NCBI GenBank assembly: GCA_012365435.1
Contig: GCA_012365435.1_4518.1
Direction: 5' to 3' (one strand)
DNA: 64,000 nucleotides
From: a phage
Part shown: positions 1 to 64,000 of the stretch, piece after piece
Numbering within the stretch: the first letter of the stretch is position 1
Layout of the letters: every line of letters begins with the position of its first letter
Notes under the pieces: model-generated
What the model saw: the letters and a program-made list of their open reading frames with translations, nothing else
The model's database searches: none
Told to the model about the DNA's origin: nothing
Translations under genes and position numbers: made by a program

Positions 1-2
1 AT

Positions 3-269
3 ATAGAAATTCCTGCTGGTGCTGACGGGTTCACGATTTATTGTTATCGTACAGCTCCAGTCGGGCAAGGTGGATTAAGAAACGTTATATTCACTGAAGT
101 ATCATGTAATGGAAGCGTTTCAAAACCTGCCGAGTTTGGTATAAACGGTATTCGTGTAAATTATGTTTCAGAATCTTTAAGTACCCCAGACATAATGACA
201 CTACCTACTCAATCTTCAACTGATACTGGTAAGGTATTTGGACAAGAATTTAAAGAAGAATCAGAATAA
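3..269 (+). CDS. 35: Long tail fibre protein gp35-like, C-terminal fragment (5' end outside window)
   Basis: Frame open from window edge to TAA at 267-269; lies directly upstream of gp36 homologue; synteny 35-36-37-38. Confidence 0.5.
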   Translation: MEIPAGADGFTIYCYRTAPVGQGGLRNVIFTEVSCNGSVSKPAEFGINGIRVNYVSESLSTPDIMTLPTQSSTDTGKVFGQEFKEESE

Positions 270-274
270 ATTTA

Positions 275-298
275 GGGAGACTTCGGTCTCCCATTTTT
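275..298 (+). terminator. Rho-independent terminator after gene 35, C(UUCG)G hairpin plus T-run
   Basis: gggagaC-TTCG-Gtctccc perfect 7-bp stem followed by ATTTTTGT. Confidence 0.6.
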
Positions 299-299
299 G

Positions 300-307
300 T
301 ATAAATA
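300..307 (+). promoter_or_regulatory. T4-type late promoter (TATAAATA) for gene 36
   Basis: Exact TATAAATA about 25 nt upstream of gene 36 ATG, followed by AGGAG RBS. Confidence 0.55.
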
Positions 308-331
308 TGGTATACATATAAGGAGACAACT

Positions 332-997
332 ATGGCCGATTTAAAAGCTGGTAGTACAACTGGCGGTGCCGTTATATGGCATCAAGGTAATTTCCCTTTA
401 ATGCCAGCAGGTGATGACGTCCTGTATAAAACGTTTAAACTCTATTCAGAATATAATAAACCACAAGCGGCTGATAACGATTTCGTTTCTAAAGCTAATG
501 GTGGTACGTATGCCGCTCGAGTAACATTTAATAATGGTGTGCAAGTACCTTATGCCGTAAATAACACAAATCAAAGTGGTATTTATCCTGGCAATGGCGA
601 TGCTGCTACTTTTGATACAGCAAATATTGATATTGTTTCATGGTATGGCATTGGTTTTAAATCATCACAAGGATCTGCAGGTAGAACTGTTGTTGTTAAC
701 ACTCGTACTGGTGATATCAGCACTAAAGGTGGTATTTATGCAACTGGTCCTGTCCGTTCTAACGCTACTGCTCCGGTTGCAGCAAATGATCTCACAAGAA
801 AAGATTATGTTGATGGACGAATAAATATTGTTACGGATAACGCAAATTCCCGTGTATTGCGTAAAGGCGATACCATGACTGGTACTTTAACAGCACCAAA
901 CTTTTTCTCACAGAATCCGGCGTCTGAGGCTAATCATGTTCCTCGTTTCGACCAGATTGTAATTAAAGATTCTGTTCAAGATTTCGGCTATTATTAA
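332..997 (+). CDS. 36: Long tail fibre hinge connector gp36
   Basis: 221 aa, same length and strong resemblance to T4 gp36; strong RBS; position between 35 and 37. Confidence 0.85.
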
Positions 998-1005
998 GAG
1001 GACTT

Positions 1006-4000
1006 ATGGCTACATTAAAACAGATACAATTTAAAAGAAGCAAAGTAGCAGGAGTTAATCCTACTGCAGCACAATTAGCCGAAGGCGAATTAGCGATAAA
1101 CTTAAAAGATCGAACTCTTTTTACTAAAGATGACCTCGGTAATATTATTAGCCTAGGCTTTGCTAAGGGTGGGGATATTAACGGTAATGTAACTCAAAAC
1201 GGCGATTATACACAAACTGGAAAATTTAATTTAATTGGTCCGCAAATTGTAGCAAGCGGTGGATATATTGAGTTTAATTATCGTACGACTGGAAGCGGCT
1301 CGTGGTCTGGTCAACACGCTGCAAAAGCTCCAATTTTTGTAGATTTGAGCTCCGCTACTTCTACATCTGAATATAATCCTATAATTAAACAACGCTTTAA
1401 AGATGGAACTTTTTCATTAGGTACTTTAGTTTCTGAAGGTTCATTAAAATTCCATTACATTAATGAGGCAGGTGAATCTAAATATTGGACATTTGCGCGC
1501 TCAGGTAATTTTCAAGTTGATTCTGGTAATTTATTAGTATCTGGTGGGTATTTAGTCGCTCAGAATAATATTGAAACAAGAACAGGTTCTTTGATTGGTC
1601 CACAGGTTATTACTAAAAATATCAACTTGAGCTCTAAATCTTGGGCTACTAACACTGATATAGCTTATGACGTTGTTTCATTACCGACTTGGCAGTATAC
1701 TCCAACCGAAACGGATTTGGATACTAATGGTATAAACTACCTTCGTAAATTCCGCGGACATGTTTCTTCTGCTATTTTCCATGAAGTTGCTGATGCTCGT
1801 TCAGGTAAACCACAGAATATTTCGTATTGGACGGGACGTAATGCCGAAGTTTATCAATGGTCTTATACCACAGATGGGCGTATGTCTGTTGCTAATTCGA
1901 TAGGTATAGGTCTTGCTGATGTTGGTGACCAAGGACGTTATCCATTGGTTTCGTTTGGTAAAGGTATTGCAATTGGTGACAATGATACTGGTATTAAATG
2001 GGTTCGTGACGGTGTTATTGATTTGATTGCTAATGGTATTTCGTCCGGCACAATAATCAGTAATGGTATTAATAGTACAAAGAAATTGATGGTCGGTTAT
2101 AGTCGAGATTCTGGTTCTACTTGGGATTACCCAAATAACAACCAAGCAATGTTTACTGCGCGTACCGATGTTGATGGTAATAATAACGGCGATGGACAGA
2201 CTCATATCGGTTATAGCAGCAATGCCAAGATGTATCACTATTTCCGCGGTACAGGTCGTATGTCCGTTAGTATGGGCGATGGACTTCTTGTTGAGCCTGG
2301 CATTTTAGATATTAAAACCGGTTCTAATAGCGTTGCTATTAGAGCAGACGGAACAATTAACTCCACCCAACGTATTTCAATGCGTACGGGCTTGTTTTTA
2401 AATGGTGATGATAATACCAATGCTTTGTCATTTAAAGCGCCTACAGGTGTTGACGGGACAAAAACCATTACCTGGGATGCAGGTACTCGTAATGGTCAGA
2501 ATAAAAATACTGTAACCATTAAAGCATGGGGTAACTCATTTAACGCTGAAAAGGGCAATAGAGAAACTGTATTTGAAGTATCAGATTCACAAGGTTATTA
2601 TTTTTATGCTCAACGTACCAACCCGGCTTCTGGTGAAACAGTAGGTCCGGTTAACTTTAAATTTAACGGAACTGTCGAAACAGGCAATATCATAGGCCTT
2701 GGTAATATAAGTGCCTCCGGTACAGGTTCTTTTGGTGGCAATGTTACTATGTCTAACGGTTTGTTTGTCCAAGGTGGTTCTTCTATTACTGGACAAGTTA
2801 AAATTGGTGGAACAGCTGATGCATTAAGAATTTGGAATGCTGAATATGGCGCAATTTTCCGTCGTTCAGAAAGTAATCTTTATATTATCCCGACTCTTAA
2901 AGATGCTGGAGAATCAGGCGGTATAAGTAATCTTAGACCATTGATAATAGAACTGAACACTGGCACAGTTAAAATGTCGCATGATGTTCATTTAGGAGAT
3001 TCTGGATCTGGTACAGGATTATTACAAGTAAGTAATAGTCTTAAAACTATTAAAATGATATGTCCAGTAACTATTAATGAACGTAATGCAGCGCTTACTC
3101 TAGATTCTCCTTCATCTTCTTCTGCTAATTATTTACAGGGTTCTAAAGCTGGAACTAGATCGTGGTATGTTGGTCTCGGTGGCTCTGGAAATGATTTATC
3201 AGTTTATAGTCAATCTTATGGACATGGTCTTGTTATAAGCGATAATTTCGTGTCAATTAGTAAACCTCTTAAAGTTGGAAATGCACAACTAGGAACTGAC
3301 GGTAATATTACTGGTGGTTCTGGTAATTTTGCCAACTTAAATAGTACAATTGAATCACTTAAAACTGATATTGTCTCAAGTTATCCAATTGGTGCTCCGA
3401 TTCCTTGGCCTACTGATACACCTCCTGAAGGTTATGCCATAATGGAAGGTCAAACATTTGATGTCGACTTGTATCCTAAGTTAGCTGCAGTGTATCCTTC
3501 CGGCGCTCTGCCTGATATGCGTGGTCAAACTATCAAGGGTAAACCATCTGGGCGTGCTGTATTAAGTACAGAAGCAGACGGTGTTAAGTCACATAGCCAT
3601 AGTGCAAGTGCATCAAGCACAGATTTGGGTACTAAGACCACTTCTAGTTTTGATTACGGTAGCAAAACGACTTCAAGCTTTGATTATGGTACTAAAACCA
3701 GTAATACTACTGGTAACCATAGCCATACAGTGAGTGGTACTACGAGTACGGCAGGTAATCATAATCACAGAGACGGCCGTCGATTTAACCCCAGTATTTT
3801 TAAAGATACTTATCAATATGGTTATACAAGCTCAGGTCAAAATACCTGGGGTGTACAAGGCTCAGTAGGTATGTCTATGGGGTGGTTAGCTAATACCAGT
3901 ACAGATGGTAATCATAGCCATACTTGGTCAGGAACCACGAGTACTACAGGTAACCATGCTCATACAGTAGGTATTGGCGCCCATGCTCATACAGTGGGTA

Positions 4001-4125
4001 TTGGTGCTCATTCCCATACTGTTGCAATTGGTTCCCATGGACACACAATAACTGTAAATGCCACAGGAAATACAGAAAACACAGTTAAAAACGTTGCTTT
4101 TAACTATATCGTTCGTTTAGCATAA
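1006..4125 (+). CDS. 37: Long tail fibre distal subunit gp37 with C-terminal His-box receptor-binding tip
   Basis: 1039 aa, Gly/Ser/Thr/Asn-rich fibre composition, repeated GNHSHT/GNHAHT HxH boxes near C-terminus as in T4 gp37; synteny. Confidence 0.9.
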
Positions 4126-4130
4126 GGAGA

Positions 4131-4150
4131 AGGGACTTCTGTCCCTTTTT
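4131..4150 (+). terminator. Short hairpin plus T5 after gene 37 (weak terminator or RNA structure)
   Basis: gggac-ttct-gtccc followed by TTTTT just after gene 37 stop; stem only 5 bp. Confidence 0.35.
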
Positions 4151-4155
4151 ATAAT

Positions 4156-4707
4156 ATGAAACTCTATCACTATTATTTTGACACTAAAGAATTTTACAAA
4201 GAAGAAAATTATAAACCATTAAAAGGCGTAGGATTTCCGGCTCATTCAACACCAAAAAAACCTTTAGTCCCTAAAGAAGGCTATGCTGTTATATTTGACG
4301 AACGCGAGCAAGAATGGGTATATGTTGAAGACCATCGTGGAAAAACAGTATGGACTTATGATAAGCAAAAAATTGTTATTGACACTCCAGGTGCTCTTCA
4401 AAATGTTACTACAGAAGAACCTGGCGAATTTGACATTTGGACCGGCGACGGGTGGAAGGAAGATGAAGCATATAAACGCGTAGTTCAACGTGATAAGAAA
4501 ATTCATGAACTCTATAAATTATTCAGTGTTTTAAGTTCTCTTATTGACGCAGAGGTTGCTAATAGAGAAGAAAAACGAAAATTTAAAGAGCTCAAAAAAT
4601 TCTTTGCCCTTTTAGAAAAACATGAACATCTTGGCGGTGAATTCCCTAAATTCCCTGACCTTGAAAACAAATCTATTGTCAAAGCGATTATAAATATCTT
4701 TAAGTAA
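4156..4707 (+). CDS. 38: Tail fibre assembly chaperone gp38 (T4 type)
   Basis: 183 aa, N-terminus MKLYHYYFDTKEFYKEENYKP matches T4 gp38; follows gene 37. Confidence 0.8.
   Translation: MKLYHYYFDTKEFYKEENYKPLKGVGFPAHSTPKKPLVPKEGYAVIFDEREQEWVYVEDHRGKTVWTYDKQKIVIDTPGALQNVTTEEPGEFDIWTGDGWKEDEAYKRVVQRDKKIHELYKLFSVLSSLIDAEVANREEKRKFKELKKFFALLEKHEHLGGEFPKFPDLENKSIVKAIINIFK
4689..4696 (+). promoter_or_regulatory. T4-type late promoter (TATAAATA) for holin gene t
   Basis: Exact TATAAATA inside 3' end of gene 38, about 20 nt upstream of t ATG and AGGAGG RBS. Confidence 0.5.
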
Positions 4708-4716
4708 GGAGGTATT

Positions 4717-5376
4717 ATGGCAACACCAAAAGTATCATTTTCGCCTAGTGATATTCTATTTGGGTTGCTAGATCGTATTTTCAAAGATAACGCTACTGGA
4801 AAGGTTTTAATGTCTCGAGTAGCGGTAATTATTCTTTTGTTCCTAATGGCACTAATATGGTACAAAGGAAGTATTTTGCTGGATTATTATGTAAGAGCTA
4901 AGTATGATACTTATACTGAAATAATCCAAAAAGAACGAGCTTTACGTTTTGAATCTGCGGCTCTAGAACAACTGCAAATAGTTCATATCTCATCTGGTGC
5001 AGATTTTAGTGCTGTGTATTCTTTCAGACCTAAAAACTTAAATTATTTTGTCGACCTTATAGCTTATGAAGGCAAACTACCTAGCACAATTTCTGAAAAG
5101 TCCCTTGGCGGATTCCCAGTGGATAAAACGGCCGATGAATATATAATTCATTTAAGTGGCCGTCATTTCTCGTCTAAATCAGAATTTGCATTTTTGCCTA
5201 CAAAATCTAAAACTGCCGAACTTTCTTATATGTATAGTTGTCCATACTTTAATTTGGATAACATCTATGCTGGAACTGTGACGATGTATTGGTATAAGGG
5301 GAATAATATACTTGAGGAAGATCGCTTAGCGGCTATATGCAACCAAGCGGTCCGAATACTAGGAAGGGCTAAATAA
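4717..5376 (+). CDS. t: Holin t
   Basis: 219 aa; N-terminal TM segment; extensive identity to T4 holin T as recalled; position after gene 38. Confidence 0.85.
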   Translation: MATPKVSFSPSDILFGLLDRIFKDNATGKVLMSRVAVIILLFLMALIWYKGSILLDYYVRAKYDTYTEIIQKERALRFESAALEQLQIVHISSGADFSAVYSFRPKNLNYFVDLIAYEGKLPSTISEKSLGGFPVDKTADEYIIHLSGRHFSSKSEFAFLPTKSKTAELSYMYSCPYFNLDNIYAGTVTMYWYKGNNILEEDRLAAICNQAVRILGRAK

Positions 5377-5649
5377 TTAGTTGTTAGAATACATCGCTAA
5401 ATGACGATAAATATTTTCAAAACCTTCATTGAATTCACTAATCAGTGTTTTCTTTTCTTCGGCAGTTAAATTTGTAATTAGTTTTCTAAAAGAATTCTGA
5501 TTTAGCTGCCGACCATCTTTTTTAATTCCAATCTCATTCAAGAATCCGATGAAACTTGCTCGGTCTTCAACAATATCTTCCCTAGAGAATTTAATCAAAA
5601 TAGAAGCAATAGTAATAATTTCACGTACGATTTCAATGTCTTTATTCAT
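5377..5649 (-). CDS. asiA: Anti-sigma70 factor AsiA
   Basis: 90 aa, near-identical to T4 AsiA (MNKxIxxVREIITxASILIKFSREDIVE...) as recalled. Confidence 0.85.
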   Translation of the reverse strand: MNKDIEIVREIITIASILIKFSREDIVEDRASFIGFLNEIGIKKDGRQLNQNSFRKLITNLTAEEKKTLISEFNEGFENIYRHLAMYSNN

Positions 5650-5683
5650 AACGTTTTATTCATTCCACTTAATTGATAGGAGT

Positions 5684-5712
5684 ATAGTACCATTATCAGT
5701 GTTGATTGTAAA
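5684..5712 (-). promoter_or_regulatory. Putative early promoter upstream of asiA
   Basis: On - strand GTTTACA, 17 nt, TACTAT; located about 35 nt upstream of asiA start. Confidence 0.45.
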
Positions 5713-5846
5713 CGGCTTTTTCTACGCTTTTAACGTAATCAATGTAGTCTTCCTGTTCATACGAGTGTAAGACCAAGAATTGAACTAATAGTTCATTATA
5801 GACTAAAGCCTCACGCTCACGTTCGGCCTCTACTACGTTCTGAAGA

Positions 5847-6146
5847 TTATGACTCATATCGTTCCTTATAACTATCAATATAGTCCTGTATGTCGAAAAA
5901 CGACATTTCATATTCTAGGGCGTTAAGAGCCCGTTCTTCAGTATAGTCAGAACCAAAGACGATAGTGATTTCACCAGGCTTCATATGATTGAAATCGACA
6001 CTAAAAGGAATACGAGAACATACTTCGTCTGCCATATCTACGATAACACTACGACACACTTCTCGGTTAACCTGATAAAGCTCTGCAAGTTCTTCACATC
6101 GAATAACAAGTTCAGTGGCAGGATTTTCTTTGATTTTAGTAAGCAT
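5847..6146 (-). CDS. Acidic 99-aa protein at the arn position (possible DNA-mimic anti-restriction protein)
   Basis: ORF track; strongly acidic composition; position immediately after asiA as T4 arn. Confidence 0.45.
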   Translation of the reverse strand: MLTKIKENPATELVIRCEELAELYQVNREVCRSVIVDMADEVCSRIPFSVDFNHMKPGEITIVFGSDYTEERALNALEYEMSFFDIQDYIDSYKERYES

Positions 6147-6220
6147 AGTCTTTACCCTTATGTTTTTGTTTACGTTTAGATTGAAGTTCTGATTTCTTTT
6201 TGTCCTTATGGACGGAAGCC

Positions 6221-6448
6221 TTATTGAAATCGTGTTTTGCTACAAGATTGTTCATAATGATTTATAACCTCATTTAAACATTTGTCTGTGAAAGAAAACT
6301 TTTTAGCCACAGAACATTCGATAATGTGCTCTTTCAAATCTTTAGAGTCAGTATAACCCATCTCAGTAATAAAGTGGCGAATTAAAGCTTTATTCTTATC
6401 ATTAACAGAATTAAAATAATCTGCTTTAGAATCAATTATTCTCATCAT
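6221..6448 (-). CDS. Hypothetical protein (75 aa)
   Basis: ORF track, - strand operon context between arn-like gene and motA. Confidence 0.4.
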   Translation of the reverse strand: MMRIIDSKADYFNSVNDKNKALIRHFITEMGYTDSKDLKEHIIECSVAKKFSFTDKCLNEVINHYEQSCSKTRFQ

Positions 6449-6713
6449 CTAATTTCCTTAATTGATACTGCAACGAGCTAATAATTTCTTCGTTCATTTT
6501 AATATACATGTCGCGCAAGAAAGGTTTTAACCCATCACGAATAATTGCTAACGTATCACCTTTACATAAATTAACCAAATAAGGATGGTCTAAAGCATCC
6601 CAACCAGGCTGATTAGCATACATACCATAATTTTCTTCCATCATAGCATTCAGGCGTTTGATATGATTAATGTTGGCTTCAATAGCATCAATCTGGAGTT
6701 GTTTAAGATTCAT
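6432..6713 (-). CDS. Hypothetical protein (93 aa)
   Basis: ORF track, tightly packed with neighbours on same strand. Confidence 0.45.
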   Translation of the reverse strand: MNLKQLQIDAIEANINHIKRLNAMMEENYGMYANQPGWDALDHPYLVNLCKGDTLAIIRDGLKPFLRDMYIKMNEEIISSLQYQLRKLDDENN

Positions 6714-7174
6714 TAGTAAAGGTCCTCAGAGTAAAGTTCTTTTTCATTACCACCACGTTCAATACGTACTTGTCCAGCGTAAGTTGCAATAATCATTGCT
6801 TCTTCACGTGTCCAATAATTACTATATTGGTCAATAAACCCTTGGTCATCATCACAAACTTGTTGAGTAACTAATTGAGGTTTAACTACATCTAAAACTT
6901 CTGCCATATCTTTAGAATAATGACGAGCACCTGGAATAATAAGAGTTCGTCCATCTTTTAATTTAAACCGGTTGGCTGCGCAGACAATTCGTCGTTGATA
7001 CTTTTGGTTTTCATCCCAATACAGAGTCTGCCAACAGATTTCAGGAACTTCATCTAAAACATTTTGTTCTGTATATTCACCACCGTAAGAAGCTAATTTA
7101 GCAGCCAGACTTTCCGGAGTCTCACGCGACAAAGCTTTATCTAACAGAGCTAAACGTTCTTTAAAAGTTTTCAT
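6713..7174 (-). CDS. Hypothetical protein (153 aa)
   Basis: ORF track; stop/start overlap with flanking genes. Confidence 0.5.
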
Positions 7175-7500
7175 TTAAACCATTCCTTAATACGTTGCCA
7201 AATAGATTTTTGTGCTTGTTTATTTACACCAATCGAACGAATAACCGGTTGTGACTGCTGATATTCTTTATAATCTTCTTTATAGATTTCGTAAGCTGCA
7301 TCAACAAATGAACTGATCGCTGCCATAAAGTTTTTACGAAGACCAAATGGCGCGTCATTATTTTCACGAATAACCGTATATTGGCCTGCTTTAATCTTTA
7401 CAATTGTCCCTAAATAAGCCCCGTGATACCAAATATCCCATCCTTCCTGAGTAGGTTCTGCACATTTACGAAGTTCGTTAATAATATTCAGCTTATTCAT
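7171..7500 (-). CDS. Hypothetical protein (109 aa)
   Basis: ORF track; overlaps upstream gene by 4 nt. Confidence 0.5.
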
Positions 7501-7510
7501 TATGTATTCC

Positions 7511-8143
7511 TCACAGTACGTTAGTTACAAGGGTAATGATTTCTTTAGACACATTAGGGAAGTCGATGTAAGTATATTTACCACCGATCTTAATCTTAAC
7601 ATCATTTTCAAGAGAAGTAAACAGCTTTGATTCAGTTTCTGACATGTTGTATGCAAAGATTCTAAGAGAACCATCTCGACGAATTTCAATTTGGCGAATG
7701 CCTAGAACTCGTTTAGCGAATCGAACTTCTAAGTTACTACGGTTTTCACCAATTTCTTTAACTTCAACTTTATCTTTAATATTTTCAAAAACAAAGTTTG
7801 CTAATTCATGCATTTCAGGAGTAACTCCACGTGCTTTTCTGGTGTTACGTTTCTGAAGAAGTTCTGGAGCATTTTCTTGAGCAAATAGGTCTGCAGCTTT
7901 TTGGATAATATCCATTGCTTCGCCTGTTGCTACAAGTCCATCACCGGATTTTTCGACTAAACCTTTCTTAATCAATACACCAATGTTAGAGTTAACAACC
8001 GATGCATTGTATTCTGCTTCCAGAGCTTCACGGACATTGGCAGCAGTGGTGAAGTTGTTCTTAATGATATAAACCATTATTGCAGCAGTTTTTTCATTCA
8101 GAGCGTTTTCAGAAGCTTTGATGATGTAAGTAACTTTAGACAT
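7511..8143 (-). CDS. motA: Middle-transcription activator MotA
   Basis: From MSKVTYIIKAS (ATG at 8141-8143) 210 aa, matches T4 MotA N-terminus and length; track ORF extends upstream from a probable non-ATG codon. Confidence 0.8.
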   Translation of the reverse strand: MSKVTYIIKASENALNEKTAAIMVYIIKNNFTTAANVREALEAEYNASVVNSNIGVLIKKGLVEKSGDGLVATGEAMDIIQKAADLFAQENAPELLQKRNTRKARGVTPEMHELANFVFENIKDKVEVKEIGENRSNLEVRFAKRVLGIRQIEIRRDGSLRIFAYNMSETESKLFTSLENDVKIKIGGKYTYIDFPNVSKEIITLVTNVL

Positions 8144-8182
8144 TTTATTTCTCCAATTTGGTTGTTTTGTTTTGATAGGTCT

Positions 8183-8210
8183 ATAATATCGTGTTTGAAG
8201 CAAAAGTAAA
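8183..8210 (-). promoter_or_regulatory. Early promoter upstream of motA
   Basis: - strand GTTTACT, 16-17 nt, TATTAT, about 40 nt upstream of motA ATG. Confidence 0.5.
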
Positions 8211-8220
8211 CTGTTTTTGT

Positions 8221-8256
8221 GAGAAAAAAATGCACAAAAGGGAGCTTCGGCTCCCT
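8221..8256 (-). terminator. Terminator downstream of gene 52
   Basis: Perfect 7-bp stem agggagc/gctccct with 4-nt loop followed on - strand by U-rich tract. Confidence 0.55.
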
Positions 8257-8331
8257 AATCATGTTTGTCCAACCAATACAGCCAAATCACTAGTGCAGCT
8301 ATTGCACCGAGAAATCCTAAGGCTAGGGCAC

Positions 8332-9657
8332 TCAAAGTGCCTCCAAGTCTTTAGTGTACTCTGTCACAACATCAGTAGACTTCCAATACTCATTTTCTTC
8401 TTTCTTAGCTTTAGCTTCTTCTGCTAGTTTACGTGCTTCGTCGGAAGTGATATGGAAGATGTTAAGACCCACCAGTTTATCGACATGTTCTTTGTACATT
8501 TCGATTTGTGCTAGCTCTTCAGTCAAAGCTTTACGAGTCTTGCCCTGAATCACGATTTCACCGTTGATAACTTTTTTGATGAAGTGTGCCTTAGCAAAAG
8601 CCAGTTTAAATGCTTTTTCAGATTCAAGGATTTTGTTGTCAATACGTTTCTGAACGTAAGTCTTACGGACTTCAACAAAATCTTTGATTAAGTCTACTAC
8701 ATTATCGTAGACCGCTAATTTACCCTTTTCATTAATCACTGTGATGTTTTGTGAACGACGTTCGATGAGACTAAAATCTTTCATGATTTTTTCATGACGT
8801 AGCTCTTCGTCATCTGGAAGCGAGTACTCTTTACGGAACTTCACCTTAAACCCAAAGCCGTGTTCACCACAATCATCTTCCCATGAGATTAGACCTTTGT
8901 CTTCCAACGGGTCAAGAACTTTACTCACATACGTTTCACGGTCGAATTTATATGGGATTTCAGTTATCTGCATTTGAGTACGAGATGTGAACTTGTATGT
9001 TCCGTGAATCTCATAACGCCCATCAACTTCATGCACTTCACCACGGAATTCCGGGAATTCAACTTTTGGCTTAATGACATTTTTACCTTGAAGAGCTTGT
9101 AATACAGCCTTTTTGACCGATTTAAAACTATGAGGCAGAATATTTGTTGCGTAACCGGTTGCAATACCAGAGACGCCATTCAAAAGAACTGTCGGAATAA
9201 TAGGAAGATAGAATTTTGGTGGAACGTGTTCTTTATCTTCATGAGCTGGAGCATATTCAGTATCTTTATATACGTTATAGAAATTTTTACTTACACGAGC
9301 AAAAATATAACGAGATGCTGCAGCTTTTTGGACTGTTCTAGAACCAAAGTTGCCTTGGCCATCTAACAGTGGATAGTTGTTGTTCCATGTGTTAGCCATC
9401 AATGCACCTGCATCTTGTGCAGAAGATTCACCATGGTGATAACCTAAATCTGCAACACCGCCTGCAATTGACGCAAGTTTATGAAATTTTTCTTTATTAC
9501 CACGAGCCAAATCTAACGCACGATGGACCACAAAACGTTGAACCGGCTTAAATCCATCAATCATGTTTGGGATTGCACGGTTTTCAACGGTGTACATCGC
9601 ATATGCTAAGGCTTCGTTATCAATAATACTTTTTAGATTACGAGAATTCAATTGCAT
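8332..9657 (-). CDS. 52: Topoisomerase II medium subunit gp52
   Basis: 441 aa, strong identity to T4 gp52 (GyrA-like breakage-reunion domain) as recalled. Confidence 0.9.
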   Translation of the reverse strand: MQLNSRNLKSIIDNEALAYAMYTVENRAIPNMIDGFKPVQRFVVHRALDLARGNKEKFHKLASIAGGVADLGYHHGESSAQDAGALMANTWNNNYPLLDGQGNFGSRTVQKAAASRYIFARVSKNFYNVYKDTEYAPAHEDKEHVPPKFYLPIIPTVLLNGVSGIATGYATNILPHSFKSVKKAVLQALQGKNVIKPKVEFPEFRGEVHEVDGRYEIHGTYKFTSRTQMQITEIPYKFDRETYVSKVLDPLEDKGLISWEDDCGEHGFGFKVKFRKEYSLPDDEELRHEKIMKDFSLIERRSQNITVINEKGKLAVYDNVVDLIKDFVEVRKTYVQKRIDNKILESEKAFKLAFAKAHFIKKVINGEIVIQGKTRKALTEELAQIEMYKEHVDKLVGLNIFHITSDEARKLAEEAKAKKEENEYWKSTDVVTEYTKDLEAL

Positions 9658-9661
9658 ATTT

Positions 9662-9802
9662 TCACCATATTAATGAACGAATATCCATTATAACATCTGA
9701 AATGAAAAGCACTACTTGGATTAGTCCAAACATCACACCGTAGTACAGAACCGTAAGCAACAGCAGGAGCCCGAAGGCTCCTGCTAAGATTTTCTTAATC
9801 AT
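9662..9802 (-). CDS. Small hydrophobic ORF (46 aa), doubtful
   Basis: ATG overlaps upstream stop (TAATG); hydrophobic; but contains a stable UUCG hairpin so may be intercistronic. Confidence 0.3.
   Translation of the reverse strand: MIKKILAGAFGLLLLLTVLYYGVMFGLIQVVLFISDVIMDIRSLIW
9762..9785 (-). other. Stable C(UUCG)G RNA hairpin, 10-bp perfect stem
   Basis: agcaggagcc-cgaa-ggctcctgct on + strand; reads UUCG loop in - strand transcript; no U-run after. Confidence 0.45.
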
Positions 9803-9948
9803 TACTCGCCTTTTAACACGTTAAGAAGAGCTAAGACCGCTAAGGTACCTTGTGATACCGCCTGTTGAAATACTGTTGTTTCGCCTGTAACTAAAGTGTT
9901 AACGAATAAAAACGACCAACACAGCAATGCAATAATCCATGCTACCAT
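9802..9948 (-). CDS. Small hydrophobic membrane protein (48 aa) in ac/stp region
   Basis: ATG with GAGGT RBS; hydrophobic MVAWIIALLCWSFLF; between 52 and ndd. Confidence 0.4.
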   Translation of the reverse strand: MVAWIIALLCWSFLFVNTLVTGETTVFQQAVSQGTLAVLALLNVLKGE

Positions 9949-9959
9949 TTTAATTACCT

Positions 9960-9993
9960 CAAAAATAAATTAAAGGCCTAACTTAATAGGCCT
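9960..9993 (-). terminator. Terminator downstream of ndd
   Basis: 7-bp stem aggccta/taggcct, 6-nt loop, followed on - strand by UUAAUUUAUUUUU. Confidence 0.5.
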
Positions 9994-10000
9994 GTATAAA

Positions 10001-10447
10001 TTAGTAACTCTGCAGAATAAATTTGAAATTATCGGCCAGAAGACGGTTCATTTCAGTGAGTGTTTGATATTCTGATGTATGGTTGCGAGTGAACGCTAGA
10101 GCCAATTGTCCTTTACCATAACCAGTGGTCAGAGGTTTCATGTTCTTAGCTGAAACAAAGATTACATCATATTCAATATTATTAGTGCCCATGGTACGGG
10201 CGAGTTGTGAACGGCCTTGACGAATGTGAGAAAGAATTGCATCCAACCCTTGTTTAGAACGTTGACGTCCTACAAAGAATCGTGCTGCTACTTGTCGCCA
10301 GTCAGATGAACCTTTAACGAAGAAGTAAAAACCTTCACGAGAACGAAACTCTTTAGAAACTTCAGAACCGTATTCGCCATTACGAACTACTGCAACAACT
10401 TCACCGCCAACTGCCAGAAGGTCTTTACGAGTTAAATATTTGGACAT
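10001..10447 (-). CDS. ndd: Nucleoid disruption protein Ndd
   Basis: 148 aa; long blocks identical to T4 Ndd as recalled ([56 protein letters not shown]). Confidence 0.75.
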
Positions 10448-10523
10448 GCTAATTTCCTCAATTGATTAATGTTTTTGTAATCCATGAGAGCATTATACTC
10501 TGCTCTCAAGAGTTTGTACAATT

Positions 10524-10724
10524 TTATTCGGCTATATCAGAACGTTCAAAAAGCTCTTCAACAGTTAAACATTCAGTGTCATCTTCAATAAAGAATCGAG
10601 TCCAACACGTTGGGGCGATACAGTTATGAGTTTGTCCGGCGATAGAAGCTACACGAATAAGCTGCTGGCCGTTATTCAGAACAAATTTTTCACCAATTTC
10701 AACATCTTTAAAAAGCTTAGCCAT
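10524..10724 (-). CDS. Hypothetical protein (66 aa)
   Basis: ORF track; own early promoter upstream. Confidence 0.45.
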   Translation of the reverse strand: MAKLFKDVEIGEKFVLNNGQQLIRVASIAGQTHNCIAPTCWTRFFIEDDTECLTVEELFERSDIAE

Positions 10725-10752
10725 TTTGTGTTCCTCATGTTTCAGTAGGACT

Positions 10753-10781
10753 ACTATACCATAATCCTACCGTGTTGTAAA
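10753..10781 (-). promoter_or_regulatory. Early promoter
   Basis: - strand GTTTACA, 17 nt, TGG-TATAGT; sits in palindrome taggacta...taatccta. Confidence 0.55.
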
Positions 10782-10974
10782 CAATTAAATTACATTAAAA
10801 TATGTTAAAGCCAACCATGTTCCAGTGAACGAACATGCAATGTAAAAACCAGTATCACAAATTGTTTTTAGTACAATAAGAAGTGCATTTTTCATAAGTA
10901 CCTCAACACAATTGAAAATATTATACAAATCATTGGGATACTAAGCAACCATATTCCTATCCACATTTTAGAGC

Positions 10975-11238
10975 TCATATCTCAACTTCCGCGAGTTCCA
11001 TATATCCTTTGTTGATAACCTCTTTAAGGTCTTTAGAAAGAATAACATTAAAATGGTCGTTCATATGCCCGTTAACCAGACGAGTTATTTCGGCTTCAGA
11101 TGACATATAAGGCACGTCCGAGTCCCAATGAGATAGACCTAAATGAGTATAAATCATCCCTTCGTCATCTGCAGTGTTGTACATTGAAACAAACTCACCA
11201 GTCACTTTATGTTTTGCGTAGAAAAATTTAAATTTCAT
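10975..11238 (-). CDS. Hypothetical protein (87 aa)
   Basis: ORF track; own early promoter upstream. Confidence 0.5.
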   Translation of the reverse strand: MKFKFFYAKHKVTGEFVSMYNTADDEGMIYTHLGLSHWDSDVPYMSSEAEITRLVNGHMNDHFNVILSKDLKEVINKGYMELAEVEI

Positions 11239-11264
11239 GATGTTATCCTCTTTTAGATAGGACT

Positions 11265-11293
11265 ACTATATCATAGTCCTACTTAGTTGTAAA
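11265..11293 (-). promoter_or_regulatory. Early promoter
   Basis: - strand GTTTACA, 17 nt, TATAGT; -10 embedded in perfect 8-bp inverted repeat taggacta/tagtccta. Confidence 0.55.
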
Positions 11294-11306
11294 CACTTTT
11301 ATGAAA

Positions 11307-11864
11307 TTAAAGATGAAGATACCACCCGTTGTAGTTGCTCTTGCGGACGATTTTCTTTAGGTCTTCATGGTCTCCAACGAACTTTATAGAATAAGAGAAG
11401 ACGTCAGGTGAGGTTTCTTTGACATTCAATATAATAATACAGTCAGCGACTCGATGATTAAGGAAGGGCCCTATATTGATTCCATTACCACCCGGATAAT
11501 CACCACTGTATCCTGTGGTAACCGAAATCCATTTCGAATCCATCTGATGGGTCTTTACTTCTACGCGTAGACCACAGTACTTAGGATGAGCTAAAACGTC
11601 CCATGCATACGTGTACGGGTCTTCTACGTCTTCATTACCTTTATTAACATATCCGTCTAGCCAATTTGCTACTACATACTCTGCAAAGACTGCAACCTTA
11701 CAACGTCGAACAACGTCTTCTTTTATTTGACCTGGATCTTGTTTCAACGAGTACCGAGCAGTATCAGCGATCTTAACCTTCATTTCGCTAGTCAAAAACT
11801 CATTCGACAGGATAAATGTCGGAAGATTCTTCAGCCTCAACAGTCCCAAGTTCGTCTTTACCAT
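11307..11864 (-). CDS. denB: Endonuclease IV DenB-like
   Basis: Start at internal ATG (MVKTNLGLL) gives 185 aa, same as T4 DenB; position between ndd and rIIB. Confidence 0.5.
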   Translation of the reverse strand: MVKTNLGLLRLKNLPTFILSNEFLTSEMKVKIADTARYSLKQDPGQIKEDVVRRCKVAVFAEYVVANWLDGYVNKGNEDVEDPYTYAWDVLAHPKYCGLRVEVKTHQMDSKWISVTTGYSGDYPGGNGINIGPFLNHRVADCIIILNVKETSPDVFSYSIKFVGDHEDLKKIVRKSNYNGWYLHL

Positions 11865-12087
11865 AGATACCTCTGATGTGTAGTTCGCCAAAATAAATGC
11901 GGTCTCCTTCTTCAAGATATTCTGCATCTACAGGCGGGATTTCAATAACAACTTCGTCGCATTCTAACCAGCCGTAATGTGCATCGCCAGGATGTTTTAC
12001 CAATTTAGCACAATAGACTGATTTACACTTATGATGACCACGAAGATTAGCAATTTTGGATTCTGATACGTCAAATGGATGAATCAT
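11800..12087 (-). CDS. Hypothetical protein (95 aa)
   Basis: ORF track; overlaps denB start region in another frame. Confidence 0.4.
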   Translation of the reverse strand: MIHPFDVSESKIANLRGHHKCKSVYCAKLVKHPGDAHYGWLECDEVVIEIPPVDAEYLEEGDRIYFGELHIRGIYGKDELGTVEAEESSDIYPVE

Positions 12088-12097
12088 AATTACCCCT

Positions 12098-12123
12098 AAA
12101 GAAAAAAGGGGACCGAAGTCCCC
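12098..12123 (-). terminator. Rho-independent terminator after rIIB, C(UUCG)G hairpin plus U-run
   Basis: ggggac-cgaa-gtcccc on + strand, UUCG loop in - transcript, followed by UUUUUUCUUU. Confidence 0.6.
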
Positions 12124-12128
12124 AATTA

Positions 12129-13076
12129 TTATTCTGCAAATAATTCAGTAACGTCTGAAATTACTTCATAACGACAAGTACGCATCTTAGCATCACCGTA
12201 GTCAACCGGGATGGATACAACATCACGTGGATGAACTTTAACTTTCACAACTTTATCTGAGCTTGAACCAAAGTGGCGAATATAAGATTTAGCACAAACG
12301 TGGAGACCGCGAGAACAGGTTTGAGTATCATCGTCGTTAACTCGAGTACGAGGCATTGAAACAACTTTACCTGGGGAGTTATCAAATGTACCACTATAGC
12401 AGTCTAAATAGTCCTTACGAACTACTTTCCACGCATAGAAATGACCATCTTCAGTGATTTCAATATCGTTTGCAACCAAGAAGTCGAATAAACGTTGTAC
12501 AGCTTTTTCGCTCGGGTTTTCTAACAGGTTTTCAAGGAACGGCAGGTAGAATTTAAAGTCTTCGCCTTTTTCCATGGAATCAATAATACGGTTAACCAGC
12601 CCTGAACGAATCTCTATACCTTGATAAAATAAACTACCACCTTCAATAGTAACATTACCGTCAACAAACTTACTAATAGCTTTCTTGATGTTAATAAGTT
12701 CGACAGCTTTACTAAGGTTTCCTGCGACCAGATTAGCTTTAATTTCTTCAAAATTTGCATGACTTGATGGGGTCGCATTGTATGCTACGCGTCCTTCAAT
12801 GATTGAAATAAATTTAGATGACGCGTTCCATACGATTTCTGGACGATGACCTGTAATAATAGGTTCATCATTTTCTGGAACTTCTTCGATTACATAAGAG
12901 GCATCGTTTGCTTCAGGGACAACGCCTTCAGCTTTAAAATTCTTAACAATCTTACGAAGAGTATCTGTTGAAATGTCGAAGTAATCGGCAATTTCTTTAC
13001 GAGTCCATTTGCCTGATTCAACCAGGCCGTAAGCTTCTAACTGTTCTTCTTGGGACAAGCATTTGATATTGTACAT
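12129..13076 (-). CDS. rIIB: rIIB protein
   Basis: 315 aa; extensive identity to T4 rIIB as recalled. Confidence 0.85.
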   Translation of the reverse strand: MYNIKCLSQEEQLEAYGLVESGKWTRKEIADYFDISTDTLRKIVKNFKAEGVVPEANDASYVIEEVPENDEPIITGHRPEIVWNASSKFISIIEGRVAYNATPSSHANFEEIKANLVAGNLSKAVELINIKKAISKFVDGNVTIEGGSLFYQGIEIRSGLVNRIIDSMEKGEDFKFYLPFLENLLENPSEKAVQRLFDFLVANDIEITEDGHFYAWKVVRKDYLDCYSGTFDNSPGKVVSMPRTRVNDDDTQTCSRGLHVCAKSYIRHFGSSSDKVVKVKVHPRDVVSIPVDYGDAKMRTCRYEVISDVTELFAE

Positions 13077-13085
13077 AATGTTTCC

Positions 13086-15299
13086 TTATTTGGCCGCTTC
13101 CACGGCCTTCATGAATTTAACGATTTGAGCGACCTGTTCTTTGGAAAGAGTACCACGTCGTCCCATGTATTCTGACACAATATGATAATTGGTTTCAAAT
13201 TCAATAACCATTTTATCATCATTATCGTAAGCATTATCTTTAAGCTTATCGAAAATTTTAGCACACAATTCTAACTTCCTGTTCAGGTCTGTATTAGTAG
13301 CACCTGCGAATCGATTCCATCCCCAGCGATTATTTACTGTTGAGAGTTTTGCAAAGTCTTTACTGATTTCTTTGTTCTTAGAGCTAAAATATTTACTAAG
13401 GAAATTAAGCTCTTCATTACGAGTAATATGATTCAAATAAGGCTGTGCTCTACGACTTGGTGATACATACTCATCATAATCTACTTTATCGATTAGCATA
13501 ATATAGTCATTAATTGATTTTTCAAACAAACATTCTACTTCACCGAGTTTACGAACTTTCTTAGCAATCTGTGGACGAACTACAGTGAACTCTTTAATAC
13601 CTGACAAATCAGCAATACGAGTCAAGAAATTAGAGTCATAGTTCAACCAACCTTTATCTGCGTCAAGACATTCAGCGTTAGAACGATTACGAATTACAGC
13701 ATAACCTTGAATCTCATCAGCTTTACTGGCCGGAATAAAAAGGTCTTCTGATACCCAAACATCTTTTTCGTTCTTGAAGAAACGATGGGCACTCGGTGAT
13801 TTAGGACGAGGCTGCGATGAACGTTCTTTAACTTCAATCCACGGTTTAACCAATGCAAGAATTTCAGAGGTCTTATAAAATTTAAGGCTATCACCAGCGA
13901 AAATAACCTTTAATCGTTCCAGAAGTTTCATTGCAACTTCATCTTCCGGGTTAATGAATAATACGCTACTACCATATCCGGAAGGAACCTTATCAACGAG
14001 TGTTGATGCATCTGTGGAAGTCAAAGCATCGTTCAGAGCACGCATCATTGGTACGCGTCCTTTCACATCATCAATAACAATATCAATATGCTTACGACCA
14101 ATACCTAGCAGGCTATTAATTGAAATAGTTGAAGACGAGCTTCCGCTTTCACGAATACGACGAAGTCGTGGGTCTGAAACGATATCATATACAACACCAA
14201 GGTTGCACCATTCTGGTCCCATTTTAAAACGTTTGTACAACTCAGAATAAGTTAGTTGTTCTTTAGAATATTTCAGTGATTCAATATTAGAACCGGCTTT
14301 TTCCATGTATTTACGAGCAGAGTAACCAAGAGAATCGATTTCACGGAATACATGACGTGGATATTCACAATCAATCCATTTCTTAGAATCTTCAGCAAAT
14401 AATTTTGCATCAATTTCTGCAACGCGTTTATGGATATTTGCTACTGTACGTTTATCAAATGACAATGCTTCACGAGACGGGGCTACATCTAGTTCACCCA
14501 TAGGGAATTTAATATAAGCTGTAGTGCATCGCGTCATCATCCATGTTTGTTCTTTAATAACACTTCCGATTGGATATACAATACCACCATAAACAGCCAT
14601 GATATTACCACGTTCACCCCATGGAGCTTCCTTGGCCAAATATACATCGTCAAATTCAGGAAAGTATTTAATATCTTTAACACCGCGAACTTCTGCAATA
14701 TCACCTAGAGGACGCATAACATATGCAATTTCAGATGCGAACTTTTCAAAATCTTCTGGGTTAACAGGCACAACTACTTCAACGCCGGTACGGTCATCAG
14801 GGCCCATCTTATCTACAAAGGTTGGCTTAATCTGTGGACCGCTGTCATCTTGGTAGATTACGTAACCACGAACTTCACCATTGTGATAAGACGTAAGGTT
14901 AAACGTATCGGTATATGCTAGTGGAGCTTTAGAGCCGAGTCCGAATCCACCAATGAAATCGTTACTCGATGTTTTAGTTGAAGCAAAATATGAGTTATAG
15001 ATTCCTGGCTCTTCGTCATTACCTCGAATGGTGAAATCACTCATACCAGGACCAAAGTCTCGAACTACAAAACGTGGGTCTAAACGACCTGGAGCCTGAA
15101 CAATAAACTTATCAGTGCAACCATTAAGAATTTGCCCATCGATACAGTTTGTGATTAATTCACGTACACAAGCCAGTTCTTTGTTTGTATAAAGGTCATT
15201 AGACAAAATCTTATAAACTTTGCTATTGCCTTGAATAGTGAATGCTGTGCTCTTACCGCCTGAACCAATAATCGTTTCTTTAGCCGTTTCAATAATCAT
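13086..15299 (-). CDS. rIIA: rIIA protein
   Basis: 737 aa; extensive identity to T4 rIIA (LYTNK...ELITN.ID, PGRLDPRFV.RDFGPGMSDF) as recalled. Confidence 0.9.
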   Translation of the reverse strand: MIIETAKETIIGSGGKSTAFTIQGNSKVYKILSNDLYTNKELACVRELITNCIDGQILNGCTDKFIVQAPGRLDPRFVVRDFGPGMSDFTIRGNDEEPGIYNSYFASTKTSSNDFIGGFGLGSKAPLAYTDTFNLTSYHNGEVRGYVIYQDDSGPQIKPTFVDKMGPDDRTGVEVVVPVNPEDFEKFASEIAYVMRPLGDIAEVRGVKDIKYFPEFDDVYLAKEAPWGERGNIMAVYGGIVYPIGSVIKEQTWMMTRCTTAYIKFPMGELDVAPSREALSFDKRTVANIHKRVAEIDAKLFAEDSKKWIDCEYPRHVFREIDSLGYSARKYMEKAGSNIESLKYSKEQLTYSELYKRFKMGPEWCNLGVVYDIVSDPRLRRIRESGSSSSTISINSLLGIGRKHIDIVIDDVKGRVPMMRALNDALTSTDASTLVDKVPSGYGSSVLFINPEDEVAMKLLERLKVIFAGDSLKFYKTSEILALVKPWIEVKERSSQPRPKSPSAHRFFKNEKDVWVSEDLFIPASKADEIQGYAVIRNRSNAECLDADKGWLNYDSNFLTRIADLSGIKEFTVVRPQIAKKVRKLGEVECLFEKSINDYIMLIDKVDYDEYVSPSRRAQPYLNHITRNEELNFLSKYFSSKNKEISKDFAKLSTVNNRWGWNRFAGATNTDLNRKLELCAKIFDKLKDNAYDNDDKMVIEFETNYHIVSEYMGRRGTLSKEQVAQIVKFMKAVEAAK

Positions 15300-15311
15300 A
15301 TTTTTCTCTCA

Positions 15312-15512
15312 TCACAAGTTACGTTTAAAAATTTCTGCTACTTCAAGAAGTTCTTCTTTAGTAGCTGTATCGGTTTGTATTTTATATCGAATTTCTTTAA
15401 AGCGTTCTTTAAAGGACTCTGCTGACTCGATATCAAAAAATCTTTGGATAAGCCGGAATTCCCGGAGCACTGCTTTATCAAAAAGTTCCAAGTCCACGTT
15501 ATACATTCTCAT
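15312..15512 (-). CDS. Small protein rIIA.1-position (66 aa)
   Basis: ORF track; immediately upstream of rIIA on same strand. Confidence 0.5.
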   Translation of the reverse strand: MRMYNVDLELFDKAVLREFRLIQRFFDIESAESFKERFKEIRYKIQTDTATKEELLEVAEIFKRNL

Positions 15513-15604
15513 AATATTCTCTTCAGTAGATTCCTAGAGCACTATTACTAAAGACCATATAATTTATCATCTTATGTGTAATAGTGCCTCAGGCTATTCA
15601 GGAT

Positions 15605-16705
15605 TTACGCTGTGAAGATTTTATCCCACATCGCAACAACTGCATCTCGATTATACTTCTTCCATACTGCTTCAGCACGTTTAACTCGAGCTTCGTATGT
15701 GTCAGTGAATTCTAATACAGCTTTTGTGTAAAGCGCAACTACTTCTTTCTTAGGAGTAGAGGAATCAATTTCTACACGCACAGTATCTGGGTCGTATTCG
15801 AATGTAGCATGAGGATAATCCTTAAAAACTAACTGGATTACAGGGACACCTTTAGAGATGGCTTCAATAGAACTATTCTCTACCGTGCCTGTGTCAGGAC
15901 ACGTATTAATAAGTGCTTTAGCTGTTTTAAGACGTTCCATGATTTCACTGTGTGGAGCATCAATAATAACAGGATATTTAGCTGGTGGTGCCCATTTGCT
16001 TGGACAATAACCAATACCATTTTCGCCTAGTGCTTTAATTGCTTCAAGAGCAACATCAGTGCGACGCATCTTAGTGTCATAACGTTGAGCACTAATAATC
16101 AAATCAGTTGCCGGGAGAACTTCTGGCTTTTCAGACAAACAAATAACCGGGTAGTCATCAGGTTCAAATAATGGATTTTCACGCCAGTAGTCATAATCAA
16201 TTTTGTCAGTAAGAGCTGAAGTCATATGACAATATTTACGTTCAAATTCACGGAATGCTTTAGTAGGAGCATAGCTCTTCCCACCGTTCTTGTGAATCTG
16301 GATAGTCTGATCCCAAATTTGAACAATACCACGAGACACCGGTTCAAACGGCGTAGCCATAAAATTCTTATGAACTTTAGAGAGTCCAGCATCTTTAATT
16401 GCTTGGACAGTTAGTTTAGTCGGTTCCATAGTAACAACAAAATCGTATTCATGGATGCCGGCTAGTTCAACAATCTTACGAGCCATAGTATAACTCATAC
16501 CTAGACTGAATTTAGTCAGATGACCAACAGGATGATGATTAACCTTCCAATCACCAAATGTGTCATTATCAAAACCGATATAATCAATATCGGCACCGAT
16601 AGAAACTAAATATTTCAACACATTTAAATGTACTGCTTCAAGACCACCTTGTACACGTTCTGGGTTAAATGGGACCGCACGAGATGGGATAAACATAACT
16701 TTCAT
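15605..16705 (-). CDS. Putative glycosyltransferase (GT-B-like), candidate DNA hmC sugar transferase
   Basis: 366 aa; GT-like C-terminal block (GVPVIQLV...); occupies the slot where T4 has gene 60/mobA; no alpha-gt/beta-gt elsewhere in window. Confidence 0.55.
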   Translation of the reverse strand: MKVMFIPSRAVPFNPERVQGGLEAVHLNVLKYLVSIGADIDYIGFDNDTFGDWKVNHHPVGHLTKFSLGMSYTMARKIVELAGIHEYDFVVTMEPTKLTVQAIKDAGLSKVHKNFMATPFEPVSRGIVQIWDQTIQIHKNGGKSYAPTKAFREFERKYCHMTSALTDKIDYDYWRENPLFEPDDYPVICLSEKPEVLPATDLIISAQRYDTKMRRTDVALEAIKALGENGIGYCPSKWAPPAKYPVIIDAPHSEIMERLKTAKALINTCPDTGTVENSSIEAISKGVPVIQLVFKDYPHATFEYDPDTVRVEIDSSTPKKEVVALYTKAVLEFTDTYEARVKRAEAVWKKYNRDAVVAMWDKIFTA

Positions 16706-16711
16706 AATTAA

Positions 16712-16749
16712 GCCTTATTAAAATTAAAATGAAGCTCCTGAAGGAGCTT
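16712..16749 (-). terminator. Terminator downstream of gene 39
   Basis: 7-bp stem aagctcc/ggagctt with 4-nt loop followed on - strand by AUUUUAAUUUUAAU. Confidence 0.5.
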
Positions 16750-16763
16750 AGGACATCTATCAA

Positions 16764-18584
16764 TTAACCAAGCATCCAGTCTTTACGGAGTTCAGGGTCG
16801 TTACCCATGAGCATTTCAAATAGTTCTTTCCAATTTTCAGGAAGTTTAACTACGTCGTACACAGGGTTTTGAATCATTTCTTTATATTCATCCCGCTGAA
16901 GTGAGCCCAATCCCTTGATGTATCGAATACTATGCTTAGGCAGTGTATCTTTAACTTCTTCATACTCAGCTACAGTATAAAACCATTTTTGAGTTTTGCC
17001 AATTTGTGCAATAATTACGGGTGTTTTAACAAAGCGAATACGTCCTTGTTCAAACAATTCAGGCCAATTACTAAAGAAAGCAAGCAAAGCCGGATAGATA
17101 CTTCCAAGACCGTCGTGATCTGCATCAGTCATAATTGCAATATTACGATAGTTTGTATTCTCTGCCTTTTCACCAAGAATAAGACCTGTGATAGCACAGA
17201 TATCGAATAACTCTTTGTTCTTCATCATATCAGCATATGACATACCCCAGCTATTCATCACCTTACCACGTAATGGGAATCCACCGTGTAGTTCACGGTC
17301 ACGAACATCAATGAGATAACCAATTGCCGAATCACCTTCTGTTAAGAACAATGTCGTATCTGCATCTTTACCACATTGGTTAGCTTTAATATGCTTATGA
17401 ACCTTAGCTTTAGTTGCCTTTTTAGCTGCTTTAGTTTCTGCAGCCTTTTCTGCCGCCAATTTACGAGCTAATGCTGCTTCAACAATAGGCATAATCAAGG
17501 CTTCATTTTTAAGAAGTGCCTGAGCAATTTTCTTAGCATCTAATTGGATATGATTACGAATATCACCATACGTTGACGTTAAACGTTCTTTAGTCTGAGA
17601 ATCAAAACGCATGTTGCTCATGTCTCTAATAAACATCAACATTGTGAGACATTCTTTAACACGAGCTTTAGTGACTTCAATACCCTTATATTTCTTTTTA
17701 ATACCCGGCAAAAGATGTTCGCAGATATCGTCCATTACACATTCAACATGATGTCCACCATTTTTAGTATGGATGTTATTCACATAAGTTAAATGACGGA
17801 AGCCATCTGGTGATGTTGTGAATGCTATAGAGACTTTATCATTTTCTTGAATGATGTTATCTTCGCCAAATTGTTTAGCAAATCGTTTAAAATTACCATC
17901 GACCTTTTTACCATTAAATGTGAACTTGATATCAGGATAAACGACTGCCAATGTTTGAAGTCGGTCTAAAGTAATATCTAAATAAATTTGAGATAAATTA
18001 TGCTCTTCAAATGAAGAGAAATCAGGAGTGAAGATTACTTTAGTGCCTTTACCTTTAGATTTCTTAGAAGACCATGATTTGTTTTCCATTCCGTTTGAAC
18101 AGTTAACAGTGATTTCATTTTCGCCATCTGACGTGATGCCTGTAAACAACGTAGAGAAGATATTAGTTAAACTACTCCCGACGCCGTTCATACCACCAGT
18201 CTTGCGTTCAGAATCATCACCAAAGTTACCACCGGCCTTTGGAATAGTCCAGGCTGCTACAGGACCAGGAATTTGTTCACCCGTTTGGTCGGTAACTAAA
18301 CCTTGAGGAATACCACGTCCGTTATCTTCCACCGAAACTTGATTATTTTTAATTTGCACATCAATTTTATTTGCAAACTTAAATGATGTACGAATAGCTT
18401 CATCAACCGAGTTGTCAATAATCTCATCGATTAATTTAACCAGACCAGGAACATATTCAACTTGTTGATATTTACCAAACAAAAAACGCTCGTGGGCTTC
18501 TTTAGCAGAAGAACCAATATACATGCCACTACGTTTCTTAATATGTTCTACATCTGACAGTACCTTAATTTCATTTTTAATCAT
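16764..18584 (-). CDS. 39: Topoisomerase II large subunit gp39 (intact, unsplit)
   Basis: 606 aa GyrB-like ATPase; single continuous ORF as in T2/RB69 type rather than T4 split 39+60. Confidence 0.9.
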   Translation of the reverse strand: MIKNEIKVLSDVEHIKKRSGMYIGSSAKEAHERFLFGKYQQVEYVPGLVKLIDEIIDNSVDEAIRTSFKFANKIDVQIKNNQVSVEDNGRGIPQGLVTDQTGEQIPGPVAAWTIPKAGGNFGDDSERKTGGMNGVGSSLTNIFSTLFTGITSDGENEITVNCSNGMENKSWSSKKSKGKGTKVIFTPDFSSFEEHNLSQIYLDITLDRLQTLAVVYPDIKFTFNGKKVDGNFKRFAKQFGEDNIIQENDKVSIAFTTSPDGFRHLTYVNNIHTKNGGHHVECVMDDICEHLLPGIKKKYKGIEVTKARVKECLTMLMFIRDMSNMRFDSQTKERLTSTYGDIRNHIQLDAKKIAQALLKNEALIMPIVEAALARKLAAEKAAETKAAKKATKAKVHKHIKANQCGKDADTTLFLTEGDSAIGYLIDVRDRELHGGFPLRGKVMNSWGMSYADMMKNKELFDICAITGLILGEKAENTNYRNIAIMTDADHDGLGSIYPALLAFFSNWPELFEQGRIRFVKTPVIIAQIGKTQKWFYTVAEYEEVKDTLPKHSIRYIKGLGSLQRDEYKEMIQNPVYDVVKLPENWKELFEMLMGNDPELRKDWMLG

Positions 18585-18606
18585 GTTGTCTCCTCGTTAT
18601 GAAGGT

Positions 18607-18633
18607 ATTCTATCATCCGAAATCTAAAGCAAA
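18607..18633 (-). promoter_or_regulatory. MotA-dependent middle promoter for gene 39
   Basis: - strand TTTGCTTTA (MotA box), 12 nt, TAGAAT, about 20 nt upstream of gene 39 RBS. Confidence 0.5.
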
Positions 18634-18634
18634 A

Positions 18635-18648
18635 AGGGCCGAAGCCCT
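18635..18648 (-). terminator. C(UUCG)G hairpin/terminator at end of upstream operon
   Basis: agggc-cgaa-gccct, UUCG loop in - transcript, followed by UUUUUGCUUUAG. Confidence 0.45.
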
Positions 18649-19073
18649 TATTTAAATTTAATTTTCTGAAGTGCATCAATTGCAGCCAAACGCCCTTGTT
18701 CACTTTTAACTGTAATGACCACATCACCTGATACGATCACCGAGCCGTCAACAAATTCTATAGAGCCTTTTTTGAAATCGACAGCTGTATCTTGTTCCTG
18801 AACTTCTTCAAAGAATTTAAATTCTGCACCATAAAGCAGAATATCACCTTGCATACTATGAATAGTTCGGCCATAATCGCCTACGGCTTCTACAGCAATA
18901 ACCGAAACACCGTAACCAATCATCTCTTCCACAATAAAATCTTTGGACAATAAAGTAGTATGCAGATTAGTATTAAGACGTTTACCAGTCGTATTAAGAA
19001 TTCTCAAGAAATTATCTTCTTGACCTTTGATAATACGATATTTCTTACCAACTTCAAAACCTTTAAAAGCCAT
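18648..19073 (-). CDS. Hypothetical protein (141 aa)
   Basis: ORF track; first gene upstream of 39. Confidence 0.5.
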   Translation of the reverse strand: MAFKGFEVGKKYRIIKGQEDNFLRILNTTGKRLNTNLHTTLLSKDFIVEEMIGYGVSVIAVEAVGDYGRTIHSMQGDILLYGAEFKFFEEVQEQDTAVDFKKGSIEFVDGSVIVSGDVVITVKSEQGRLAAIDALQKIKFK

Positions 19074-19075
19074 AA

Positions 19076-19255
19076 TTAACCCTTTTTAAGTAAGTCGTAA
19101 AAACCACCGTTCACATGTTTAGGAGCAGAAACCCGACGAGTAGACAGACGATGACATTCAGGGCAAACATCGTTTTCTCGTTCAGAAATCCTTTTAATTT
19201 TTTCATATTCATGACCACAATCTTCAGATTGGCATTTATAGTCGTATAACGGCAT
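19076..19255 (-). CDS. Small zinc-ribbon protein (FmdB-like CxxC...CPxC)
   Basis: 59 aa MPLYDYKCQSEDCGHEYE...CPEC; not in ORF track (below length cut-off); fills gap between flanking genes. Confidence 0.5.
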   Translation of the reverse strand: MPLYDYKCQSEDCGHEYEKIKRISERENDVCPECHRLSTRRVSAPKHVNGGFYDLLKKG

Positions 19256-19257
19256 TA

Positions 19258-19668
19258 TTATTCCTTAAAATGTGCTTTCAACATTTGATACAAAGACCAT
19301 GCCTGGTCGTTATTTTTGATAGTAATCTTCATCACCGGAAATTCAGACAATTCATCAAGTTCTCCAGAGTCTTGCTCTTCAGACGCTTGATATGGATTTC
19401 CAACTTCGTCAAAGAACTCTGCTTCATTCGTGGAGAGCCAGATAAAGTTTTCATCAAGGATATCACCGCCTGTTGCGTATCCAACCATGCCAGTAGATGT
19501 CACAATTTTAGTAGGACGACCAAGATGGTCAACATCTAATACTTTAAATGGTTCCATGCCAAGACGTCGTGCATAAATCCCATTATCAGTGTGGTCTTTA
19601 ATAAACTCTTCTTGGGCACGTTTATCTTTAAATTGGTACCATGAGTTAACGCGGAATTTATTAGCCAT
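19258..19668 (-). CDS. Hypothetical protein (about 136 aa)
   Basis: ORF track; start moved to ATG overlapping upstream stop (TAATG). Confidence 0.5.
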
Positions 19669-19895
19669 TAGTAAGTTTCCTTCCAATAAGTTGTACCGTT
19701 TTCAGTGATTTCACGGAAGATACCATAGATAGGCATTTCATCGCCAAGTTTTTCGTAAACGTAAACCACTTCGGTGTAGCATAAAAATTCGGTCCAGTTT
19801 TTCTGTACAACAACTAAATCAGGATTAAACAGAACATCTTCAAACTCATCGATGTTTGAATCAGTAGTTACGTTTTTAATGATTTGACGTTTCAT
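19668..19895 (-). CDS. Hypothetical protein (75 aa)
   Basis: Start at internal ATG preceded by AGGAG; the track start would overlap the promoter. Confidence 0.45.
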
Positions 19896-19923
19896 AATAT
19901 TCTCCTCTTGTTTTGATAGGTCT

Positions 19924-19952
19924 ATAGTATCATAGACCATAGTTGTTGTACA
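19924..19952 (-). promoter_or_regulatory. Early promoter
   Basis: - strand TGTACA, 17 nt, TACTAT; -10 inside palindrome aggtctat...atagacc. Confidence 0.5.
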
Positions 19953-20477
19953 TCATTTTAGCAAAATAAAATCAACTTGTTCTGCCAATGAACGTCTAAA
20001 CATTAATTGACAACTTCCGAGGATGAAATCAGGTGCTTCATAGACCGCGATGTAGTATCCTTTAGCTTTCAAGAGTTCAACATCTACCTGGTCATCAAAC
20101 CATGCATAAACCGCATCAACACTTTCAAATCCAAAATAGAACCCTTGAGCCCAATCTTCACTCAATTCAAATGTGTGCTCAATTCTATAGTATCTTAAGA
20201 TATTTTGTTCAAGGAGTTTGTCTTCATTTACTGTAGGACGATTAGGGACATTATAGTTGTCGCCGTGATGGTAGAAGTTACCTGAGAGTATTCCATGTTT
20301 ATCAAGGAACTCCCATGTTTCTTCAGAGTTGTCGGTGCCCGACCAACCGTACGGCGAGCGAGGTTCTTTATTCCAAGAGGTTTCCCAAATTCTGACGGCT
20401 TTACCGTCTTCGATAGCAATTCCCGGTAATGATTCACGTTGAGTACAAAAACTACGTTCTACGCGGTAAACTAACAT
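19953..20477 (-). CDS. Hypothetical protein (174 aa)
   Basis: ORF track. Confidence 0.5.
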   Translation of the reverse strand: MLVYRVERSFCTQRESLPGIAIEDGKAVRIWETSWNKEPRSPYGWSGTDNSEETWEFLDKHGILSGNFYHHGDNYNVPNRPTVNEDKLLEQNILRYYRIEHTFELSEDWAQGFYFGFESVDAVYAWFDDQVDVELLKAKGYYIAVYEAPDFILGSCQLMFRRSLAEQVDFILLK

Positions 20478-20536
20478 ATTATTCTCCTCTGGTTGATATG
20501 GTTATAATATCAAAACCGGAGGAGAAGTAAACAACT

Positions 20537-20956
20537 TTATGCGAAAGCAGCTGGGCTATATTTTTTGATTTGGAATTCAGGAACTACCATGAACTGACCA
20601 GCGAAAACAATGTTATAAAGCTTAACACCATCTTCTACCCAACGGTCGCTAATAAATCCGGCGATTTGCTTAGTTTTCCATGGCGTTCCATCAGTTGCCG
20701 CAGCAATAGTGAATTCATGGTCTTTTTCAACAGAAACTGATCTGCATAGTCCCCATTTGAACGCTTTTTCTTCTGGTTCAATGAATTGACTTTTAACGTA
20801 ACCAATGTTACCATCGGCGTCACGAACTTTAACTTCGTTACGTCCAAAAACTGGATCACTCACAGAAAGAACTTCAACCAACTTCCCGGCAACTTTAGAG
20901 CGAGAAGCAACAGATACATATACGTAATCACCTGTAGAGAGATTTACAATATTCAT
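20537..20956 (-). CDS. Hypothetical protein, paralogue family member A
   Basis: 139 aa; shares SRSKxAG.LVEV and GFISD.WVEDG.KLYNIVF motifs with the next two ORFs. Confidence 0.55.
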   Translation of the reverse strand: MNIVNLSTGDYVYVSVASRSKVAGKLVEVLSVSDPVFGRNEVKVRDADGNIGYVKSQFIEPEEKAFKWGLCRSVSVEKDHEFTIAAATDGTPWKTKQIAGFISDRWVEDGVKLYNIVFAGQFMVVPEFQIKKYSPAAFA

Positions 20957-20965
20957 AATAATTCC

Positions 20966-21421
20966 TTAAGCTTTACGAGGAGACACATAGCGAGTGATTT
21001 CAGATTCTTTAACAACTCGGAAGTCACCTAAGAATACGATATTGTATAACTTTTCACCATCTTCAACCCATTGGTCACTAATGAAGCCGCACATAGTATC
21101 AGTTTTGCTTGGATAACCGTATTCATCGATGAAGTCAAATTCTTTATCAGTCTGGAATTCAACACCTTTACACAAGGCCCATTTGAACTGTACATTAGGT
21201 TCAGTAGAAGCAAAATGAGCACTCACATGAGTTTCCAAGAATTTAGGACTTACGTAAGCGTACTGAGTTTCAGTTTTTCCGGAACTAGGAATGATTCGAA
21301 CTTTAACTTCTTTAACACGTCCAGTACCATTAGTACGAAGTCCGACAACTTCAACCAGACGACCTGCAGCTTTAGAACGAGATGCAGATGATACACGCTT
21401 AATTTCACCAATAGTAATCAT
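20966..21421 (-). CDS. Hypothetical protein, paralogue family member B
   Basis: 151 aa; same motifs as member A. Confidence 0.55.
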   Translation of the reverse strand: MITIGEIKRVSSASRSKAAGRLVEVVGLRTNGTGRVKEVKVRIIPSSGKTETQYAYVSPKFLETHVSAHFASTEPNVQFKWALCKGVEFQTDKEFDFIDEYGYPSKTDTMCGFISDQWVEDGEKLYNIVFLGDFRVVKESEITRYVSPRKA

Positions 21422-21485
21422 AATTTCTCTCTCTCTTTGTTTAAGTTGAATTCATTATACTCCATCCGTCCTTGGATGTACAACA

Positions 21486-21980
21486 TTAATTAAGGATATT
21501 AACCACAGCACTACGTGGAACTACACTAAAATCACCTGCATGAACAACGTTCAGAAGTTCAACACCGTCTTCAATCCATTGGTCAGTTACCCATCCATTT
21601 ACTGGACCAGCGAATGGGCGTCGAATTGAAACATATTTACACAACAAATCAGTAGGCTCAATAGGCTTAATCAGAGTACCGTACATACAAGTGATATCCA
21701 TATCAATACAGATATCTTTAACGGGTTCTACTTCTTCAATCAACAGTTCAAAGTCGGTGCTTGGAAGGGCGGTAGTAGAAATTGTACCATATGAATTTTT
21801 AATTTCTAAGAATAACCAAGGGCCTTCAACTTGTTTGATGAAGTTAACAATAGTGAAACTATTACCTTGAGTGGCACCTAAAATTTCACAAAACTTTTCA
21901 TAAGCTCGCACTGAAGCACCGTACCAGTTGATTTGTTTTTCATCTTTCAGGATGTAAGTAGCCGTGGTATTGATATTCAT
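21486..21980 (-). CDS. Hypothetical protein, paralogue family member C (divergent)
   Basis: C-terminal GWVTDQWIEDGVELLNVV.AGDF.VVP related to members A/B; start moved to ATG at 21978-21980 (track start is TTG). Confidence 0.5.
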   Translation of the reverse strand: MNINTTATYILKDEKQINWYGASVRAYEKFCEILGATQGNSFTIVNFIKQVEGPWLFLEIKNSYGTISTTALPSTDFELLIEEVEPVKDICIDMDITCMYGTLIKPIEPTDLLCKYVSIRRPFAGPVNGWVTDQWIEDGVELLNVVHAGDFSVVPRSAVVNILN

Positions 21981-22045
21981 AATGTTTTCCCGTTTGGTTA
22001 AGATAGAAAGATTATACTCCAACCATCCTTGGTTGTAAACTGTTT

Positions 22046-22723
22046 TTATCGCTGTTTTACACTTAACGGGTCAGGATTCTCAGGGACATCTTCAAGGCCA
22101 AGCGCGTACCGCTGAGCATATTTTAACATCAAAATATCTTTAGCACAATCATGAATACTATCATGGGCAACGAATCCTTTTAGCGTACCCATCGGTAATG
22201 GACACATACTTAATCCTCGTGTCAACGAGTAAGCTTCGATTGCCGTACGAATATCGCGTTGAGCCCAGAATTTAACCGGTTCTAATTTATCGGTATCAAT
22301 ATCTGGTTCAAGAACACCTTCATCACGATAGAGATCACGAATCAAATCGACCAAGATCGGGAAGTCAAAGCTCATACCACGGCACCACATCTGTGATTTC
22401 CATTGGTCAACTTTATTAGCTCGGCAATAATCTAAAAAGATTTTAATGCCTTCAAGCGTAGTGACATCGTCTTCAGACGGGGCCAAGTTTTTACGTGCTT
22501 CTGCTGACTGTTCTTTCCACCATTTCATAGTGGATTTAGCAAAAACTCGCTTCCCTTTCTGAGAAGCTAAATTAAATTTAATTCGCTTACCTCGTTGAAC
22601 AAGTTCTTCAAATGATTCAACAACTTCAGGGTCGGAATTATATGCAATAACCGCAAGGTCAATAACAGCCGCTTTTGATGTATTGCCGAATGTTTCAAAA
22701 TCTATAATAACATCAGTGCTCAT
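22046..22723 (-). CDS. dexA: Exonuclease A DexA (DEDDh 3'-5' exonuclease)
   Basis: 225 aa; N-terminal DFETFG exo motif; length and position match T4 dexA. Confidence 0.75.
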   Translation of the reverse strand: MSTDVIIDFETFGNTSKAAVIDLAVIAYNSDPEVVESFEELVQRGKRIKFNLASQKGKRVFAKSTMKWWKEQSAEARKNLAPSEDDVTTLEGIKIFLDYCRANKVDQWKSQMWCRGMSFDFPILVDLIRDLYRDEGVLEPDIDTDKLEPVKFWAQRDIRTAIEAYSLTRGLSMCPLPMGTLKGFVAHDSIHDCAKDILMLKYAQRYALGLEDVPENPDPLSVKQR

Positions 22724-22732
22724 AATTTTCTC

Positions 22733-24046
22733 TCAAATAAAATGGACGTCAAAACGACCACGAGTTGTGCCGACATACAATAACTGTTTAGCTAATTCTG
22801 AATCAGCATAATGGATACACGGTGTATAAACAAAAGCCGTGTCAACAGACATACCCTGGGCCTTATGGAAGGTTGATACTGGTAGTGCCTTCACCTTAGT
22901 GAACATACGTTTAGCATCCCAGAATTCGCTCCATGGAGCTTTACCACCTTTATTCCAGAATTTGTATGTTTCTGCAGTCTTAGCCAAAAACAAATTGAAT
23001 TTATAAAGCTCTTCTTCAGAAGAAATAACCTTTATATCCTCGCGGACGTATTCTTCATCATCGCCATATGTTTCTACTGTAAGATTCCAGTATCGTATCA
23101 TATATTCGCCTGAAACACCACGTGCTTTAACGAATGTAGACGTTTCTACAGCGTCTCGAATACGAACGAACTGCCCGTTATTGAAAAGCATTTCGGTCAT
23201 ATTTTTGCCATCTAGCTTATATGTCTTGGTAAACGGCTCTTGTAGAACAATGACTTCGTCTTTAATAAATGGTTTTTCTGTTTCAAGAAGTTTTCGGCGA
23301 ATAATTGAATTCAACTTATCTACTGACTTATTTGTGAATGCCATCATTCGATTTTCGAAAAGGTCTTCAGGAGTTTTAACGACATTAAAATAGTTCATCA
23401 TATACGATTTAAGGTCTGTATATCCATGAACACCATGCCCATCAACTACTTTATCATAAATCCATTTGCCATTACGAATATCAGTCGCAACATCAATAAT
23501 TGGTGCATTGCTACGTTTAACTTCTGTAAGGTTGCATTGCACGAAGTCTTTGTGAGTGAAGAAAGGACTTAGATACGCAGTTGATTCGCCTGGGTCTACC
23601 GGTCGAATCTGACATCGGTCACCAATTCCAATTACTGTGCACCATTTAGGGATACTATCTAACATTATTTTAAACAGAGAACGGTCACACATTGACGCTT
23701 CATCAAATAATAGTACACGACACAAGGCTAAGTCGGGGACCTTTTTCTGTTCAAACAATACATTTTCTTCGTATGTAGTTGGGTTGATTTTAAGAATGCT
23801 ATGAATAGTCGATGCTTCTTGACCTGCAAGTTTGCTTAGAACCTTTTTAGCAGCATGTGTAGGGGCTGCTAAAATAATACCTGATTCTCCAGAAGAAATA
23901 AGAGCTTCAACAATAAATCTAGTAAGGGTTGTTTTACCTGTACCAGCAGGCCCATTAATAGTTACGTGATGTTTCTTTTCTTTAATAGCTTTCATAACAA
24001 CGTTGAAGGCGTTTTTCTGGCCTTCAGTCAAATCATCAAATGTCAT
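22733..24046 (-). CDS. dda: DNA helicase Dda (SF1)
   Basis: 437 aa; Walker A GPAGTGKTT; matches T4 Dda length and position. Confidence 0.85.
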   Translation of the reverse strand: MTFDDLTEGQKNAFNVVMKAIKEKKHHVTINGPAGTGKTTLTRFIVEALISSGESGIILAAPTHAAKKVLSKLAGQEASTIHSILKINPTTYEENVLFEQKKVPDLALCRVLLFDEASMCDRSLFKIMLDSIPKWCTVIGIGDRCQIRPVDPGESTAYLSPFFTHKDFVQCNLTEVKRSNAPIIDVATDIRNGKWIYDKVVDGHGVHGYTDLKSYMMNYFNVVKTPEDLFENRMMAFTNKSVDKLNSIIRRKLLETEKPFIKDEVIVLQEPFTKTYKLDGKNMTEMLFNNGQFVRIRDAVETSTFVKARGVSGEYMIRYWNLTVETYGDDEEYVREDIKVISSEEELYKFNLFLAKTAETYKFWNKGGKAPWSEFWDAKRMFTKVKALPVSTFHKAQGMSVDTAFVYTPCIHYADSELAKQLLYVGTTRGRFDVHFI

Positions 24047-24354
24047 CGTAAAGTCCCTGCAATTGGAATACTAACAATACGGCCTGTGTCCAGGATTCGT
24101 TGATATAATCTTTGCGTCTCCGCATCTAGTTTAACGTGTTTCATTTCAAGCTTATTAAACCAGAACTTACGCGGAGTTTCGACCATTCTTAGAACTCCCA
24201 TTTTTAAATCTGTTTTATACTGTGTTTTCAAAGTATCAAAAACTTTATCTGCAATATCCTTTCTAAAAAATACTGCAGGACGATGCTCATCAAGTGGAAC
24301 CGGGACAGTAAATCCTTCCATATCTCGATAAACTATTGCATATACATAAACCAT
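24043..24354 (-). CDS. Hypothetical protein dda.1-position (103 aa)
   Basis: ORF track; 4-nt overlap with dda. Confidence 0.5.
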   Translation of the reverse strand: MVYVYAIVYRDMEGFTVPVPLDEHRPAVFFRKDIADKVFDTLKTQYKTDLKMGVLRMVETPRKFWFNKLEMKHVKLDAETQRLYQRILDTGRIVSIPIAGTLR

Positions 24355-24356
24355 AA

Positions 24357-25103
24357 TTAACCTTTAATCAGTTGGAATAATGATGCGCTAAGTGGTAGGC
24401 CACGTTTCAATTTTAATTTACCAATGAAACCAATCTTTTCAAAACGTTGCAGACCTTGGATAACTTTATCATATGTATCGAAAAGCGATTCAGCGTCAGT
24501 TAATTTAGTTTTAGTTTTCCAGTCAGAGCCTTTAAGAAGAACGTTGAGTTTAGTAAGTTCATGGCCTTCTGCTTGATGTGAGCCATTAATGCGTGCTTTC
24601 AAAGCAACAATTCTAAGTTTAGATTCGTTAGATAAAGGTTGATTTTTCATCATGTTCGCCATATGCTTAACACGATTTTCACGTTTTGCTCGGATTTTTA
24701 AAATAGTATCATAAACCTTTTTAATTTGGGCCCATTTCTTCTCGTCGAGATTAAGTTTCTCTACTTTACGGGCAGAAGGATTAGCAATACGTCTTGCAAC
24801 AGTGTCACGTTTCTCAATAAGTTCTTCTAGTGTTAAATCAGAACGAGCCGTGTTATATTTTTTCTTAACTGGGATAACATTACCTTTAATGTAGCCTATA
24901 TCGTTATTAAAACGTTCTAAGGATAATTTCTCACCTTCAACAGAGTTATTAAAAGATTCACCTGAGTAAGCGCAGACCTTTTGATCAAGAATGTTTTTAA
25001 GGTAATTAAAGTCTAAGTTAAAATCCTTAGAGCGTCTCTTCGCAGAAGCTCTGGTGTGGTCAAGACGACGATTGATTTTGTTAATTTTATTATTTGATAA
25101 CAT
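24357..25103 (-). CDS. srd: Srd-like protein (sigma decoy region homologue)
   Basis: 248 aa basic protein at T4 srd position. Confidence 0.5.
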   Translation of the reverse strand: MLSNNKINKINRRLDHTRASAKRRSKDFNLDFNYLKNILDQKVCAYSGESFNNSVEGEKLSLERFNNDIGYIKGNVIPVKKKYNTARSDLTLEELIEKRDTVARRIANPSARKVEKLNLDEKKWAQIKKVYDTILKIRAKRENRVKHMANMMKNQPLSNESKLRIVALKARINGSHQAEGHELTKLNVLLKGSDWKTKTKLTDAESLFDTYDKVIQGLQRFEKIGFIGKLKLKRGLPLSASLFQLIKG

Positions 25104-25256
25104 AATATTTTCCTCTGTCTTACGGACGTTAAGGTCATTTAGCTGATAAGCTTATAATATCATGCCCTCAGGTAGTGTACACTCTTTTTTCATAAAATGC
25201 TTTAATTTTTTATGTGTTATAATGGTTCTGAGTTCCATCCGGTTATTCTAATTCAG

Positions 25257-25865
25257 TCAGTAACTGACAATAGACAGATTCCAGATTGTATAACGTCCAT
25301 CTTGAATAATAGAATCTACACGCAGTGTAGTCCCTATAGGGAGCATAAATTCACATTCGTCAGATATAAGTCTAGCATTAGACCGTCTTGTCGCTTCAGG
25401 GAAAGCTCCATTGAACTCGCAAGATGGCGCAGCCAGAATCATATTAAGCATATGTTCACGGAAGTTGAAAGCAAATGGTGCATCTTTGATGCAGAACATA
25501 TTAAATGTTCCGTAAAAATTATACGAAGCAAAGTTACGTGCTACACCGAACACTGGGCTGAAGCTCATTACTCTGTCAAATTTAATAATACTACCAATGC
25601 CTTTATCATCAAGTGTGGCCATAGTTTTCTTAGAGATTCCACGATACATTGTCTCAGGAACAGAAGACGTCCAATTTCTACGAACGATTGAACTTAACTC
25701 CTGTTGGATGCTATCTGGCTTGTTTTCCATACACTGCCACAGTACACTTTGTTCAATGTCGCTGAATTGACTATCAATTTCGTACTGCAATACATCTTGA
25801 TATTCGGGGTTTTGAGCACGACGAACCATTTCTTCAATTTCACACTCGTTATACGGCATAAACAT
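25257..25865 (-). CDS. modA: ADP-ribosyltransferase ModA
   Basis: 202 aa; blocks SVLWQCMEN, MYRGISKKT as in T4 ModA (R-S-E type ART). Confidence 0.7.
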   Translation of the reverse strand: MFMPYNECEIEEMVRRAQNPEYQDVLQYEIDSQFSDIEQSVLWQCMENKPDSIQQELSSIVRRNWTSSVPETMYRGISKKTMATLDDKGIGSIIKFDRVMSFSPVFGVARNFASYNFYGTFNMFCIKDAPFAFNFREHMLNMILAAPSCEFNGAFPEATRRSNARLISDECEFMLPIGTTLRVDSIIQDGRYTIWNLSIVSY

Positions 25866-25922
25866 TTAGGTTTCTCCTGTGGTTGATAAAAGTATAATAT
25901 CATCATCGGAAGAGTTTGTACA

Positions 25923-26504
25923 CTAAAAATTCAACATTTTCAAATGAATGATTTTGTATAACCGAGATAAAGGGTCATATTCTAAGTCTTCAATTTCCAC
26001 AATCTCAAATCTAGAGATACCTGAGACCATGTATTCTTGTTCAGATTCAATCATATCTAGGACGTCAACACGCGTTTCTTCCATAACATGCTTAGGATTC
26101 TTTCCAGCGAGTATAATGTTAACCATGTTTTGGTAGTAATCAAAAATGAATGGAGCATTTCGAAGACTAAGAATAGTGTACGTTTGATATTCCCATCTCC
26201 CAGAGAATTGACGAGCTGTACTGAAATCAGTTGTGAATGATGTCACGCGTCCAGGAGACCAATGGCATCCAACAGAAAGAAGGGAAAGACGTTCTACTTC
26301 TTCTGGAGTTACACCACGGTAGAGTTCTACTGGTACTGTAGAAGTCATATGCTTACGGACAAGATGGTCTAATTCATAGTGGAAATCTGGGTCTTCCTTA
26401 GAATCAGTGCAAGCCCAGAGAATGTTTTGTTCTTGGCGGGTGAATTTGCTATCAATCAGATTTGTTAGGTATTCGCGTTCTTGAAGTTCAGATTGACATG
26501 TCAT
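25923..26504 (-). CDS. modB: ADP-ribosyltransferase ModB
   Basis: 193 aa paralogue of ModA (NILWACTDSK, LYRGVT); position after modA. Confidence 0.65.
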   Translation of the reverse strand: MTCQSELQEREYLTNLIDSKFTRQEQNILWACTDSKEDPDFHYELDHLVRKHMTSTVPVELYRGVTPEEVERLSLLSVGCHWSPGRVTSFTTDFSTARQFSGRWEYQTYTILSLRNAPFIFDYYQNMVNIILAGKNPKHVMEETRVDVLDMIESEQEYMVSGISRFEIVEIEDLEYDPLSRLYKIIHLKMLNF

Positions 26505-26531
26505 GATAGACCTCCATTTAAAGATAAGCCT

Positions 26532-26559
26532 ATCATAACACGAGAGGAGGGAATGTAAA
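26532..26559 (-). promoter_or_regulatory. Putative early promoter upstream of modB
   Basis: - strand TTTACA, 16 nt, TATGAT. Confidence 0.4.
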
Positions 26560-26724
26560 CTACTTTTTAAGCTTTCCTACTAAAGGACCATCAGGACCGG
26601 GTTGTTCTAACATGAATAAGGATGCTTTAAAAAGCAATGTCAACCCTTTCACCATTCGGTACCATGTCTCAAAGTCTTTTTCCTTGATTTCTAGTAAGAA
26701 TTTCTCTTTAAATTTCTCTTTCAT
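26560..26724 (-). CDS. Small hypothetical protein (54 aa)
   Basis: Not in ORF track; ATGA start/stop overlap with upstream ORF suggests translational coupling. Confidence 0.35.
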   Translation of the reverse strand: MKEKFKEKFLLEIKEKDFETWYRMVKGLTLLFKASLFMLEQPGPDGPLVGKLKK

Positions 26725-26909
26725 TTCCAAGGACTCCATGGTGGAGGGTCGTCATAATAAGATGCAAGGTCTTTCAGGGCTTCAACAGGTAAACTAAAGC
26801 CGTGTCGTTGTATAATACTATCTAGTTCATCAACAAGTTCACTACGATGCACTTTAGGAGCCTCAACTTCAGGCTCGTCAAACATACTCATAAGGTCCAT
26901 ATTATTCAC
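26721..26909 (-). CDS. Hypothetical protein (62 aa)
   Basis: ORF track. Confidence 0.45.
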   Translation of the reverse strand: MNNMDLMSMFDEPEVEAPKVHRSELVDELDSIIQRHGFSLPVEALKDLASYYDDPPPWSPWK

Positions 26910-27366
26910 CGAGATAAAAACTAACAGGTTCAGAGAATGTTTCTAGCGCTACACCTTTTGTCTTAAAAAATTTCCAAATAGCTCGTTGCAAATGGGTTAA
27001 ATCTGCTAATGATGTAATAAAGTATTTTTTGGCAAAATACGTATGGTCTCGCTTTTCAAACAGGTCTAAACGCTTTTCAGGATTCACATAAACAGCATTT
27101 TCCGTGGATTCATAACCTAAGTCCTTTATGCCTTCTTCAAGACTAAACGGAGAATTTTTAGAACGAGTAATAGCTCCAACTCGCTCTACACGAATTTTGT
27201 AACCTTTAGGAATCTGCAATTTGCAGAATTCTTCTACGATATATTGCGGATTATTTAGACTTTTGTTAATGAGAATAGCTATTTCTAGTGGAGTCTTATC
27301 TTCCACTGGTATATGTTTAAATGACTTGGCTTCAAGCAAATACATTTTAAATAGCATAGCATCCAT
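26902..27366 (-). CDS. Hypothetical protein (154 aa), mrh region
   Basis: ORF track; position corresponds to T4 mrh. Confidence 0.5.
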   Translation of the reverse strand: MDAMLFKMYLLEAKSFKHIPVEDKTPLEIAILINKSLNNPQYIVEEFCKLQIPKGYKIRVERVGAITRSKNSPFSLEEGIKDLGYESTENAVYVNPEKRLDLFEKRDHTYFAKKYFITSLADLTHLQRAIWKFFKTKGVALETFSEPVSFYLGE

Positions 27367-27572
27367 TATAATTTCCTCGATGGTTCACCCATATAAAGTT
27401 TTACAATACGTTCGCCTTCATCTTCGACGAGCTTTTCTTCATGTTTCTGGAATTCTTTAGCCATATTCTCTTCGAGAACATCCAGCCAATCTTCTGGACC
27501 GACACCATCGTCCCAGCTTTTAAACCATTTAACTATCTTGTTCATTCGCAGCTCCCTGAGCTTGAACCACAA
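27366..27572 (-). CDS. Hypothetical protein (68 aa)
   Basis: ORF track; start/stop overlap with neighbour. Confidence 0.45.
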   Translation of the reverse strand: MWFKLRELRMNKIVKWFKSWDDGVGPEDWLDVLEENMAKEFQKHEEKLVEDEGERIVKLYMGEPSRKL

Positions 27573-27742
27573 TCAGAATAACTTGACCCAGAATCACCAG
27601 GCCAAGACGATACGTATGAATGATTATAACTTGAAGAGCTTGAAGCATTAACCTGTTTTGTTTTTGGACGAATAACTTCTTCCATCATTCCGTCACCAAT
27701 ATATTCCCAACTTTTTTCATGTGTATCAGGAATAGGCATCAT
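27542..27742 (-). CDS. Hypothetical protein with Ser-rich C-terminus (start uncertain)
   Basis: Track ORF 27542-27865 overlaps upstream gene; internal ATG at 27740-27742 has GAAGG RBS. Confidence 0.3.
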   Translation of the reverse strand: MMPIPDTHEKSWEYIGDGMMEEVIRPKTKQVNASSSSSYNHSYVSSWPGDSGSSYSDCGSSSGSCE

Positions 27743-27755
27743 ACCTTCGCCTGGT

Positions 27756-27983
27756 TTAACAGCAAAAAACTTCTTCAGCATCGTAAGCATTAATTGTTCC
27801 TCGAACAAAACGAACACCACCATCATCCCAACGGATTTCGGCATTAAATTTGACGTCTTCACCATCCATCATGAATGAGTGTACGACTACATCATCGTAA
27901 TATCCAAGACCGTATTTCAACGAAACTTCTTGAGCAATCAAAGCACCTAATGTGTTATTAGGTTTAATCCAACGATTTAACAT
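27756..27983 (-). CDS. Hypothetical protein (75 aa)
   Basis: Start at internal ATG with AGGAGA RBS. Confidence 0.5.
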   Translation of the reverse strand: MLNRWIKPNNTLGALIAQEVSLKYGLGYYDDVVVHSFMMDGEDVKFNAEIRWDDGGVRFVRGTINAYDAEEVFCC

Positions 27984-28011
27984 ATTGTTCTCCTCTTGAG
28001 TAAGTAAGAAT

Positions 28012-28040
28012 ATCTTAACACAGTTTTTAGTGGTTGTAAA
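28012..28040 (-). promoter_or_regulatory. Putative early promoter
   Basis: - strand GTTTACA, 17 nt, TAAGAT (weak -10). Confidence 0.4.
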
Positions 28041-28044
28041 CTGT

Positions 28045-28076
28045 AGAAACAAAAAAGGAATCCCGAAGGATTCCTT
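28045..28076 (-). terminator. Rho-independent terminator after soc, C(UUCG)G hairpin plus U-run
   Basis: aaggaatcc-cgaa-ggattcctt, UUCG loop in - transcript, followed by UUUUUUGUUUC. Confidence 0.6.
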
Positions 28077-28083
28077 AAATTAT

Positions 28084-28320
28084 TTAACCACTTACTGGTG
28101 TAGGGGTAAACATTGCAGCGTTCTTAGTTTTCCAGTCAGCTGCATCAGAAACTACAGTAGAATAAGCTGCCTTTTCTGATGGAAAGATTTGGTAATGAGA
28201 ATCTGCAATCCGATGTTCGTTTGAATAAATCTCAAACGGCACAGAAACTTCCATACCTTTAACTTCTTTACCTTCACCAGCAGGATGCGTAAAGGTTTTG
28301 ATGTTTACATAACCACCCAT
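28084..28320 (-). CDS. soc: Small outer capsid protein Soc
   Basis: 78 aa; blocks GYVNIKTF, HYQ.FPSEKAAYSTV as in T4 Soc. Confidence 0.75.
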   Translation of the reverse strand: MGGYVNIKTFTHPAGEGKEVKGMEVSVPFEIYSNEHRIADSHYQIFPSEKAAYSTVVSDAADWKTKNAAMFTPTPVSG

Positions 28321-28322
28321 AA

Positions 28323-28547
28323 TTAACTCCTTTGTTGTTTAATTACAGGTGTATTTATAATGAATTTCTTCGGGACAATAAAATATCCGAATTTAGCTAA
28401 TATAACAACACCACCGTTAATTATTACCGGAGAATAATCATCTGGAGTATTAAATTTCCAGTGGAGTCTAGTATTATATCCATCAGAGCCGAATGCTTTA
28501 TTAGCCGGTCTCCCGGCTTTTTGCCATGCATAAAAATCAAGTTTCAT
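28323..28547 (-). CDS. Hypothetical protein (74 aa from internal ATG; track ORF extends to 28661)
   Basis: ORF track; overlaps next ORF in +1 frame. Confidence 0.35.
   Translation of the reverse strand: MKLDFYAWQKAGRPANKAFGSDGYNTRLHWKFNTPDDYSPVIINGGVVILAKFGYFIVPKKFIINTPVIKQQRS
28354..28361 (-). promoter_or_regulatory. T4-type late promoter (TATAAATA) for soc
   Basis: tatttata on + strand = TATAAATA on - strand, about 35 nt upstream of soc ATG. Confidence 0.55.
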
Positions 28548-28710
28548 TTGCAACCCAATCAACCATATGTAGATGGTCTGATAATTGACTAACATGCTGA
28601 AGCTGATTAGACAGGAGTTTACAAATAAGCTCACTGTTATCATTTTTAAATAGTTGGTCAATACGTTTCTTATGAGCTTTCTTAAGCTGACGTTTATTTA
28701 AACGAGCCAT
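28537..28710 (-). CDS. Small basic hypothetical protein (57 aa)
   Basis: Not in ORF track; ATG overlaps gene 56 stop (TAATG). Confidence 0.35.
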   Translation of the reverse strand: MARLNKRQLKKAHKKRIDQLFKNDNSELICKLLSNQLQHVSQLSDHLHMVDWVANET

Positions 28711-29231
28711 TAATAACCTCGGTCTTGACGAGCAAAGTTTTCAGCATTCTTCAGATAATACAGTTTAAAGATTTCTTCAGCCGAAAGACCTATACCTTGG
28801 AACATATTCAGAACGAAATGGAGAATATCAATCATTTCAAACTTAATTTCCAGTTGGTCTTCAGGAGTCAGTTCATCGATACGACGATTTCGATATTCAG
28901 CATGTTGTGCTTTCCAAGGTTTCCATACAGCAGATGCATCTTTTTCACCATTGCTCATACCACCAAGTGAAGTCAGCAGTTCACGGAATTCATCATCAAT
29001 ATAATCTTTCTGATTACGCAGCCAATCAACAACATCACCGGCAGTAGCCAATTCATCAGGATGTTTGTTATGTTCAGGCTTGTCATTAGCCAGACGAACC
29101 TGTAAAGATTTCTGCATATCAAGCATTACCTGCAGTGGGTCTTTATCTTCGTGAATCAGAGCATTAAAATAAGCTTCTTCTGCTTTATCAACACCAGAAA
29201 TAAGTTGTGAACATTCATTAAAGTGCGCCAT
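28710..29231 (-). CDS. 56: dCTP pyrophosphatase gp56 (MazG-like)
   Basis: Matches T4 gp56 as recalled; start set to ATG (MAHFNEC) with AAGGA RBS; track start upstream is TTG. Confidence 0.75.
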   Translation of the reverse strand: MAHFNECSQLISGVDKAEEAYFNALIHEDKDPLQVMLDMQKSLQVRLANDKPEHNKHPDELATAGDVVDWLRNQKDYIDDEFRELLTSLGGMSNGEKDASAVWKPWKAQHAEYRNRRIDELTPEDQLEIKFEMIDILHFVLNMFQGIGLSAEEIFKLYYLKNAENFARQDRGY

Positions 29232-29320
29232 TATTTTTCCTTTCAATTCAGTAATAAGTGAGTTAATTCTAACATTAATTTTATAAAGCGTAATAAATAA
29301 TAGGTAACTAAGGAGATATT

Positions 29321-29518
29321 ATGTTTAAACTTCCATCGTTAATCAACGCTATTAAAGGCAATAAAAAGAAAACTGCTATCGCTGCAATAGTTGTAGGTGG
29401 CATTATTTCATGGAACTTCGGGATTGCACCATTGTTAGTTGCCCATGGTATTATAGTTCCTTCTGTTCCATTGGATACTGTAGTTGATTTGGCCTTTGCT
29501 ATTATAGGGCTTGTTTAA
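29321..29518 (+). CDS. Small membrane protein (65 aa) on opposite strand
   Basis: Strong AGGAG RBS and ATG; two hydrophobic segments; stop overlaps primase gene stop on other strand. Confidence 0.4.
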   Translation: MFKLPSLINAIKGNKKKTAIAAIVVGGIISWNFGIAPLLVAHGIIVPSVPLDTVVDLAFAIIGLV

Positions 29519-30537
29519 ATCTTCGAATAACGAGATAATCTCATTTTAGCATGCAACCCACTTGAAATATTCTGTTTCATATATTCTAAAATTTCTTGTG
29601 GTGTTGCATTTTCTTTCATTACCATATCATTCACATCCTTTGAACTCCATGGAGCTCGGTCCCAGAACATGACACGTTCGCCTGCATCAACTAATCGCTT
29701 CATGCGAGCTATAGTATCCGGATGCCTAGGTTCATTATCCATTACCCATACCCGACGTTCTTTAAATGGTACCACATCCAAATCTATCGAGCCGCCTGTA
29801 ATAGCGATTGCATTGGGTATGAATAAACTATCAATAGGGCCTTCCATTACCCAGACGTCCCCTTCCTTAACACGTTCAACACCATAAATTTTTGTTGCAG
29901 ACTCAAACGCTTTAATAGTGATATATTTCTGAGGAGCATCTTTACGAAGTGCACGTCCTTGGAATGACTCGGCCTTCCCGTCTTTATTAAAAATAGGAAT
30001 CACTAAACGTGGTTCGGGAATCTCTTTCTTATACGTACCAGGTTGAATCTTGTTGACCAATTTGGGCCATTCTAATGTGAACCATAATCTGTTCCATGAT
30101 TCTTTAGGAATACACCGAGACTTAACATATTTCACAATAGGATGCTCTTCAGGCAGCTTGTCTAGACGAGAACAAGACGGCAAAGAATTTATAGTCTTTT
30201 TCTCTGGCTCTGGCTTAGCTTCAGGAACCTTTTCAATCTTTGGTTCCATTCTAGCTTTTTCTTTACGAACTTCCATTAGATATTCGCGATAAAGCTCTTC
30301 ATCATACTCTTTTAAGTATCCAGAAATTGTATTGTGGTATTGACAGTTATAGCAATGCACATTACCTGGAGTACCACCGTAATACCATCCGCGGGCTTTC
30401 ATTGCATCTGTCTGAGAGTCGCCACAAACTGGACATCGAAATGTTAATTTAAATGTGCTTGAATTATTGATTTGTCTAAAACGAGGTAGGTGAGAAAACG
30501 CACGATAAGCAAATTCATTATCTATCCATTCAGCCAT
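29515..30537 (-). CDS. 61: DNA primase gp61
   Basis: 340 aa; N-terminal zinc ribbon CPVCGDS...CYNC; matches T4 gp61 length and position. Confidence 0.85.
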   Translation of the reverse strand: MAEWIDNEFAYRAFSHLPRFRQINNSSTFKLTFRCPVCGDSQTDAMKARGWYYGGTPGNVHCYNCQYHNTISGYLKEYDEELYREYLMEVRKEKARMEPKIEKVPEAKPEPEKKTINSLPSCSRLDKLPEEHPIVKYVKSRCIPKESWNRLWFTLEWPKLVNKIQPGTYKKEIPEPRLVIPIFNKDGKAESFQGRALRKDAPQKYITIKAFESATKIYGVERVKEGDVWVMEGPIDSLFIPNAIAITGGSIDLDVVPFKERRVWVMDNEPRHPDTIARMKRLVDAGERVMFWDRAPWSSKDVNDMVMKENATPQEILEYMKQNISSGLHAKMRLSRYSKI

Positions 30538-30576
30538 AGTATTCTCCAGAGGCCTTATTAATTTAAGGCCATCATA

Positions 30577-31071
30577 TCACAACTTATTAATATTTACTTT
30601 AATTCGCTTTCTTTTCTTGGAAGGAATTTGTTCTGGACCTTTATTTACGACTGCACCTGTAGTTGTTCCTGATGCAATAGCTTGAGGGCTGCCACCTGAA
30701 TCACCAGCAACCATATCCTCGAATAAAGGGAGTTCTTTAAATATTTCTTTCTGCTGTTCTTCTGTAATGTTATAGCGGGATGCTACAGCACTCCAGGCAG
30801 ACATCATTGAGGCCATTCCATTAAGACCCGGAACAGTGCTCATCATTCGCTTCATTGAACGAACTGAAGCATGAAAAGGTGTATAAGCCGCTTTCTCTTC
30901 AGGAGTGGAAGGACGTTTAAGAACACTTCCACGTTCGTCGATGATTTTGGCTTCGTACGCTTTCCATTCGGTAAAAGGTTTTTGCATTAGTCGAATAAAC
31001 TTATATGCGTAAACAGAATCTATTGCAGTGTTAATAATACCCATAGGTACCTCCTGAGTATATTTAATCAA
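30577..31071 (-). CDS. Hypothetical protein 61.1-position (164 aa)
   Basis: ORF track. Confidence 0.5.
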   Translation of the reverse strand: MIKYTQEVPMGIINTAIDSVYAYKFIRLMQKPFTEWKAYEAKIIDERGSVLKRPSTPEEKAAYTPFHASVRSMKRMMSTVPGLNGMASMMSAWSAVASRYNITEEQQKEIFKELPLFEDMVAGDSGGSPQAIASGTTTGAVVNKGPEQIPSKKRKRIKVNINKL

Positions 31072-31261
31072 TCACAAAGATCGCTTTATCACCGTTCGCA
31101 TCTGTGACTTCATATGTAGTGTCTTCATAGTGTGGAATATTCCAAATTACACCATCATTAGCTTTTACGCTAATATTGTATTGGTGTTTTGAAACAACTT
31201 CATAATCTTCAAAACTTGTAAAAACACTAATTTTAGAACCAGTGCAAATTGCAGTAGTCAT
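31064..31261 (-). CDS. Hypothetical protein 61.2-position (65 aa)
   Basis: ORF track. Confidence 0.45.
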   Translation of the reverse strand: MTTAICTGSKISVFTSFEDYEVVSKHQYNISVKANDGVIWNIPHYEDTTYEVTDANGDKAIFVID

Positions 31262-31262
31262 T

Positions 31263-31922
31263 TTAACCTCGATTCATAAATGCATTAAATATTTGGTCAT
31301 CAACAGAAATTTCTAATTCGACTTCAATTGCTTCAACCTTTTCTTCAGGTGGTAATTCGTATCCACACACTACAATTTTTTCATCGATATCAAAATATAC
31401 AGAAGCAATACGATTAATGTTACTTTCAGTTAAGTCTAAATCAACATCAACATCTTTTTGACCTACACTTAAAGGATAACTAATACGAGTTATTTTATTA
31501 TCTTTAACAAAGAGTCCACCAACATACTCTGTACTACGTTTGAAGTTTACACGTTTCCGAATTGAAAGATATGATACATCTTTACCGTGAGCTCGGCTCA
31601 TAGGACATAATGAATAGCTAGAATAAGAGATGTCAAATCCTACACCTTCAATATGAGCCAACGTGTCATGAGTAAACCAATTATAATCATATGCCAAATC
31701 CATTAAATTATAATATGTGAAAGGCACTGGATTAACATCATATGTTGTACCTTTAAAATCTGCCCAGGCGACGATTTCGTTATCTTTAACAATTACAAAA
31801 ATTACACCAATATGATATCCGTTATTATTTTCATTCGGTGTTATATTATAACATTGTGCATTAGGAAATTTACCATATTTAAATGGCGCGTTTTTGTGCA
31901 TGTAATAAATCATATTATTCAC
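31263..31922 (-). CDS. Hypothetical protein (219 aa)
   Basis: ORF track. Confidence 0.5.
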   Translation of the reverse strand: MNNMIYYMHKNAPFKYGKFPNAQCYNITPNENNNGYHIGVIFVIVKDNEIVAWADFKGTTYDVNPVPFTYYNLMDLAYDYNWFTHDTLAHIEGVGFDISYSSYSLCPMSRAHGKDVSYLSIRKRVNFKRSTEYVGGLFVKDNKITRISYPLSVGQKDVDVDLDLTESNINRIASVYFDIDEKIVVCGYELPPEEKVEAIEVELEISVDDQIFNAFMNRG

Positions 31923-32208
31923 CTGTGATTTCGGTTACGATATCTTTGTTATCGAAATTAGGGTCACAATACAAAACATAGTTGTACTGCATGATACCAC
32001 CAGACTTAAGTTGTTCAACAACTTTATTAACCATATTAGGACGATCTCGTTTAGTGATGTTCATGATATCAGAGAAGATTTGTTGTTCAACATCTTCTTG
32101 ATTTGCAGTCATTGACCACTCACAGAGGTCTTTATCATAACCTGCCGTAACTGGAGCCGGTGCACATGATACTGCAAGTAGGATTGCTGCCAATGATAAC
32201 TTTTTCAT
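31915..32208 (-). CDS. sp: Spackle periplasmic protein Sp (superinfection exclusion / lysozyme inhibitor)
   Basis: 97 aa as T4 Sp; N-terminal signal peptide MKKLSLAAILLAVSCAPA; position after gene 61. Confidence 0.6.
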   Translation of the reverse strand: MKKLSLAAILLAVSCAPAPVTAGYDKDLCEWSMTANQEDVEQQIFSDIMNITKRDRPNMVNKVVEQLKSGGIMQYNYVLYCDPNFDNKDIVTEITGE

Positions 32209-32237
32209 TTTAACTCCTTAGTTGATTTGATAGGACT

Positions 32238-32266
32238 ACTATACTATAGTCCATCTATAATGTAAA
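32238..32266 (-). promoter_or_regulatory. Early promoter upstream of sp
   Basis: - strand GTTTACA, 17 nt, TATAGT; -10 inside palindrome ggacta...tagtcc. Confidence 0.55.
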
Positions 32267-32271
32267 CAAGT

Positions 32272-32520
32272 TTATTCTTTTTCGCGAATAATAATTACTT
32301 GTTGAGGCTGCTGAGCCGGTTTCTTTTCGGCAACGATAGACCAAATTAAAGTTCCAATCCAACCAACCATCGTCCAGTTAAAGAGTAAAGATACAAAGAA
32401 GATTGCTGTTGTGCTTTTTGTGCCACGAATAAGTGCGATTACCCAAGGCAACATGTAAATGATGATTGAACCAATACCTGCGATTAAAACTGCTACTGAA
32501 CTAGCCACGAATAATTCCAT
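32272..32520 (-). CDS. Imm-family (superinfection immunity-like) small membrane protein
   Basis: 82 aa, two TM segments, block LLFNWTMVGWIGTLIWSIV resembling the Imm_superinfect family consensus as recalled. Confidence 0.5.
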   Translation of the reverse strand: MELFVASSVAVLIAGIGSIIIYMLPWVIALIRGTKSTTAIFFVSLLFNWTMVGWIGTLIWSIVAEKKPAQQPQQVIIIREKE

Positions 32521-32581
32521 GTTAATTTCCTCTTGATTTGTTATGTTTATAGTATCTTGGTTTAACTTTGGTGTAAACCAA

Positions 32582-32950
32582 TTAATTAAATTTGTTTAAA
32601 CGTTCAATACACTGGACGTAGTTATTCGCGATTTGTTTCTGGGTAGGCTCTTTACCAGTTGTTTCAACATAGCGAATAAATGCGATTTCAGTAGCCTGTA
32701 GACAATGTTCTTTAACGCGTTGTTCTTTTGACATAGCTACAGTATCAGAGTCACGATAACGTTGAGCATGAGCATCAGCTTGAATCATTCGATTACCTAC
32801 AGTAACCGGGTCTTCCACTTCAACTTTAGGTTGGTTGTACTGTTTAACATTCGGATTGTAAATCAGTTGGCCAACGTTATTAGGGATAAAGCCATGAGCA
32901 CCACATCCGGTTAATCCAAATACCATTGCTAAAGCGATTAATTTTTTCAT
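32582..32950 (-). CDS. Putative lipoprotein (122 aa)
   Basis: Start at ATG with GAGGAA RBS gives MKKLIALAMVFGLTGC, a lipobox signal peptide. Confidence 0.55.
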   Translation of the reverse strand: MKKLIALAMVFGLTGCGAHGFIPNNVGQLIYNPNVKQYNQPKVEVEDPVTVGNRMIQADAHAQRYRDSDTVAMSKEQRVKEHCLQATEIAFIRYVETTGKEPTQKQIANNYVQCIERLNKFN

Positions 32951-32978
32951 TTCAATTTCCTCTATAGTTGATAGGTCT

Positions 32979-33007
32979 ATAGTATCACTACCATAGACCC
33001 CTGTAAA
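32979..33007 (-). promoter_or_regulatory. Early promoter upstream of lipoprotein gene
   Basis: - strand GTTTACA, 17 nt, TACTAT; flanked by inverted repeat aggtctat/atagacc. Confidence 0.55.
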
Positions 33008-33020
33008 CAATTATTTTATT

Positions 33021-33161
33021 TTATTCCTCGTCTTCATGCTCGTAAGCATGTTCTTCAGATTCACGGTCGCAGTCTAAACAAGTCGCATTATCATATGCAT
33101 CGAAAACAGCTTCGTCTTCATAGACGCTACAACCACACACTACACATTCTACTTCTTCCAT
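33021..33161 (-). CDS. Small acidic zinc-ribbon protein (46 aa)
   Basis: MEEVECVVCGC...CLDC two CxxC pairs, acidic tail; start just after dmd stop. Confidence 0.4.
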   Translation of the reverse strand: MEEVECVVCGCSVYEDEAVFDAYDNATCLDCDRESEEHAYEHEDEE

Positions 33162-33162
33162 T

Positions 33163-33366
33163 TTAGATTTCCTCTTTACGCCAATCGGATTCAAAAACTT
33201 TCTTATCATCAACAAATGCTTCAACTAAAGCTTTATTTACTTCAGCAAATTGAGAAGTGGCCCGTAGGATTTGGTCTTTATCAGACACGTCCATGGTAAC
33301 TTCTTTGGTAAACATATTCCCATTTTCAAACCAACCAATAAACAACACTTTAGCCATATTTTCCAT
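33163..33366 (-). CDS. dmd: Dmd (discriminator of mRNA degradation; antitoxin against RnlA/LsoA)
   Basis: From MENMAKVLFIGWF about 67 aa; matches T4 Dmd (VFMGWF...FTKE.TM...AEVNKALV.AF.DDKKV) as recalled. Confidence 0.7.
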   Translation of the reverse strand: MENMAKVLFIGWFENGNMFTKEVTMDVSDKDQILRATSQFAEVNKALVEAFVDDKKVFESDWRKEEI

Positions 33367-33367
33367 T

Positions 33368-33685
33368 TTAGATTTCCTCACAGAAGGCCCATTCAGCGTG
33401 ATAAACTGTAGCACCTTTAGTATCATTCATTTGAACTACGTCTACCGGAGAAATTACTCGATAGAGACGTGGTTCACCTCCATAAGAGCGTGCTGCTCGT
33501 CCTGCATAAATCTTTGCTAAACCGATATCTTCAGTAAAGAATACACGATCCAAGTTTTTCTTACGTCCAGTTTCAGACAGAACTCCTGTTTCTTCAGGAG
33601 GACAAAGCATGTTTTCGATGTTAGCTGAACTACTTGAACCGTGATAAAAAATCTTAAATTCTGCTTTACAATCGATGGTTTTCAT
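33368..33685 (-). CDS. Arr-like putative mono-ADP-ribosyltransferase (105 aa)
   Basis: FYHGSSS, RVFFTED, RLYRVISP blocks resemble FYHGT/YFSAL/YIYIVEP of the rifampin ADP-ribosyltransferase fold; inserted between dmd and 41. Confidence 0.45.
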   Translation of the reverse strand: MKTIDCKAEFKIFYHGSSSSANIENMLCPPEETGVLSETGRKKNLDRVFFTEDIGLAKIYAGRAARSYGGEPRLYRVISPVDVVQMNDTKGATVYHAEWAFCEEI

Positions 33686-33711
33686 TTTGTTCTCCAGTAG
33701 TTGATAGGTCT

Positions 33712-33739
33712 ATAATAACACAACTACTGGAGAAGTAAA
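33712..33739 (-). promoter_or_regulatory. Early promoter upstream of Arr-like gene, bracketed by 10-bp perfect inverted repeat
   Basis: - strand GTTTACT, 16 nt, TATTAT; ccagtagttg (33694-33703) and caactactgg (33721-33730) flank the -10. Confidence 0.45.
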
Positions 33740-33740
33740 C

Positions 33741-34115
33741 TTAAAAACGTAATTTAGATATATCTGCGTTGATTTCGTTTTGGTTTGCGTCGTATGCAAT
33801 TAAACGAACCGCTTTAGATGGGTCATTCAATGCATAGAAATGATGGAACATTGCTCGAACGATATCACCATTTACGAGTTCTACCTGGATAGGAGAACCT
33901 TTTTCGAGTTGGAAATGTTCATAAGCTTTGATGGTTCGTAGATAATCAAGTTTTTGATTTCCCGCTCCAACTATTTGTACGATACGTTTGCCCATGTTTT
34001 CCATACGAGATACAATAGTTTTAGGAGCAAGAATAACGTAGGTTTCCAGCGGAGAAACTACTTCAACAGTTGTGTTTTCGGTGATTGCAGTAAAAATTGC
34101 TTGAGACATATTCAT
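33741..34115 (-). CDS. Hypothetical protein (124 aa)
   Basis: ORF track; own early promoter; between dmd region and gene 41. Confidence 0.5.
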   Translation of the reverse strand: MNMSQAIFTAITENTTVEVVSPLETYVILAPKTIVSRMENMGKRIVQIVGAGNQKLDYLRTIKAYEHFQLEKGSPIQVELVNGDIVRAMFHHFYALNDPSKAVRLIAYDANQNEINADISKLRF

Positions 34116-34144
34116 AATGTTTTCCTCTTGGTTGGTGTAAGTAC

Positions 34145-34173
34145 ATCATATCATGCCTAGAGGAAGATGTAAA
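34145..34173 (-). promoter_or_regulatory. Early promoter
   Basis: - strand GGTTTACA, 17 nt, TATGAT. Confidence 0.5.
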
Positions 34174-34180
34174 CCCCGAA

Positions 34181-34198
34181 AGGAGACCGAAGTCTCCT
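34181..34198 (-). terminator. C(UUCG)G hairpin immediately after gene 41 stop (possible bidirectional terminator)
   Basis: aggagac-cgaa-gtctcct; T-run follows on + strand, UUUCGGGGUUU on - strand. Confidence 0.45.
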
Positions 34199-34203
34199 TT
34201 TTA

Positions 34204-35646
34204 TTAAAATTTTAACTCGTTGGCTAAGCTATCTAGGTCAGCACGTGTTGCTTTGGCTTTACCTACGCGTTCCGTACGATTCACCTCTGCCTGACGCATC
34301 TGAGCACCTGCGTTTTCATTTACTGTGTTAGGTGTGTTCATGCCTTCTTGCTCAATCTCAACCCATTTCTGATTGCCTTTACGTACACCCATCAAGAACT
34401 TGTTCCACTTATTCTTATCACCGTATCGTGATTTGATTTGTTTGATAAGTTGTTGTTCAGCTTGTGCAAGTTCTTCGGTTTCAATTACGGCCAACATGAA
34501 ATCTGCCGTTGCTGGTAAACCTGCTGATTCTGCGATATCACTCATGTTCATGTCTGAAGCATCCCATGCTGCACGTCCTACTTGAGCTGCAGTCCATAGA
34601 ACTGTTTCAGATTCTACTGCTAATGCACGAAGTTCTTCTGCGATAGCTTTAACTAATGTGTAGCTATTTTCAGTGTAAACTCTGATACGACAAGACCCAC
34701 AAATACCTAAGTAATCAACCATGATTACAGATGGCACAAAGTTCTTCTTAAGTTTTAACTCATTAAGCAATGCACGAAATGTATTAGCATTAGCTCCGCC
34801 AGTAGGATACTGTTTAACTACTAAACGTCCTAATGTGGATTTTGAACGCCATTTTTCCATCTTGGCTTTATATTCAGCATAAGATACGTTACCATCATCG
34901 ATATCATCGAGTGATACGTCAAGCATGTTTGCATCTATACGCTTAGCACAAACTTCTTCAGCCATTTCCATGGAAATATAAAGAACATTATGACCTGTTT
35001 GAAGATAATCTGCAGCAAGTGAACAAAGGCCTAAAGATTTACCGACGTTAACACCGGCCATTAAAACGTTTAGTGTACCGGTTTCAGCACCACCTTTAGT
35101 GATTTTATTCAAAATGTTTAATTTGAACGGGACCTTACGTGCTTTATTTAGATAAGAAAGCCAGCGTGCTTCGTAGTCTTCCATCCAGTCATGTCCAACA
35201 TAACTATCGAACGAAATTGAAAGTGCTTGACGCATAATATCAGGAATAGCTCCTACGTCAGGCATTTTCTTGTTACGTTGTTCTGGAGGTAGTTCAGCAT
35301 TAGACTGAATCTCAATGATTTTGGATGTAGCATTATACATCGCTTTTTGCTGGACATATTTCTCAGTTTCTTTAACCAACCATTCGTGGTCTTCAGGAGT
35401 GTCAGCCAATTTTTCAATTAGGTCTGAAGTTCCTTTATATTCGGCTTCAGTTAAAGAACTGTTATCTAAAGCCACCTTTAATGCATTGATAGATGGCATT
35501 GCATTATATTCGTTAACGTGGCTCTTTATAATTTTAAAGACGTTTTTTGCCGGTCCACGCTCAAAATACTCAGAATCCATATAAGGCCAGACCTTAGAAA
35601 AATAAGCCTGGTCATATACTAGATGAGACAAAATAATTTCTACCAC
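34204..35646 (-). CDS. 41: Replicative DNA helicase gp41 (DnaB-like)
   Basis: 480 aa; Walker A GVNVGKS; matches T4 gp41 length and position. Confidence 0.9.
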   Translation of the reverse strand: MVEIILSHLVYDQAYFSKVWPYMDSEYFERGPAKNVFKIIKSHVNEYNAMPSINALKVALDNSSLTEAEYKGTSDLIEKLADTPEDHEWLVKETEKYVQQKAMYNATSKIIEIQSNAELPPEQRNKKMPDVGAIPDIMRQALSISFDSYVGHDWMEDYEARWLSYLNKARKVPFKLNILNKITKGGAETGTLNVLMAGVNVGKSLGLCSLAADYLQTGHNVLYISMEMAEEVCAKRIDANMLDVSLDDIDDGNVSYAEYKAKMEKWRSKSTLGRLVVKQYPTGGANANTFRALLNELKLKKNFVPSVIMVDYLGICGSCRIRVYTENSYTLVKAIAEELRALAVESETVLWTAAQVGRAAWDASDMNMSDIAESAGLPATADFMLAVIETEELAQAEQQLIKQIKSRYGDKNKWNKFLMGVRKGNQKWVEIEQEGMNTPNTVNENAGAQMRQAEVNRTERVGKAKATRADLDSLANELKF

Positions 35647-35655
35647 GATAACTCC

Positions 35656-35997
35656 TTAAAAGAATTTAAATTTTTTCTTGGTTCGTTCATTAAAAGCTTG
35701 TTGTACTTGCATTGTAACACATTTTTCAACATGTGGCGCAAGTTCTGCTTTTCTGTCCTGGTCAAGAACTGCAAAGTCCATTACGATTTTACCATCAACC
35801 CAGTCTAGTTTTGTAATATAGACTATATGATGGGAACCGTCTTCAAGTGTAATCAGAATCTCTTGAATGACATTTTCCATTGCTGAACGGATAATTTTAA
35901 GAGATTCATTAAACACTCGTTCTTTGCGAATGTCCTCCCCTTCCGAAGAAGGGGATTCATCAACGATTTCTAGATTTAAATCATCGAGATTATTCAT
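35656..35997 (-). CDS. 40: Head vertex assembly chaperone gp40
   Basis: Start at ATG (MNNLDDLNLEIVDE) about 113 aa; overlaps uvsX stop as in T4. Confidence 0.6.
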   Translation of the reverse strand: MNNLDDLNLEIVDESPSSEGEDIRKERVFNESLKIIRSAMENVIQEILITLEDGSHHIVYITKLDWVDGKIVMDFAVLDQDRKAELAPHVEKCVTMQVQQAFNERTKKKFKFF

Positions 35998-37162
35998 CGA
36001 AATCTTCCATTTCGTCAAGGTCGTTTTCAATATCTGCTGCAGACGGAGCATCAGAAGCTTTAACAGGAACTTTAGTTGTTGCTTTGCAATTAATAAGGTC
36101 GTTAACAGCGTCATCAACTTCTTTAATAGAAGAGATAGCACCTAGTTTATATTTAGTTTCAATTGCATCTCGGAAAGGTTTGTGTTTAAACAACGGTCCC
36201 CAGAATTCTACACAATCAGTAGCTTTAGCACGCCACGATTTCTCTTCACGAATCATTTCGCCTGTTTCTTCGTCAAGGAATTCACGAGCATACCAACCGG
36301 CTTTAGGCTTAACAACAAATCCAATTTCAGTTGCCATTTCTAACAAGCCACTGAATGGGTCGATACCACCATCAAAATTAACTGTGATTGGGAAAGTAGA
36401 TTTTTCTTTAACTGTACGAGATTTTTCTGCTTTCAACGTGAAGTCATAACCGGTCAATTCTGTACCTTCTTTAACCTGACGTTTAGAGATAAAAAATACC
36501 GTGTTGGCAGAATAAAGAATACCTGTACCACCGCCCATAATCTCTTTAGGATATAGTCCGCCGATTTCCATTGCTGTATGGTTTATTGCAACACATGGAA
36601 TATCTTTAATAGTCAGATAAGGAGTCACAATGCGGAACAGAGATTTAAGTGCCTTAGCACGAGACATATCACCTACGACTTTCTCGTTCAATGCATCTTC
36701 GGTTTCTTTCTTAGATGCAGTATTACCGATTGAATCGATAAAGATAATAACTTTATCACCGCGTTCAATCGCGTCAAGCTGATTAGTCATATCAACTTTA
36801 AGTTGTTCGACGGACTGAATTGGTGTATGAACTACGCGATCCAAATCAACACCCATTGAACGAAAATAAGATTCTGAAGCACCAAATTCAGAATCATAGA
36901 ACAAACAAATTGCATCTTTATATTTCTTCATATACGCTGCAACCATAGTTAGTCCAAACAGCGTTTTAAAGTGTTTAGAAGGAGCAGCAAAAATAGTTAA
37001 GCCTGATTGCAATCCTGCATTCAGAGCACCACCTAGTGCGATATTCAACATCGGAATACGAGTAGGGACTTCATCACGATTATTAAACAGCTTAGACTTA
37101 GTCAAGTCTGCAGTCATTTTAGAAGTAGAAGCTTTAATCAGACGAGATTTTAAATCAGACAT
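35990..37162 (-). CDS. uvsX: Recombinase UvsX (RecA-like)
   Basis: 390 aa; RecA-fold motifs; acidic C-terminal tail; matches T4 UvsX length and position. Confidence 0.9.
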   Translation of the reverse strand: MSDLKSRLIKASTSKMTADLTKSKLFNNRDEVPTRIPMLNIALGGALNAGLQSGLTIFAAPSKHFKTLFGLTMVAAYMKKYKDAICLFYDSEFGASESYFRSMGVDLDRVVHTPIQSVEQLKVDMTNQLDAIERGDKVIIFIDSIGNTASKKETEDALNEKVVGDMSRAKALKSLFRIVTPYLTIKDIPCVAINHTAMEIGGLYPKEIMGGGTGILYSANTVFFISKRQVKEGTELTGYDFTLKAEKSRTVKEKSTFPITVNFDGGIDPFSGLLEMATEIGFVVKPKAGWYAREFLDEETGEMIREEKSWRAKATDCVEFWGPLFKHKPFRDAIETKYKLGAISSIKEVDDAVNDLINCKATTKVPVKASDAPSAADIENDLDEMEDFDE

Positions 37163-37260
37163 TGTATTTTTCCATAGGCATCATTATATTTTACTCATGT
37201 TTAAAAGATAAGATGATTATATACTAAGGGTTATACAGCATTTAAAACTTTAAATGGCTC

Positions 37261-37809
37261 TTAACGAGCCCATTTAATGATTTCTGTAATCAAATAATTA
37301 CGTTCGCTTGCATTAAATCCTATAACTTTGTTAGCACCATCATGATTAAGTAATTGATACGTTTGGATTTTGTTATGAATTGCAAACTCTTCAAAATATG
37401 AAATGACTGTATTAAAACCGAATGAAGACAAAGTAATAAGGTCGTCTTCAAAACTTTCAGTCATTTCGTTACGTGTTAAAATAATTGTGAACACATCATG
37501 GTTTTGGCAAAGACGAACATAATCCTGTTCATAAACATCAAGAACCGAGTCCGCATCTTGTCGAATACGTCCATAAACCCAGTTACTAATATATCCACGG
37601 TCTAACAGATAAATCTTAGTAGGGTCTAAATAATTCAACATCGTTTCGAAACAACCAACTTCATTTCGAGACTTAACATCGAAACGTCCATCAACTGTTC
37701 GTTTAGGGAAATCAATCTTTACATATCTTTCACTAATTTCCATTATGTCATTAATGAAAGTTGTTTTACCGGCATTATCCGGGCCATCTACTAAAATAAT
37801 TTTAGCCAT
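37261..37809 (-). CDS. P-loop kinase, thymidylate/cytidylate kinase-like
   Basis: 182 aa; Walker A VDGPDNAGKTT; LLDRGY resembles DRY lid motif of NMP kinases; sits in the T4 beta-gt slot. Confidence 0.55.
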   Translation of the reverse strand: MAKIILVDGPDNAGKTTFINDIMEISERYVKIDFPKRTVDGRFDVKSRNEVGCFETMLNYLDPTKIYLLDRGYISNWVYGRIRQDADSVLDVYEQDYVRLCQNHDVFTIILTRNEMTESFEDDLITLSSFGFNTVISYFEEFAIHNKIQTYQLLNHDGANKVIGFNASERNYLITEIIKWAR

Positions 37810-37810
37810 T

Positions 37811-38710
37811 TTATTCCTCGATTACGACATCTTCGTATTTAGGTATATTATACGGCGAAGAAATTAAAGCGTTAAAGTAGATGAACTCACCAAGACCTGG
37901 ATGGAATACTTCTTCAGGATTTTCGAAATATTGAATCTTCGGACGTCCTTTAAGAATTTGATAGTACTCAGTTTTAGTTGGTTTAAAAATTCGAATCAGC
38001 GCTTCTTCAGGATACTTATTTCTGTCAAAGCTATTATTTGGATCGGTTATATAAAGCGGTTGACCTAATTGAATTGCGCATTCAACCACTTGTTCAAAAC
38101 GATAACACGGGTCACTAATTCGAAATGGATGAAAAATACCATCTAGATGAATAGGAGCCAAATCACCTACAAGACGCTGCATGACGGAAGGACGTATAAC
38201 TTTCTGCGTTACGATAATCTTATTACCATCGGCACCTGCGTTAACCAGCACTTCCTTTTGACGTTCATTCAACACAGTAGTTTGAAGTGAACGATTAACA
38301 GACAACATGTCGGTTTTTAAGAATTCATCAATATAAAAACGTGGTTTATTAGGGTCTGCAGTGATATTGAAATTGAATTCTACGTCAAAAGCGCCATCAT
38401 ATCCAGTGATATCTGTGATTAGAAAATCACAATCATAATAAGCAATTAATGAATCAACCACAAATTCATTTTCAGACCAGAAATATTTACGAGTGTTATA
38501 CGCGTTATCTTTATACCATAATGGAACAAACTTAAATTCCGGGAAAAGACGTTCACATTCTTTAATATCAGATGCATTACGTGGATATGTAATCACATCA
38601 CCTGGATTAGCACGGTGCAAATGAAGTTGGAAGTTGCCATCCTTAAGGATAGCATACTGTCCAGTTTCATAAGACCGCATACTCAAGATTGGTACGCGGA
38701 AAATAGCCAT
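37811..38710 (-). CDS. Hypothetical protein (299 aa) in the T4 beta-gt slot
   Basis: ORF track; no recognisable similarity to T4 beta-glucosyltransferase. Confidence 0.5.
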   Translation of the reverse strand: MAIFRVPILSMRSYETGQYAILKDGNFQLHLHRANPGDVITYPRNASDIKECERLFPEFKFVPLWYKDNAYNTRKYFWSENEFVVDSLIAYYDCDFLITDITGYDGAFDVEFNFNITADPNKPRFYIDEFLKTDMLSVNRSLQTTVLNERQKEVLVNAGADGNKIIVTQKVIRPSVMQRLVGDLAPIHLDGIFHPFRISDPCYRFEQVVECAIQLGQPLYITDPNNSFDRNKYPEEALIRIFKPTKTEYYQILKGRPKIQYFENPEEVFHPGLGEFIYFNALISSPYNIPKYEDVVIEE

Positions 38711-39426
38711 TAGTCAAGGAATCCTTTAACATAATCAAAATCACGTTCAAACACATGGGCACTTACCATGGTATGAGTATAATCACCAACTTCTACGCCG
38801 CATTCGTTAGCGATATAATGAAGTAATTTTCCTTGGAGATAAAAATCCAACTGCATAACAACAGCACAGTTCTGAGAACGCATATGACAGTGGGTATAAA
38901 GCTTACCATCGCGAATATAATAAGTCACTGAGTCAGTACATGGATATTCAAGTGTTTCGTCCGAATCAAGCAAAGCCTGATCAGAACTTTCTAGAATTTG
39001 GAACACAACTCTTCGAGAGTTAGGTTTCTCTTTAAGTTCTTTTAGAAGAGCTGGTAATTGGGCCGCAATGCGAGGACCATAGAAAGTGTTGAAGTTCGCC
39101 GGCAAAGCGTCTGATTTAGGTTTAGAAATAAATTTAGCGACATTAGGATATGCCTTAAACGCTTCTTCTGCATCAGTACCACCAGAAATCATAAACTTCC
39201 AGAAGTCTTCGGCATATTCATAAGAGATGCGGTTAATACGTGGGTCGGTCATTTTGAATGATGATGGATTGTCAACAACTACTGTCATGGACCTGATTTC
39301 ATTACAACGTCCAATACGAGAATCAGTTACGAATTCAGGATTTTCTAAAATTTCACGATTGACTGCTTTAAATGCGGCTTGAAAATCTGCGGCTTTGATA
39401 TATTTCATTGTGTTATGTTTTCCCAT
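38710..39426 (-). CDS. 42: dCMP hydroxymethylase gp42 (thymidylate-synthase fold)
   Basis: 238 aa; block YPCTDSVTYYIRDGKLY...MRSQNCAVVMQLDF parallels FMCTNTVQYLIRDKK...MRSNDVVFGF of T4 gp42 as recalled; GAGGT RBS. Confidence 0.65.
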   Translation of the reverse strand: MGKHNTMKYIKAADFQAAFKAVNREILENPEFVTDSRIGRCNEIRSMTVVVDNPSSFKMTDPRINRISYEYAEDFWKFMISGGTDAEEAFKAYPNVAKFISKPKSDALPANFNTFYGPRIAAQLPALLKELKEKPNSRRVVFQILESSDQALLDSDETLEYPCTDSVTYYIRDGKLYTHCHMRSQNCAVVMQLDFYLQGKLLHYIANECGVEVGDYTHTMVSAHVFERDFDYVKGFLD

Positions 39427-39468
39427 GTTTACCTCAATACAATTTATTATATACTCAATTCGTAAAGC

Positions 39469-39708
39469 TTATTTGAATTTCTTGGCAATGTTGATATAAC
39501 GTAAAGCTTCAGAATCTATACTTCCAAGAACACTATGAAGGAATGCATCAGTGTAGTATTCCAATTGAACAGGTTCTTTAATCACTTTAGCCGCTTTGGT
39601 TTCAAACAGGCCCATAAGGGCCTTTTTAAGAATTTGTTCGTTAGTGTTCAGTTTTATAGTCAAAATCTCTTCATTAAGTTGGTGGTTAAAAGTTTTTCTA
39701 GAAATCAT
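39469..39708 (-). CDS. Hypothetical protein (79 aa), not Imm-like
   Basis: ORF track; hydrophilic, unlike membrane protein Imm that occupies this slot in T4. Confidence 0.45.
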   Translation of the reverse strand: MISRKTFNHQLNEEILTIKLNTNEQILKKALMGLFETKAAKVIKEPVQLEYYTDAFLHSVLGSIDSEALRYINIAKKFK

Positions 39709-40865
39709 TCCGGGTACCTCAAAGCGTCATCAGAGTTAGTTATATCAATAATAGATATAGAGTTTTCTGATAACCCATTTTTAGATAACTGACGTTTATA
39801 ATATCTTTCACAATATGTACACGTCGTCCCGCAGATTTCATTAGCACAATCGAAATCTGGATGTCTGAACCACCTTTTTTCTAAAAAACCGTCTAACAAT
39901 GAGGTTTCAATATTTACTGTATGTGAAAACTCAGTCTCATTTTCAAGAGTGAAAATAGTCTCTAAAGGCTTCCACAGTTCTAACAAATTACCTTCAAACT
40001 TTTCAGAAGCGTATGCTTCAAGAACTTTCAAAATGTAGTCTGTGCTACCTGTACGTCCTGAAACTTTGAATTGAGTGATACCAATATCATTATAAAGTTT
40101 CAAATCTTGAGGACGAACAAAACGAGTTCTCAGCCAGTTAAATGGGTCTGTATCACGAGCTTTAATACAGTGCTGCATAGGATATCCATTTAAGGATTTA
40201 GCATCATCAGCGGTAACATCAGTACTATGGAAAATATAGCAAGAGTCACGATAGCTACAATGTGTTGTATACCCTTTACCAGCATTAGAACAGAACTCAT
40301 TTACAAGAACTTCAAATATTATATTGTTCTTATTGCAAAACTCTGCTGCACGCTTCAGGAAAGAAACTGAACGGTTCTTATGAATTCCGCAACAGACTTT
40401 TTTGATGTTATATTGGTCGTGCAAGTATTTGATTTGAGTTACAGCATCAACATGTAGAATTGTTGAAACTTCAATCTCAATGTCTTTATTGACTTCACGA
40501 ACAATTTCCATAACAACAGGGTTAGCGATAGTAATACGCCATACGCCTATTGACCAAAGATACTGAACATAATCCTGAATAGCTTTCTTCTTCCACTCAA
40601 CTAGTTCTCTTTTTGAACCAGGATTTATCGTGTTGAGTGTATAGTTAAAGCAAATACCTAATTCGTTACAACGTTTAACGTAGTCTTCTAACATCTTTTT
40701 GTCAACGTCAGGAAGCCTAAAATCAGGTCTGGCTGCTACAAAAGCCATTTCTCTTGTAGAGCCGTATACTTCGTTTATCAAGCTATTAGGATAAGTTTTA
40801 TTGAGCTCTACGATTTTATCAAGAAGAGCTAAATCAAAATTCGTTCCGATTTTAAAAGTATTCAT
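39705..40865 (-). CDS. U32-family-like Cys-rich enzyme (putative Fe-S dependent; function unknown)
   Basis: 386 aa; blocks NPVVMEIVRE and EIEVSTILHVDAV resemble DPGLIMLVRE / PIHLSVQANAV of U32 proteins; Cys clusters VCCG..FCS..HCS..SC and C-x4-C-x3-C-x2-C. Confidence 0.5.
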   Translation of the reverse strand: MNTFKIGTNFDLALLDKIVELNKTYPNSLINEVYGSTREMAFVAARPDFRLPDVDKKMLEDYVKRCNELGICFNYTLNTINPGSKRELVEWKKKAIQDYVQYLWSIGVWRITIANPVVMEIVREVNKDIEIEVSTILHVDAVTQIKYLHDQYNIKKVCCGIHKNRSVSFLKRAAEFCNKNNIIFEVLVNEFCSNAGKGYTTHCSYRDSCYIFHSTDVTADDAKSLNGYPMQHCIKARDTDPFNWLRTRFVRPQDLKLYNDIGITQFKVSGRTGSTDYILKVLEAYASEKFEGNLLELWKPLETIFTLENETEFSHTVNIETSLLDGFLEKRWFRHPDFDCANEICGTTCTYCERYYKRQLSKNGLSENSISIIDITNSDDALRYPE

Positions 40866-40921
40866 TTTTTTGCATCTCGCGTTAATTGATGCGATGGTTT
40901 TTGCAGGTCTTACTTAAATTA

Positions 40922-41323
40922 TTATAGATTCGGTTTATATGATTTAAATGTTTCGAATTCGCCTTTATTCATAAGAGCTTTGAATTCGTCAGGACGCATA
41001 GCTTTGTCGTCGATAATCCAATCATATACTGGTTTATGTGTTAGCAAATTATGGTACTTCAAGCCAATGTTTGCCAAGTTCTGAATCAGACTTGGGAGAA
41101 TGTCAATTGCTATACGACCAGGACCTACTGACTTCATACCACGAGCAGTGTAAAGCGTTATGGTATGCCCTGCATCATACAGGGCATTAATGGCAGACAC
41201 CATTTCGACGTCCGGTTTGAAGTTCACGTAATCACGATTGTTATTCCACTCTGTTATACAATCATCGACATCAAAACAAAGATTAAGCATGTTTTCTACA
41301 CGGTGCATTAGATTCGTTCCCAT
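40922..41323 (-). CDS. HAD-superfamily small phosphatase (KdsC-like)
   Basis: 133 aa; HAD motif I FDVDDCIT near N-terminus; coordinates from ORF track. Confidence 0.55.
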   Translation of the reverse strand: MGTNLMHRVENMLNLCFDVDDCITEWNNNRDYVNFKPDVEMVSAINALYDAGHTITLYTARGMKSVGPGRIAIDILPSLIQNLANIGLKYHNLLTHKPVYDWIIDDKAMRPDEFKALMNKGEFETFKSYKPNL

Positions 41324-42993
41324 TGATGAGTGATATCGCCACCGATTGGACGATAGGAAACACCAGTTTCTTTATCAGTTAGTACCCATTTACCAGGATT
41401 TTTTGTAATCAGAGTAGCCGTTACAGGTTCTGCTACGTCATAACTAATAGAGCCGTCTTGAAGTACACGGCCCATGTTACGTAATTGCTTAGTCAGAAGT
41501 TCCATACCTTTATAATATGCGGCTACCGCTTTAAGTGGATTATTCTTGAAATAACCACCTAATGCAATCCAGATAATTGCTACTGCCAAATGATGATACT
41601 CGTTAAACGAACTCATCTTTCCATATTTGTAAACTAATGGATTGATGTTAATAGTCACATTACAAGTTGTTTCATCAATAGTAAACTGTCCCCAGGTCGG
41701 ATTAGCATTGAATTCATCATAACCTGAAACAGCATAAAGCACTTTAGCTTCATCATATAATTTTGGCCCGTAAATCTTGGTTTCACCAAAATATCCACGA
41801 GGGTCGATAAACTTGACTTCGCCGTTATCAGTAATCATAGTATTACTGAAGTTCGGGTCACCGTGAATAACAGAGTACTGTCCCTGAGAACGATTATGAT
41901 AACGAATAAGGTGTTCTAAAGCTTGTTTCAGCATTGGCTTCAGACGTCCAATCTTAGTGTAGTTCACGTGTGTGATTTTACCAAATGAATCAATCAATGG
42001 CTGAATGCTTTCACAACGATCAATAACTTTCGTATAGAATTCTTTAGTGAAATCACGACGAACAGTTTCAGGACTTACAAAATAAGTGTCTGTGCTGAAT
42101 TTCAGTGCATCTAAAATTGCATCAACAATTTGTGGACGAGCAAGACTTGATTTGGATTTAATATATTCAAATGCTGGCTTACCTTTAATACGTTCCATTT
42201 CAAAATTATTTTCATTTACCGAAACTAACTGAGGAACTGAATCTGATTTCACTTTCAAATACCATGAAATCTCATCTTTTTGAAGAGCTCGACCTTGTTC
42301 GGTTAACGCGAATTTAGTTACAGTTTCTTCGCCAATTTCAACTGCATTAAAACTACGATTAAGTTCACGAACTTCATGGGCCTTTTCAAGTTTAGGCATA
42401 TCACCTAAATCAATTAGATTCATAAGCTCTGATTTATTGAATGCACTGCCGTAAAGGAATTCTACGAAATCACGTCCTTTGCAGTATTCATGAATTTCCT
42501 CATCAGTAGAACCCATGTAGAATTCCCAGTCTTTGAACTGATAAATTCCTACAACATTACCGCCTGTTGAACCTACGTTAGTGATATTTTCACCATCGAA
42601 ATTATATCGACATTCATCACCCTTAACATAGATTGCGTTAACATTCCAAGACCATGAACCAAAATCAGGAATAATATCACACCAGTTAACAATTACGTTA
42701 TGGCCATCTAAATCTTTGTATAATTTAGCAAGAGCATAAGCAGAACCATACGCTTCATCAACTGTACGAATAGTCACATTGAACCCTTCTTGCTCGCAAT
42801 AAGCTCGAACAGTTTCAGCAAATTTTGAATGAACTACTACAATAATTTCATCTGCGCCAAGGTCAGAATAAATTGTATACAAATTGCTCAGAATAGTGTC
42901 TTGTTTATAGTTAACAAGAACTTTTGGAATATGATGCGTTATTGGATACAAACGAGTTGCCAGTCCAGCACCAAGAATAACAGCTTTTTTCAT
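41308..42993 (-). CDS. Bifunctional sugar-1-phosphate nucleotidyltransferase / APH-like sugar kinase
   Basis: 561 aa; N-terminal MKKAVILGAGLATRLYPIT (RmlA/MurU-type NTase); C-terminal VIHGDPNFSNTMI and FIDPRG (APH/choline-kinase-type catalytic motifs). Confidence 0.7.
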   Translation of the reverse strand: MKKAVILGAGLATRLYPITHHIPKVLVNYKQDTILSNLYTIYSDLGADEIIVVVHSKFAETVRAYCEQEGFNVTIRTVDEAYGSAYALAKLYKDLDGHNVIVNWCDIIPDFGSWSWNVNAIYVKGDECRYNFDGENITNVGSTGGNVVGIYQFKDWEFYMGSTDEEIHEYCKGRDFVEFLYGSAFNKSELMNLIDLGDMPKLEKAHEVRELNRSFNAVEIGEETVTKFALTEQGRALQKDEISWYLKVKSDSVPQLVSVNENNFEMERIKGKPAFEYIKSKSSLARPQIVDAILDALKFSTDTYFVSPETVRRDFTKEFYTKVIDRCESIQPLIDSFGKITHVNYTKIGRLKPMLKQALEHLIRYHNRSQGQYSVIHGDPNFSNTMITDNGEVKFIDPRGYFGETKIYGPKLYDEAKVLYAVSGYDEFNANPTWGQFTIDETTCNVTININPLVYKYGKMSSFNEYHHLAVAIIWIALGGYFKNNPLKAVAAYYKGMELLTKQLRNMGRVLQDGSISYDVAEPVTATLITKNPGKWVLTDKETGVSYRPIGGDITHQWERI

Positions 42994-43174
42994 GTTGTGG
43001 TCCTCATTGGTAAGTAGGTGTATTGTACACTATTCTAGTTAAAGCATTCATACTTTGCTTGTAGTCCAATCATAATCCATCCAATTACAAGTGTTGGAAT
43101 CATTACTGGAGCCGTTAAGCTCCAGTAGATAGTCATGACAAGCATCAATAGTAAAAGTCCTATTGTTATTGCTT

Positions 43175-43810
43175 TCATTGTTCGCCTCGTAACATGGCAC
43201 CTAGTGCACCGCCTGGGTGGAACTTAAGGAAGTCATTAGAGGTAAATCCACGTTCAGACGAAAGGTTGATAGCGAACGTATCGATAAGCGCTAACAACAA
43301 TGTAGTGGACATGGTCGGAGCCAGAGAATTCTCATCAACCTCTACCGCGATGCCTGTACAGAAAGAGTAATCAAAAAGGGCTTCATTTTCTTGCGGAATG
43401 TCCGGGTTACAATGCAACAGAATCTGTTTGACATTTGGACGAATCATTTTAAGATGCTTAGCCACGCCTATCATTTCTTCAGTTTTACCAGAACGACTAA
43501 TATGAATCAACACATCATTAGGCGCAATGAATCCTGCATCACCGTGAGAATAATGCCCGGTGTTCAAGTACATACTTGGGATACCGAGTGAAGCAAATGT
43601 CTCAGAAGCTTTAGTTGCAATATTAGCATTCTTACCAACACCTGTAATAATTACTCGGCTTTCATAATTACTAAGTCCAGGGCGTCGAAGAGTTTCTAGA
43701 ATAGCATTATAACGAGCAGGGTTTTGACTAATTACTTTGGCCATAGCGGCCAAAGAAGAAGCTTGTTTTATAATTGCGTCAATAGCGATAGTAATAGGAG
43801 TAGTTTTCAT
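43175..43810 (-). CDS. SIS-domain sugar-phosphate isomerase, KdsD/GutQ-like (putative D-arabinose-5-phosphate isomerase)
   Basis: 211 aa; ITGVGKNANIA...ISRSGKTEE...LAPTMSTT...FHPGGALG mirrors the KdsD SIS domain motifs as recalled; no CBS domains. Confidence 0.7.
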   Translation of the reverse strand: MKTTPITIAIDAIIKQASSLAAMAKVISQNPARYNAILETLRRPGLSNYESRVIITGVGKNANIATKASETFASLGIPSMYLNTGHYSHGDAGFIAPNDVLIHISRSGKTEEMIGVAKHLKMIRPNVKQILLHCNPDIPQENEALFDYSFCTGIAVEVDENSLAPTMSTTLLLALIDTFAINLSSERGFTSNDFLKFHPGGALGAMLRGEQ

Positions 43811-43850
43811 ATTTCTCTCATTTAATTAGTTTACCGTCCATGGCATTATA

Positions 43851-46562
43851 TCAAAAATCGAACATATCGAACAGAGATGCTTTCTTCTCGTAATCGAGTT
43901 TCGCTGCTGATGTGAATCCTTCAAGTGGTTTAATAAATGTCTTCTCAAGGAGAACAGTGTAGTCCATCCAATGAAGTACGTCGTCTTTAATTAAATCTGT
44001 GATTTCAGTGCCAGAAGGCCATGCGATACATTTATCACCGAATGGGTTTCCTTCACGTAAAGGCAGAACATATACTTTTTCACCTTCTACAACTTGTGGT
44101 GCATCAATATTACCTTTGATAGCTCGGTTATATGTCAAAATTCCACGAATATGGAACGGGCATTTAGGTCCTGGATATCCACCCACATCGTATTTAGCAA
44201 TGTTATTCGCAGAAGATACTGACGCGATGCTAATATAATTCAATTGACGGAATTCTTTTTCAAACTCTTTAAAATATTCTTGTAATGATTCTTCACCTTC
44301 TTGAAGCATACGACGAATACATTCTTTAAGAGCTTTCTGTACTGCTTTAGGGGTCGAAGATTTCTGAGTCTCTAGACCCATGATTTTGAGTTTAGGCTCA
44401 GCGTATCTGGTTCCTTCCATATCCCACACGTTTAATGCATAACGTTTCTTACCAGTCCAGAATCCACCAATACCTTTAGAACCGAGTGGAGGACCAGCGA
44501 TAGCTTCTCGGTCCATGAACATCAAATGTTGCTTATTATTCATGTATTCGCACATTTCACGGAAACCTCTATCAATAGCAGGTTCCATACGTTCACGTGC
44601 AAACTTATCTAAGAAGTCTACCCAGTGGTTGGTATCACGGAATTTAGATTCACCAACCTTATCGATAATTTTATCAGCAGATACGTAAATAGAGTCTGTA
44701 TCACCATAAAGAACGAAAGCTTCACCTTCTGTACCACAAACTTCATTCAGATATTCATTAACTTTACGTTCAATCCACTGTAAAGCCATTTGACCGAATG
44801 TTGTGATTGCAGTTGCATTACGCAAATCATAATAACGGAACCAAACGTTTCCAAGTGCACCATAAAGCGAGTTGATGAGCAATTTACGGTTAATCTGTGC
44901 AGTCATACCTGCAACTTCAGTACGTTGAGCTCTAAACAACATTTCATTAAGAGATTTAGAAGACAACTTTTTAATCTTTTCTTTAATCTCATCGCTGAAG
45001 TCGAAACGATAATCAACATCTAATGGTTCGTCAACAGAAAGATTAGGATTATGCAATGCCTCTTTAATTATTTCGCCATTACGTTGAGCCGCAAGCATGT
45101 AACCTTTATGTTCTTTACGTTGATTAAAGACCTTAGTGATTTCAGTTGGAACTACACCATCACGGTCTTTATAATACATCATGCCGTTAGGAGAACAACT
45201 GTACACATCTGAAGGACGTTCAGCGATTGCGTTAATATAATCATGCAATGGAGCTACTTTAAACGTTCCTGCTATTGTTTCCGGGCTAATATTCACTTGG
45301 CGAATAATACTTGGATACAGAGATGTAAGGTCGAAACTCATTACATATTTGTATCGATTTGGAATAGGTTCCTTAACAAAAGCGCCAGGATAAGGTTGAA
45401 CCGGGTGAGAACGACCTTGTGGAATCACCTTGTTCTGCTCTTTAAGGCTATTAAAAATAATAGCATCCCATGTTTTAATTGGGCTAAACACAGATTGAAT
45501 CTGTATCTTAGCATAATAACCCATGTCCAAACTCAAGTTGATGAACTGACGCTTAGAATCAATTTGCAATACACGATACACGTCGATAATGTTATAAGAA
45601 ATATACCGTTGGTGATTGCTTTCACGAAGCTTAGAAATAGGGCCGTCATATTTCAGTTTACCAACGTTCAATTCAAATTCTGAAATGTAATCCAGAGAAT
45701 ACGATGGTTGATTGGTAAAAGAGAATTTTTTGTAAAGGTCAATGTAATCAAGAACAGAGATACCGAACAATGTAATGATTTCACGAGAACCATACATGTT
45801 TTCGATAACTTTAACACGAGTTTTACGATGTGGTGATAAACGTTTCGCAGTAGATTCGCCAAAAATATTCTTGATTCGGTTATACACATATGGAATATCA
45901 AATGACTCAACGTTCCATCCAGTCAAAATGACAGGAGTTTTCTGTTGCCAGAAGTTGAGATATTCCATCAACAATTCTTTTTCGTTATCGAACGGCATAT
46001 AAATGATTTTATCGATAATTTCAGATGGAACTTCATCACCGCCTTGTTCTTGAAGCTTTGCAGCGATTTCAATAGACCATTCTTCTACATTACCATATGG
46101 AGAATTCAATAGATCAAATACGTAGAACCTGTCGTCAATTGAGTCATAATGGGTGATAGCATCAATCGGATGTTTTGCTTGTGACGGCTCAGGGAACCCA
46201 TCCGGAGATGTTACTTCGATGTCGAAGTTAGCCACACGAATTTTTGTATGGTCGTATTTGATTTCATAGTTATAAGTGTCAGACAAATACGCCAATTTGA
46301 AATCGTCCATGCCAAGTGCTTCAAGTCCGATATCTTCCATGCGTTTAATCCATTGGGAGGCATCACGCATATTAGCGAACAACTTACGAGTACACGGCTT
46401 ACCGTAGATATCGAAATATTTCGTAGCCTGACTTTCTGGACAATGAGCAAACAGTGATGGTTTATATTCTACTTCACGAGTACGTTCACGGCCATTAGAA
46501 TCGATGTAACGTTCAAAAATTGAATCACCAATCTGTTCAACCGTTAAGTAAAATTCTTTCAT
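43851..46562 (-). CDS. 43: DNA polymerase gp43 (family B)
   Basis: 903 aa; sequence matches RB69 gp43 as recalled (MKEFYLTVEQIGDSIFERY..., exo DIE and pol DTDS motifs). Confidence 0.95.
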   Translation of the reverse strand: MKEFYLTVEQIGDSIFERYIDSNGRERTREVEYKPSLFAHCPESQATKYFDIYGKPCTRKLFANMRDASQWIKRMEDIGLEALGMDDFKLAYLSDTYNYEIKYDHTKIRVANFDIEVTSPDGFPEPSQAKHPIDAITHYDSIDDRFYVFDLLNSPYGNVEEWSIEIAAKLQEQGGDEVPSEIIDKIIYMPFDNEKELLMEYLNFWQQKTPVILTGWNVESFDIPYVYNRIKNIFGESTAKRLSPHRKTRVKVIENMYGSREIITLFGISVLDYIDLYKKFSFTNQPSYSLDYISEFELNVGKLKYDGPISKLRESNHQRYISYNIIDVYRVLQIDSKRQFINLSLDMGYYAKIQIQSVFSPIKTWDAIIFNSLKEQNKVIPQGRSHPVQPYPGAFVKEPIPNRYKYVMSFDLTSLYPSIIRQVNISPETIAGTFKVAPLHDYINAIAERPSDVYSCSPNGMMYYKDRDGVVPTEITKVFNQRKEHKGYMLAAQRNGEIIKEALHNPNLSVDEPLDVDYRFDFSDEIKEKIKKLSSKSLNEMLFRAQRTEVAGMTAQINRKLLINSLYGALGNVWFRYYDLRNATAITTFGQMALQWIERKVNEYLNEVCGTEGEAFVLYGDTDSIYVSADKIIDKVGESKFRDTNHWVDFLDKFARERMEPAIDRGFREMCEYMNNKQHLMFMDREAIAGPPLGSKGIGGFWTGKKRYALNVWDMEGTRYAEPKLKIMGLETQKSSTPKAVQKALKECIRRMLQEGEESLQEYFKEFEKEFRQLNYISIASVSSANNIAKYDVGGYPGPKCPFHIRGILTYNRAIKGNIDAPQVVEGEKVYVLPLREGNPFGDKCIAWPSGTEITDLIKDDVLHWMDYTVLLEKTFIKPLEGFTSAAKLDYEKKASLFDMFDF

Positions 46563-46590
46563 TTAATTTCCTTTAGACGAGTTATTGTCT
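46563..46590 (-). promoter_or_regulatory. gp43 autogenous translational operator (hairpin with AAUAACUC loop plus SD)
   Basis: - strand AGAC-AAUAACUC-GUCU hairpin followed by AAAGGAAAUUAA-AUG; loop identical to T4 gene 43 operator loop as recalled. Confidence 0.6.
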
Positions 46591-46621
46591 TTTGTTTGTT
46601 GATGAACTTATTATACTCCAA

Positions 46622-46639
46622 ATGGGACCGAAGTCCCAT
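46622..46639 (-). other. C(UUCG)G hairpin between regA and gene 43
   Basis: atgggac-cgaa-gtcccat, UUCG loop in - transcript; directly after regA stop, before a TATAAT -10. Confidence 0.4.
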
Positions 46640-46643
46640 TGCT

Positions 46644-47021
46644 TTAATTACCAATTGTATATTTTGCTTTCAAAGTCCAGTCATCTTTCTGTTTAAAAGA
46701 GATAACACGGAAGTTATTAGTCAGGCCAAACAGATCTTCACGAGCAGAGTCTTCAATAACAATCAATCCCCAGTCTTCAAGCAACTGGGCAATCGAATCA
46801 CGTCGCTGGTAGTCTTCACCATCGATATCAACTTGACGTCCGTCCATACGCAACATTTCTTTAAAGTGGACGATGTAATATTTACCTTGCTTTTGGAGGA
46901 TATGACAGGACTGATAAAGAACTTTATCCTTGTTATTAGCGATGCCCATACGGGTCAAAGTCTCTTTGACTTTCAGAAAATCTTCAGGGTTCTTCAATTT
47001 AATTTCGATCATTTTTACCAT
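46644..47021 (-). CDS. regA: Translational repressor RegA
   Basis: 125 aa; matches T4 RegA length and position. Confidence 0.85.
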
Positions 47022-47578
47022 TCCAATGCTAATTTTTTAAATTGTTTTTGTTCTTTCACATTTTTTGTAACTTCTTTGAGAAACTCATCAGTGACCATGG
47101 CCTTCAGTTCTTTAAGGACTATTGGCAACTTGTTATTTTTTTCAAGGAGCCGCTTATACTCGGTAGCATCATTCATGTTGATTGTGTAATGTTTCATCAA
47201 CAGTTTGATAACTAGTAACTCTGAAGTGTCTTCGACTAGTTTAGCCCATTTAGAGAATCGACGACCACGCGGAATTGCCGCCATCATATAGTTGAAGTGC
47301 GCTTCATCACTTAATTCAGAACCGACTAAGTTCATCATGTAAACGGCTGGCATACATTCTGGGAACTGGGATAATGAGTTCTCAACCATAAATTTTGAGT
47401 AGTCGACCTGAGCAATTGACATAGATTTCTTTTCATTAATAGCATTAATGATTTTAAAGAATTCATTCTCAGGTTTTTCTTTAAACATATCAGCACATTT
47501 TTGAATCGCATCAGCGTCATTAGACTTCCATGCAATTTGGTGCTCGTTAAGCTGGACGTCATCATCGAATAAGTTCAT
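47015..47578 (-). CDS. 62: Clamp loader small subunit gp62
   Basis: 187 aa as T4 gp62; between 44 and regA. Confidence 0.75.
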
Positions 47579-47579
47579 A

Positions 47580-48542
47580 TTATTTCCAAGTCAGTTCACA
47601 GGTCAGTTGAAGAAGCATATACATAACATGTAATTCAATATTACTTGCTAGTCCATGAAACTTATTATTTTCGCCTGCAATTTCGTAAAGCGAAATAATA
47701 CTTTTACCAGGTGCAACTTGGTCATAACATTCTGAAACTAATTTATCGATGAACCATGAATAATCTGCAGCATATTTTGGAGCTAATGCACGAAGTTGTT
47801 TGATATCTTTGTTCTTCATTGCTTCGATAACATCAGAGACTGTGCCACGGTCATTAGTTACGATAGACAAAATACCTGCATCAAGAACACCTTTAGACGA
47901 GTATTGGTCTAATTGTCCAATTGTACGACGAAAGTCCGGGAAGTTCTTTTTAACCAGAGCTGCAACAACTTTCATATCAGCGATTTCGATATTTTCGTTC
48001 TTACAGATTTCAACCATACGATGAATCATTTTCTTCATCATCGAGATTTTATCTTCTTCGGTTGGACTTCCGAATTCGATAACTCGACAACGACTACGTA
48101 ATGGTTCGATAATTCCATCGATGTTGTTAGCAGTAATAATAATAGAACAGTTACTAGAGAATTCTTCCATAAACGTACGAAGGTGACGTTGTGATTCGGC
48201 GAGGCCACTACGGTCAAATTCATCAATAACAATAACTTTAGGCTTGCCTTCCATTGAGACTGAACGAGCGAATGCAGTTAACGGACCACGCACAAAATCA
48301 ATCTTACAATCAGAACCGTTGACGAACATCATTTCGGCATTGATATCATTACATAATGCTTTTGCTACGGTTGTTTTACCTGTACCAGGAGAAGGAGAGT
48401 GCAAAATAATATGAGGAAGTTTTCCTTTAGATACTAAAGACTTGAATGTTTCATGGTCATACGCAGGCAGAATACATTCGTCAATGGAAGAAGGACGATA
48501 TTTCTGTTCTAGAATGTGCTCTTTGGAATTGATAGTAATCAT
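47580..48542 (-). CDS. 44: Clamp loader large subunit gp44 (AAA+)
   Basis: 320 aa; Walker [11 protein letters not shown], Walker B VIVIDEFD. Confidence 0.85.
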
Positions 48543-48617
48543 GTAATTTTCCTCATTATCATTAAACTGGAGGATTTCTCCTCCATAATCGTACTACATT
48601 AAACGTAAAGCTTTGAC

Positions 48618-49304
48618 TTAGAAGTCGTGAGTAGAATCGGCTTCCATTGCAATAACATAACTTACTTGAGAGCTTTCAAACTTGGCTGCAACTTTATCAC
48701 CAGCTCCCCACAACAGTACTTTATAGTTACCTGGCTGGATTTTCATATTAGCCATATTGATTACGAAGTTAAAGTTGTTAGAACCATCATAATCGGTAAG
48801 AGTCAAAGAATACTTAGGACGAGTCAAGCCAGAATCTTCAACTTTATTGTAACCATTGATAACAATTTTACCATCTTTATTTGTAATAGCAATTGTATCA
48901 ATCTGGAGACCACGTGAAACTCGAAGCAATTGTTGAAGGTCTTCAGCTTTAATTTCAGTAATCACAGAAGCCACCGGGAATTGAATTGGCTTATTAGGAA
49001 AAACAATAGTGCTCTTGTCGGCAGCAGGCCAATAAACTGTGGAACGTGTATCTGCAATTTTAATATTGCCATCAGTGTGCATTGAAATTTCAGCATCGTC
49101 AGACACTAGACTCAAAATGCTTAAGAAGCTATTCAAATCATAAAGTGCTACGTCAAAATCAATTTCATCAGAGATATTTGCTTCCGCATAAGTGGTGCCA
49201 TTAACTGCACGGGTCATAATAAATTTACCTTGACTCAGCAGAATACCGGAGTTAATAGAGGCAAAGTTTTTCAGAATAGCGATAGTATCTTTAGACAGTT
49301 TCAT
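48618..49304 (-). CDS. 45: Sliding clamp gp45
   Basis: From MKLSKDT 228 aa, matches T4 gp45 N-terminus and length; track start lies 5 codons upstream. Confidence 0.8.
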   Translation of the reverse strand: MKLSKDTIAILKNFASINSGILLSQGKFIMTRAVNGTTYAEANISDEIDFDVALYDLNSFLSILSLVSDDAEISMHTDGNIKIADTRSTVYWPAADKSTIVFPNKPIQFPVASVITEIKAEDLQQLLRVSRGLQIDTIAITNKDGKIVINGYNKVEDSGLTRPKYSLTLTDYDGSNNFNFVINMANMKIQPGNYKVLLWGAGDKVAAKFESSQVSYVIAMEADSTHDF

Positions 49305-49345
49305 TTTATTTCCTTTCAAGACAATTCAAAGTTATAACAAATTTA

Positions 49346-49762
49346 TTATGCAGCAACCATCTGCTTTTTAATAGCTTCAGGCAGTGATTCAATATATTCT
49401 GGAATTTTAGAAGCAACAATTTCGCCAGCTGCAATTAATTGTTCGTCGGCATCAACACAGTAGAAATCTTCCAGACGCTCAGAACCGTCTTTATCAAGAA
49501 CGATTTTTCCACCTGCTTCAATAGAATCTTTATAGTGCTTACGCATCAGATGAATCCACATATCAGATACATCGTTATCAATAAAACCATAAATCATAAA
49601 ACGAGTTTCTTGTGGCAAAGATTGAAGCTTTTTAGCACTTGCGTCATCACAATGCAGGACCCATGCTTTACGAACACGATTATGGTTATGTGGGTTAGCG
49701 TCAGTACGGATAGAAGTAACTTTCAGATCAGCAGCGGTAAAACCTTTAGCAGTAGTAAACAT
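49346..49762 (-). CDS. rpbA: RNA polymerase-binding protein RpbA-position protein
   Basis: 138 aa; position upstream of gene 45 as T4 rpbA. Confidence 0.5.
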   Translation of the reverse strand: MFTTAKGFTAADLKVTSIRTDANPHNHNRVRKAWVLHCDDASAKKLQSLPQETRFMIYGFIDNDVSDMWIHLMRKHYKDSIEAGGKIVLDKDGSERLEDFYCVDADEQLIAAGEIVASKIPEYIESLPEAIKKQMVAA

Positions 49763-49774
49763 ATTATTTCTCTC

Positions 49775-49975
49775 TTATTCGTAGAAGTCGGTAACTGTCC
49801 ATGCGGAATTGCGATTAGACATTATTTTATTATACTCATCTTTAAAAGCAGATTTGAGCATTTGTTCAGTAACAATATGTTCTTCACCTGAAAACGTATT
49901 GGTCAAAACATATTTTTTAATTTCAGGGACAACAAGAAGATGTTGTCCGGTTGAATACTCCATGTTGTTCTCCAT
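49775..49975 (-). CDS. Hypothetical protein (66 aa)
   Basis: ORF track. Confidence 0.45.
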   Translation of the reverse strand: MENNMEYSTGQHLLVVPEIKKYVLTNTFSGEEHIVTEQMLKSAFKDEYNKIMSNRNSAWTVTDFYE

Positions 49976-50017
49976 TTAATTTGATGTGGTCATTATAACC
50001 ACATCGTGTTAAAGCGT

Positions 50018-51706
50018 TTATGAAACAGTCATCACAGTAAATCGTCCAACTTTGCTCATTTGAAGATGTTGTCCATAAGCTTGTGGGTCATGGTCTCTGT
50101 GACTAATTATAAACACATTTGCATCGGTTAGAGAGTTAAGAATTGTTGAAATAGCTTTAATACCTTCAGAATCAGTCGCGGAATCCATGACTTCATCCAT
50201 AATTAATGTATTGATTCTAACACCAGAGACCTTTTCAGCAATATCTCGCCATGTAAACAACAATGCGATATCGATACGTGCCTTTTCACCTTGACTAAAT
50301 GAAGCATAACTGAACTCTTCGCGTCCACGTGATTTTATAGATTCATTGAATTCTTCATCAATAGAAAACACGTAATCAGCTTCCATGATTTTAAGATAAT
50401 GGTTAATCTGCTTGTTGAACAGAGGCACATATTTTTTAATGATAGCACCTTTAATACCAGAATCTTTTAACATATCTGTGATAATACCACGATGGTATTT
50501 TTCAAGAACGATATCTGATTTTGTTTTAATGATTTTATCAAGTTCTTTTTGAAGCAAAGCTATCTCATCGGCATGGTCGATAAATTCCGCCGAGGCTTGT
50601 TCTATTGCAGCTTTAACTTTCTTAGCTTTATCAATAGTGGCAATCATTGCTTGTTTCTTGGTACGGATATCGGATGCAAGGTCCTGTTTAGTCTTAACAT
50701 TAGCTCGATATTCGTCCACTAGGACACTCAGATTATCTCTGTGACAGGTAAGTTGCTCGAATGAGTGATTACATTCATGAAGCTTATCGGTAATCTTAGA
50801 GACAATAGGATCACCCTGGTGCAACTGTGATGCACAAGTAGGACATGTGCCACCGTCATGATACATCTTAATAACTTTGTTATATGAGTCGATTTTAGAT
50901 TTAATCAAGAATGCTTCTTGTCCGATCTTGTTGAATGCCTCAGTAGGGTCTTCGTCAAGAACGATATTAAGTAGACGCTCATTAGCTTCTTCAATTTCTG
51001 CTTTTAATGAACGAGCTTCTTTGGCTAGGTCGTCATACATATTCTGTAGACGTGCTACATTATCGCCAGATAATTTCTTTTGACGTTCGATATTCTCGTT
51101 ATAAATCTTAATTTGTTGGATAATACCATCTTTCTTGGCATCGAGAACTTGTCCCTGGGAATTAAGTTCTCGAACTTGAGACTTATTGATTTTATCCATT
51201 TCGGCAAGTGTTCCAACTTCTAATAAGTCTTCAACAAGCTTTCTGCGAGCAGGGGTGCTAAGAGCCATGAAAGGGGTATACCCTGCCGTCCCAAGCACAA
51301 CGATCTGTTTAAAAGACGCGTATGACATTCCGATGCTACGTTCAAATTCTTCTTGGAAGTCACGACTGCTGGCAGATTCATCGAGACGAACACCGTCAAC
51401 GGAGATTTCGAAAATATTGGGCTTTTGGCCGCGTCTAATGAAGTATTTTTTATCATCGAATTCCATCCAAAGCTCAACTAAGAGCTCTTTCTTGTTCGTG
51501 CTATTAATGATTTGTCCTTTCTTAACATCACGAAATGGTTTACCGAAAAGTCCGAAAGTAATGGCTTCTAACATCGTAGATTTACCACCGCCATTTTTAC
51601 CAGTGATTAATGTCTTTTGGACTTTATCTAATTGGATATCAATAGGATTCCCACCTACCGACATGATGTTTTGATAACGAACACGATTTAATTTAAATGA
51701 TTTCAT
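50018..51706 (-). CDS. 46: Recombination nuclease subunit gp46 (SbcC/Rad50-like ATPase)
   Basis: 562 aa; Walker A GKNGGGKST, central coiled coil with CPTC zinc hook, C-terminal signature/D-loop. Confidence 0.85.
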   Translation of the reverse strand: MKSFKLNRVRYQNIMSVGGNPIDIQLDKVQKTLITGKNGGGKSTMLEAITFGLFGKPFRDVKKGQIINSTNKKELLVELWMEFDDKKYFIRRGQKPNIFEISVDGVRLDESASSRDFQEEFERSIGMSYASFKQIVVLGTAGYTPFMALSTPARRKLVEDLLEVGTLAEMDKINKSQVRELNSQGQVLDAKKDGIIQQIKIYNENIERQKKLSGDNVARLQNMYDDLAKEARSLKAEIEEANERLLNIVLDEDPTEAFNKIGQEAFLIKSKIDSYNKVIKMYHDGGTCPTCASQLHQGDPIVSKITDKLHECNHSFEQLTCHRDNLSVLVDEYRANVKTKQDLASDIRTKKQAMIATIDKAKKVKAAIEQASAEFIDHADEIALLQKELDKIIKTKSDIVLEKYHRGIITDMLKDSGIKGAIIKKYVPLFNKQINHYLKIMEADYVFSIDEEFNESIKSRGREEFSYASFSQGEKARIDIALLFTWRDIAEKVSGVRINTLIMDEVMDSATDSEGIKAISTILNSLTDANVFIISHRDHDPQAYGQHLQMSKVGRFTVMTVS

Positions 51707-51951
51707 ATGTATTCTCTTCGAATGAAGTCCTCTACATATTTTAACATGTCATCTCTATCAGCAAAATATTCATCTAGTTCTGCATACATAACAACACCTG
51801 GTGCATACTCACAGGTAACATACATTGTTCCAAAGAAACGAGGAGTTGATTCCTCGTAATTCTCAGTCCATTCAACGATACCAATATAACCGTCACCAAT
51901 ACTAAATTCATGACGATGGATTTCATAGTCAGTCTTCGTCATTATACGCAT
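51703..51951 (-). CDS. Hypothetical protein 46.1-position (82 aa)
   Basis: ORF track; 4-nt overlap with gene 46. Confidence 0.5.
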   Translation of the reverse strand: MRIMTKTDYEIHRHEFSIGDGYIGIVEWTENYEESTPRFFGTMYVTCEYAPGVVMYAELDEYFADRDDMLKYVEDFIRREYI

Positions 51952-52186
51952 CCTCGATACATGCTTCAGCCATTTTAAGAATAGAGCCAGGAGTATCGTT
52001 GTCCATTATATTAAAGCTAAATTCAATAGCCCAGTCGGTACAGACATGAACGGCTTTAACTTCATTGCCTTCAACGCGTAATGGCTCAATCCAATACTTG
52101 ATGGTGTCCTCGAATCCATCATCATCTTTAACGTCTATTTCAACTTCAAGCCCGAGCCCAGCATTGTTAAATTCATCTAAAGTCAT
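51929..52186 (-). CDS. Hypothetical acidic protein 46.2-position (85 aa)
   Basis: ORF track. Confidence 0.5.
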   Translation of the reverse strand: MTLDEFNNAGLGLEVEIDVKDDDGFEDTIKYWIEPLRVEGNEVKAVHVCTDWAIEFSFNIMDNDTPGSILKMAEACIEDAYNDED

Positions 52187-53202
52187 TGTGTTGCCTCAAT
52201 ATAAAGTTCGTTGGAATATTTGACCAGCGCTTCTCTGTCTTCGTCTGAGATATCTGGAATCGCGTCAATATATTCTTTAATGATATCTTGAAGTGATTTA
52301 ATCTCGATTTCCTGGTCATCATCAGATTCAACACTGTTATCAACTTTAGAAACCATACGAAGAGAGTGAACTACTTTTTCAAGTTCAGATTCAAATTTAG
52401 TCAACTCTGAATCAATTTCTGATACTATAACACGTATGGCTAGATTAGTATAATCAGAATAATTGATTTTGCCTTTAAACGGATAAGTGATTCGTCGATG
52501 CCATGTTGTTTCATTAGGAATAAATTCCATACGTTCAACATCAGTGTCAAATACCCAGAATCCGCGAGGGTCGTTCTCATCACCTGCAGTAAGGGTCCAC
52601 GGTGTCCCAATATATTTGACGTTAGCAGCTTCAGAGATTGTGTGGAAGTGGCCGGACCAGACTTGTTTATAGGTCTTTAAGAAATCAGGTTCAAGCCCAT
52701 GGGACTTCATTCCTTTATAGAAATAAAAGCCGTTCAGTTCCCAGTGACCAACACAATACGCGGCAGAAGAAGTCTTGATGTGCTCTAAGATTTCACCTGT
52801 ATTTTCTTCACACATCCATGGAACGATATCAATCAGACATCCGTCAAAATCTACAGTAGTTGGATGTTCGTAAATAGTAAAGTTTTCAAATTGAGTTAAC
52901 AATTCAGAAACAGTGTTAGGTGTTATTGTATTCTTAAACGCCATGTCATGGTTTCCTATCGTGACATGAACGTGAATGCCTGCTTTAGAAATCATATCAA
53001 CGATTTCACGATTGAATTCCATTGTACGATGTGTAATTGCTTTACGGACGTCAAACCAATCACCGTACTGAATCCAAGTTTTAATCCCGTGTTTCTTAGA
53101 GTATTCAATTGCTTGACGAATACCATCACGTTGAATATCTTGGACCCATGGGTCGTCTTGTTTGACTCCGATATGGAAGTCGCCTAAGTGCAAAATTTTC
53201 AT
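52183..53202 (-). CDS. 47: Recombination nuclease subunit gp47 (SbcD/Mre11-like phosphoesterase)
   Basis: 339 aa; calcineurin-like motifs GDFH, GDWFD, GNHD, GHFH. Confidence 0.85.
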   Translation of the reverse strand: MKILHLGDFHIGVKQDDPWVQDIQRDGIRQAIEYSKKHGIKTWIQYGDWFDVRKAITHRTMEFNREIVDMISKAGIHVHVTIGNHDMAFKNTITPNTVSELLTQFENFTIYEHPTTVDFDGCLIDIVPWMCEENTGEILEHIKTSSAAYCVGHWELNGFYFYKGMKSHGLEPDFLKTYKQVWSGHFHTISEAANVKYIGTPWTLTAGDENDPRGFWVFDTDVERMEFIPNETTWHRRITYPFKGKINYSDYTNLAIRVIVSEIDSELTKFESELEKVVHSLRMVSKVDNSVESDDDQEIEIKSLQDIIKEYIDAIPDISDEDREALVKYSNELYIEATQ

Positions 53203-53224
53203 ATTATTTCCTCATTAGTTAATT

Positions 53225-53251
53225 CATTCTATCATCCGTTTATAAAGCAAA
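53225..53251 (-). promoter_or_regulatory. MotA-dependent middle promoter for gene 47
   Basis: - strand TTGCTTTAT (MotA box), 12 nt, TAGAAT; near-identical to gene 39 middle promoter core GGATGATAGAAT. Confidence 0.5.
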
Positions 53252-53273
53252 AAAGGAACTCCGAAGAGTTCCT
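53244..53273 (-). terminator. Rho-independent terminator, C(UUCG)G hairpin plus U-run
   Basis: aggaactc-cgaa-gagttcct, UUCG in - transcript, followed by UUUUUUGCUUUAU. Confidence 0.55.
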
Positions 53274-53445
53274 ATCCACATAGTACGCCGTACAGAGGCT
53301 CATTTGAACTTTTAAATCGAATGGGCTTGTACGTAATAGTTCCTTCGGCTTTAGCTTTATCATAAGACTCTTTAAAACGTCTCATTCTTTCTGCTTTGCC
53401 TTTACGGATTTTATCGAAATTTTCAGAAGTCGGGATGTTCGTCAT
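53272..53445 (-). CDS. Small hypothetical protein (57 aa)
   Basis: Not in ORF track; ATG with GAGGTG RBS; terminator hairpin at its 3' end. Confidence 0.4.
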   Translation of the reverse strand: MTNIPTSENFDKIRKGKAERMRRFKESYDKAKAEGTITYKPIRFKSSNEPLYGVLCG

Positions 53446-53484
53446 GCATAAGCACCTCTCAGAAAATGCCTAAATCGATTTCTC

Positions 53485-53706
53485 TCATCGTTTCCACCAT
53501 TTCTTAACTTGAAATGAATCAACCCACACGAGTTGTTTTGGGTCTGCCTTTACAATAGGCGGACAAATTTCTGTAATAGAACCGTCGTGATATTCCTTTT
53601 CAGAAATTTTAACACAAAGAGGACCTCCCAATTTAAGGGAGAACCCTGCGTTCAGCTTCAGACGTTTAAACTTTGTTTGAACTAGCGCCATTAATGATGT
53701 CCTCAA
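53485..53706 (-). CDS. Hypothetical protein (73 aa, start uncertain)
   Basis: ORF track. Confidence 0.35.
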   Translation of the reverse strand: MRTSLMALVQTKFKRLKLNAGFSLKLGGPLCVKISEKEYHDGSITEICPPIVKADPKQLVWVDSFQVKKWWKR

Positions 53707-53989
53707 TAGCCTGACGAGTAGTAATCCACTGGATTTTAATTAACTTGTCATTATATGGTTGTCGTAGAATATCCCGAGATTTCTTAATAGCATATTCGTA
53801 AGCTTCGAAGTTGTTTTGAATTGCTGCTTCTTGAGCATGTGCATAAAGACGGTTTAGTTCAAAACGATTCTTTTTAAGAATCTTTTCGGATTTTTTACGT
53901 GCTTCAGCTTCATTTTTCTTTTGGATTTCTTGTAGCATTTTAGCTACTGCATCTTCTGCTTCTTTATTTTCAATAATCTCGGTAGTCAT
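53666..53989 (-). CDS. Hypothetical protein (107 aa)
   Basis: ORF track. Confidence 0.45.
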   Translation of the reverse strand: MTTEIIENKEAEDAVAKMLQEIQKKNEAEARKKSEKILKKNRFELNRLYAHAQEAAIQNNFEAYEYAIKKSRDILRQPYNDKLIKIQWITTRQAIEDIINGASSNKV

Positions 53990-53990
53990 A

Positions 53991-54203
53991 TTATCTCATT
54001 AAATTAAAATAAAAACGTCCATCCTCTTCAATACAGAACTCGTACTCAACTGGAGTCCCATTTATTGAAAATGACACGTCATGTGGGTTCAAAGGGTCGA
54101 TGTCAAAATTAATTTTAAATTCACGACCCAACAGTTTTACCAAATAAGGGATTGCTTCGTCAAAAGGTTCTTCTAAGTAGTTAGAGATGTCAATTGTCAT
54201 CCT
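53991..54203 (-). CDS. Hypothetical protein (about 70 aa)
   Basis: ORF track with start moved to internal ATG to avoid overlap with gene 55. Confidence 0.4.
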
Positions 54204-54747
54204 CATATAAAAAATCCAAACTAGGCGAATCGCTAACAACTTCCTTCTTTTCAGCCCCAGGAGCTTTATAAGCGGATTCTTCATAATGCGTCATTTTATC
54301 GTAGATGTCTTGAATAAACGTTTCATCTACCAACGCTACCATATCATCGTCATGACTGTCGTAGACATTATGAACGAAGTAACTATATTTCTTTGCAACT
54401 TCCTTACGTTCTTTTTTGATACGTTGGACAAAAGCATTAAAACAAGCTCGAGTTATGTATGCATGTGGGTTATTGTACTTAGTTTCGTCGAAATTATGAA
54501 GTCCCTTAATAGAGGCTTCAATCCCATCTGCAATCATCTCCTGCTTCCAAGACTGGGTATATCCTGAAAAGTTGAAACGTTTGGACAGGCCTTCGGCGAT
54601 AAGCATAATTGCTAAACCGATGGTATCATTCTGACGAATAATTTTGTTTGGGTCTTTATTATTTAGGAGCTCCTTTTTCCACTCGATTATAGCGGCGAGA
54701 AGCTCTTTATTATTCACATAGTTATTTTTAGGTTTTTGTTCAGTCAT
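54190..54747 (-). CDS. 55: Late sigma factor gp55
   Basis: From [17 protein letters not shown] 185 aa; long identity with T4 gp55 ([43 protein letters not shown]). Confidence 0.85.
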
Positions 54748-54819
54748 AAGTACCTCTTGGCTCAATTCATAGGTCTATTATATCATAATATTTAGAGACC
54801 TATCTTAAAGCACGAGATA

Positions 54820-55089
54820 CTATCGGAGCAAACAATACGCCTGGAATACTTTTTCCATTAAACGTTTGAACTCATGTATATCAATATAAAGCTCGGTTAA
54901 TCCAGCTCCATAAAGAAAATCTAAAAAGTTCTCATGTGTTTCGTTATAGTCGCCTTCGTTTAATTGAGATACATGAGTTTCCCAAAAACCGACACCTTTA
55001 ACAAATGGAAAATACGTAACTTTCATAAAGTTGTCGACGTAAAATTCGCCCAGCTTTTCTTCAGTTATACTGATTCGAGTTAATTTCAT
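54820..55089 (-). CDS. Hypothetical protein (89 aa)
   Basis: ORF track. Confidence 0.45.
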   Translation of the reverse strand: MKLTRISITEEKLGEFYVDNFMKVTYFPFVKGVGFWETHVSQLNEGDYNETHENFLDFLYGAGLTELYIDIHEFKRLMEKVFQAYCLLR

Positions 55090-55313
55090 TCTAGTTCCTT
55101 TGCTGCAAATAAGGCAGCATCCAATGAATCAAATTGGTCAACGAAATCAATATTCAACGCATCGTCAACCGTAGCATATAACCACCATTGTTTGAATTCG
55201 TATTCTAGAATAAATCCAGGACCTTCAATCTGAGGAAGACCTAGGCTATTTGTACCAACTTCGTAACCAGCTAGACGCAGGTCATTAATCAAAGTTTCTG
55301 TTAATACGCTCAT
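55086..55313 (-). CDS. Hypothetical acidic protein (75 aa)
   Basis: ORF track. Confidence 0.45.
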   Translation of the reverse strand: MSVLTETLINDLRLAGYEVGTNSLGLPQIEGPGFILEYEFKQWWLYATVDDALNIDFVDQFDSLDAALFAAKELE

Positions 55314-55642
55314 TTTGCCGCCTTAACAATTTTCAGGTCAACGAATTTTTTCTTACGTTGATTTTTCATACGACGGATAGTCTTTTCAGAGATTTCATGT
55401 TTCTGATAAGCTTTAGATTCAACACCAAATGCAGCAACGTCAAATTCAGAAAGAATATATTGCACTAGAATTTCGCGAATAGAATTACGTCCAATTTTCT
55501 GGTCGTGTTTTTGCATGATTTCATAAAGACGGAATTCCCACGCGTCAAGAACTTGAGGAGTAACAATATTGCCGGATTCCAGAAGAGCAACAACTTTATC
55601 GAAAGCGAAAGAATTAACTACGTTTTTGATTTTAGTAGACAT
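55310..55642 (-). CDS. Hypothetical protein (about 110 aa)
   Basis: Start at ATG with GAGGAA RBS (MSTKIKNVV). Confidence 0.45.
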   Translation of the reverse strand: MSTKIKNVVNSFAFDKVVALLESGNIVTPQVLDAWEFRLYEIMQKHDQKIGRNSIREILVQYILSEFDVAAFGVESKAYQKHEISEKTIRRMKNQRKKKFVDLKIVKAAK

Positions 55643-55707
55643 ATTATTTTCCTCGGTTATTTTATTATCCAACGAGAGAATTATACTCATCTCTCAAGAG
55701 TTGTATA

Positions 55708-55947
55708 TTATTTTTTAAGCATGAAAAGTAAGTAATTTGTATCACGTGGAGTGATATCAACACCCATATCAAAGATGCCTTTATAGATCGGGTATTTGTT
55801 TTCGGTTGTATCGAAGCTGAAACTATTTCCATCACAACTAACAGTAATAGCATCTGTTAAAATGTCATACTCAATCCTAACAATTGAATCCCCAATTTTA
55901 ACGTCGAGGTGTTTTTTGAATTTGATAAAATCTAATTCTTGGGCCAT
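55708..55947 (-). CDS. Hypothetical protein (79 aa)
   Basis: ORF track; early promoter upstream. Confidence 0.45.
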   Translation of the reverse strand: MAQELDFIKFKKHLDVKIGDSIVRIEYDILTDAITVSCDGNSFSFDTTENKYPIYKGIFDMGVDITPRDTNYLLFMLKK

Positions 55948-55978
55948 GATATTTTCCTCATTTTAAGACGATAGGAAG

Positions 55979-56007
55979 ATAATAACATGTCTTCCTATCG
56001 TTGTACA
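55979..56007 (-). promoter_or_regulatory. Early promoter flanked by 11-bp perfect inverted repeat
   Basis: - strand TGTACA, 17 nt, TATTAT; cgataggaaga / tcttcctatcg flank the -10. Confidence 0.5.
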
Positions 56008-56010
56008 TTA

Positions 56011-56223
56011 TTAACCGAACTTTTTAGCGCCTTTCCAGCCTTCGTACATAACTGCACAAGTCAGTAGTACAGCGTGCTGGCATTCTTTGTATTTGTAAAT
56101 CCAGAACCAGCGTAAGAAGTCTTCGTCCTCAACACCATTAAGTTTCATATTGGCAAAGAATTCCGCACGTTCTTCACGAAGCTTTTGCGATAACATAGAT
56201 TCAGGATTCATTTTATATTCCAT
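56011..56223 (-). CDS. Hypothetical protein (70 aa)
   Basis: ORF track. Confidence 0.45.
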   Translation of the reverse strand: MEYKMNPESMLSQKLREERAEFFANMKLNGVEDEDFLRWFWIYKYKECQHAVLLTCAVMYEGWKGAKKFG

Positions 56224-56342
56224 GCCCCATTTTCATCGATGAACTTAATCCAGTCATTTACAGACCATTTAGTTGTATCACCCTTTGGATTAACATTTAA
56301 AGTATATAATCCCTGCTTAAAAAGCATTCGTTTGATATTCAT
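56208..56342 (-). CDS. Small hypothetical protein (about 44 aa)
   Basis: Internal ATG with GAGGAAAAT RBS; track ORF overlaps neighbour. Confidence 0.3.
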   Translation of the reverse strand: MNIKRMLFKQGLYTLNVNPKGDTTKWSVNDWIKFIDENGAWNIK

Positions 56343-56349
56343 ATTTTCC

Positions 56350-56670
56350 TCAACTGTAACGATAACATTCGTTAGCTTTACGTTTGGCTTCAGTATGAGA
56401 AGTATTATAATCATACTCTTCTTTACTGTAAACATCTTTTTTCAACTTACGAACTTCTTTGCGGAGTTGTCGATTCATTTCATTCTTGACTTCAGAATCA
56501 ACGCCTTTCATACGTTTCCATTTATCTGAGCGGAAGATGTTTTCAACCATGTCTTTGTGGCTAACACCATCAGGAGCTTTACGCTTACCAAAATAGTCGT
56601 AATCGCGAACTTTCAAATCTTTACGACGATATGTTTTACCCATAAGTACCTCAGAGGTTGATTGATACAA
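56350..56670 (-). CDS. Hypothetical basic protein (106 aa)
   Basis: ORF track; Lys/Arg-rich. Confidence 0.45.
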   Translation of the reverse strand: MYQSTSEVLMGKTYRRKDLKVRDYDYFGKRKAPDGVSHKDMVENIFRSDKWKRMKGVDSEVKNEMNRQLRKEVRKLKKDVYSKEEYDYNTSHTEAKRKANECYRYS

Positions 56671-56899
56671 TGCGTTTGATAAAATTCACTTCACTTACTG
56701 AAAGGTCTTTAAGTCCGATTGATTCTAAACGCTGAGTAAGCGTCAACATTGGGATATAGTCCCATTGAGTTTTAGACGTTTGATAAGTACGAACGCCATT
56801 AGCAATTTCAACATGCAAATCGGAAATGGTAATGAATACCGGATGCTCGTCATTAACTTTAAGGGTTAGAACAACCTTCTTTGAATCTAAACTAATCAT
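56651..56899 (-). CDS. Hypothetical protein (82 aa)
   Basis: ORF track. Confidence 0.45.
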   Translation of the reverse strand: MISLDSKKVVLTLKVNDEHPVFITISDLHVEIANGVRTYQTSKTQWDYIPMLTLTQRLESIGLKDLSVSEVNFIKRIVSINL

Positions 56900-57078
56900 G
56901 GCTTAATTTCCTTCGCAATTGAACAGAAGATACTACGGTCACAAAGCATTTCACCAATTTCTGGATATTTGATTGAACGGTACCAAACATCCAGGCTTGA
57001 AACTCTGGTTATCTGTACTGCATTACCGTTGACAGAATAGTACTGGTCAACCTTAATTTCTTTATCTTCAATTGTCAT
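56896..57078 (-). CDS. Hypothetical protein (about 60 aa)
   Basis: Internal ATG with GAGGAAAACAA RBS. Confidence 0.4.
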   Translation of the reverse strand: MTIEDKEIKVDQYYSVNGNAVQITRVSSLDVWYRSIKYPEIGEMLCDRSIFCSIAKEIKP

Positions 57079-57243
57079 TTTGTTTTCCTCTATAGCAGAT
57101 GGTTTAATCTTAACATATCTATCGAGGATGTAAACTGTTTTATGAAAATATTTTTGATTTGAGAGGGGCACAAGGAGATAGTGAAGTGAAGATTCCAATG
57201 GATTATATTAGAAATGAGATAAAGAAGACCAGGCGGCACCTGG

Positions 57244-57570
57244 TCAATCTTCTATGATATCAGAGTCGTATCCTAATGAAATCAAGGACTTTTTAAACTC
57301 TGCAATATTCTTTTGTTTCTTATCATTTAAAAATATGACAGGATAACGAATATTAAGTGAAGTGAATCCTGCACGTTTAGCAAGAGATACGATTAAAGGA
57401 CGGTCATATTCAATCTTACCATTATTAGTGAGGACTTTATAAAATGTATAAGGAGCATTGAGCTCCTTTAAAAGTTTTGTAACAGTATAACATCCTGGAC
57501 AACGTCCAACTTCTTCAGGGATGCCATAAATTTCAATCTTGTTCTTTAAGTTCGAGTTTTGTTCCACGAG
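57244..57570 (-). CDS. nrdH: Glutaredoxin-like redoxin (CPGC active site) at nrdH position; start uncertain
   Basis: KIEIYGIPEEVGRCPGCY redoxin N-terminus; no in-frame ATG nearby, possible GTG/ATT start; upstream of nrdG. Confidence 0.5.
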   Translation of the reverse strand, partial: LVEQNSNLKNKIEIYGIPEEVGRCPGCYTVTKLLKELNAPYTFYKVLTNNGKIEYDRPLIVSLAKRAGFTSLNIRYPVIFLNDKKQKNIAEFKKSLISLGYDSDIIED

Positions 57571-57850
57571 AAATAATTCCTTGGTAAGCCCAATAAGGAG
57601 GATTAACCGAATCCTCACCCGAGTTTTCTTCAGGAAAATAAACCTGGATAACGAAGCCGGATTCATCAAATGTAAAATAAACTGTAGGCAGTTCACCTAA
57701 CAATTCGGCACGAGCATTAATTTCTTCGAGATCTCGTTCACGTCCAGCCCAAAAACTAGGATTTAGATTACATTCGTAAAAATAATAGTCATTACCGAAC
57801 GTATCAAACCCCTTCCAACTCTCTACCACGTACCGCTCAAAACTAATCAT
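57533..57850 (-). CDS. Hypothetical protein (105 aa)
   Basis: ORF track. Confidence 0.4.
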   Translation of the reverse strand: MISFERYVVESWKGFDTFGNDYYFYECNLNPSFWAGRERDLEEINARAELLGELPTVYFTFDESGFVIQVYFPEENSGEDSVNPPYWAYQGIISRGTKLELKEQD

Positions 57851-57852
57851 AA

Positions 57853-58068
57853 TTAAGCCTTTTTATCAAGAACAGAATTCAGTTTGTTAGTAATTTTATC
57901 CAGACGCTCATTGAACTCATTAGAAGATAAGCCCTTTTCTGGAGAAATTAAACTAATCACGAAAAATACACCAGTAAAAGGAATAAGAAAAATAGCTCCA
58001 ACTGCCATAAACAGAAAGAATGTTACAGTTGTAAGAAAATCAGCTAAACCTTTACGAAATTTATACAT
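57853..58068 (-). CDS. Small membrane protein (71 aa)
   Basis: ORF track; one long hydrophobic segment. Confidence 0.45.
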   Translation of the reverse strand: MYKFRKGLADFLTTVTFFLFMAVGAIFLIPFTGVFFVISLISPEKGLSSNEFNERLDKITNKLNSVLDKKA

Positions 58069-58175
58069 ATTTACCCTTAATTAACCAAGCGTTGATAAGC
58101 AAACCATATTGCGAATAAAATTCTGGACCAAAATGAAAAATCATATCATTTATAGTATCCATAATGTAATTCAAT

Positions 58176-58646
58176 TTAATCATGTTTCCACACCCCATCG
58201 GTATTTGACCAAAGTCGCTGATTATCTGATCCTCGCCACAACTTTTTGGTCGGAAGATTTTTCTCATACTTCCCATCAATAATAACATCAACATATTTAA
58301 GCATTTCTAGCTGTTTAATATCTTCAAACTTATATCCTGTCCACAACCAAATGCTTTTATTGGGATAAAGATTTTTAATAGTTTGAACTACAGAGTGAAT
58401 AACATCTCGGTTATCAGGATAGAGAGGGTCTCCTCCGGTTATAGTTAATCCTTCTATATAATCATTATTCAAACATTCAATTAATTGTTCTAGTGTCTCT
58501 CCAGTGAATGGAGCACCATTTCTAGCGTTCCATGTTGATTTATTATAACACCCTTCACATTTATGCAAACAACCTGTAACGAAAAGAACGACCCTGCAAC
58601 CAGGGCCATTAACAAAATCGCAAGGATAAAATCTATCATAATTCAT
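58176..58646 (-). CDS. nrdG: Anaerobic ribonucleotide reductase activating protein NrdG (radical SAM)
   Basis: 156 aa as T4 NrdG; CxxxCxxC cluster CLHKCEGC. Confidence 0.85.
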   Translation of the reverse strand: MNYDRFYPCDFVNGPGCRVVLFVTGCLHKCEGCYNKSTWNARNGAPFTGETLEQLIECLNNDYIEGLTITGGDPLYPDNRDVIHSVVQTIKNLYPNKSIWLWTGYKFEDIKQLEMLKYVDVIIDGKYEKNLPTKKLWRGSDNQRLWSNTDGVWKHD

Positions 58647-60460
58647 TGGTGTTTAACCCTATGCATGATTTCTTTATTTTTACCGAGATTAAATCCGCGT
58701 TCGTTCGGATTTCCCAAATAACCGCATGTCCTTCTTATAGTGTTCATCTTTTTAGGATCAGTTTCTCCACAAACTGAACAAACAAATCCGTTTTCAGTAG
58801 GAGTCATTTCATGAGTACTTCCGCATGTAAAACATTTATCTACTGGCATATTAACACCAAAATAATCTAAATGTTGTGCAGCATAATCCCACACGGCCTC
58901 AAGACCTTTTAGGTTATTTTTCATATCAGGAAGTTCAACATAAGAAATGTGACCACCTGTCGCAATGAAATGATATGGCGCTTCACGAGAAATCTTTTCA
59001 AACGGAGTAATATTTTCTTCTACTGAAACGTGGAAACTATTAGTGTACCAGCCTTTATCGGTAACATCTTTTACGCTTCCATATTTTTCTGTATCAAGTT
59101 TACAGAAACGATAACACAAGTTTTCAGCAGGAGTAGAATATAAACTAAAAGCAAATCCAGTTCTTTCGGTCCACTGTTTAAGATGAGCATTCATTTTAGT
59201 TAAAATTTCTTGCCCAATATCACGACCGACAAGAATATTCAATTCGTGAATACCAATGTATCCCAAAGACACTGAACTTCTACCGTTTTTAAATAACTCA
59301 ATTATATCGTCGTCAGGTTTAAGACGAACCCCAAATGCACCTTCTTGGTAAAGAATAGGAGCAACAGTCGCTTTAACTCCTTTTAAGGAACTAATTCTAC
59401 ACATCAAGGCTTCAAAACACAGATCCATTCGTTCATTAAATAGCTCAACAAATTTCTGTTCATTGAACTGTGTTCCAATATAAGAATCTAATGCGATACG
59501 AGGAAGATTCAGTGTTACAACACCAAGATTATTACGTCCATCAAGAATTTCATTACCAGTCGAATCTTTCCATACGCTCAAGAAACTACGGCAGCCCATT
59601 GGAGAAACCGGAACTGAAGAACCAGTAATAGCTTTATTATTCTTAACCGAAATAATGTCAGGATACATTCTTTTGCTTGCACATTCTAACGCAAGTTGTT
59701 TAATATCATAGTTTGGATCATCTTTATAAAGATTAACACCTTCTTCAACAAACATAACAAGTTTAGGAAAAATAGGAGTTATCCCATCACGACCGAGACC
59801 TTTAATCCGATTTTTCAGAATTGCCTTCTGAATCATTCGTTCAGTCCAATCGGTTCCCGTACCAAATGTAATTGTTACAAAAGGCGTTTGTCCGTTTGAA
59901 CTAAAGAGAGTATTTACTTCATATTCATAAGCTTGGAATGCATCGTATACGTCTTTTTCTGTTTTAGATTGAGCATAATTCAACGCATCAGCGATTTGCC
60001 ATTTTTCTGCATCTTCAACATGTTTAGCGTATGTACGTTTAACATAAGGAGAAAGAACTTTATCGACATTTGCAAATGTAGTTCCGCCATACTGATGTGA
60101 AGCAACTTGTGCAGTAATTTGTGCCATAATTGCAGTAGCAACACCAATCGATTTAGGCGTTTCAATTTGAGCATTGCCTAATTTAAATCCGTTCTCAAGC
60201 ATCCCCTTTAAATCGACTAAACAACAATTAGTAAACGGAAGAGCAGGAGAATAATCAATATCATGCATGTGGATAATTCCACTTTCATGCGCATTCATAA
60301 TAAAAGACGGGACCATATTTCTGGCAATGTGCTTAGACACAATACCAGCCATAAGGTCCCGTTGAGTTGGAAAAACACGAGAATCTTTATTAGCATTCTC
60401 GTTCAAAAGATCTTTATTAGTTTTATAAATTAATCCTTCAATTTCTTTTTCAATTTTCAT
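58643..60460 (-). CDS. nrdD: Anaerobic ribonucleoside-triphosphate reductase NrdD (uninterrupted)
   Basis: 605 aa; C-terminal glycyl-radical motif RTCGYLG and zinc ribbon CFTCGS...CSVCG; no intron. Confidence 0.9.
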   Translation of the reverse strand: MKIEKEIEGLIYKTNKDLLNENANKDSRVFPTQRDLMAGIVSKHIARNMVPSFIMNAHESGIIHMHDIDYSPALPFTNCCLVDLKGMLENGFKLGNAQIETPKSIGVATAIMAQITAQVASHQYGGTTFANVDKVLSPYVKRTYAKHVEDAEKWQIADALNYAQSKTEKDVYDAFQAYEYEVNTLFSSNGQTPFVTITFGTGTDWTERMIQKAILKNRIKGLGRDGITPIFPKLVMFVEEGVNLYKDDPNYDIKQLALECASKRMYPDIISVKNNKAITGSSVPVSPMGCRSFLSVWKDSTGNEILDGRNNLGVVTLNLPRIALDSYIGTQFNEQKFVELFNERMDLCFEALMCRISSLKGVKATVAPILYQEGAFGVRLKPDDDIIELFKNGRSSVSLGYIGIHELNILVGRDIGQEILTKMNAHLKQWTERTGFAFSLYSTPAENLCYRFCKLDTEKYGSVKDVTDKGWYTNSFHVSVEENITPFEKISREAPYHFIATGGHISYVELPDMKNNLKGLEAVWDYAAQHLDYFGVNMPVDKCFTCGSTHEMTPTENGFVCSVCGETDPKKMNTIRRTCGYLGNPNERGFNLGKNKEIMHRVKHQ

Positions 60461-60930
60461 TTTAAACTCTTTCTAAGCTGCTTTTTGAATGAAGCTATTA
60501 ATTGTGTTTTAGTATCAGATTCATTATATTCAAATCCTCTTTGAAGCATCTCAGCCATCATTTCCTCTTTACCTAGTCTTGAGAACTCTTTAGTTTTGTC
60601 TGGAACAAAATTAGGATGGATATTATTATCAGAATAATCTTGTTTCAAATAAGCAAGAAGAGCTTCAAGCCATTCGAGGTAGTCGACATCACGACCTTTA
60701 AGACCAGAACGGTTGAACTTATGCTTCATTTGGCCTTCTGCTGCGTTGCACAGAGAACAGAGTAACCCACGAACTCTACCAGCTTTTGGCCCGTTTAATT
60801 CATGGTCGTGGTCAAGATGGTTACCTTGAACATCAGGGTCTAATTCACGGTGGCAAATAGGACACTTACCGTTCTGTGCATCATAAAATTTTTGTTTTTC
60901 TTCTTTGTATTTTGCGCCTGATAATAGCAT
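60457..60930 (-). CDS. 49: Endonuclease VII gp49 (Holliday junction resolvase)
   Basis: 157 aa; near-identical to T4 endo VII (CPICHREL...HLDHDHELNG...LC.LCN) as recalled. Confidence 0.85.
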   Translation of the reverse strand: MLLSGAKYKEEKQKFYDAQNGKCPICHRELDPDVQGNHLDHDHELNGPKAGRVRGLLCSLCNAAEGQMKHKFNRSGLKGRDVDYLEWLEALLAYLKQDYSDNNIHPNFVPDKTKEFSRLGKEEMMAEMLQRGFEYNESDTKTQLIASFKKQLRKSLK

Positions 60931-61158
60931 GATAAACCCTTACCTTAAATAGATAAGGGTATTTATAATTTAGTAAACGTTATAAAAGTCTCGATGGAAA
61001 CGCTTATACTGGCGAATCATTCTTTTAGTAGGACGAGTTTCTGAAATAATTGAAGTCCTCATATTTGGATTGTTTGGGGCCCCAATCATAATAAATTTCC
61101 AAGATTTTTGGCCGTTTGTTCTTTCGCCAAAAAATAATGCAGTTTTCATAATAAGCCC

Positions 61159-61572
61159 TTAACTTAAACGTCTTTCTAAATATTCAATGTATTCCGCGGC
61201 GGCTTGCATCAGATTACCTTCATAACCGTCATTATTTTCTTGGGCGGCTAATTTAGCTAAAGCATAAGAAATACGTTCACCTTCGAATTCACCAAGTCCA
61301 CCATCACAAACTACTTGGTCAATTTCTTCGAGTTCATCTATTGAATGGGATTCCCAGAAGCACCAAAGAGAAGTATCACGGTCATAGATGCAAAGTTTCT
61401 CACCTGTGTTCAACATCACTTCGATAATGCCATGGTCGCCATAACCATCTTCGGTAGTAGTACCAATTACCTTGATGATTGTTCCTTTCTTTAATTCAGG
61501 AAACTTGACTTGTAGTTCTTCATCTTCTTTAACAATCTTGAACCATTTACCGCGAGTTTCAGAAATATTCAT
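61159..61572 (-). CDS. Hypothetical acidic protein (about 137 aa)
   Basis: Start at ATG (MNISETRG); track ORF extends upstream from a probable non-ATG codon. Confidence 0.5.
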   Translation of the reverse strand: MNISETRGKWFKIVKEDEELQVKFPELKKGTIIKVIGTTTEDGYGDHGIIEVMLNTGEKLCIYDRDTSLWCFWESHSIDELEEIDQVVCDGGLGEFEGERISYALAKLAAQENNDGYEGNLMQAAAEYIEYLERRLS

Positions 61573-61573
61573 A

Positions 61574-61771
61574 TCAATATTCTCTATAAAAGTTATGATG
61601 AGAACGTTTAGCTTTGCGAAGCTGACGTTTAGTAGGACGAACTGTAAATGGTTGTCCAGAGAAAAAATTCGGATCGGTTTTAATAAGCAAATACCAATCA
61701 TGCTTGCCGTTTTTTAATAAACGGTACAATAATTTAACTTGCATAATAATCTCTTCCCATTTCCAAATCAA
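61574..61771 (-). CDS. Small basic hypothetical protein
   Basis: ORF track. Confidence 0.35.
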   Translation of the reverse strand: MIWKWEEIIMQVKLLYRLLKNGKHDWYLLIKTDPNFFSGQPFTVRPTKRQLRKAKRSHHNFYREY

Positions 61772-61872
61772 TCATATCGTTTACTGTAGGTTCATCATAA
61801 CACGTTTCTTCGTCGTTGTAAACTGTTTCGACGTCTGGCTCGACAGTCTCCCATCGAGCAGAATACCACGGT

Positions 61873-62229
61873 TTAACCCCGGAGTTTATTGAGCTCTTCA
61901 TAATCAATCCAGGATTCTAGCCCTGACGGCAGGTCGCATTCAATGTTCCACAGAAGCTCTTTAATGGCTTGCAGGCGATTATATTCTTCAATGGTAATGG
62001 TAACCATTGGTGCAACCGGTTCTGCCTTTTTAACCATCATGTCGTTCATCAGGACGTAAAGGTCATCACGAACGACAGTGTCGTTCCATCCCCATGATTT
62101 GGCTTCGTAAGCTAATGATGAAGGGAGCACATTTAAAACTTCAATAATAGTTGGAGCATCAGGACCAAGTTCGTTGGCACAAACTTCGTATACATCCTGG
62201 AAATCTTTAAGATTTAATGAATATGTCAT
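61873..62229 (-). CDS. Hypothetical protein (118 aa)
   Basis: ORF track. Confidence 0.5.
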   Translation of the reverse strand: MTYSLNLKDFQDVYEVCANELGPDAPTIIEVLNVLPSSLAYEAKSWGWNDTVVRDDLYVLMNDMMVKKAEPVAPMVTITIEEYNRLQAIKELLWNIECDLPSGLESWIDYEELNKLRG

Positions 62230-62247
62230 TTAAAATTTTCTCGCAGG

Positions 62248-62544
62248 TTATTGTTCTACCCATGAACAAGAGACTTCAAAATCAGGACCACCGTATTCCC
62301 AGTGATATTCACCAACAGGAATCCAGTCACCGTGCTCGTTTTCTTCATAGTCCTCAGGCTCAAGGCCAACGAATCGCCATTGGACACCGATGATTCGATT
62401 ACCCATCATTACTCGAAATTCGCCCCATGGGTTATCGATAGCATACTGAATATCGTTCTTGGCACGAGAGCACATTTCTTGATATAATAAAGCTTCTAAT
62501 TCACCCTGGTCATAAGGGCCAGGGAAAGTTAAATCAATACTCAT
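62248..62544 (-). CDS. Hypothetical acidic protein (98 aa)
   Basis: ORF track. Confidence 0.5.
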   Translation of the reverse strand: MSIDLTFPGPYDQGELEALLYQEMCSRAKNDIQYAIDNPWGEFRVMMGNRIIGVQWRFVGLEPEDYEENEHGDWIPVGEYHWEYGGPDFEVSCSWVEQ

Positions 62545-62804
62545 TTAAAATATTCTCGTAGTTGGTCAAATCCACCAATGTGACTTCCGTCAGGAGCAAA
62601 CACTTGAGGCATAGTCAATCCAACTTGTGATTCACGTCCAAGCTTAACCAGAAGCTCAGCAATTTTCTCATCGTCGAACACACCTTTTTCCGGCATAACA
62701 TTAATGAATTCGAATGGCTGTTTCTTAACAGTCAGCAATCGTTTCGCATTATCACAATAAATGCATTTATGAATAGTAGAGTCATACCCGTACACTTTAA
62801 ACAT
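62541..62804 (-). CDS. nrdC: Thioredoxin/glutaredoxin NrdC
   Basis: From MFKVYGY 87 aa; CIYC active site; near-identical to T4 NrdC as recalled. Confidence 0.8.
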   Translation of the reverse strand: MFKVYGYDSTIHKCIYCDNAKRLLTVKKQPFEFINVMPEKGVFDDEKIAELLVKLGRESQVGLTMPQVFAPDGSHIGGFDQLREYFK

Positions 62805-63210
62805 TATTTTTCCTTTCATCGATTAAATATGCAATGCCAAATACAATACATGTAATAAAACCTGTGATACAGATAGAAACCAACAACACTGTACCAAAGA
62901 ACCAAATCAAGTTATCTTTAGTAGTTTGTTTGATATCCATCTCACGAATTTCTATAGCTATCGTATCACCTTTATTCAGAAGCGTATAAAACGATGGCGA
63001 TACACGCCTGTCAAAAACTCGTCCTTGCTCATCTTTATAGACTGCAATAAATTCCAATTTAGAATATTTTCCTGTAGATTGTCCTGAGATTAATTCCACT
63101 ACCTCCACAGGAATTACTTTAGTTTCCATGTAAGTATTCTGGCTGTTCCAAATGAATGGAATAATAGCAAAAACTAAAGCTGCGATAAAACAACGAAGGC
63201 TATATCTCAT
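62797..63210 (-). CDS. Membrane protein (137 aa), nrdC.1-position
   Basis: ORF track; N-terminal and C-terminal TM segments. Confidence 0.5.
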   Translation of the reverse strand: MRYSLRCFIAALVFAIIPFIWNSQNTYMETKVIPVEVVELISGQSTGKYSKLEFIAVYKDEQGRVFDRRVSPSFYTLLNKGDTIAIEIREMDIKQTTKDNLIWFFGTVLLVSICITGFITCIVFGIAYLIDERKNNV

Positions 63211-63515
63211 TATAATGTTCTCTCAAAATTGTGGAAGCATTTACGGCATTTCAATTTCAAGTTATCAGTGGTCCAGTTAACCAGTTGGACTTGGATAGTT
63301 CCACATTCCGGACATGGGTGTTTTGCTGCCGATTTGGCAGCATTTTCACGTCGTTCAACCATTTTCATTATTTCGTTCCATGCTGGAGGAACGAACTCTT
63401 CTTCATCATGAATTTTATCTCGCTGAACAAATTCAATCTTTGAACTATCATCAATAAACTTAACTAAGCCATGATTAGTGCTCATATCAATATCCTCTAG
63501 AAGACGTAGTTTCAT
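63210..63515 (-). CDS. Hypothetical zinc-binding protein (101 aa)
   Basis: ORF track; CPECG...CRKC motif pair. Confidence 0.5.
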   Translation of the reverse strand: MKLRLLEDIDMSTNHGLVKFIDDSSKIEFVQRDKIHDEEEFVPPAWNEIMKMVERRENAAKSAAKHPCPECGTIQVQLVNWTTDNLKLKCRKCFHNFERTL

Positions 63516-64000
63516 TATAAAACCTCAATGGCATTTCGTAAACCGTCAGCTTTCGCATTCAGAGCTTTTAATGATTTAGTTTGTTCTGCAATCTGGGCTT
63601 CGACTTCTTTCAGACGAGATTTGAGATACTCACGTTCTTCGGCCATGATATCGACCTTTTCTGCTTTAGGTTCTTTAATAGGCTTAGACTTAAACACATT
63701 AGGATTCTTCAGTTTAATTCGAATTCGAGAACTGAATAACATTGAACCGTTATCTTCGGTTTCGTCGAACATTTCAACAACATCCATAGTCTGTAACATC
63801 ACGCAGAGTTTATAAGACAACGAACGAATAGTTTTGTTGTGCTTATTAATTTCTTCGGCTTTCATGGTACCGAGATTACGTGAGTAATAATAAGGAACCT
63901 GGATATCAATTGATAATGATGCGTTACCATTACCAGTTGGTTTGAATACTGCAGTAACCCAATCTTTAACATGAACTTTATTTGTACGGCCATCACCGCC
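63515..64000 (-). CDS. Hypothetical protein, probably 5'-truncated by window edge
   Basis: Track ORF 63515-63865; the same frame stays open to the window end and the ATG at 63863-63865 lacks an RBS. Confidence 0.4.
   Translation of the reverse strand, partial: GGDGRTNKVHVKDWVTAVFKPTGNGNASLSIDIQVPYYYSRNLGTMKAEEINKHNKTIRSLSYKLCVMLQTMDVVEMFDETEDNGSMLFSSRIRIKLKNPNVFKSKPIKEPKAEKVDIMAEEREYLKSRLKEVEAQIAEQTKSLKALNAKADGLRNAIEVL

Follow-up and report, generated by a model that had tools for sequence, protein, structure and literature searches.

A U32-family protein of the RB69-type arabinosyl-hydroxycytosine cluster as a putative oxygen-independent pyrimidine hydroxylase

Does the run of extra genes in the hypermodification cluster of RB69-type phages encode a single sugar-nucleotide pathway, or does it combine enzymes for the sugar with enzymes for the base? 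The question was raised by a stretch of phage DNA of 64,000 nucleotides (the window), in which five co-oriented genes had been predicted from the sequence to form one sugar-nucleotide module. The window derives from a coliphage, an RB69-type Mosigvirus (97.9% nucleotide identity to the RB69 cluster), and the cluster that it carries is the arabinosyl-5-hydroxycytosine hypermodification cluster of these phages. We read this cluster as two functionally distinct sub-modules, one for donor synthesis and one for acceptor synthesis, and give the joint reading a probability of about 0.6. The donor sub-module is very probably a known pathway, based on the homology, motifs, and synteny seen here and on enzyme activities from the literature, while the acceptor sub-module we infer, in all its parts, from homology, motifs, synteny, and co-occurrence. 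The donor route has already been published; new here are the proposed split of the U32 gene from the three donor genes and its candidate role as a hydroxylase gene.

Gene content of the cluster

All five genes of the original prediction were present on the minus strand, with coordinates exactly as claimed. They encode a SIS isomerase (43175 to 43810; 211 amino acids [aa]; RB69 gp55 homolog), a nucleotidyltransferase (NTase)-kinase fusion (41308 to 42993; 561 aa; RB69 gp52:53, HY126 AfhE type), a small HAD phosphatase (40922 to 41323; 133 aa; RB69 gp51, AfhF type), a U32-family Fe-S protein (39705 to 40865; 386 aa; RB69 gp50), and a 79-aa protein (39469 to 39708; RB69 gp49). A sixth gene had been overlooked. 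The open reading frame (ORF) list contains a hydrophobic 47-aa mini-ORF on the same strand (43035 to 43178) between the SIS and fusion genes, in the position of RB69 ORF054c, and positional equivalents lie between the same two genes in LC53, TG1, PM2, and Bas47. The array is tightly packed: the start of the 47-aa ORF overlaps the SIS stop by 4 nucleotides (nt), and overlaps of 16 nt and 4 nt join the NTase-kinase gene to the HAD gene and the U32 gene to the 79-aa ORF, respectively. No compositional island was seen, the GC content of the module resembling that of its flanks.

Synthesis of the sugar donor

The SIS protein matched Pfam SIS above the gathering cut-off (1e-10), and its best NCBIfam profiles were KpsF/GutQ (2e-32) and KdsD (7e-31), with the other SIS families at 1e-6 or worse; it is thus placed in the KpsF/GutQ/KdsD clade, as predicted. 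PDB matches were 3etn (2.6e-25), 5uqi (4e-23), and E. coli KdsD 2xhz (3.5e-19), and the match to PHROG 5670, "arabinose 5-phosphate isomerase," reached 4e-116. Unlike KdsD and GutQ, the phage protein has a single domain and no CBS pair. The motif FHPGGALG, said to end the protein, is present near the C terminus but not at its very end. The product of 43175 to 43810 is an arabinose-5-phosphate isomerase (ribulose-5-phosphate to arabinose-5-phosphate [A5P], reversibly), the role that it also has in the literature.

Domain matches likewise bore out the proposed fusion of an NTase with an APH/choline-kinase-like kinase. Residues 3 to 99 matched Pfam NTP_transferase above the gathering cut-off (1.3e-9), and weak kinase matches covered residues 308 to 409; GAGLATRL, an NTase motif, and HGDPNFSN...FIDP, a kinase motif, can be read in the translation, and PDB 1jyk was matched at 2.4e-5. 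The ORF is intact here, whereas in the RB69 GenBank record it is split into separate ORFs. The HAD assignment also held: the protein matched the capsule-biosynthesis phosphatase profile TIGR01689 (4e-13) and PDB 1xpj (5e-10), HAD motif I (FDVDDCIT) is visible in the translation, and 128 of 129 aligned residues are identical to PDB 9iqw.

Thomas 2018 first proposed this exact module as a UDP-arabinose route; biochemical work on phages HY126, RB69, and DLP3 elucidated the route in 2025-2026. Lee 2026 states what AfhE and AfhF catalyze and in which order, and assigns RB69 gp51, gp52:53, and gp55. According to that paper, HY126 AfhE phosphorylates A5P at C1 and converts Ara-1-P and UTP to UDP-Araf, the AfhF-type phosphatase converts Ara-1,5-bisphosphate to Ara-1-P, and activities of the module enzymes are also credited to He 2026. 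The published order (A5P, Ara-1,5-bisphosphate, Ara-1-P, UDP-Araf) thus has the kinase acting first and the phosphatase second, and does not pass through free arabinose as had been supposed. The fusion (41308 to 42993) is bifunctional, its C-terminal kinase acting on C1 of A5P and its N-terminal nucleotidyltransferase yielding UDP-Araf. In this phage, the SIS isomerase would divert ribulose-5-phosphate to D-arabinose-5-phosphate, the kinase domain would form arabinose-1,5-bisphosphate, the HAD phosphatase would remove the 5-phosphate, and the nucleotidyltransferase domain would produce UDP-arabinofuranose. The route parallels ADP-heptose synthesis, with its SIS isomerase GmhA, bifunctional kinase/NTase HldE, and HAD phosphatase GmhB. 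The core idea, a donor half of a non-glucose cytosine hypermodification system leading from ribulose-5-phosphate to NDP-arabinose by isomerase, fusion, and HAD protein, is therefore correct; it is not new, the phage-encoded pathway having been proposed by Thomas 2018 and its activities assigned by He 2026 and Lee 2026. Only these three genes make the sugar donor.

The acceptor base and its glycosyltransferases

The flanking gene (38710 to 39426, minus strand; RB69 gp48), taken in the original prediction for dCMP hydroxymethylase (gene 42), instead encodes a ThyA-superfamily, flavin- and O2-dependent 5-hydroxy-dCMP synthase. Its product is identical to PDB 9iqc at 233 of 238 residues (98%) and shows the 5-hydroxy-dCMP synthase signature E143/N169/D177 (E. 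coli ThyA numbering). For RB69 gp48, 18O2 labeling and a flavin cofactor have been reported, the oxygen being taken from O2; the enzyme requires reduced flavin, which is loosely bound, and together with its dNMP kinase it suffices to yield 5hodC in E. coli. The neighboring ThyA homolog being a hydroxylase, the acceptor is 5-hydroxycytosine, not 5-hydroxymethylcytosine.

The earlier remark that the window has no glucosyltransferase was misleading, as two GT-B arabinosyltransferase homologs are encoded on the minus strand. The first (37811 to 38710; RB69 gp46:47) had no Pfam match, and its structural assignment and proposed role as arabinosyltransferase 1, acting on 5-hydroxycytosine, come from the literature, including Lee 2026. 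The second (15608 to 16705) is 97.5% identical over 366 aa to RB69 ORF003c/gp3 by tblastn, and an arabinosyltransferase role for the latter was proposed by Thomas 2018 and Lee 2026. Both would arabinosylate 5-hydroxycytosine once it is formed. The thymidylate-kinase-like (TMK-like) nucleotide kinase (37261 to 37809, minus strand; RB69 gp45), with a weak NCBIfam dTMP kinase P-loop match and a structural assignment from Lee 2026, may act on the modified dNMP. A gp56-type dCTP pyrophosphatase (28713 to 29231, minus strand), 64% identical by tblastn to the annotated Thanatos-2 dCTPase, is the predicted supplier of dCMP for hydroxylation.

The U32-family protein

The description of gp50 as a U32-like, Cys-rich enzyme was upheld (Pfam Peptidase_U32, 7.3e-11, above the gathering cut-off); its membership in the sugar pathway was not. 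An AF2 model (pLDDT 92) had the U32 protein Mk0906 (5d88) as its best PDB fold match. Residues C203/C209/C233 align with C169/C176/C193 of UbiU, which experiments have defined as [4Fe-4S] ligands and which are equivalent to C169/176/192 of RlhA and C170/177/193 of TrhP; the fourth Fe-S ligand failed to align. As in RlhA, there is a second, C-terminal four-Cys motif (CX4CX3CX2C), which belongs to a set of 10 cysteines invariant across 46 homologs. Databases name such proteins "peptidase" or "putative protease," and we give almost no credence to a collagenase-like peptidase: the family name is historical, the characterized members are Fe-S hydroxylases, the positions that never vary are cysteines of Fe-S-type motifs, and the genomic surroundings concern nucleotides and DNA modification.

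Characterized U32 enzymes hydroxylate aromatic or pyrimidine rings, and none acts on a sugar; RlhA and TrhP carry out prephenate-dependent, O2-independent C5 hydroxylation of cytosine and uracil, respectively. RlhA is the nearest characterized relative by profile comparison, albeit a remote one (hhalign E value, 1.4e-5; probability, 80%), and matches to TrhP and UbiU were weaker still. Since every characterized U32 enzyme acting on nucleic acid targets RNA, we considered the possibility that gp50 hydroxylates host or phage RNA, like RlhA (rRNA C2501) or TrhP (tRNA U34), and tunes translation without any relation to DNA modification. This is very improbable, as gp50, at 386 aa versus 653 aa for RlhA, has no counterpart of the long RNA-binding extension of the latter and its gene is persistently and tightly linked to DNA glycosyltransferase and deoxynucleotide enzyme genes: beyond the glycosyltransferase and dNMP-type kinases, linked genes encode dCMP deaminase, MazG/dCTPase, dUTPase/DCD, NT5C, dNK, and nucleoside deoxyribosyltransferase.

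Neighborhood and distribution of the U32 gene

Of 15 Straboviridae IMG/VR loci, 13 have a gene for chorismate mutase, whose product is prephenate, beside U32. The mutase, verified as AroQ by Pfam, adjoins U32 in Winkler-, Kanagawa-, Braga-, Teguna-, and Mosugukvirus, a Klebsiella phage, and Shewanella phage Thanatos, and in Thanatos the pair has been relocated together, away from ThyA. The window itself contains no chorismate mutase gene, a point against a prephenate-dependent role of U32.

The 79-aa ORF, apparently translationally coupled to U32, falls in PHROG 8601 (unknown function) and had no Pfam or NCBIfam match even at an E value of ≤10. Homologs were found only in TG1 (3e-15) and PM2 (1e-10). 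Identification as a chorismate mutase was rejected, given that no chorismate mutase profile matched at that threshold and that TG1 and PM2 each have a separate, genuine chorismate mutase gene. Klebsiella phage L011 has U32 without any small ORF. No role could be assigned to the 79-aa ORF that would make it part of the sugar module.

Outside the Straboviridae, flanks of 8 to 10 kb were examined in 34 dereplicated U32 lineages (viral and anaerobe). Of these, 22 had a gp46:47-type glycosyltransferase (directly adjoining U32 in 7), 24 a TMK-like kinase, 7 chorismate mutase, and 6 DAHP synthase (some fused to chorismate mutase); arabinose genes were found in only 9 to 12, and a ThyA homolog in only 1 within these flanks, although it may lie elsewhere on metagenomic contigs. 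Since the glycosyltransferase and TMK-like kinase are common whereas ThyA and the arabinose genes are not, U32 appears to track the hydroxyl-requiring transferase rather than the sugar route, and to replace the ThyA-type hydroxylase. All eight genome matches of the U32 protein were to MAGs or isolates of anaerobic lineages, with one BRC1 MAG in addition. Apparently none of 222 U32-positive phage records is from Acinetobacter, a strict aerobe, and yet 57 Acinetobacter phages carry arabinose genes; experiments have demonstrated arabinosylated 5hoC in Acinetobacter phage DLP3. Dhakaviruses such as Bp7, whose host, E. coli, is a facultative anaerobe, have the arabinose/ThyA cluster without U32, and so U32 must be dispensable in at least some settings.

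These data bear on the prediction that the five genes together make up a single sugar-nucleotide pathway, in which U32 would be a reductase, dehydratase, or epimerase acting on a sugar or sugar-nucleotide, perhaps setting the furanose form or the arabinose configuration. U32 does sit between the HAD phosphatase and the ThyA homolog in one co-directional array; BASEL annotates Bas47_0149 as "putative enzyme involved in UDP-arabinose biosynthesis," Table 1 of Lee 2026 offers the guess "sugar or heterocycle reductase," and clusters L019, L046, L049, and L050 combine U32 with SIS, NTase-kinase, epimerase, and KdsC-like phosphatase genes. We nevertheless consider a sugar enzyme unlikely. AfhE- and AfhF-type enzymes suffice to convert A5P to UDP-arabinose (He 2026, as relayed in Lee 2026), which leaves no step for U32; Acinetobacter phages and Dhakaviruses carry arabinose genes but lack U32, and DLP3 has arabinosylated 5hoC; at least 10 U32 lineages have the glycosyltransferase and TMK-like kinase without SIS or NTase-kinase; and neither chorismate mutase nor DAHP synthase makes sense in a pentose pathway, nor is any characterized U32 enzyme sugar-acting. 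Whether or not arabinose genes are present, U32 accompanies the hydroxyl-requiring glycosyltransferase, the nucleotide kinases, and chorismate mutase. Against a clean split, U32 lies beside sugar genes in several metagenomic clusters (L019, L049), where the association separates base from sugar chemistry incompletely.

The U32 gene and a ThyA homolog occur together in all 15 Straboviridae loci, which, with the need of the ThyA-like enzyme for reduced, loosely bound flavin, might suggest that U32 is an accessory of this hydroxylase, for example, an Fe-S redox partner reducing the flavin or delivering electrons. This is distinctly improbable: 33 of the 34 other lineages have no ThyA homolog within 8 to 10 kb, the ThyA-type hydroxylase runs without U32 in Acinetobacter phages and Dhakaviruses, RB69 gp48 and the dNMP kinase alone make 5hodC in E. 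coli, and the chorismate mutase association suggests a prephenate cosubstrate rather than electron transfer.

Implications

Together, these results lead us to put slightly better than even odds on gp50 being a prephenate-dependent, O2-independent Fe-S pyrimidine C5-hydroxylase and not a sugar enzyme. It would hydroxylate C5 of a deoxypyrimidine nucleotide, with dCMP as the simplest substrate, giving 5-hydroxy-dC(MP) by a route parallel to that of the neighboring O2- and flavin-dependent synthase. Prephenate would be supplied by the adjacent chorismate mutase in most sister genera; here, where that gene has been lost, the phage would rely on host PheA/TyrA. No hydroxylase role for gp50 was found in the accessible literature, but He 2026 (Nat Chem Biol) or Mahler 2025 (Cell Host Microbe) may have assigned a role to the protein, or excluded one, already. 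The proposed pairing of U32 with a ThyA-like enzyme resembles TrhP/TrhO in the formation of tRNA ho5U and UbiUV/UbiIHF in that of ubiquinone. If the proposal is true, modified phage DNA could still be made in the anoxic gut.

Organization of the locus

All five ORFs of the module described in the original prediction were found on the minus strand with exact coordinates: a 211-amino-acid (aa) SIS isomerase (43175-43810), a 561-aa nucleotidyltransferase (NTase)-kinase fusion (41308-42993), a 133-aa HAD protein (40922-41323), a 386-aa U32-family protein (U32; 39705-40865), and a 79-aa ORF (39469-39708). The module is flanked by a B-family DNA polymerase (43851-46562) on one side and by a ThyA homologue (38710-39426) on the other, and its genes are tightly packed, overlapping by 4, 16, and 4 nt. 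A sixth gene, overlooked in the prediction, encodes a strongly hydrophobic 47-aa protein on the minus strand (43035-43178); it separates the SIS gene from the NTase-kinase gene, and its start overlaps the SIS stop. ORFs of 46 to 48 aa occupy the same position in phages LC53, TG1, PM2, and Bas47; a membrane mini-protein within a cytoplasmic sugar pathway is puzzling. The GC content of the module was that of its flanks, with no signal of a compositional island or of horizontal transfer. A scan of positions 37000 to 44200 was uninformative, in that promoter-like sites numbered 23 where 27 were expected and no terminator was seen on the minus strand. Megablast over the 4.5-kb region gave nucleotide identities of 97.9% with RB69 and 98.6% with O157 typing phage 3, and at least 80% of the region was covered in 153 phage records. 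The gene order of the cluster was that of the polymerase-to-uvsX module of Bas47 and RB69. As judged from these comparisons, the window is a Mosigvirus.

The arabinose donor genes and the acceptor enzyme

The proposal that this locus encodes a donor route from ribulose-5-phosphate via arabinose-5-phosphate (A5P) to a nucleoside diphosphate-arabinose, serving a non-glucose cytosine modification, proved right; the route is that of the RB69 cluster. It was, however, not new. Arabinose had been found in RB69 DNA and the module between polymerase and uvsX singled out by Thomas 2018 (PMC6024577), who showed ORF053c/052c to be a single gene of 561 aa and suggested that its product makes UDP-arabinose together with the SIS protein, ORF055c. 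Enzymes were assigned in Lee 2026 (PMC13326640): gp55 as the A5P isomerase and, citing He 2026 on phage HY126, gp52:53 (AfhE-type) as A5P 1-kinase plus UDP-arabinose pyrophosphorylase and gp51 (AfhF-type) as a Mg-dependent phosphatase converting arabinose-1,5-bisphosphate to arabinose-1-phosphate. As relayed there, the order reported for HY126 AfhE and AfhF runs from A5P through the 1,5-bisphosphate and arabinose-1-phosphate to UDP-arabinofuranose (UDP-Araf). This published order places the kinase before the phosphatase, so that free arabinose, through which the predicted route had passed, is not an intermediate. UDP-Araf is the donor for the DLP3 transferases in vitro (Lee 2026, PMC13326640). 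The window carries the same locus as the arabinosyl-5-hydroxycytosine clusters of RB69 (gp45 to gp55), HY126 (Afh), and DLP3 (gp76 to gp83) (Thomas 2018; Mahler 2025; He 2026; Lee 2026), with no material difference in the sugar genes; it shares with RB69 the DNA polymerase-to-uvsX order, the NTase-kinase fusion, and the SIS isomerase. The 561-aa and 299-aa ORFs are intact in the window, whereas sequencing errors split them in the old RB69 record.

Profile searches placed the SIS protein in the KpsF/GutQ/KdsD A5P isomerase clade and not in other SIS families. It matched Pfam SIS (1e-10, above the gathering score) and, in NCBIfam, KpsF/GutQ (2e-32) and KdsD (7e-31), with HexR, AgaS, and HxlB types at 1e-6 or worse; the isomerase clade thus stands about 25 orders of magnitude ahead of the other SIS families. 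The C-terminal tandem CBS domains are absent, the match stopping at about profile positions 153 to 202, and because of this absence (211 aa versus 328 aa) its scores of 113 and 108 bits fall below the full-length equivalog cutoffs of 204 and 505. Matches in the PDB were 3etn, 5uqi, and 2xhz. The protein resembles the similarly short, single-domain isomerase of Bacteroides fragilis (3etn) and shares the SIS domain, but not the tandem CBS domains, with E. coli KdsD/GutQ (2xhz).

At the N terminus of the fusion, residues 3 to 99 matched PF00483 NTP_transferase (1.3e-9; 38.4 bits versus a cutoff of 21.2), as did 18 NCBIfam NTase families, and the NTase loop G-x-G-x-x-T-R-L is readable in the translation as LGAGLATRLYPIT. 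The kinase region contains the motif IHGDPNFSN...KFIDP, a candidate for the HxDxxxxN catalytic loop and downstream metal-binding D of APH/choline-kinase-like phosphotransferases, with Pfam Fructosamin_kin and EcKL matches below their cutoffs; structural matches of this domain to 3ham and 6hwl have been published (Lee 2026, PMC13326640). The HAD protein carries motif I as FDVDDCIT (HAD motif DxDx(T/V)), is identical to PDB 9iqw at 128 of 129 residues, matched 1xpj at 5e-10, and groups in NCBIfam with EcbF/BcbF capsule phosphatases (TIGR01689, 4e-13, below cutoff).

By analogy, the sugar half would work like the ADP-heptose pathway moved to a pentose. The ADP-L-glycero-D-manno-heptose pathway comprises the SIS isomerase GmhA, the kinase/adenylyltransferase HldE, and the HAD phosphatase GmhB. 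The two would share a logic in which a SIS enzyme converts a ketose phosphate to an aldose phosphate, anomeric phosphorylation gives a bisphosphate, a HAD enzyme removes the distal phosphate, and nucleotidyl transfer follows. Both also combine the kinase and the NTase in a single polypeptide, and GmhB-like fold matches have been reported for the phosphatase (Lee 2026, PMC13326640). Unlike the heptose pathway, the window system uses a pentose and UDP, its kinase is probably APH/choline-kinase-like where that of HldE is ribokinase-like, and its domain order is NTase and then kinase.

The acceptor had been taken for hydroxymethylcytosine, made by a gene 42 hydroxymethylase. Rather, the modified base is arabinosylated 5-hydroxycytosine (5hoC), ether linked at C5 (Lee 2026, PMC13326640), and a 2026 AEM paper calls the earlier arabinosyl-hydroxymethylcytosine assignment erroneous. 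Accordingly, the enzyme named gene 42 in the prediction is a hydroxylase. It is identical to PDB 9iqc at 233 of 238 residues and carries E143/N169/D177 (E. coli ThyA numbering), the signature of 5-hydroxy-dCMP synthase and not of the T4 gp42 hydroxymethylase. This signature was read by hand with the invariant P145-C146 and R166-S167 as anchors (E-Y-P-C and R-S-Q-N-C-A-V-V-M-Q-L-D), because the MAFFT alignment of ThyA homologues misplaced a 2-residue gap and hid N169/D177. The RB69 counterpart, gp48, makes 5-hydroxy-dCMP with O2, as followed by 18O2 labeling, and flavin (Lee 2026, PMC13326640). We infer, in part from the entry series, that 9iqw and 9iqc come from He 2026.

The prediction had also seen no glucosyltransferase in the window, which in fact encodes two GT-B arabinosyltransferase homologues, one of the gp46:47 type (GT1; 37811-38710) and a second on the minus strand (15608-16705) that is 97.5% identical to RB69 ORF003c. 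With the latter and a gp56-type dCTPase (28713-29231, minus strand) both inside the window, nearly the whole modification system lies within 64 kb. In the T4 hydroxymethylcytosine system, as in the window, a ThyA-superfamily enzyme yields a C5-oxygenated dCMP, GT-B enzymes (the alpha- and beta-glucosyltransferases) glycosylate the DNA, and the genomic neighborhood is alike. Whereas T4 hydroxymethylates its acceptor, the window system hydroxylates it; the sugar is joined to C5 itself through an ether, the phage must make its own donor, UDP-arabinofuranose, and there is a candidate second, O2-independent hydroxylase. The original prediction correctly arrived at a system that was already known, though with chemistry that is out of date, and its value as written lies in confirmation together with correction (hydroxy versus hydroxymethyl, order of steps, transferases present).

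The U32 protein and its relation to known hydroxylases

In the accessible literature, which did not include He 2026 and Mahler 2025, we found no supported function for the U32 gene, the 79-aa ORF, or the 47-aa ORF. The BASEL annotation makes U32 a UDP-arabinose enzyme, and Lee 2026 (PMC13326640) lists gp50 only as a "sugar or heterocycle reductase," mentioning tRNA hydroxylation pathways without a tie to gp50. A literature search for U32, chorismate mutase, or prephenate in connection with phage 5hoC found no link; the nearest precedent is phage CmoA/CmoX, in which prephenate is used for carboxymethyl-cytosine. Members of the U32 family are Fe-S, prephenate-dependent, O2-independent hydroxylases: RlhA forms 5-hydroxycytidine in 23S rRNA (ho5C2501), TrhP forms 5-hydroxyuridine in tRNA (ho5U34) in parallel to the O2-dependent TrhO, and UbiU/UbiV hydroxylate ubiquinone precursors anaerobically with prephenate as the oxygen donor. 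Since the family includes a cytosine-C5 hydroxylase and since an O2-dependent cytosine-C5 hydroxylase is encoded two genes away, a hydroxylase role for U32 was considered worth testing.

The window protein matched PF01136 Peptidase_U32 (7.3e-11; 42.2 bits versus a cutoff of 22.4), sharing the U32 TIM-barrel domain with RlhA, TrhP, and UbiUV. Its AF2 model (pLDDT 92) had a U32 protein, 5d88, as its top PDB fold match, and a PDB sequence search returned no match even at an E value of ≤1. C203, C209, and C233, set in a variant of the U32 signature (EF...C-x5-C-Y-I), aligned with the experimentally defined UbiU cluster ligands C169, C176, and C193 and with their RlhA and TrhP equivalents. The spacing is CX5C in the window protein and CX6C in RlhA, TrhP, and UbiU, and the fourth [4Fe-4S] ligand does not align, a point against the hydroxylase reading; C158, C177, and C192 are also invariant. 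Altogether, ten cysteines are invariant in 46 U32 homologues (46 to 86% identity), including a C-terminal CX4CX3CX2C, and in RlhA, too, a second group of cysteines at the C terminus is essential. By hhalign, RlhA was matched with an E value of 1.4e-5 and a probability of 80%, and TrhP (10%) and UbiU (5%) gave signals too weak to place the subfamily; the NCBIfam UbiU score was 18.5 bits against a cutoff of 440. On this sequence evidence, U32 is a separate, very divergent subfamily outside the characterized orthologous groups, which would weaken the claim that it is RlhA or TrhP but not the claim that it works like one. It would presumably act on free deoxynucleotides or on DNA, as opposed to RNA or quinone for RlhA, TrhP, and UbiU. 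The occurrence of U32 beside the ThyA homologue may be likened to the pairings of TrhP with TrhO and of UbiUV with UbiIHF, each of which includes an O2-dependent isofunctional enzyme.

Chorismate mutase and the 79-aa ORF

A Pfam-verified AroQ chorismate mutase adjoins U32 in Serratia phage LC53, Enterobacter phage Entb_45, Shewanella phage Thanatos-2, a Klebsiella phage, and Proteus phage phiP4-3, and search matches put one next to U32 in TG1 and PM2 as well. Among Straboviridae loci in IMG/VR, 13 of 15 had the AroQ enzyme beside U32, and in Thanatos the pair has moved as a unit. No chorismate mutase is present in the window, however, which counts against the hydroxylase reading; Mosigviruses have lost it. 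The possibility that the 79-aa ORF is a degenerate chorismate mutase was rejected, because it had no CM_2 match even at an E value of ≤10 and because TG1 and PM2 carry both a homologue of this ORF and a separate, genuine chorismate mutase. Positional neighbors in 5 other phages matched CM_2 at 8e-8 to 2e-11. The closest U32 outside Mosigvirus, 89% identical, is that of Klebsiella phage Biddle_MM4 (L011, 5001-6918), where the ThyA homologue is directly next and chorismate mutase, the 79-aa ORF, and the SIS isomerase are all lacking; U32 thus requires neither chorismate mutase nor the 79-aa ORF beside it.

In Thanatos-2 (L006, 2574-8391) the order is NTase-kinase, a 196-aa protein, ThyA, glycosyltransferase, kinase, U32, and chorismate mutase, with no SIS isomerase and no recognizable small HAD gene in the cluster. 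The published Thanatos analysis states that it has no explanation for where the cytosine hydroxyl comes from.

Neighbors and hosts of U32 beyond Straboviridae

Outside Straboviridae, 46 loci encoded a U32 protein with 40 to 58% identity; these were grouped at 90% identity into 34 lineages, and neighbors were counted per lineage. A TMK-like kinase (gp45 type) was found near U32 in 24/34 lineages and GT1 in 22/34, directly abutting in 7, compared with 12 for the NTase-kinase, 9 for the SIS isomerase, 7 for chorismate mutase, and 6 for DAHP synthase, DAHP synthase::chorismate mutase fusions included. A ThyA homologue was near U32 in only 1 of the 34, a count that covers 8- to 10-kb flanks, beyond which a ThyA gene may lie on the metagenomic contigs. 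Further neighbors were a MazG-like pyrophosphatase, dCMP deaminase, dUTPase/DCD, a TET-associated DNA glycosyltransferase (TAGT), NT5C, dNK, and nucleoside deoxyribosyltransferase. Together, the lineage counts and the nucleotide genes indicate that U32 follows the hydroxyl-requiring enzyme and nucleotide metabolism, not the arabinose genes. A role in sugar synthesis would nevertheless fit those contigs on which sugar genes also adjoin U32, and these count against the hydroxylase reading. One contig (L049) encodes GT1, SIS, NTase-kinase, TMK-like kinase, HAD phosphatase, and U32, the whole RB69 set except ThyA, along with a DAHP synthase::chorismate mutase fusion.

A class I-beta DAHP synthase lies directly beside U32 in L049 (7302-8357), L019 (9145-9891), L035, L046, L047, L050, and L060, which are uncultured phage contigs, and in several of them it is fused to chorismate mutase. 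Genes for both the entry and the branch-point reactions of the shikimate pathway are thus present in these phages. A TAGT homologue is directly downstream of U32 on phage contigs L020 (9098-10000) and L043 (about 11086), with no TET/JBP gene visible on either; there, the hydroxyl glycosylated by TAGT-type enzymes may come from U32. A radical-SAM/SPASM protein, which could be a maturase or redox partner, is encoded near U32, TMK-like, and MazG-like genes on a 466-kb PolIII-alpha-type contig (L001, 1314-2249) and in a Bacillota genome (L002, 14160-15185).

Among isolated phages, all 222 U32 matches were at least 80% identical, and the hosts were Enterobacterales or Shewanella. In the same genera (Proteus, Klebsiella, Shewanella) the NTase-kinase falls to 42 to 57%. 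Conservation of this order in U32 implies that its gene has probably been under strong constraint or recently exchanged. Fifty-seven Acinetobacter phages with arabinose genes appear to lack U32. The E. coli Dhakaviruses, e.g., Bp7, also have none, which counts against the hydroxylase reading, and a strict rule that a facultatively anaerobic host implies U32 was rejected on account of Bp7. Species-representative genomes gave eight matches: Erysipelotrichales, Bacillota, Lachnospiraceae, Romboutsia (two), Tannerella, Phocaeicola, and BRC1. All but the BRC1 organism we take to be obligate anaerobes.

A conserved cellular operon with this U32 subfamily, comprising GP88 (PF17338), a guanylate-kinase::SAM-methyltransferase fusion, an approximately 265-aa protein, and U32, is common to BRC1, Tannerella, Phocaeicola, and a Bacillota metagenome-assembled genome (L080, 6929-11086; L081, 7872-11080; L082, 3044-7137; L002, 7135-11098). 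The next genes in L002 encode NT5C, a PnuC-like transporter, dNK, the radical-SAM/SPASM protein, a second U32, and nucleoside deoxyribosyltransferase. One possibility for the GP88-U32 operon is a pathway to 5-hydroxy- or 5-methoxy-nucleotides; another is a defense system.

Implications for phage DNA modification

The main remaining value of the locus is the U32 gene, which the accessible literature leaves unexplained or files under sugar synthesis. Its family membership, cysteines, and gene neighbors lead us to favor slightly the candidate role of an O2-independent, prephenate-dependent route to the 5-hydroxypyrimidine acceptor, and the gene should be taken out of the "sugar module." In the full reading, to which we assign a probability of roughly 0.5, gp50-type proteins would be Fe-S enzymes that hydroxylate deoxypyrimidine nucleotides at C5 with prephenate and without O2, and they would be the first members of the U32 hydroxylases dedicated to modifying DNA. 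In T4-like phages of enterobacteria, U32 would serve in anoxia as a standby for the ThyA-type 5-hydroxy-dCMP synthase, which depends on O2 and flavin, and a phage chorismate mutase would often feed it with prephenate. In many phages of strict anaerobes, it would be the sole hydroxylase, within a minimal kinase-glycosyltransferase-U32 module to which a DAHP synthase::chorismate mutase fusion would sometimes be added. The Bacteroidota and Bacillota operons with the guanylate-kinase::methyltransferase hint at further 5-hydroxy- or 5-methoxy-pyrimidine nucleotide chemistry.

If true, this reading would explain how gut phages keep an anti-restriction DNA modification without oxygen, would give a reason for the chorismate mutase genes of T4-like phages, and would extend the chemistry of prephenate as an oxygen donor from RNA and quinones to DNA precursors. 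Moreover, the combination of TMK-like kinase (37261-37809 in the window), GT1, and U32 would become a genomic marker by which uncultured phages of anaerobes that glycosylate 5-hydroxypyrimidines in their DNA could be recognized, a marker relevant to phage therapy, to restriction and CRISPR evasion, and to the sequencing of modified DNA.

Follow-up and report, generated by a model that had tools for sequence, protein, structure and literature searches.

Background

The best described relatives of the protein studied here are U32-family enzymes of RNA modification and ubiquinone synthesis. RlhA (YdcP) is the Escherichia coli synthase of ho5C2501 in 23S rRNA, and TrhP is the U32 protein behind ho5U34 in tRNA; both require prephenate and Fe-S clusters, and C169 and C176 of RlhA are essential. 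For UbiU/V, prephenate has been identified as the oxygen donor, the C176A exchange in UbiU abolishes function, and the [4Fe-4S] ligands of UbiU are C169, C176, C193, and C232, the last of these serving as fourth ligand instead of the position that holds an arginine.

A hydroxylated pyrimidine is also the basis of a DNA modification in phages. The base of RB69 is 5-hydroxycytosine (5hoC) with one or two unmodified arabinoses, and arabinosyl-5hoC has been demonstrated in the DNA of Acinetobacter phage DLP3. The known 5hoC pathway is pre-replicative and modifies mononucleotides, a dCTPase and dNMP kinases being part of it, and its hydroxylating enzyme is a ThyA homologue of the RB69 gp48 type, an experimentally verified O2- and flavin-dependent 5-hydroxy-dCMP (5hodCMP) synthase for which 18O2 labelling, by a mass gain of 2 Da, traced the hydroxyl oxygen of the product to O2 (PMC13326640). 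In the same pathway, a gp46:47-type glycosyltransferase (GT) is the proposed first arabinosyltransferase on 5hoC, a gp51/AfhF-type phosphatase converts Araf-1,5-P2 to Araf-1-P, and a gp52:53/AfhE-type enzyme leads to UDP-arabinofuranose (PMC13326640). The sole published label for RB69 gp50 (RB69p050) is “sugar or heterocycle reductase,” given from fold matches (Lee et al., PMC13326640).

These observations raise the question of how enteric phages that carry an anaerobic ribonucleotide reductase make an essential base in the anoxic gut. Here, we followed up a gp50 homologue in 64,000 nucleotides of phage DNA (contig GCA_012365435.1_4518.1 of GenBank assembly GCA_012365435.1; hereafter the window, meaning this whole stretch), for which a preliminary description, made from the sequence alone, had suggested a U32-like Fe-S enzyme within a DNA-modification module.

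Results and discussion

The U32 gene lies in a 5-hydroxycytosine module

The window belongs to an RB69-like Mosigvirus, with arabosylated 5hoC and not hmC in its DNA. The U32 gene is located, as the preliminary description had it, between a ThyA-like gene and sugar-nucleotide genes (Table 1), and it is part of a DNA-modification module. The nature of that module had been misread. The gene called an “hmC synthase” encodes a protein 98.7% identical to RB69 ORF048c. Its residues at E. coli ThyA positions 169 and 177 are Asn and Asp, the signature (N169/D177) known from published 5-hydroxy-dCMP synthases, and the catalytic Cys146 is kept (positions were read against an E. coli ThyA reference fragment whose residues match PMC13326640). 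The product of the module is arabinosyl-5-hydroxycytosine and not a glycosylated hmC (PMC13326640). The gp52:53/AfhE-type enzyme is intact in the window (561 aa). In database annotations, the HAD-family phosphatase is mislabelled “phosphoheptose isomerase.”

Table 1 Features of the window discussed in the text (strand “-” denotes the complementary strand)
Feature	Position	Strand	Evidence or remark
Thymidylate-kinase-like nucleotide kinase (RB69 gp45 type)	37261..37809	-	phrog_761; Table 1 of PMC13326640
gp46:47-type glycosyltransferase	37811..38710	-	phrog_3891, E 3e-156
ThyA-homologous 5-hydroxy-dCMP synthase (RB69 gp48 type)	38710..39426	-	Pfam Thymidylat_synt, 56.9 bits
ORF049-like protein, 79 aa, without cysteines	39469..39708	-	Function not assigned
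U32-family Fe-S protein	39705..40865	-	386-aa ORF; homologue of RB69 ORF050c/gp50
Sigma-70-like promoter match, TTTAAA-16 nt-TATAAT	40921..40948	-	~55 nt upstream of U32 start; weak lead
HAD-family phosphatase (RB69 gp51 / AfhF type)	40922..41323	-	TIGR01689, E 4e-13; phrog_1238
Bifunctional nucleotidyltransferase/kinase (RB69 gp52:53 / AfhE type)	41308..42993	-	NTP_transferase + kinase-like Pfam; phrog_4098
Arabinose-5-phosphate isomerase (RB69 gp55 type)	43175..43810	-	phrog_5670, E 4e-116
NrdG activase	58176-58646	-	Fer4_12 + Radical_SAM
Anaerobic (class III) ribonucleotide reductase NrdD	58643-60460	-	Pfam NRDD, E 3.5e-171, + Gly_radical

The U32 stop and the start of the 79-aa ORF share 4 nt (ATGA), because of which the two genes look translationally coupled. 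In Mosigvirus, Tegunavirus, and Mosugukvirus, homologues of this ORF come after U32. The ORF that follows U32 carries a chorismate mutase annotation in relatives. We rejected the 79-aa ORF as an AroQ (CM_2) chorismate mutase: it had no Pfam match at E ≤ 10, hhalign gave 0.2% against phage chorismate mutase profiles, and it belongs to another small family, whose member in PM2 and the Yersinia phages is an ORF of its own, present in addition to the chorismate mutase. A scan of the region for promoters and terminators returned match counts not above those of shuffled controls. Farther along the window, NrdD and its activase NrdG are both encoded, which shows a phage equipped for O2-free replication.

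A U32-family protein with invariant cysteines

The 386-aa protein is a genuine U32-family member, as had been suggested. The PF01136 profile matches residues 94-286 at 42.2 bits (gathering cutoff 22.4; E 7e-11), and the fold matches the U32 TIM-barrel of 5D88, which we take to be the only solved U32 fold. A search of the PDB with the protein found no sequence relatives, and no RlhA, TrhP, or UbiU structures there. Both cysteine clusters are present as first described, namely C158/C159 (VCCG), C192 (FCS), C203 (HCS), and C209 (SC), and C340-x4-C345-x3-C349-x2-C352. Their conservation among related phages had been set beforehand as a test, and ten cysteines proved to be kept across 121 homologues: C158, C192, C203, C209, C233, C340, C345, C349, and C352 are invariant (121/121, down to 46% identity) and C177 is found in 118, while C159 is not conserved. 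This conservation is far above chance. Among 125 more distant representatives, C192, C203, C233, and the C-terminal four cysteines are nearly universal. Further, identity between the window and Thanatos-2 is 82% for the U32 protein versus 69% for the ThyA-like protein, indicating that U32 is strongly constrained.

Alignment with the characterized enzymes places C203, C209, and C233 on the first three Fe-S ligands of UbiU, RlhA, and TrhP (C203/C209 on RlhA C169/C176; C233 on UbiU C193, RlhA C192, and TrhP C193). At the fourth ligand position (RlhA C196, TrhP C197), the phage protein has an arginine (R237), as does UbiU, and the candidates for a fourth ligand of the putative phage cluster are C192, C158, and C177. 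Near the end of the barrel, the motif K-[IV]-x-G-R reads FKVSGR in the phage protein and aligns with FKIEGR in RlhA, LKIEGR in TrhP, and VKIEGR in UbiU; its K267 and R271 are invariant, the 125 distant representatives included.

The protein is nevertheless none of these enzymes. A Pfam scan at E ≤ 1 found neither DUF3656 nor Peptidase_U32_C, and we rejected orthology with RlhA or TrhP on length (386 versus 450-650 aa), on the absence of a C-terminal domain, and on a different C-terminal four-cysteine motif; orthology with UbiU was rejected on the NCBIfam model NF047963 (18.5 bits versus a cutoff of 440). When the phage protein was compared with the four E. coli U32 proteins by hhalign, RlhA matched best (83% probability, E 9e-6) and was the only one to align well; UbiU and TrhP gave an uninformative 5-7% in this profile-versus-single-sequence setting.

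Chorismate mutase genes accompany U32

Chorismate mutase produces prephenate, and a Pfam-significant CM_2 chorismate mutase (CM) gene lies beside U32 or one gene away in Kanagawavirus, Winklervirus, Thanatos, Klebsiella phages, Mosugukvirus, and Tegunavirus. In total, 51 phage records have this CM, which among the matches listed is always in the U32/ThyA interval; in Thanatos-2, the U32 and CM genes have been relocated as a pair, apart from the ThyA-like gene. The linkage extends to uncultured phages, where 11 of 38 divergent loci have a CM homologue close to U32; among these 11 are three with a DAHP-synthase-CM (DAHPS-CM) fusion (L049, L052, and L053) and a jumbo-phage group with the gene order U32-CM-GT-AfhE. 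This recurrence beside U32 ties prephenate supply to the U32 gene.

No CM was found in Mosigviruses, the window included; these phages have lost it, so that their U32 enzyme would depend on prephenate from the host. The DAHPS-CM fusion points to Bacteroidota hosts, a group that includes both aerobes and anaerobes, and we dropped the notion that U32-only phages infect anaerobes, as the fusion does not separate the two.

U32 and the ThyA-type enzyme have complementary distributions

The ThyA-type enzyme was found in 374 phage records, including 57 from Acinetobacter and 20 from Rhizobium phages, and U32 in 222 records with hosts that are all Enterobacterales or Shewanella; in phages whose hosts are strict aerobes (Acinetobacter, Rhizobium), the ThyA-type enzyme occurs without U32. 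Phage U32 enzymes form a distinct clade of ~450 clusters at 50% identity. Within ~6 kb of U32, 32 divergent uncultured viral contigs with U32 encode a gp46:47-type GT (22/32), which often overlaps the U32 start, an AfhE-like enzyme (16/32), and an Ara5P isomerase (9/32). By contrast, a 5hodCMP-synthase-type ThyA occurred in none of the 32 within the 10 kb scanned on either side of U32, where the single ThyA, at locus L039, has the D169/N177 of a canonical thymidylate synthase. As a check against displacement, a separate scan for 5hodCMP synthases, which relied on short peptide patterns at the contig level, picked up 44 contigs, and the 32 did not occur in that set. We argue from this pattern that in uncultured phages U32 may replace the ThyA-type enzyme by non-orthologous displacement.

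U32 is found with donor genes of the arabinose type (A5PI and AfhE) and of the galactofuranose type (UGM, together with an epimerase in some cases), and this pairing with two different donor sets indicates that it goes with the base and not with the sugar. In the E. coli Dhakaviruses (JS98) and in some Klebsiella phages, a 5hoC cluster is present but U32, or CM, is missing; some enteric phages, at least, can thus do without U32.

A proposed O2-independent route to 5-hydroxycytosine and its alternatives

We propose that the phage U32 enzyme is probably an O2-independent, prephenate-dependent cytosine C5 hydroxylase that works in parallel to the ThyA-type enzyme. A predicted [4Fe-4S]-type U32 enzyme would act on a cytosine nucleotide, in all likelihood dCMP, and hydroxylate it at C5, with prephenate rather than O2 as the presumed oxygen donor, and would thereby supply 5-hydroxy-dCMP when its O2/flavin-dependent ThyA-type neighbor cannot work. 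Later steps would follow the published pathway: a phage kinase would phosphorylate 5hodCMP, the base would be incorporated into DNA, and the gp46:47-type transferase and others would then attach arabinose from UDP-Araf. The phage would thus possess a dual aerobic/anaerobic pair comparable to TrhO/TrhP, UbiI/H/F versus UbiU/V, and NrdAB/NrdDG, where NrdAB is, from general knowledge of T4, presumably the aerobic half of the phage's own ribonucleotide reductase pair. A second 2026 study, of arabinosyl-5-hydroxycytosine phages, reportedly also found an O2-derived hydroxyl, introduced via a flavin-dependent ThyA homologue. The O2 requirement of the ThyA-type enzyme, set beside the NrdD and NrdG encoded in the window, counts in favor of an O2-free U32 route. 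The preliminary description had envisaged an extra oxidative step on the base or the sugar, for which the RB69 base structure offers no further oxidized feature to explain; U32 would instead be an alternative step and not an additional one, because it would bring about the C5 hydroxylation of the ThyA-type enzyme by a route that needs no oxygen. Against the proposal stand the missing CM of Mosigviruses, the enteric phages that have a 5hoC cluster and no U32, and its cost: by our own estimate, full cytosine replacement would consume ~10^7 prephenate molecules per infected cell, a heavy demand.

An enzyme of the same pathway that tailors the sugar or sugar nucleotide by redox chemistry, or a “heterocycle reductase,” would suit the location of U32 among UDP-arabinose genes, the label that Lee et al. 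gave RB69p050 from fold matches alone, and the “epimerase” mentioned for the Mosigvirus sugar cluster in an AEM 2026 paper. We regard this as unlikely: Acinetobacter and Dhakavirus phages have the arabinosyl-5hoC cluster without U32 and DLP3 still has the modified base, the arabinose of RB69 is plain, with no extra oxidized or reduced feature, U32 accompanies two sugar-donor gene sets, and the recurrent CM and DAHPS-CM linkage would go unexplained. We also know of no U32 enzyme that acts on a sugar. As for the substrate, the evidence is equally compatible with a monomer or a polymer, and RNA-acting relatives do modify polymers, so a variant of our proposal would have U32 hydroxylate cytosine on DNA after replication; this is distinctly unlikely in view of the known phage pathway, which is pre-replicative and runs at the mononucleotide level with dCTPase and dNMP kinases, of the nucleotide-pool enzymes that neighbor U32 in uncultured loci, and of the lack of a nucleic-acid-binding domain recognizable by Pfam.

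A role in translation is more doubtful still. The phage enzyme could introduce ho5U or ho5C into tRNA or rRNA of the host or the phage and so tune translation during infection, its position in the cluster being incidental, as the characterized pyrimidine-hydroxylating U32 enzymes use RNA and RlhA is the best profile match; yet it is without the C-terminal domains that RlhA and TrhP possess, it is persistently linked in unrelated phage lineages, often with overlapping frames, to the 5hoC GT, nucleotide kinases, dCMP deaminase, and MazG/dUTPase-family genes, and it is distributed in a way complementary to the ThyA-type hydroxylase. Finally, annotations such as “peptidase,” “putative protease,” and “collagenase protein” would make it a true collagenase-type peptidase acting on a host or phage protein, which is scarcely credible: the family name is the source of these labels, U32 proteolysis has no known catalytic mechanism, the conserved features are Fe-S-type cysteines, and the context throughout is nucleotide and sugar-nucleotide metabolism.

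Implications

Returning to prephenate-dependent cytosine hydroxylation, the preliminary description had been aware of no role for a U32 enzyme in phage DNA modification, which holds within the accessible literature; we found no prior claim there of a hydroxylase role for the phage gene, and its assignment to cytosine hydroxylation is apparently new. The U32 gene offers a concrete, testable answer to how 5hoC could be synthesized without O2. A broader reading, which we see as evenly balanced between right and wrong, is that the phage U32 clade would comprise the first O2-independent DNA-precursor hydroxylases, making 5-hydroxy-dCMP with prephenate, that CM and DAHPS-CM would fuel hypermodification, that many uncultured jumbo phages with U32 and no ThyA-type enzyme would have glycosylated 5hoC genomes solely by the U32 route, and that enteric T4-like phages would keep both routes. 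If true, prephenate-dependent U32 hydroxylation would extend from RNA and quinones to DNA precursors, and phage-borne shikimate-pathway genes would gain a first rationale. U32 together with a gp46:47-type transferase would then mark 5hoC-type genomes among uncultured jumbo phages without the ThyA signature now in use, and there would be relevance for phage therapy and engineering in gut-like anoxia.

Comparison with known systems

Among the known systems, the RB69 gp48, DLP3 gp80, and HY126 ThyA-type enzymes have in common with U32 the gene cluster and, as proposed, the product (5-hydroxy-dCMP); they adjoin the gp46:47-type GT, a place taken by U32 in uncultured phages. Unlike U32, they have the thymidylate synthase superfamily fold, use flavin and O2, and are experimentally verified. 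TrhP and TrhO resemble the proposed phage pair in combining a prephenate-dependent U32 enzyme with an O2-dependent one for the same pyrimidine C5 hydroxylation, and in the phage the O2-dependent part would fall to the ThyA-type enzyme and the other to U32; they act, however, on uridine in tRNA, and TrhO, the O2-dependent one, is a rhodanese and not a ThyA homologue. UbiU/UbiV (with UbiT) are likewise U32 Fe-S proteins and have a small-molecule substrate, UbiU shares the arginine at the fourth-cysteine position of RlhA and TrhP, and the two clusters per UbiU/V functional unit may parallel the two cysteine clusters of the phage protein, although UbiU/UbiV form a heterodimer that acts on a lipid quinone precursor. 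RlhA, finally, has in common with the phage protein the U32 core, the essential cysteine pair at invariant phage positions, and a second cysteine cluster toward the C-terminus, which in RlhA is essential, and its product is a 5-hydroxycytosine base, as proposed for phage U32. It differs in being 653 aa long, in carrying DUF3656, and in acting on rRNA in 50S precursors, whereas the 386-aa phage protein has the C-x4-C-x3-C-x2-C motif and a deoxynucleotide and DNA-glycosylation context, with similarity between the two detectable solely at the profile level.

Base chemistry and gene neighborhood of the U32 gene

The DNA of RB69-type phages carries mono- and di-arabinosylated 5-hydroxycytosine (5hoC), not glycosylated hmC, with arabinose ether-linked straight to C5 (PMC13326640). 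The ThyA homologue adjoining the U32 gene is a flavin-binding 5-hydroxy-dCMP (5hodCMP) synthase that takes its oxygen from O2, as 18O2 labelling established (PMC13326640) and as He et al. confirmed for phage HY126 (per PMC13326640). The preliminary description had named this neighbor an hmC synthase, but the window copy carries the diagnostic N169/D177 signature of the 5hodCMP enzyme; the "extra oxidative step" then suggested for base or sugar is left with nothing to explain, because the known product bears no further oxidised feature on either. Other neighbors fit the published UDP-arabinofuranose pathway (see table).

Several annotations in this region deserve comment. The AfhE-type gene was divided into ORF052c/053c in RB69 by a sequencing error (PMC13326640), and in the RefSeq annotation of ATK47 it has no CDS, only "repeat_region" features. 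HAD phosphatases of the window type are commonly annotated "phosphoheptose isomerase", a label from PHROG 1238 that looks like a propagated misannotation, because NCBIfam groups the window protein with capsule-biosynthesis phosphatases. The few dozen nucleotides preceding the 5hodCMP synthase gene contain GAGTATATAATAAATTG with a perfect TATAAT, then a GAGG ribosome-binding site, so that separate transcription of the known and the proposed hydroxylase gene is possible and each may have its own promoter.

Positions of the genes and motifs discussed (window coordinates unless a compared locus, L, is named)
Feature	Position	Remark
Nucleotide kinase	37261-37809	Published-pathway match
gp46:47-type glycosyltransferase	37811-38710	Published-pathway match
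5hodCMP synthase (ThyA type)	38710-39426	
GAGTATATAATAAATTG and GAGG gap	39427-39468	
79-aa ORF	39469-39708	Overlaps U32 stop codon by ATGA
U32 residues 345-352	about 39810-39833	C-G-T-T-C-T-Y-C
AfhF-type (gp51 type) HAD phosphatase	40922-41323	Published-pathway match
AfhE-type kinase/pyrophosphorylase	41308-42993	Published-pathway match; 561 aa, uninterrupted
Ara5P isomerase	43175-43810	Published-pathway match
AfhE-type gene of ATK47	L001 (NC_055708.1):8814-10679	
Bifunctional DAHP synthase with C-terminal chorismate mutase	L052:7302-8357, L053:8332-9387, L049:8411-9433, also L050:9-971	Within 5hoC-type glycosylation cluster
~200-aa protein family	L060:15986-17172, L055:15996-17193	And 13 other divergent loci
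Radical-SAM/SPASM gene	L005:1-249, L019:1-628, L021:4972-6000, L006:12160-13185	
Region with dCMP deaminase directly upstream of U32	L005:7447-9086, L008:7504-9083	
Region with two U32 paralogues and their neighbors	L006:8001-14360	

Relation to characterized U32 enzymes and alternative functions

The 386-aa protein is indeed a U32-family member, as first described, but a Pfam search finds in it neither DUF3656 nor U32_C, domains that the RNA enzymes possess, and it does not qualify as an orthologue of RlhA, of TrhP or of UbiU. When 1.84 billion representatives were searched with the family profile, only 1,656 relatives emerged (445 at E <= 1e-30), which makes this a small, distinct clade. The best-supported reading, which we consider reasonably probable, is that the U32 protein hydroxylates cytosine at C5 with prephenate and independently of oxygen, acting most likely on dCMP and in parallel to the ThyA-type enzyme. 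RlhA (rRNA ho5C2501) and TrhP (tRNA ho5U34) depend on both prephenate and Fe-S clusters; TrhO is the O2-dependent counterpart of TrhP, and prephenate is the oxygen donor of UbiU/V. In the C-terminal cluster, the final three cysteines show C-x3-C-x-aromatic-C spacing, that of the canonical radical-SAM cluster motif, here placed at the C-terminus of a U32 barrel, and could mark a second Fe-S site, possibly SAM-type or electron-transfer.

Of the four E. coli U32 proteins, it is the cytidine hydroxylase RlhA that best matches the profile of the phage family (hhalign 83%, E 9e-6). Phage C203 and C209 align with C169 and C176 of UbiU and of RlhA, where both are essential, and C233 aligns with the third Fe-S ligand of characterized U32 enzymes; the fourth position is Arg as in UbiU. 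A second Cys cluster near the C-terminus is common to the phage protein and RlhA. An RNA hydroxylase is compatible with the RlhA match, yet given the missing RNA-enzyme domains we regard that function as improbable. A true peptidase is scarcely credible. Tailoring of a sugar or heterocycle has a precedent in the table entry "sugar or heterocycle reductase", given to RB69 gp50, the U32 counterpart there, from fold hits (PMC13326640); however, U32 genes are accompanied by arabinose-type and galactofuranose-type donor genes alike and so go with the base, not with one particular sugar, and we hold tailoring unlikely. Action on DNA after replication seems less probable than tailoring, though somewhat less improbable than RNA hydroxylation.

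Distribution of the two enzymes in cultured and uncultured phages

Among cultured phages, the ThyA-type enzyme occurs in 374 records (57 Acinetobacter and 20 Rhizobium phages among them) and U32 in 222, all at least 80% identical and all from hosts in Enterobacterales or Shewanella. Acinetobacter phage Berthold has the cluster and neither U32 nor chorismate mutase (CM). U32 is likewise missing from some enteric lineages (E. coli Dhakavirus JS98), a weakness of the hydroxylase interpretation, and CM is absent from one U32-bearing Klebsiella phage; the U32/CM module is thus optional even in enteric phages. With NrdD and NrdG also encoded in the window, the phage is equipped to replicate without oxygen, where its O2-dependent hydroxylase cannot act.

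Metagenomic and IMG/VR contigs, many with a length of 127-294 kb, carry U32 homologues at 40-58% identity. Around U32 in 38 such divergent loci, on partial contigs, we counted a gp46:47-type glycosyltransferase (phrog_3891) in 24, an AfhE-like enzyme in 16, a CM homologue in 11, an Ara5P isomerase in nine and a thymidylate-kinase-like kinase in eight. Genes of MazG-like, dUTPase-family and dCMP-deaminase type turn up repeatedly as well. In several, the glycosyltransferase gene overlaps the U32 start, the slot of the ThyA-type enzyme in T4-like phages. None of 32 divergent IMG/VR contigs had a 5hodCMP-synthase-type ThyA within 10 kb of U32, the sole ThyA found nearby being a canonical D169/N177 thymidylate synthase. 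As an attempted falsification, the same collection was scanned for 5hodCMP synthase; the 44 contigs recovered overlapped with the U32 contigs only in 14 enterobacterial T4-like genomes.

There are other recurrent neighbors. In 15 of the 38 loci, an unannotated family of ~200-aa proteins with no Pfam match, often present as two tandem copies, is encoded some 4 kb downstream of U32. Megaphage-like and bacterial-like contigs repeatedly have a radical-SAM/SPASM gene within a few genes of U32, followed by a glycosyltransferase-like or phrog_3891 protein. On megaphage-like contigs L005 and L008 (one 466 kb), the U32-dCMP deaminase pair, overlapping by 4 nt at the U32 start in L005, adjoins UDG-PolIII-alpha and thymidylate kinase; the U32 substrate there could be dUMP instead of dCMP, giving 5-hydroxyuracil. 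Contig L006 (ENA LEMO22-1 scaffold_150), bacterial-looking by its GH43 with dockerin, MarR and Glu-Cys ligase, has its two U32 paralogues among a 5'(3')-deoxyribonucleotidase, a deoxynucleoside kinase, a PnuC-type transporter, a radical-SAM/SPASM gene and a nucleoside 2-deoxyribosyltransferase, and could represent a cellular deoxynucleoside-modification cluster.

Linkage to chorismate mutase and prephenate supply

A CM_2 chorismate mutase with significant Pfam matches (E 1e-8 to 1e-11) and an intact catalytic residue pattern lies directly after U32, or one gene off, in Kanagawavirus, Winklervirus, Shewanella phage Thanatos, Klebsiella phages, Mosugukvirus and Tegunavirus. Phage CM is present in 51 phage records, the U32/ThyA interval being its site in all records listed; in Thanatos-2 the pair persists though relocated away from the ThyA-like gene, and one jumbo-phage group has the order U32-CM-glycosyltransferase-AfhE. 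The 64-kb window encodes no CM, which counts against the hydroxylase interpretation, and Mosigvirus U32 would therefore draw on host prephenate. The window's 79-aa ORF was rejected as a CM (CM_2 search and hhalign against phage CM profiles negative); it belongs to another small family, present alongside CM in PM2 and Yersinia phages.

In three uncultured contigs, a DAHP-synthase/CM fusion (DAHPS-CM) lies one HAD-phosphatase gene from U32. A shikimate-pathway entry enzyme on phage DNA is in itself unusual. Its closest named cellular relatives are from Bacteroidota (43-46% identity), so that as a host clue for U32-only phages it points to Bacteroidota and no further.

Proposed function and comparison with known systems

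We infer every step from a U32 member linked with CM and 5hoC genes to a dCMP hydroxylase. Phages of facultative hosts would have in U32 one of two parallel hydroxylation routes, and many uncultured phages would have no hydroxylase besides U32; phage CM or DAHPS-CM would raise prephenate supply. By rough estimate, ~6x10^4 cytosines per genome and 100-200 progeny would demand ~10^7 prephenate molecules per cell, comparable to the whole aromatic amino-acid flux of the cell. In rich medium this flux is feedback-inhibited.

The U32 gene itself is not new, being annotated in hundreds of genomes and already listed in the cluster. We found no earlier report in the searchable literature of a hydroxylase role, of the CM/DAHPS linkage or of a distribution complementary to the ThyA-type hydroxylase. 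RlhA and TrhP are discussed as unrelated RNA hydroxylation routes, with no connection made to gp50 (PMC13326640). If confirmed, the proposed function would extend a known kind of enzyme to substrates of a new class and to a biological role that is new for it.

Follow-up and report, generated by a model that had tools for sequence, protein, structure and literature searches.

The window analysed here, a 64-kb stretch of a phage genome of ~168 kb, is placed by its sequence in an RB69-type T-even phage of the genus Mosigvirus. With high confidence, the best explanation of its gene content is that this phage encodes no α-glucosyltransferase (a-gt) because it does not glucosylate hmC, and that the published arabinosyl-5-hydroxycytosine (arabinosyl-5hoC) pathway of RB69/HY126 replaces hmC glucosylation. 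Nucleotide identity to RB69 is 96.6% over 49.6 kb of the window, and for positions 52100-54900 the best database records are Mosigvirus p000v and LF82 phages (99.2% identical). What is said throughout about enzyme activities and DNA chemistry goes back to published work on near-identical proteins, while gene content, orthology, absences and motif conservation come from the present analysis.

The gap between the start codon of gene 47 and the stop codon of gene 55 spans exactly 53203-54189 (987 bp). The slot and its boundaries contain the following genes:

52183..53202, minus strand: gene 47, SbcD-like recombination nuclease subunit (339 aa), the downstream slot boundary; 75.5% identical to T4 gp47 and 99.7% to RB69 gp47 (PHROG 100, E 4e-135)
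53272..53445, minus strand: a-gt.2 orthologue, DUF5486 (57 aa); 75.9% identical to T4 a-gt.2 and 94.7% to RB69 (Pfam PF17588, E 4.5e-28)
53485..53691, minus strand: a-gt.3 orthologue (68 aa, or 73 aa counted from an upstream TTG); 69% identical to T4 a-gt.3 and 98.5% to RB69 (PHROG 1648, E 1e-33)
53666..53989, minus strand: a-gt.4 orthologue, DUF2654 (107 aa); 58% identical to T4 a-gt.4 and 99% to RB69 (Pfam PF10849, E 1.6e-27)
53991..54206, minus strand: a-gt.5 orthologue, DUF5491 (69-71 aa); 47% identical to T4 a-gt.5 and 100% to RB69 (Pfam PF17595, E 5.8e-13)
54190..54747, minus strand: gene 55, late sigma factor (185 aa), the upstream slot boundary; ~90% identical to T4 gp55 (PHROG 234, E 4e-68)

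The longest ORF within the gap in any frame is 107 aa, and therefore an a-gt of ~400 aa cannot be encoded there. The a-gt.5 orthologue reaches 17 nt into the 3′ end of gene 55, so that this ORF extends slightly beyond the gap. Compared with T4, substitutions in the a-gt.2 orthologue are most frequent at the third codon position, and differences in the a-gt.3 orthologue are distributed 13/14/34 over the three codon positions. The annotations of RB69 and mar005P1 name the same four small genes a-gt.2 to a-gt.5, for whose functions the literature yielded only one comparative-genomics mention, from 2006. The a-gt.4 orthologue was also considered as the Mosigvirus Emp peptide, which is of similar size (109 aa), and rejected; Emp adjoins motA and corresponds to arn.4, at 7171-7500 of the window.

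The a-gt.2 stop and the start of gene 47 are 69 nt apart, a stretch filled only by a terminator, a promoter and a ribosome-binding site:

53273-53254 (53244..53273 with the T-run), minus strand: intrinsic terminator, AGGAACTC-TTCG-GAGTTCCT followed by TTTTTGCTTT
53226..53249, minus strand: MotA box and -10 element of a middle-promoter-like sequence, TGCTTTATAAACGGATGATAGAAT, directly upstream of gene 47

The terminator begins inside the a-gt.2 stop codon and has an 8-bp stem, a UUCG loop and the T-run TTTTTGCTTT; its sequence thus presents the GC-containing hairpin and following U-run, 3′ of a gene end, by which Rho-independent terminators are recognized. The hairpin is kept across genera with compensating stem sequences. 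Middle promoters are defined by (a/t)(a/t)TGCTT(t/c)A located 11-13 bp upstream of a sigma-70 -10 element TAnnnT, and the sequence found here conforms to this pattern with TGCTTTA, 11 nt and TAGAAT (extended box TTTGCTTTA at 53251-53226, minus strand). Where 3.65 matches to the MotA-box/-10 pattern would be expected, the window has 13, a count reached in none of 100 shuffles. RB69, dhaeg, IME281, CC31 and T4 all have a MotA-box promoter upstream of gene 47 or 47.1, and the conserved position of terminator and MotA box across five genera indicates more than a chance match. Terminator-like matches inside a-gt.3 (53642-53624 and 53535-53520 on the minus strand, 53542-53564 on the plus strand) were treated as chance, as they fall within coding sequence. 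The window also encodes both proteins associated with middle transcription:

7511..8143, minus strand: motA, the activator needed at MotA-box promoters; 99.5% identical to RB69 MotA
5377..5649, minus strand: asiA, co-activator of middle transcription; 97.8% identical to RB69 AsiA

Both elements are probably functional, and together they would form one composite regulatory module 3′ of a-gt.2 to a-gt.5. The terminator would end the transcription unit of gene 55 and the a-gt.x genes, and the MotA-dependent middle promoter and ribosome-binding site right after it would drive genes 47 and 46.

An a-gt gene is expected to resemble T4/T2 a-gt (~400 aa) and to lie upstream of 47/47.1 and downstream of a-gt.2; the window has neither such a sequence nor a gene at that site. 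Searches with tblastn using T4 a-gt, T4 b-gt and RB14 ba-gt gave a best E of 0.3 in the window (0.33 with T4 and RB14 a-gt), and neither T4 b-gt nor RB14 ba-gt found anything below E 0.4 in the window or in complete RB69. Of the ~2.2 kb that carry 47.1, a-gt and mobB in T4, neither a protein nor a DNA remnant was detected in the window. The usual place of b-gt or ba-gt, from uvsX to gene 42, is likewise occupied by other genes in the uvsX-43 interval. The first-pass annotation had described the 47-55 interval as holding four ORFs of about 57 to 107 aa, a MotA-box promoter and a terminator but no a-gt, and had reported both T4 glucosyltransferases absent from their usual slots. The ORF list, the searches, the missing remnant and the same layout in RB69 bear this out: the four ORFs, all on the minus strand, are the orthologues of a-gt.2, a-gt.3, a-gt.4 and a-gt.5, and the two regulatory elements are recovered by pattern matching and cross-genus conservation. 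Published analyses of RB69 also report it to be without a-gt, b-gt and ba-gt (PMC6024577, PMC13326640).

Two thirds of the genome lie beyond the window, where an a-gt homologue could have moved and where it could still glucosylate the DNA. The first-pass annotation had proposed tblastn of a-gt and b-gt against the full genome; this was carried out on the window and, for the remainder, on the complete RB69 genome (NC_004928) as a proxy, on which the statement that no a-gt lies outside the window depends. Nothing significant was found in complete RB69 with T4 a-gt, RB14 a-gt, T4 b-gt or RB14 ba-gt. The best match, of T4 a-gt to RB69 nrdC.10 (E 0.013 over 85 aa), does not reach significance given the number of queries, and RB14 a-gt matches there with E 1.6. 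Furthermore, T4 has its own nrdC.10 in addition to a-gt, which rules out nrdC.10 as a replacement. The Mosigvirus names from the database matches are absent among the 60 listed of 657 phage records of a-gt homologues, and the published analyses concur on the absence. A relocated a-gt is thus extremely improbable.

Equally little probability attaches to the gap being an assembly artefact or a private deletion of this isolate, for which no support was found. The gene order of the 47-55 region is collinear in 147 database records at 90-99% identity as well as in RB69, the slot lacks a-gt at the genus level in Dhakavirus, Karamvirus (CC31) and Krischvirus, and the genes meet cleanly at a conserved terminator-promoter module. 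The same distribution limits what the slot can say about DNA chemistry. Taken alone, the empty slot is weak evidence for a different decoration, since Dhakavirus, CC31 and Krischvirus are also without a-gt, and yet CC31 carries b-gt and ba-gt homologues (PMC6024577).

The arabinosyl-5hoC reading draws on the genes found elsewhere in the window. The RB69 gp45-gp55 cluster occupies the slot of T4 b-gt and gene 42, and all components of the arabinose/5hoC gene set are present at 92-100% identity to RB69:

37261..37809, minus strand: thymidylate-kinase-like nucleotide kinase, RB69 gp45 homologue (98.4% identical; PHROG 761)
37811..38710, minus strand: putative first arabinosyltransferase, RB69 gp46:47 homologue (98-100% identical), where T4 has b-gt
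38710..39426, minus strand: 5-hydroxy-dCMP synthase, a thymidylate-synthase homologue (98.7% identical to RB69 gp48), which replaces T4 gene 42
39705..40865, minus strand: U32-family protein located within the cluster, RB69 gp50 homologue (99.5% identical; Pfam PF01136, E 7e-11)
40922..41308, minus strand: HAD-like sugar phosphatase, RB69 gp51 homologue, AfhF-like (99.2% identical; NCBIfam capsule biosynthesis phosphatase, E 4e-13)
41308..42993, minus strand: bifunctional sugar-1-phosphate nucleotidyltransferase and kinase, RB69 gp52:53 homologue, AfhE-like (99.7-100% identical; Pfam NTP_transferase, plus weak kinase-family matches)
43175..43810, minus strand: arabinose-5-phosphate isomerase, RB69 gp55 homologue (100% identical; SIS domain, KpsF/GutQ, E 2e-32)
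15605..16705, minus strand: second glycosyltransferase, RB69 ORF003c/gp3 homologue (97.5% identical), between rIIA and gene 39
28710..29231, minus strand: gene 56 dCTPase, which clears dCTP from the nucleotide pool (97.1% identical to RB69 gp56)

The 299-aa protein (37811..38710) has no family match in Pfam, NCBIfam or PDB sequence searches, and a single-sequence AlphaFold2 model of it was unusable (mean pLDDT 36.8); the GT-B-like fold and transferase role of RB69 gp46:47 come from published structure predictions (PMC13326640, Table 1). The 366-aa protein (15605..16705) belongs to no Pfam or NCBIfam family and has PDB 9iqz, 'glycosyltransferase subfamily 4-like', as its sole match (E 1.6e-248). 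Arabinosyltransferase activity of the gp46:47 and gp3 types is itself a proposal in the literature (PMC13326640). By sequence, then, the features of the RB69/HY126 system are recognizable in the window as a synthase of the 5hodCMP type, genes for UDP-arabinose and two homologues of the putative arabinosyltransferases.

The nature of the modified base turns on the thymidylate-synthase homologue. RB69 gp48 has been shown experimentally to make 5-hydroxy-dCMP, in vivo 18O2 labelling shows that it yields 5-hydroxy-dC and not 5hmdC, and NMR places the sugar in an ether linkage directly at C5 (PMC13326640). In RB69 virion DNA, the place of cytosine is taken by mono- or di-arabinosyl-5-hydroxycytosine, with cytidines completely replaced by the arabosylated (arabinosylated) derivatives (PMC13326640). 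The window protein matches PDB 9iqc with E 2.8e-160 and 5 substitutions in 238 residues (~98% identical). In a manual register against E. coli ThyA, it bears the D169N signature (RSQN; RSND in T4) proposed for 5hodCMP synthases (PMC13326640), together with N177D and L143E.

It could instead be supposed that the phage still makes hmC and attaches a different sugar to it, giving arabinosyl-hmC. This is how the mass-spectrometry and HPAEC data on RB69 were read at first (Thomas et al. 2018, PMC6024577), and the thymidylate-synthase homologue keeps the catalytic Cys and cytosine-specifying Asp found in T4 gp42. However, no gp42 orthologue (high identity, D169 retained) was found in the window, where the sole relative is this protein with 25% identity to T4 gp42, and both the labelling and NMR results and the D169N signature speak for 5-hydroxycytosine. 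Arabinosyl-hmC is accordingly very unlikely, if somewhat less so than a relocated a-gt. Since the only candidate is a 5-hydroxy-dCMP synthase of the RB69 gp48 type and a gp42 orthologue is missing, the modified base is probably not hmC. As the first RB69 report had settled on arabinosyl-hmC, it is the later NMR and enzyme studies that carry the assignment of the base. The different decoration of hmC that the first-pass annotation anticipated therefore stands as to the sugar, with genes of a pentose (arabinose) pathway in the b-gt/gene 42 slot, but not as to the base, which is probably 5-hydroxycytosine.

Wholly unmodified cytosine, as in RB49-type phages, would also do without a-gt, and Krischvirus MIZ3 likewise has none in the slot. 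Against this, the window encodes the dCTPase, the homologue of a dCMP-modifying synthase, a nucleotide-sugar pathway and two glycosyltransferases at 97-100% identity to RB69, in which cytidines are reported to be completely arabinosylated (PMC13326640). The likelihood of unmodified cytosine is thus close to nil, and the DNA of the present phage is predicted to carry arabinosyl-5hoC. In the pathway proposed for it, gp56 would deplete dCTP, and the flavin/O2-dependent thymidylate-synthase homologue (38710-39426) would hydroxylate dCMP to 5-hydroxy-dCMP, which would be phosphorylated and then built into DNA. Ribulose-5-phosphate would be converted to UDP-arabinofuranose through the isomerase (43175-43810), the bifunctional kinase/uridylyltransferase (41308-42993) and the phosphatase (40922-41308), and the first and second arabinose would be added by the two GT-B-type transferases (37811-38710 and 15605-16705).

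How the slot came to be empty can be approached through the terminator-promoter module. The hairpin and MotA promoter occur on both sides of a-gt in T4, RB14, Roth79 and, in part, Cronus, while a single copy is present in the window, RB69, dhaeg, IME281 and CC31, which are without a-gt in the slot. The 5′ part of the single module in the window resembles the T4 upstream module (TGCTTTATAAA), and its 3′ part resembles the T4 downstream module (CGGA..TGATA.AATGA). As the module has two copies with a-gt and one without, and the copy in the window looks like a hybrid of those in T4, recombination between modules could delete or install a-gt without a scar. It is possible, though we would not rate it as probable, that a-gt is a mobile cassette bounded by two 'UUCG hairpin + MotA-box promoter' modules. 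Consistent with a cassette, a-gt is only 91.5% identical between T4 and RB14, against 98.8-100% for gp47 and gp55 on either side of it. Roth79 and Cronus, which are more distant, carry a-gt at the same site, with a divergence similar to that of flanking genes, of which two were compared. By sequence comparison, ancestral presence followed by loss of a-gt is plausible; the 'loss' named in the first-pass annotation is thus secure as an absence and plausible, rather than demonstrated, as a loss. The single versus double module pattern suggests cassette-like gain or loss of a-gt, and is a minor new detail.

As a discovery, the correct but ordinary absence of a-gt carries little weight. The lack of a-gt and b-gt and the arabinose decoration of RB69-type phages have been in print since 2018, and the elucidation of the arabinose pathway and of 5-hydroxycytosine as the true base followed in 2025-2026, with the 2026 work showing that the base is not hmC. 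The value lies in annotation. With the window confidently placed among the T-even phages of the arabinosyl-5hoC class, the phage is predicted to resist many restriction enzymes, and its sensitivity to glycosylase and type IV defences should be altered. The repeated terminator-promoter module also suggests, in a simple and testable way, how DNA-modification genes could be exchanged between T-even phages.

Among known phages, RB69 (NC_004928, RB69p066-p071) has the same gene order, spacing, terminator hairpin and MotA box in this region, with proteins 94.7-100% identical, and differs by a few substitutions such as a -10 element of TAAAAT versus TAGAAT in the window. T4 shares the flanking genes, the four small genes (47-76% amino acid identity) and the a-gt.5/55 and a-gt.3/a-gt.4 overlaps. 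Unlike the window, T4 has an extra 2.2 kb with 47.1, a-gt (1203 bp) and mobB between 47 and a-gt.2, as well as two copies of the module, one to either side of the a-gt/mobB block, instead of one. The gene content of the arabosyl-5-hydroxycytosine system of RB69/HY126/DLP3 (Afh; PMC13326640; Mahler et al. 2025, cited therein) does not differ from that of the window, which includes the 5hodCMP synthase, kinase, isomerase, phosphatase, bifunctional kinase/uridylyltransferase, two glycosyltransferases and dCTPase. In the GenBank record of RB69 the transferase and the bifunctional enzyme are each split, but in the window each is a single intact ORF. The module itself resembles the PeSL motifs of T4-type phages (PMC2839356, PMC4122927), in which a stem-loop terminator is fused to a promoter and repeated at the borders of variable cassettes. 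PeSLs have been described with early promoters, whereas the promoter here is of the MotA-box (middle) type. PeSL-mediated shuffling offers an analogue of the possible a-gt cassette, in which the promoters would be middle ones and the gene exchanged one for DNA modification.

The 987-bp gap between gene 47 and gene 55 coincides exactly with the interval given in the first-pass annotation (53203-54189), and no ORF within it exceeds 107 aa in any frame. Real genes of this region all lie on the minus strand, and its features are as follows.

52183-53202, minus: gene 47, flank of the interval
53249-53226, minus: MotA box and -10 element, matching TGCTTNA, 11-13 nt, TANNNT
53273-53254, minus: terminator (hairpin and T-run), from a terminator scan
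53272-53445, minus: a-gt.2 orthologue, 57 aa, 76% amino-acid identity to T4
53485-53691, minus: a-gt.3 orthologue, 68 aa, 69% amino-acid identity to T4
53666-53989, minus: a-gt.4 orthologue, 107 aa, 58% amino-acid identity to T4
53991-54206, minus: a-gt.5 orthologue, 71 aa, 47% amino-acid identity to T4
54190-54747, minus: gene 55, starting at the ATG that matches T4, flank of the interval

The four small ORFs match PHROGs 2140, 1648, 951 and 1169 and Pfam families DUF5486, DUF2654 and DUF5491, and other phage records call them a-gt.2 to a-gt.5 (a-gt being the alpha-glucosyltransferase gene). Their differences from T4 are most frequent at third codon positions (e.g., 13/14/34 for a-gt.3), which indicates real genes under constraint. 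As in T4, the a-gt.5 orthologue shares 17 nt with the 3' end of gene 55, and it thus extends slightly past the interval described in the first-pass annotation.

The corresponding slot of T4 spans 3152 bp and contains 47.1, a-gt (1203 bp), mobB, and a-gt.2 to a-gt.5, and that of the T2-type phage RB14 has a-gt and 47.1 but lacks mobB. Searches of the window for 47.1, a-gt, and mobB by tblastn and sensitive blastn found none of them, not even as a trace, which confirms the earlier description of four small ORFs without an alpha-gt. In the Dhakavirus IME281, which lacks a-gt, the promoter and gene 47 are separated by a 47.1 homologue that is missing from the annotation (MELLLGYVVLFMAFYTFTRACWIGFFSTPDGFISIILFCIAITVLGL; ~6083-6225 of the examined IME281 stretch), so 47.1 is independent of a-gt. 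At the equivalent position (53226-53218) the window has only a two-codon mini-ORF (ATGAATTAA) that overlaps the -10 element.

The minus-strand sequence of the 69 nt that separate the a-gt.2 stop from the gene 47 start is TAG-GAACTC-TTCG-GAGTTCC-TTTTT-TGCTTTA-TAAACGGATGA-TAGAAT-GAATTAACTAATGAGGAAATAAT-ATG. The window has 13 matches to the MotA box/-10 pattern where 3.65 are expected (0/100 shuffles reach 13), and it encodes both MotA and AsiA. The composite module also precedes gene 47 (or 47.1) in RB69, two Dhakaviruses, CC31, and T4, with stems that vary in sequence and keep their pairing. Given this excess and conservation, the terminator and MotA-box promoter noted previously are both present beyond chance; their regulatory function is predicted. 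A further copy, with UUCG hairpin, T-run, MotA box, and -10, lies upstream of gene 39 (18653-18607, minus). The gene 39 and gene 47 copies (18607-18653 and 53226-53273, both minus) have the 13-mer CGGATGATAGAAT in common, and the gene 39 copy is the best window match to the T4 a-gt/47.1 intergenic module (90% over 30 nt). The module resembles the PeSL elements of T4-type phages, which are composite promoter-terminator motifs, but has a predicted middle promoter instead (PMC2839356, PMC4122927).

In the a-gt carriers T4, RB14, and Roth79, the hairpin and MotA-box module flanks a-gt on both sides (the downstream copy of Cronus consists of the hairpin alone), whereas phages without a-gt have one copy. 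T4 and RB14 are 98.8-100% identical in gp47 and gp55 and just 91.5% in a-gt. Taken together with the gene 39 copy, this suggests that the repeated regulatory modules may allow a-gt to be swapped or removed as a cassette. At the same site, a-gt is present in Klebsiella phage Roth79 and Erwinia phage Cronus, both of which are farther from T4 than the window phage is (gp47, gp55). Their a-gt identity to T4 (66% and 57%, respectively) roughly parallels that of gp47 (70% and 66%), which favors an old a-gt that would have been lost later, as judged from two flanking genes. A "loss", as in the first-pass annotation, is plausible.

Beyond the slot, the search for glucosyltransferases covered the 64-kb window and, as a relative, the complete RB69 genome. 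The window and RB69 share 96.6% identity over 49.6 kb, and the RB69 GenBank record annotates the identical 47/a-gt.2-5/55 arrangement; 52100-54900 matches Mosigvirus p000v and the LF82 phages at 99.2% identity and is collinear in 147 records. The blastn alignment to RB69 is interrupted at 28359-28708 (near soc/56), 32988-33183 (near imm.1/61.4), and 62246-62529 (near nrdC), probably because the two Mosigviruses differ there by short indels or ORF replacements. When T4 a-gt, RB14 a-gt, T4 b-gt (beta), and RB14 ba-gt (beta-alpha) were used as queries, sensitive tblastn returned nothing significant in the whole RB69 genome, and two papers also report this absence (PMC6024577, PMC13326640). The best a-gt match, nrdC.10 (RB69 54571-54810; E 0.013, 28% identity, T4 a-gt residues 211-295), was rejected because T4 also has nrdC.10, and probably reflects chance or very remote fold similarity. 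With T4 a-gt as the tblastn query, a homologue was found in 657 of 50,697 phage records (Tequatroviruses, Klebsiella phages, Erwinia phage Cronus, and a few others), with no Mosigvirus name among the best 60 of the 657.

T4 has segA, b-gt, gene 42, imm, and imm.1 in the interval from uvsX to gene 43. In the window this interval (37261-43810) contains different genes, listed below together with one gene from elsewhere.

Within 37261-43810: thymidylate-kinase-like protein (domain evidence)
37811-38710: 299-aa protein, no family match, single intact ORF
Within 37261-43810: thymidylate-synthase homologue, 98.7% identical to RB69 gp48
39705-40865, minus: cysteine-rich U32-family protein, RB69 gp50 homologue, inside the modification cluster
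Within 37261-43810: HAD-type phosphatase (domain evidence)
41308-42993: nucleotidyltransferase-plus-kinase fusion, 561 aa, single intact ORF
Within 37261-43810: arabinose-5-phosphate isomerase (domain evidence)
15605-16705: 366-aa protein between rIIA and gene 39, 97.5% identical to RB69 ORF003c

All seven uvsX-43 proteins are 92-100% identical to RB69 gp45-gp55. The RB69 record splits gp46/gp47 and gp52/gp53, whereas the window equivalents (299 and 561 aa) are intact, which supports the published view of the splits as sequencing errors. The 366-aa protein is nearly identical to the solved structure 9iqz, "glycosyltransferase subfamily 4-like," and the putative transferase role of the 299-aa protein follows published structure predictions (a single-sequence model reached a pLDDT of only 36.8). 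The imm and imm.1 genes (32275-32520 and 32597-32944, minus) lie upstream of gene 41, beside sp, whereas T4 has them between 42 and 43; the rearrangement thus covers the whole uvsX-43 interval, not b-gt alone. U32 proteins include O2-independent hydroxylases such as RlhA (ho5C, rRNA), TrhP (ho5U, tRNA), and UbiU/V. Because the published 5hodCMP synthase, which makes 5-hydroxy-dCMP, needs O2 and the phage has the anaerobic reductase genes nrdD/nrdG (58176-60460), the U32-family protein could by analogy provide an anaerobic route to 5-hydroxycytosine. Separately, an arn.4 homologue (7171-7500, minus, 109 aa) adjoins motA; from its size and place it is probably the counterpart of Emp, Mosigvirus AV110 Gp94, a growth inhibitor targeting MreBCD (bioRxiv 10.64898/2026.09.14.751387).

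The thymidylate-synthase homologue is just 25% identical to the T4 dCMP hydroxymethylase gp42, of which the window has no orthologue, and matches PDB 9iqc (E 2.8e-160). It has RSQN against RSND of gp42, corresponding in alignments to the D169N signature proposed for 5hodCMP synthases (PMC13326640). RB69 gp48 converts dCMP to 5-hydroxy-dCMP with O2 and flavin, 5-hydroxycytosine in RB69 DNA bears mono- and di-arabinosyl groups through an ether link, and the other genes, the U32-family one aside, are given roles in making and transferring UDP-arabinofuranose (Lee et al., 2026, PMC13326640). The modified base of the window phage is thus very probably 5-hydroxycytosine, so that of the different hmC decoration proposed earlier the pentose stands and the hmC very probably does not.

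Both glucosyltransferases are indeed missing from their usual slots, as slot contents and tblastn of the window and RB69 agree. However, the 47-55 slot likewise holds only small ORFs in Dhakavirus (dhaeg, IME281), Karamvirus CC31, and Krischvirus MIZ3, and CC31 carries b-gt and ba-gt homologues (PMC6024577). The empty slot alone therefore lends little weight to a different chemistry, for which the uvsX-43 interval is decisive. A glucosyltransferase homologue elsewhere does exist in a trivial sense, since Thomas et al. (PMC6024577) reported from HHpred a very distant GT-B relationship between ORF003c and a-gt, but the published RB69 DNA chemistry is arabinosyl, not glucosyl. Ultimately, absence of a-gt and b-gt with arabinose decoration is a correct and ordinary result, an RB69-type property already published as genome annotation (2003), chemistry (2018), and pathway and base identity (2025-2026).
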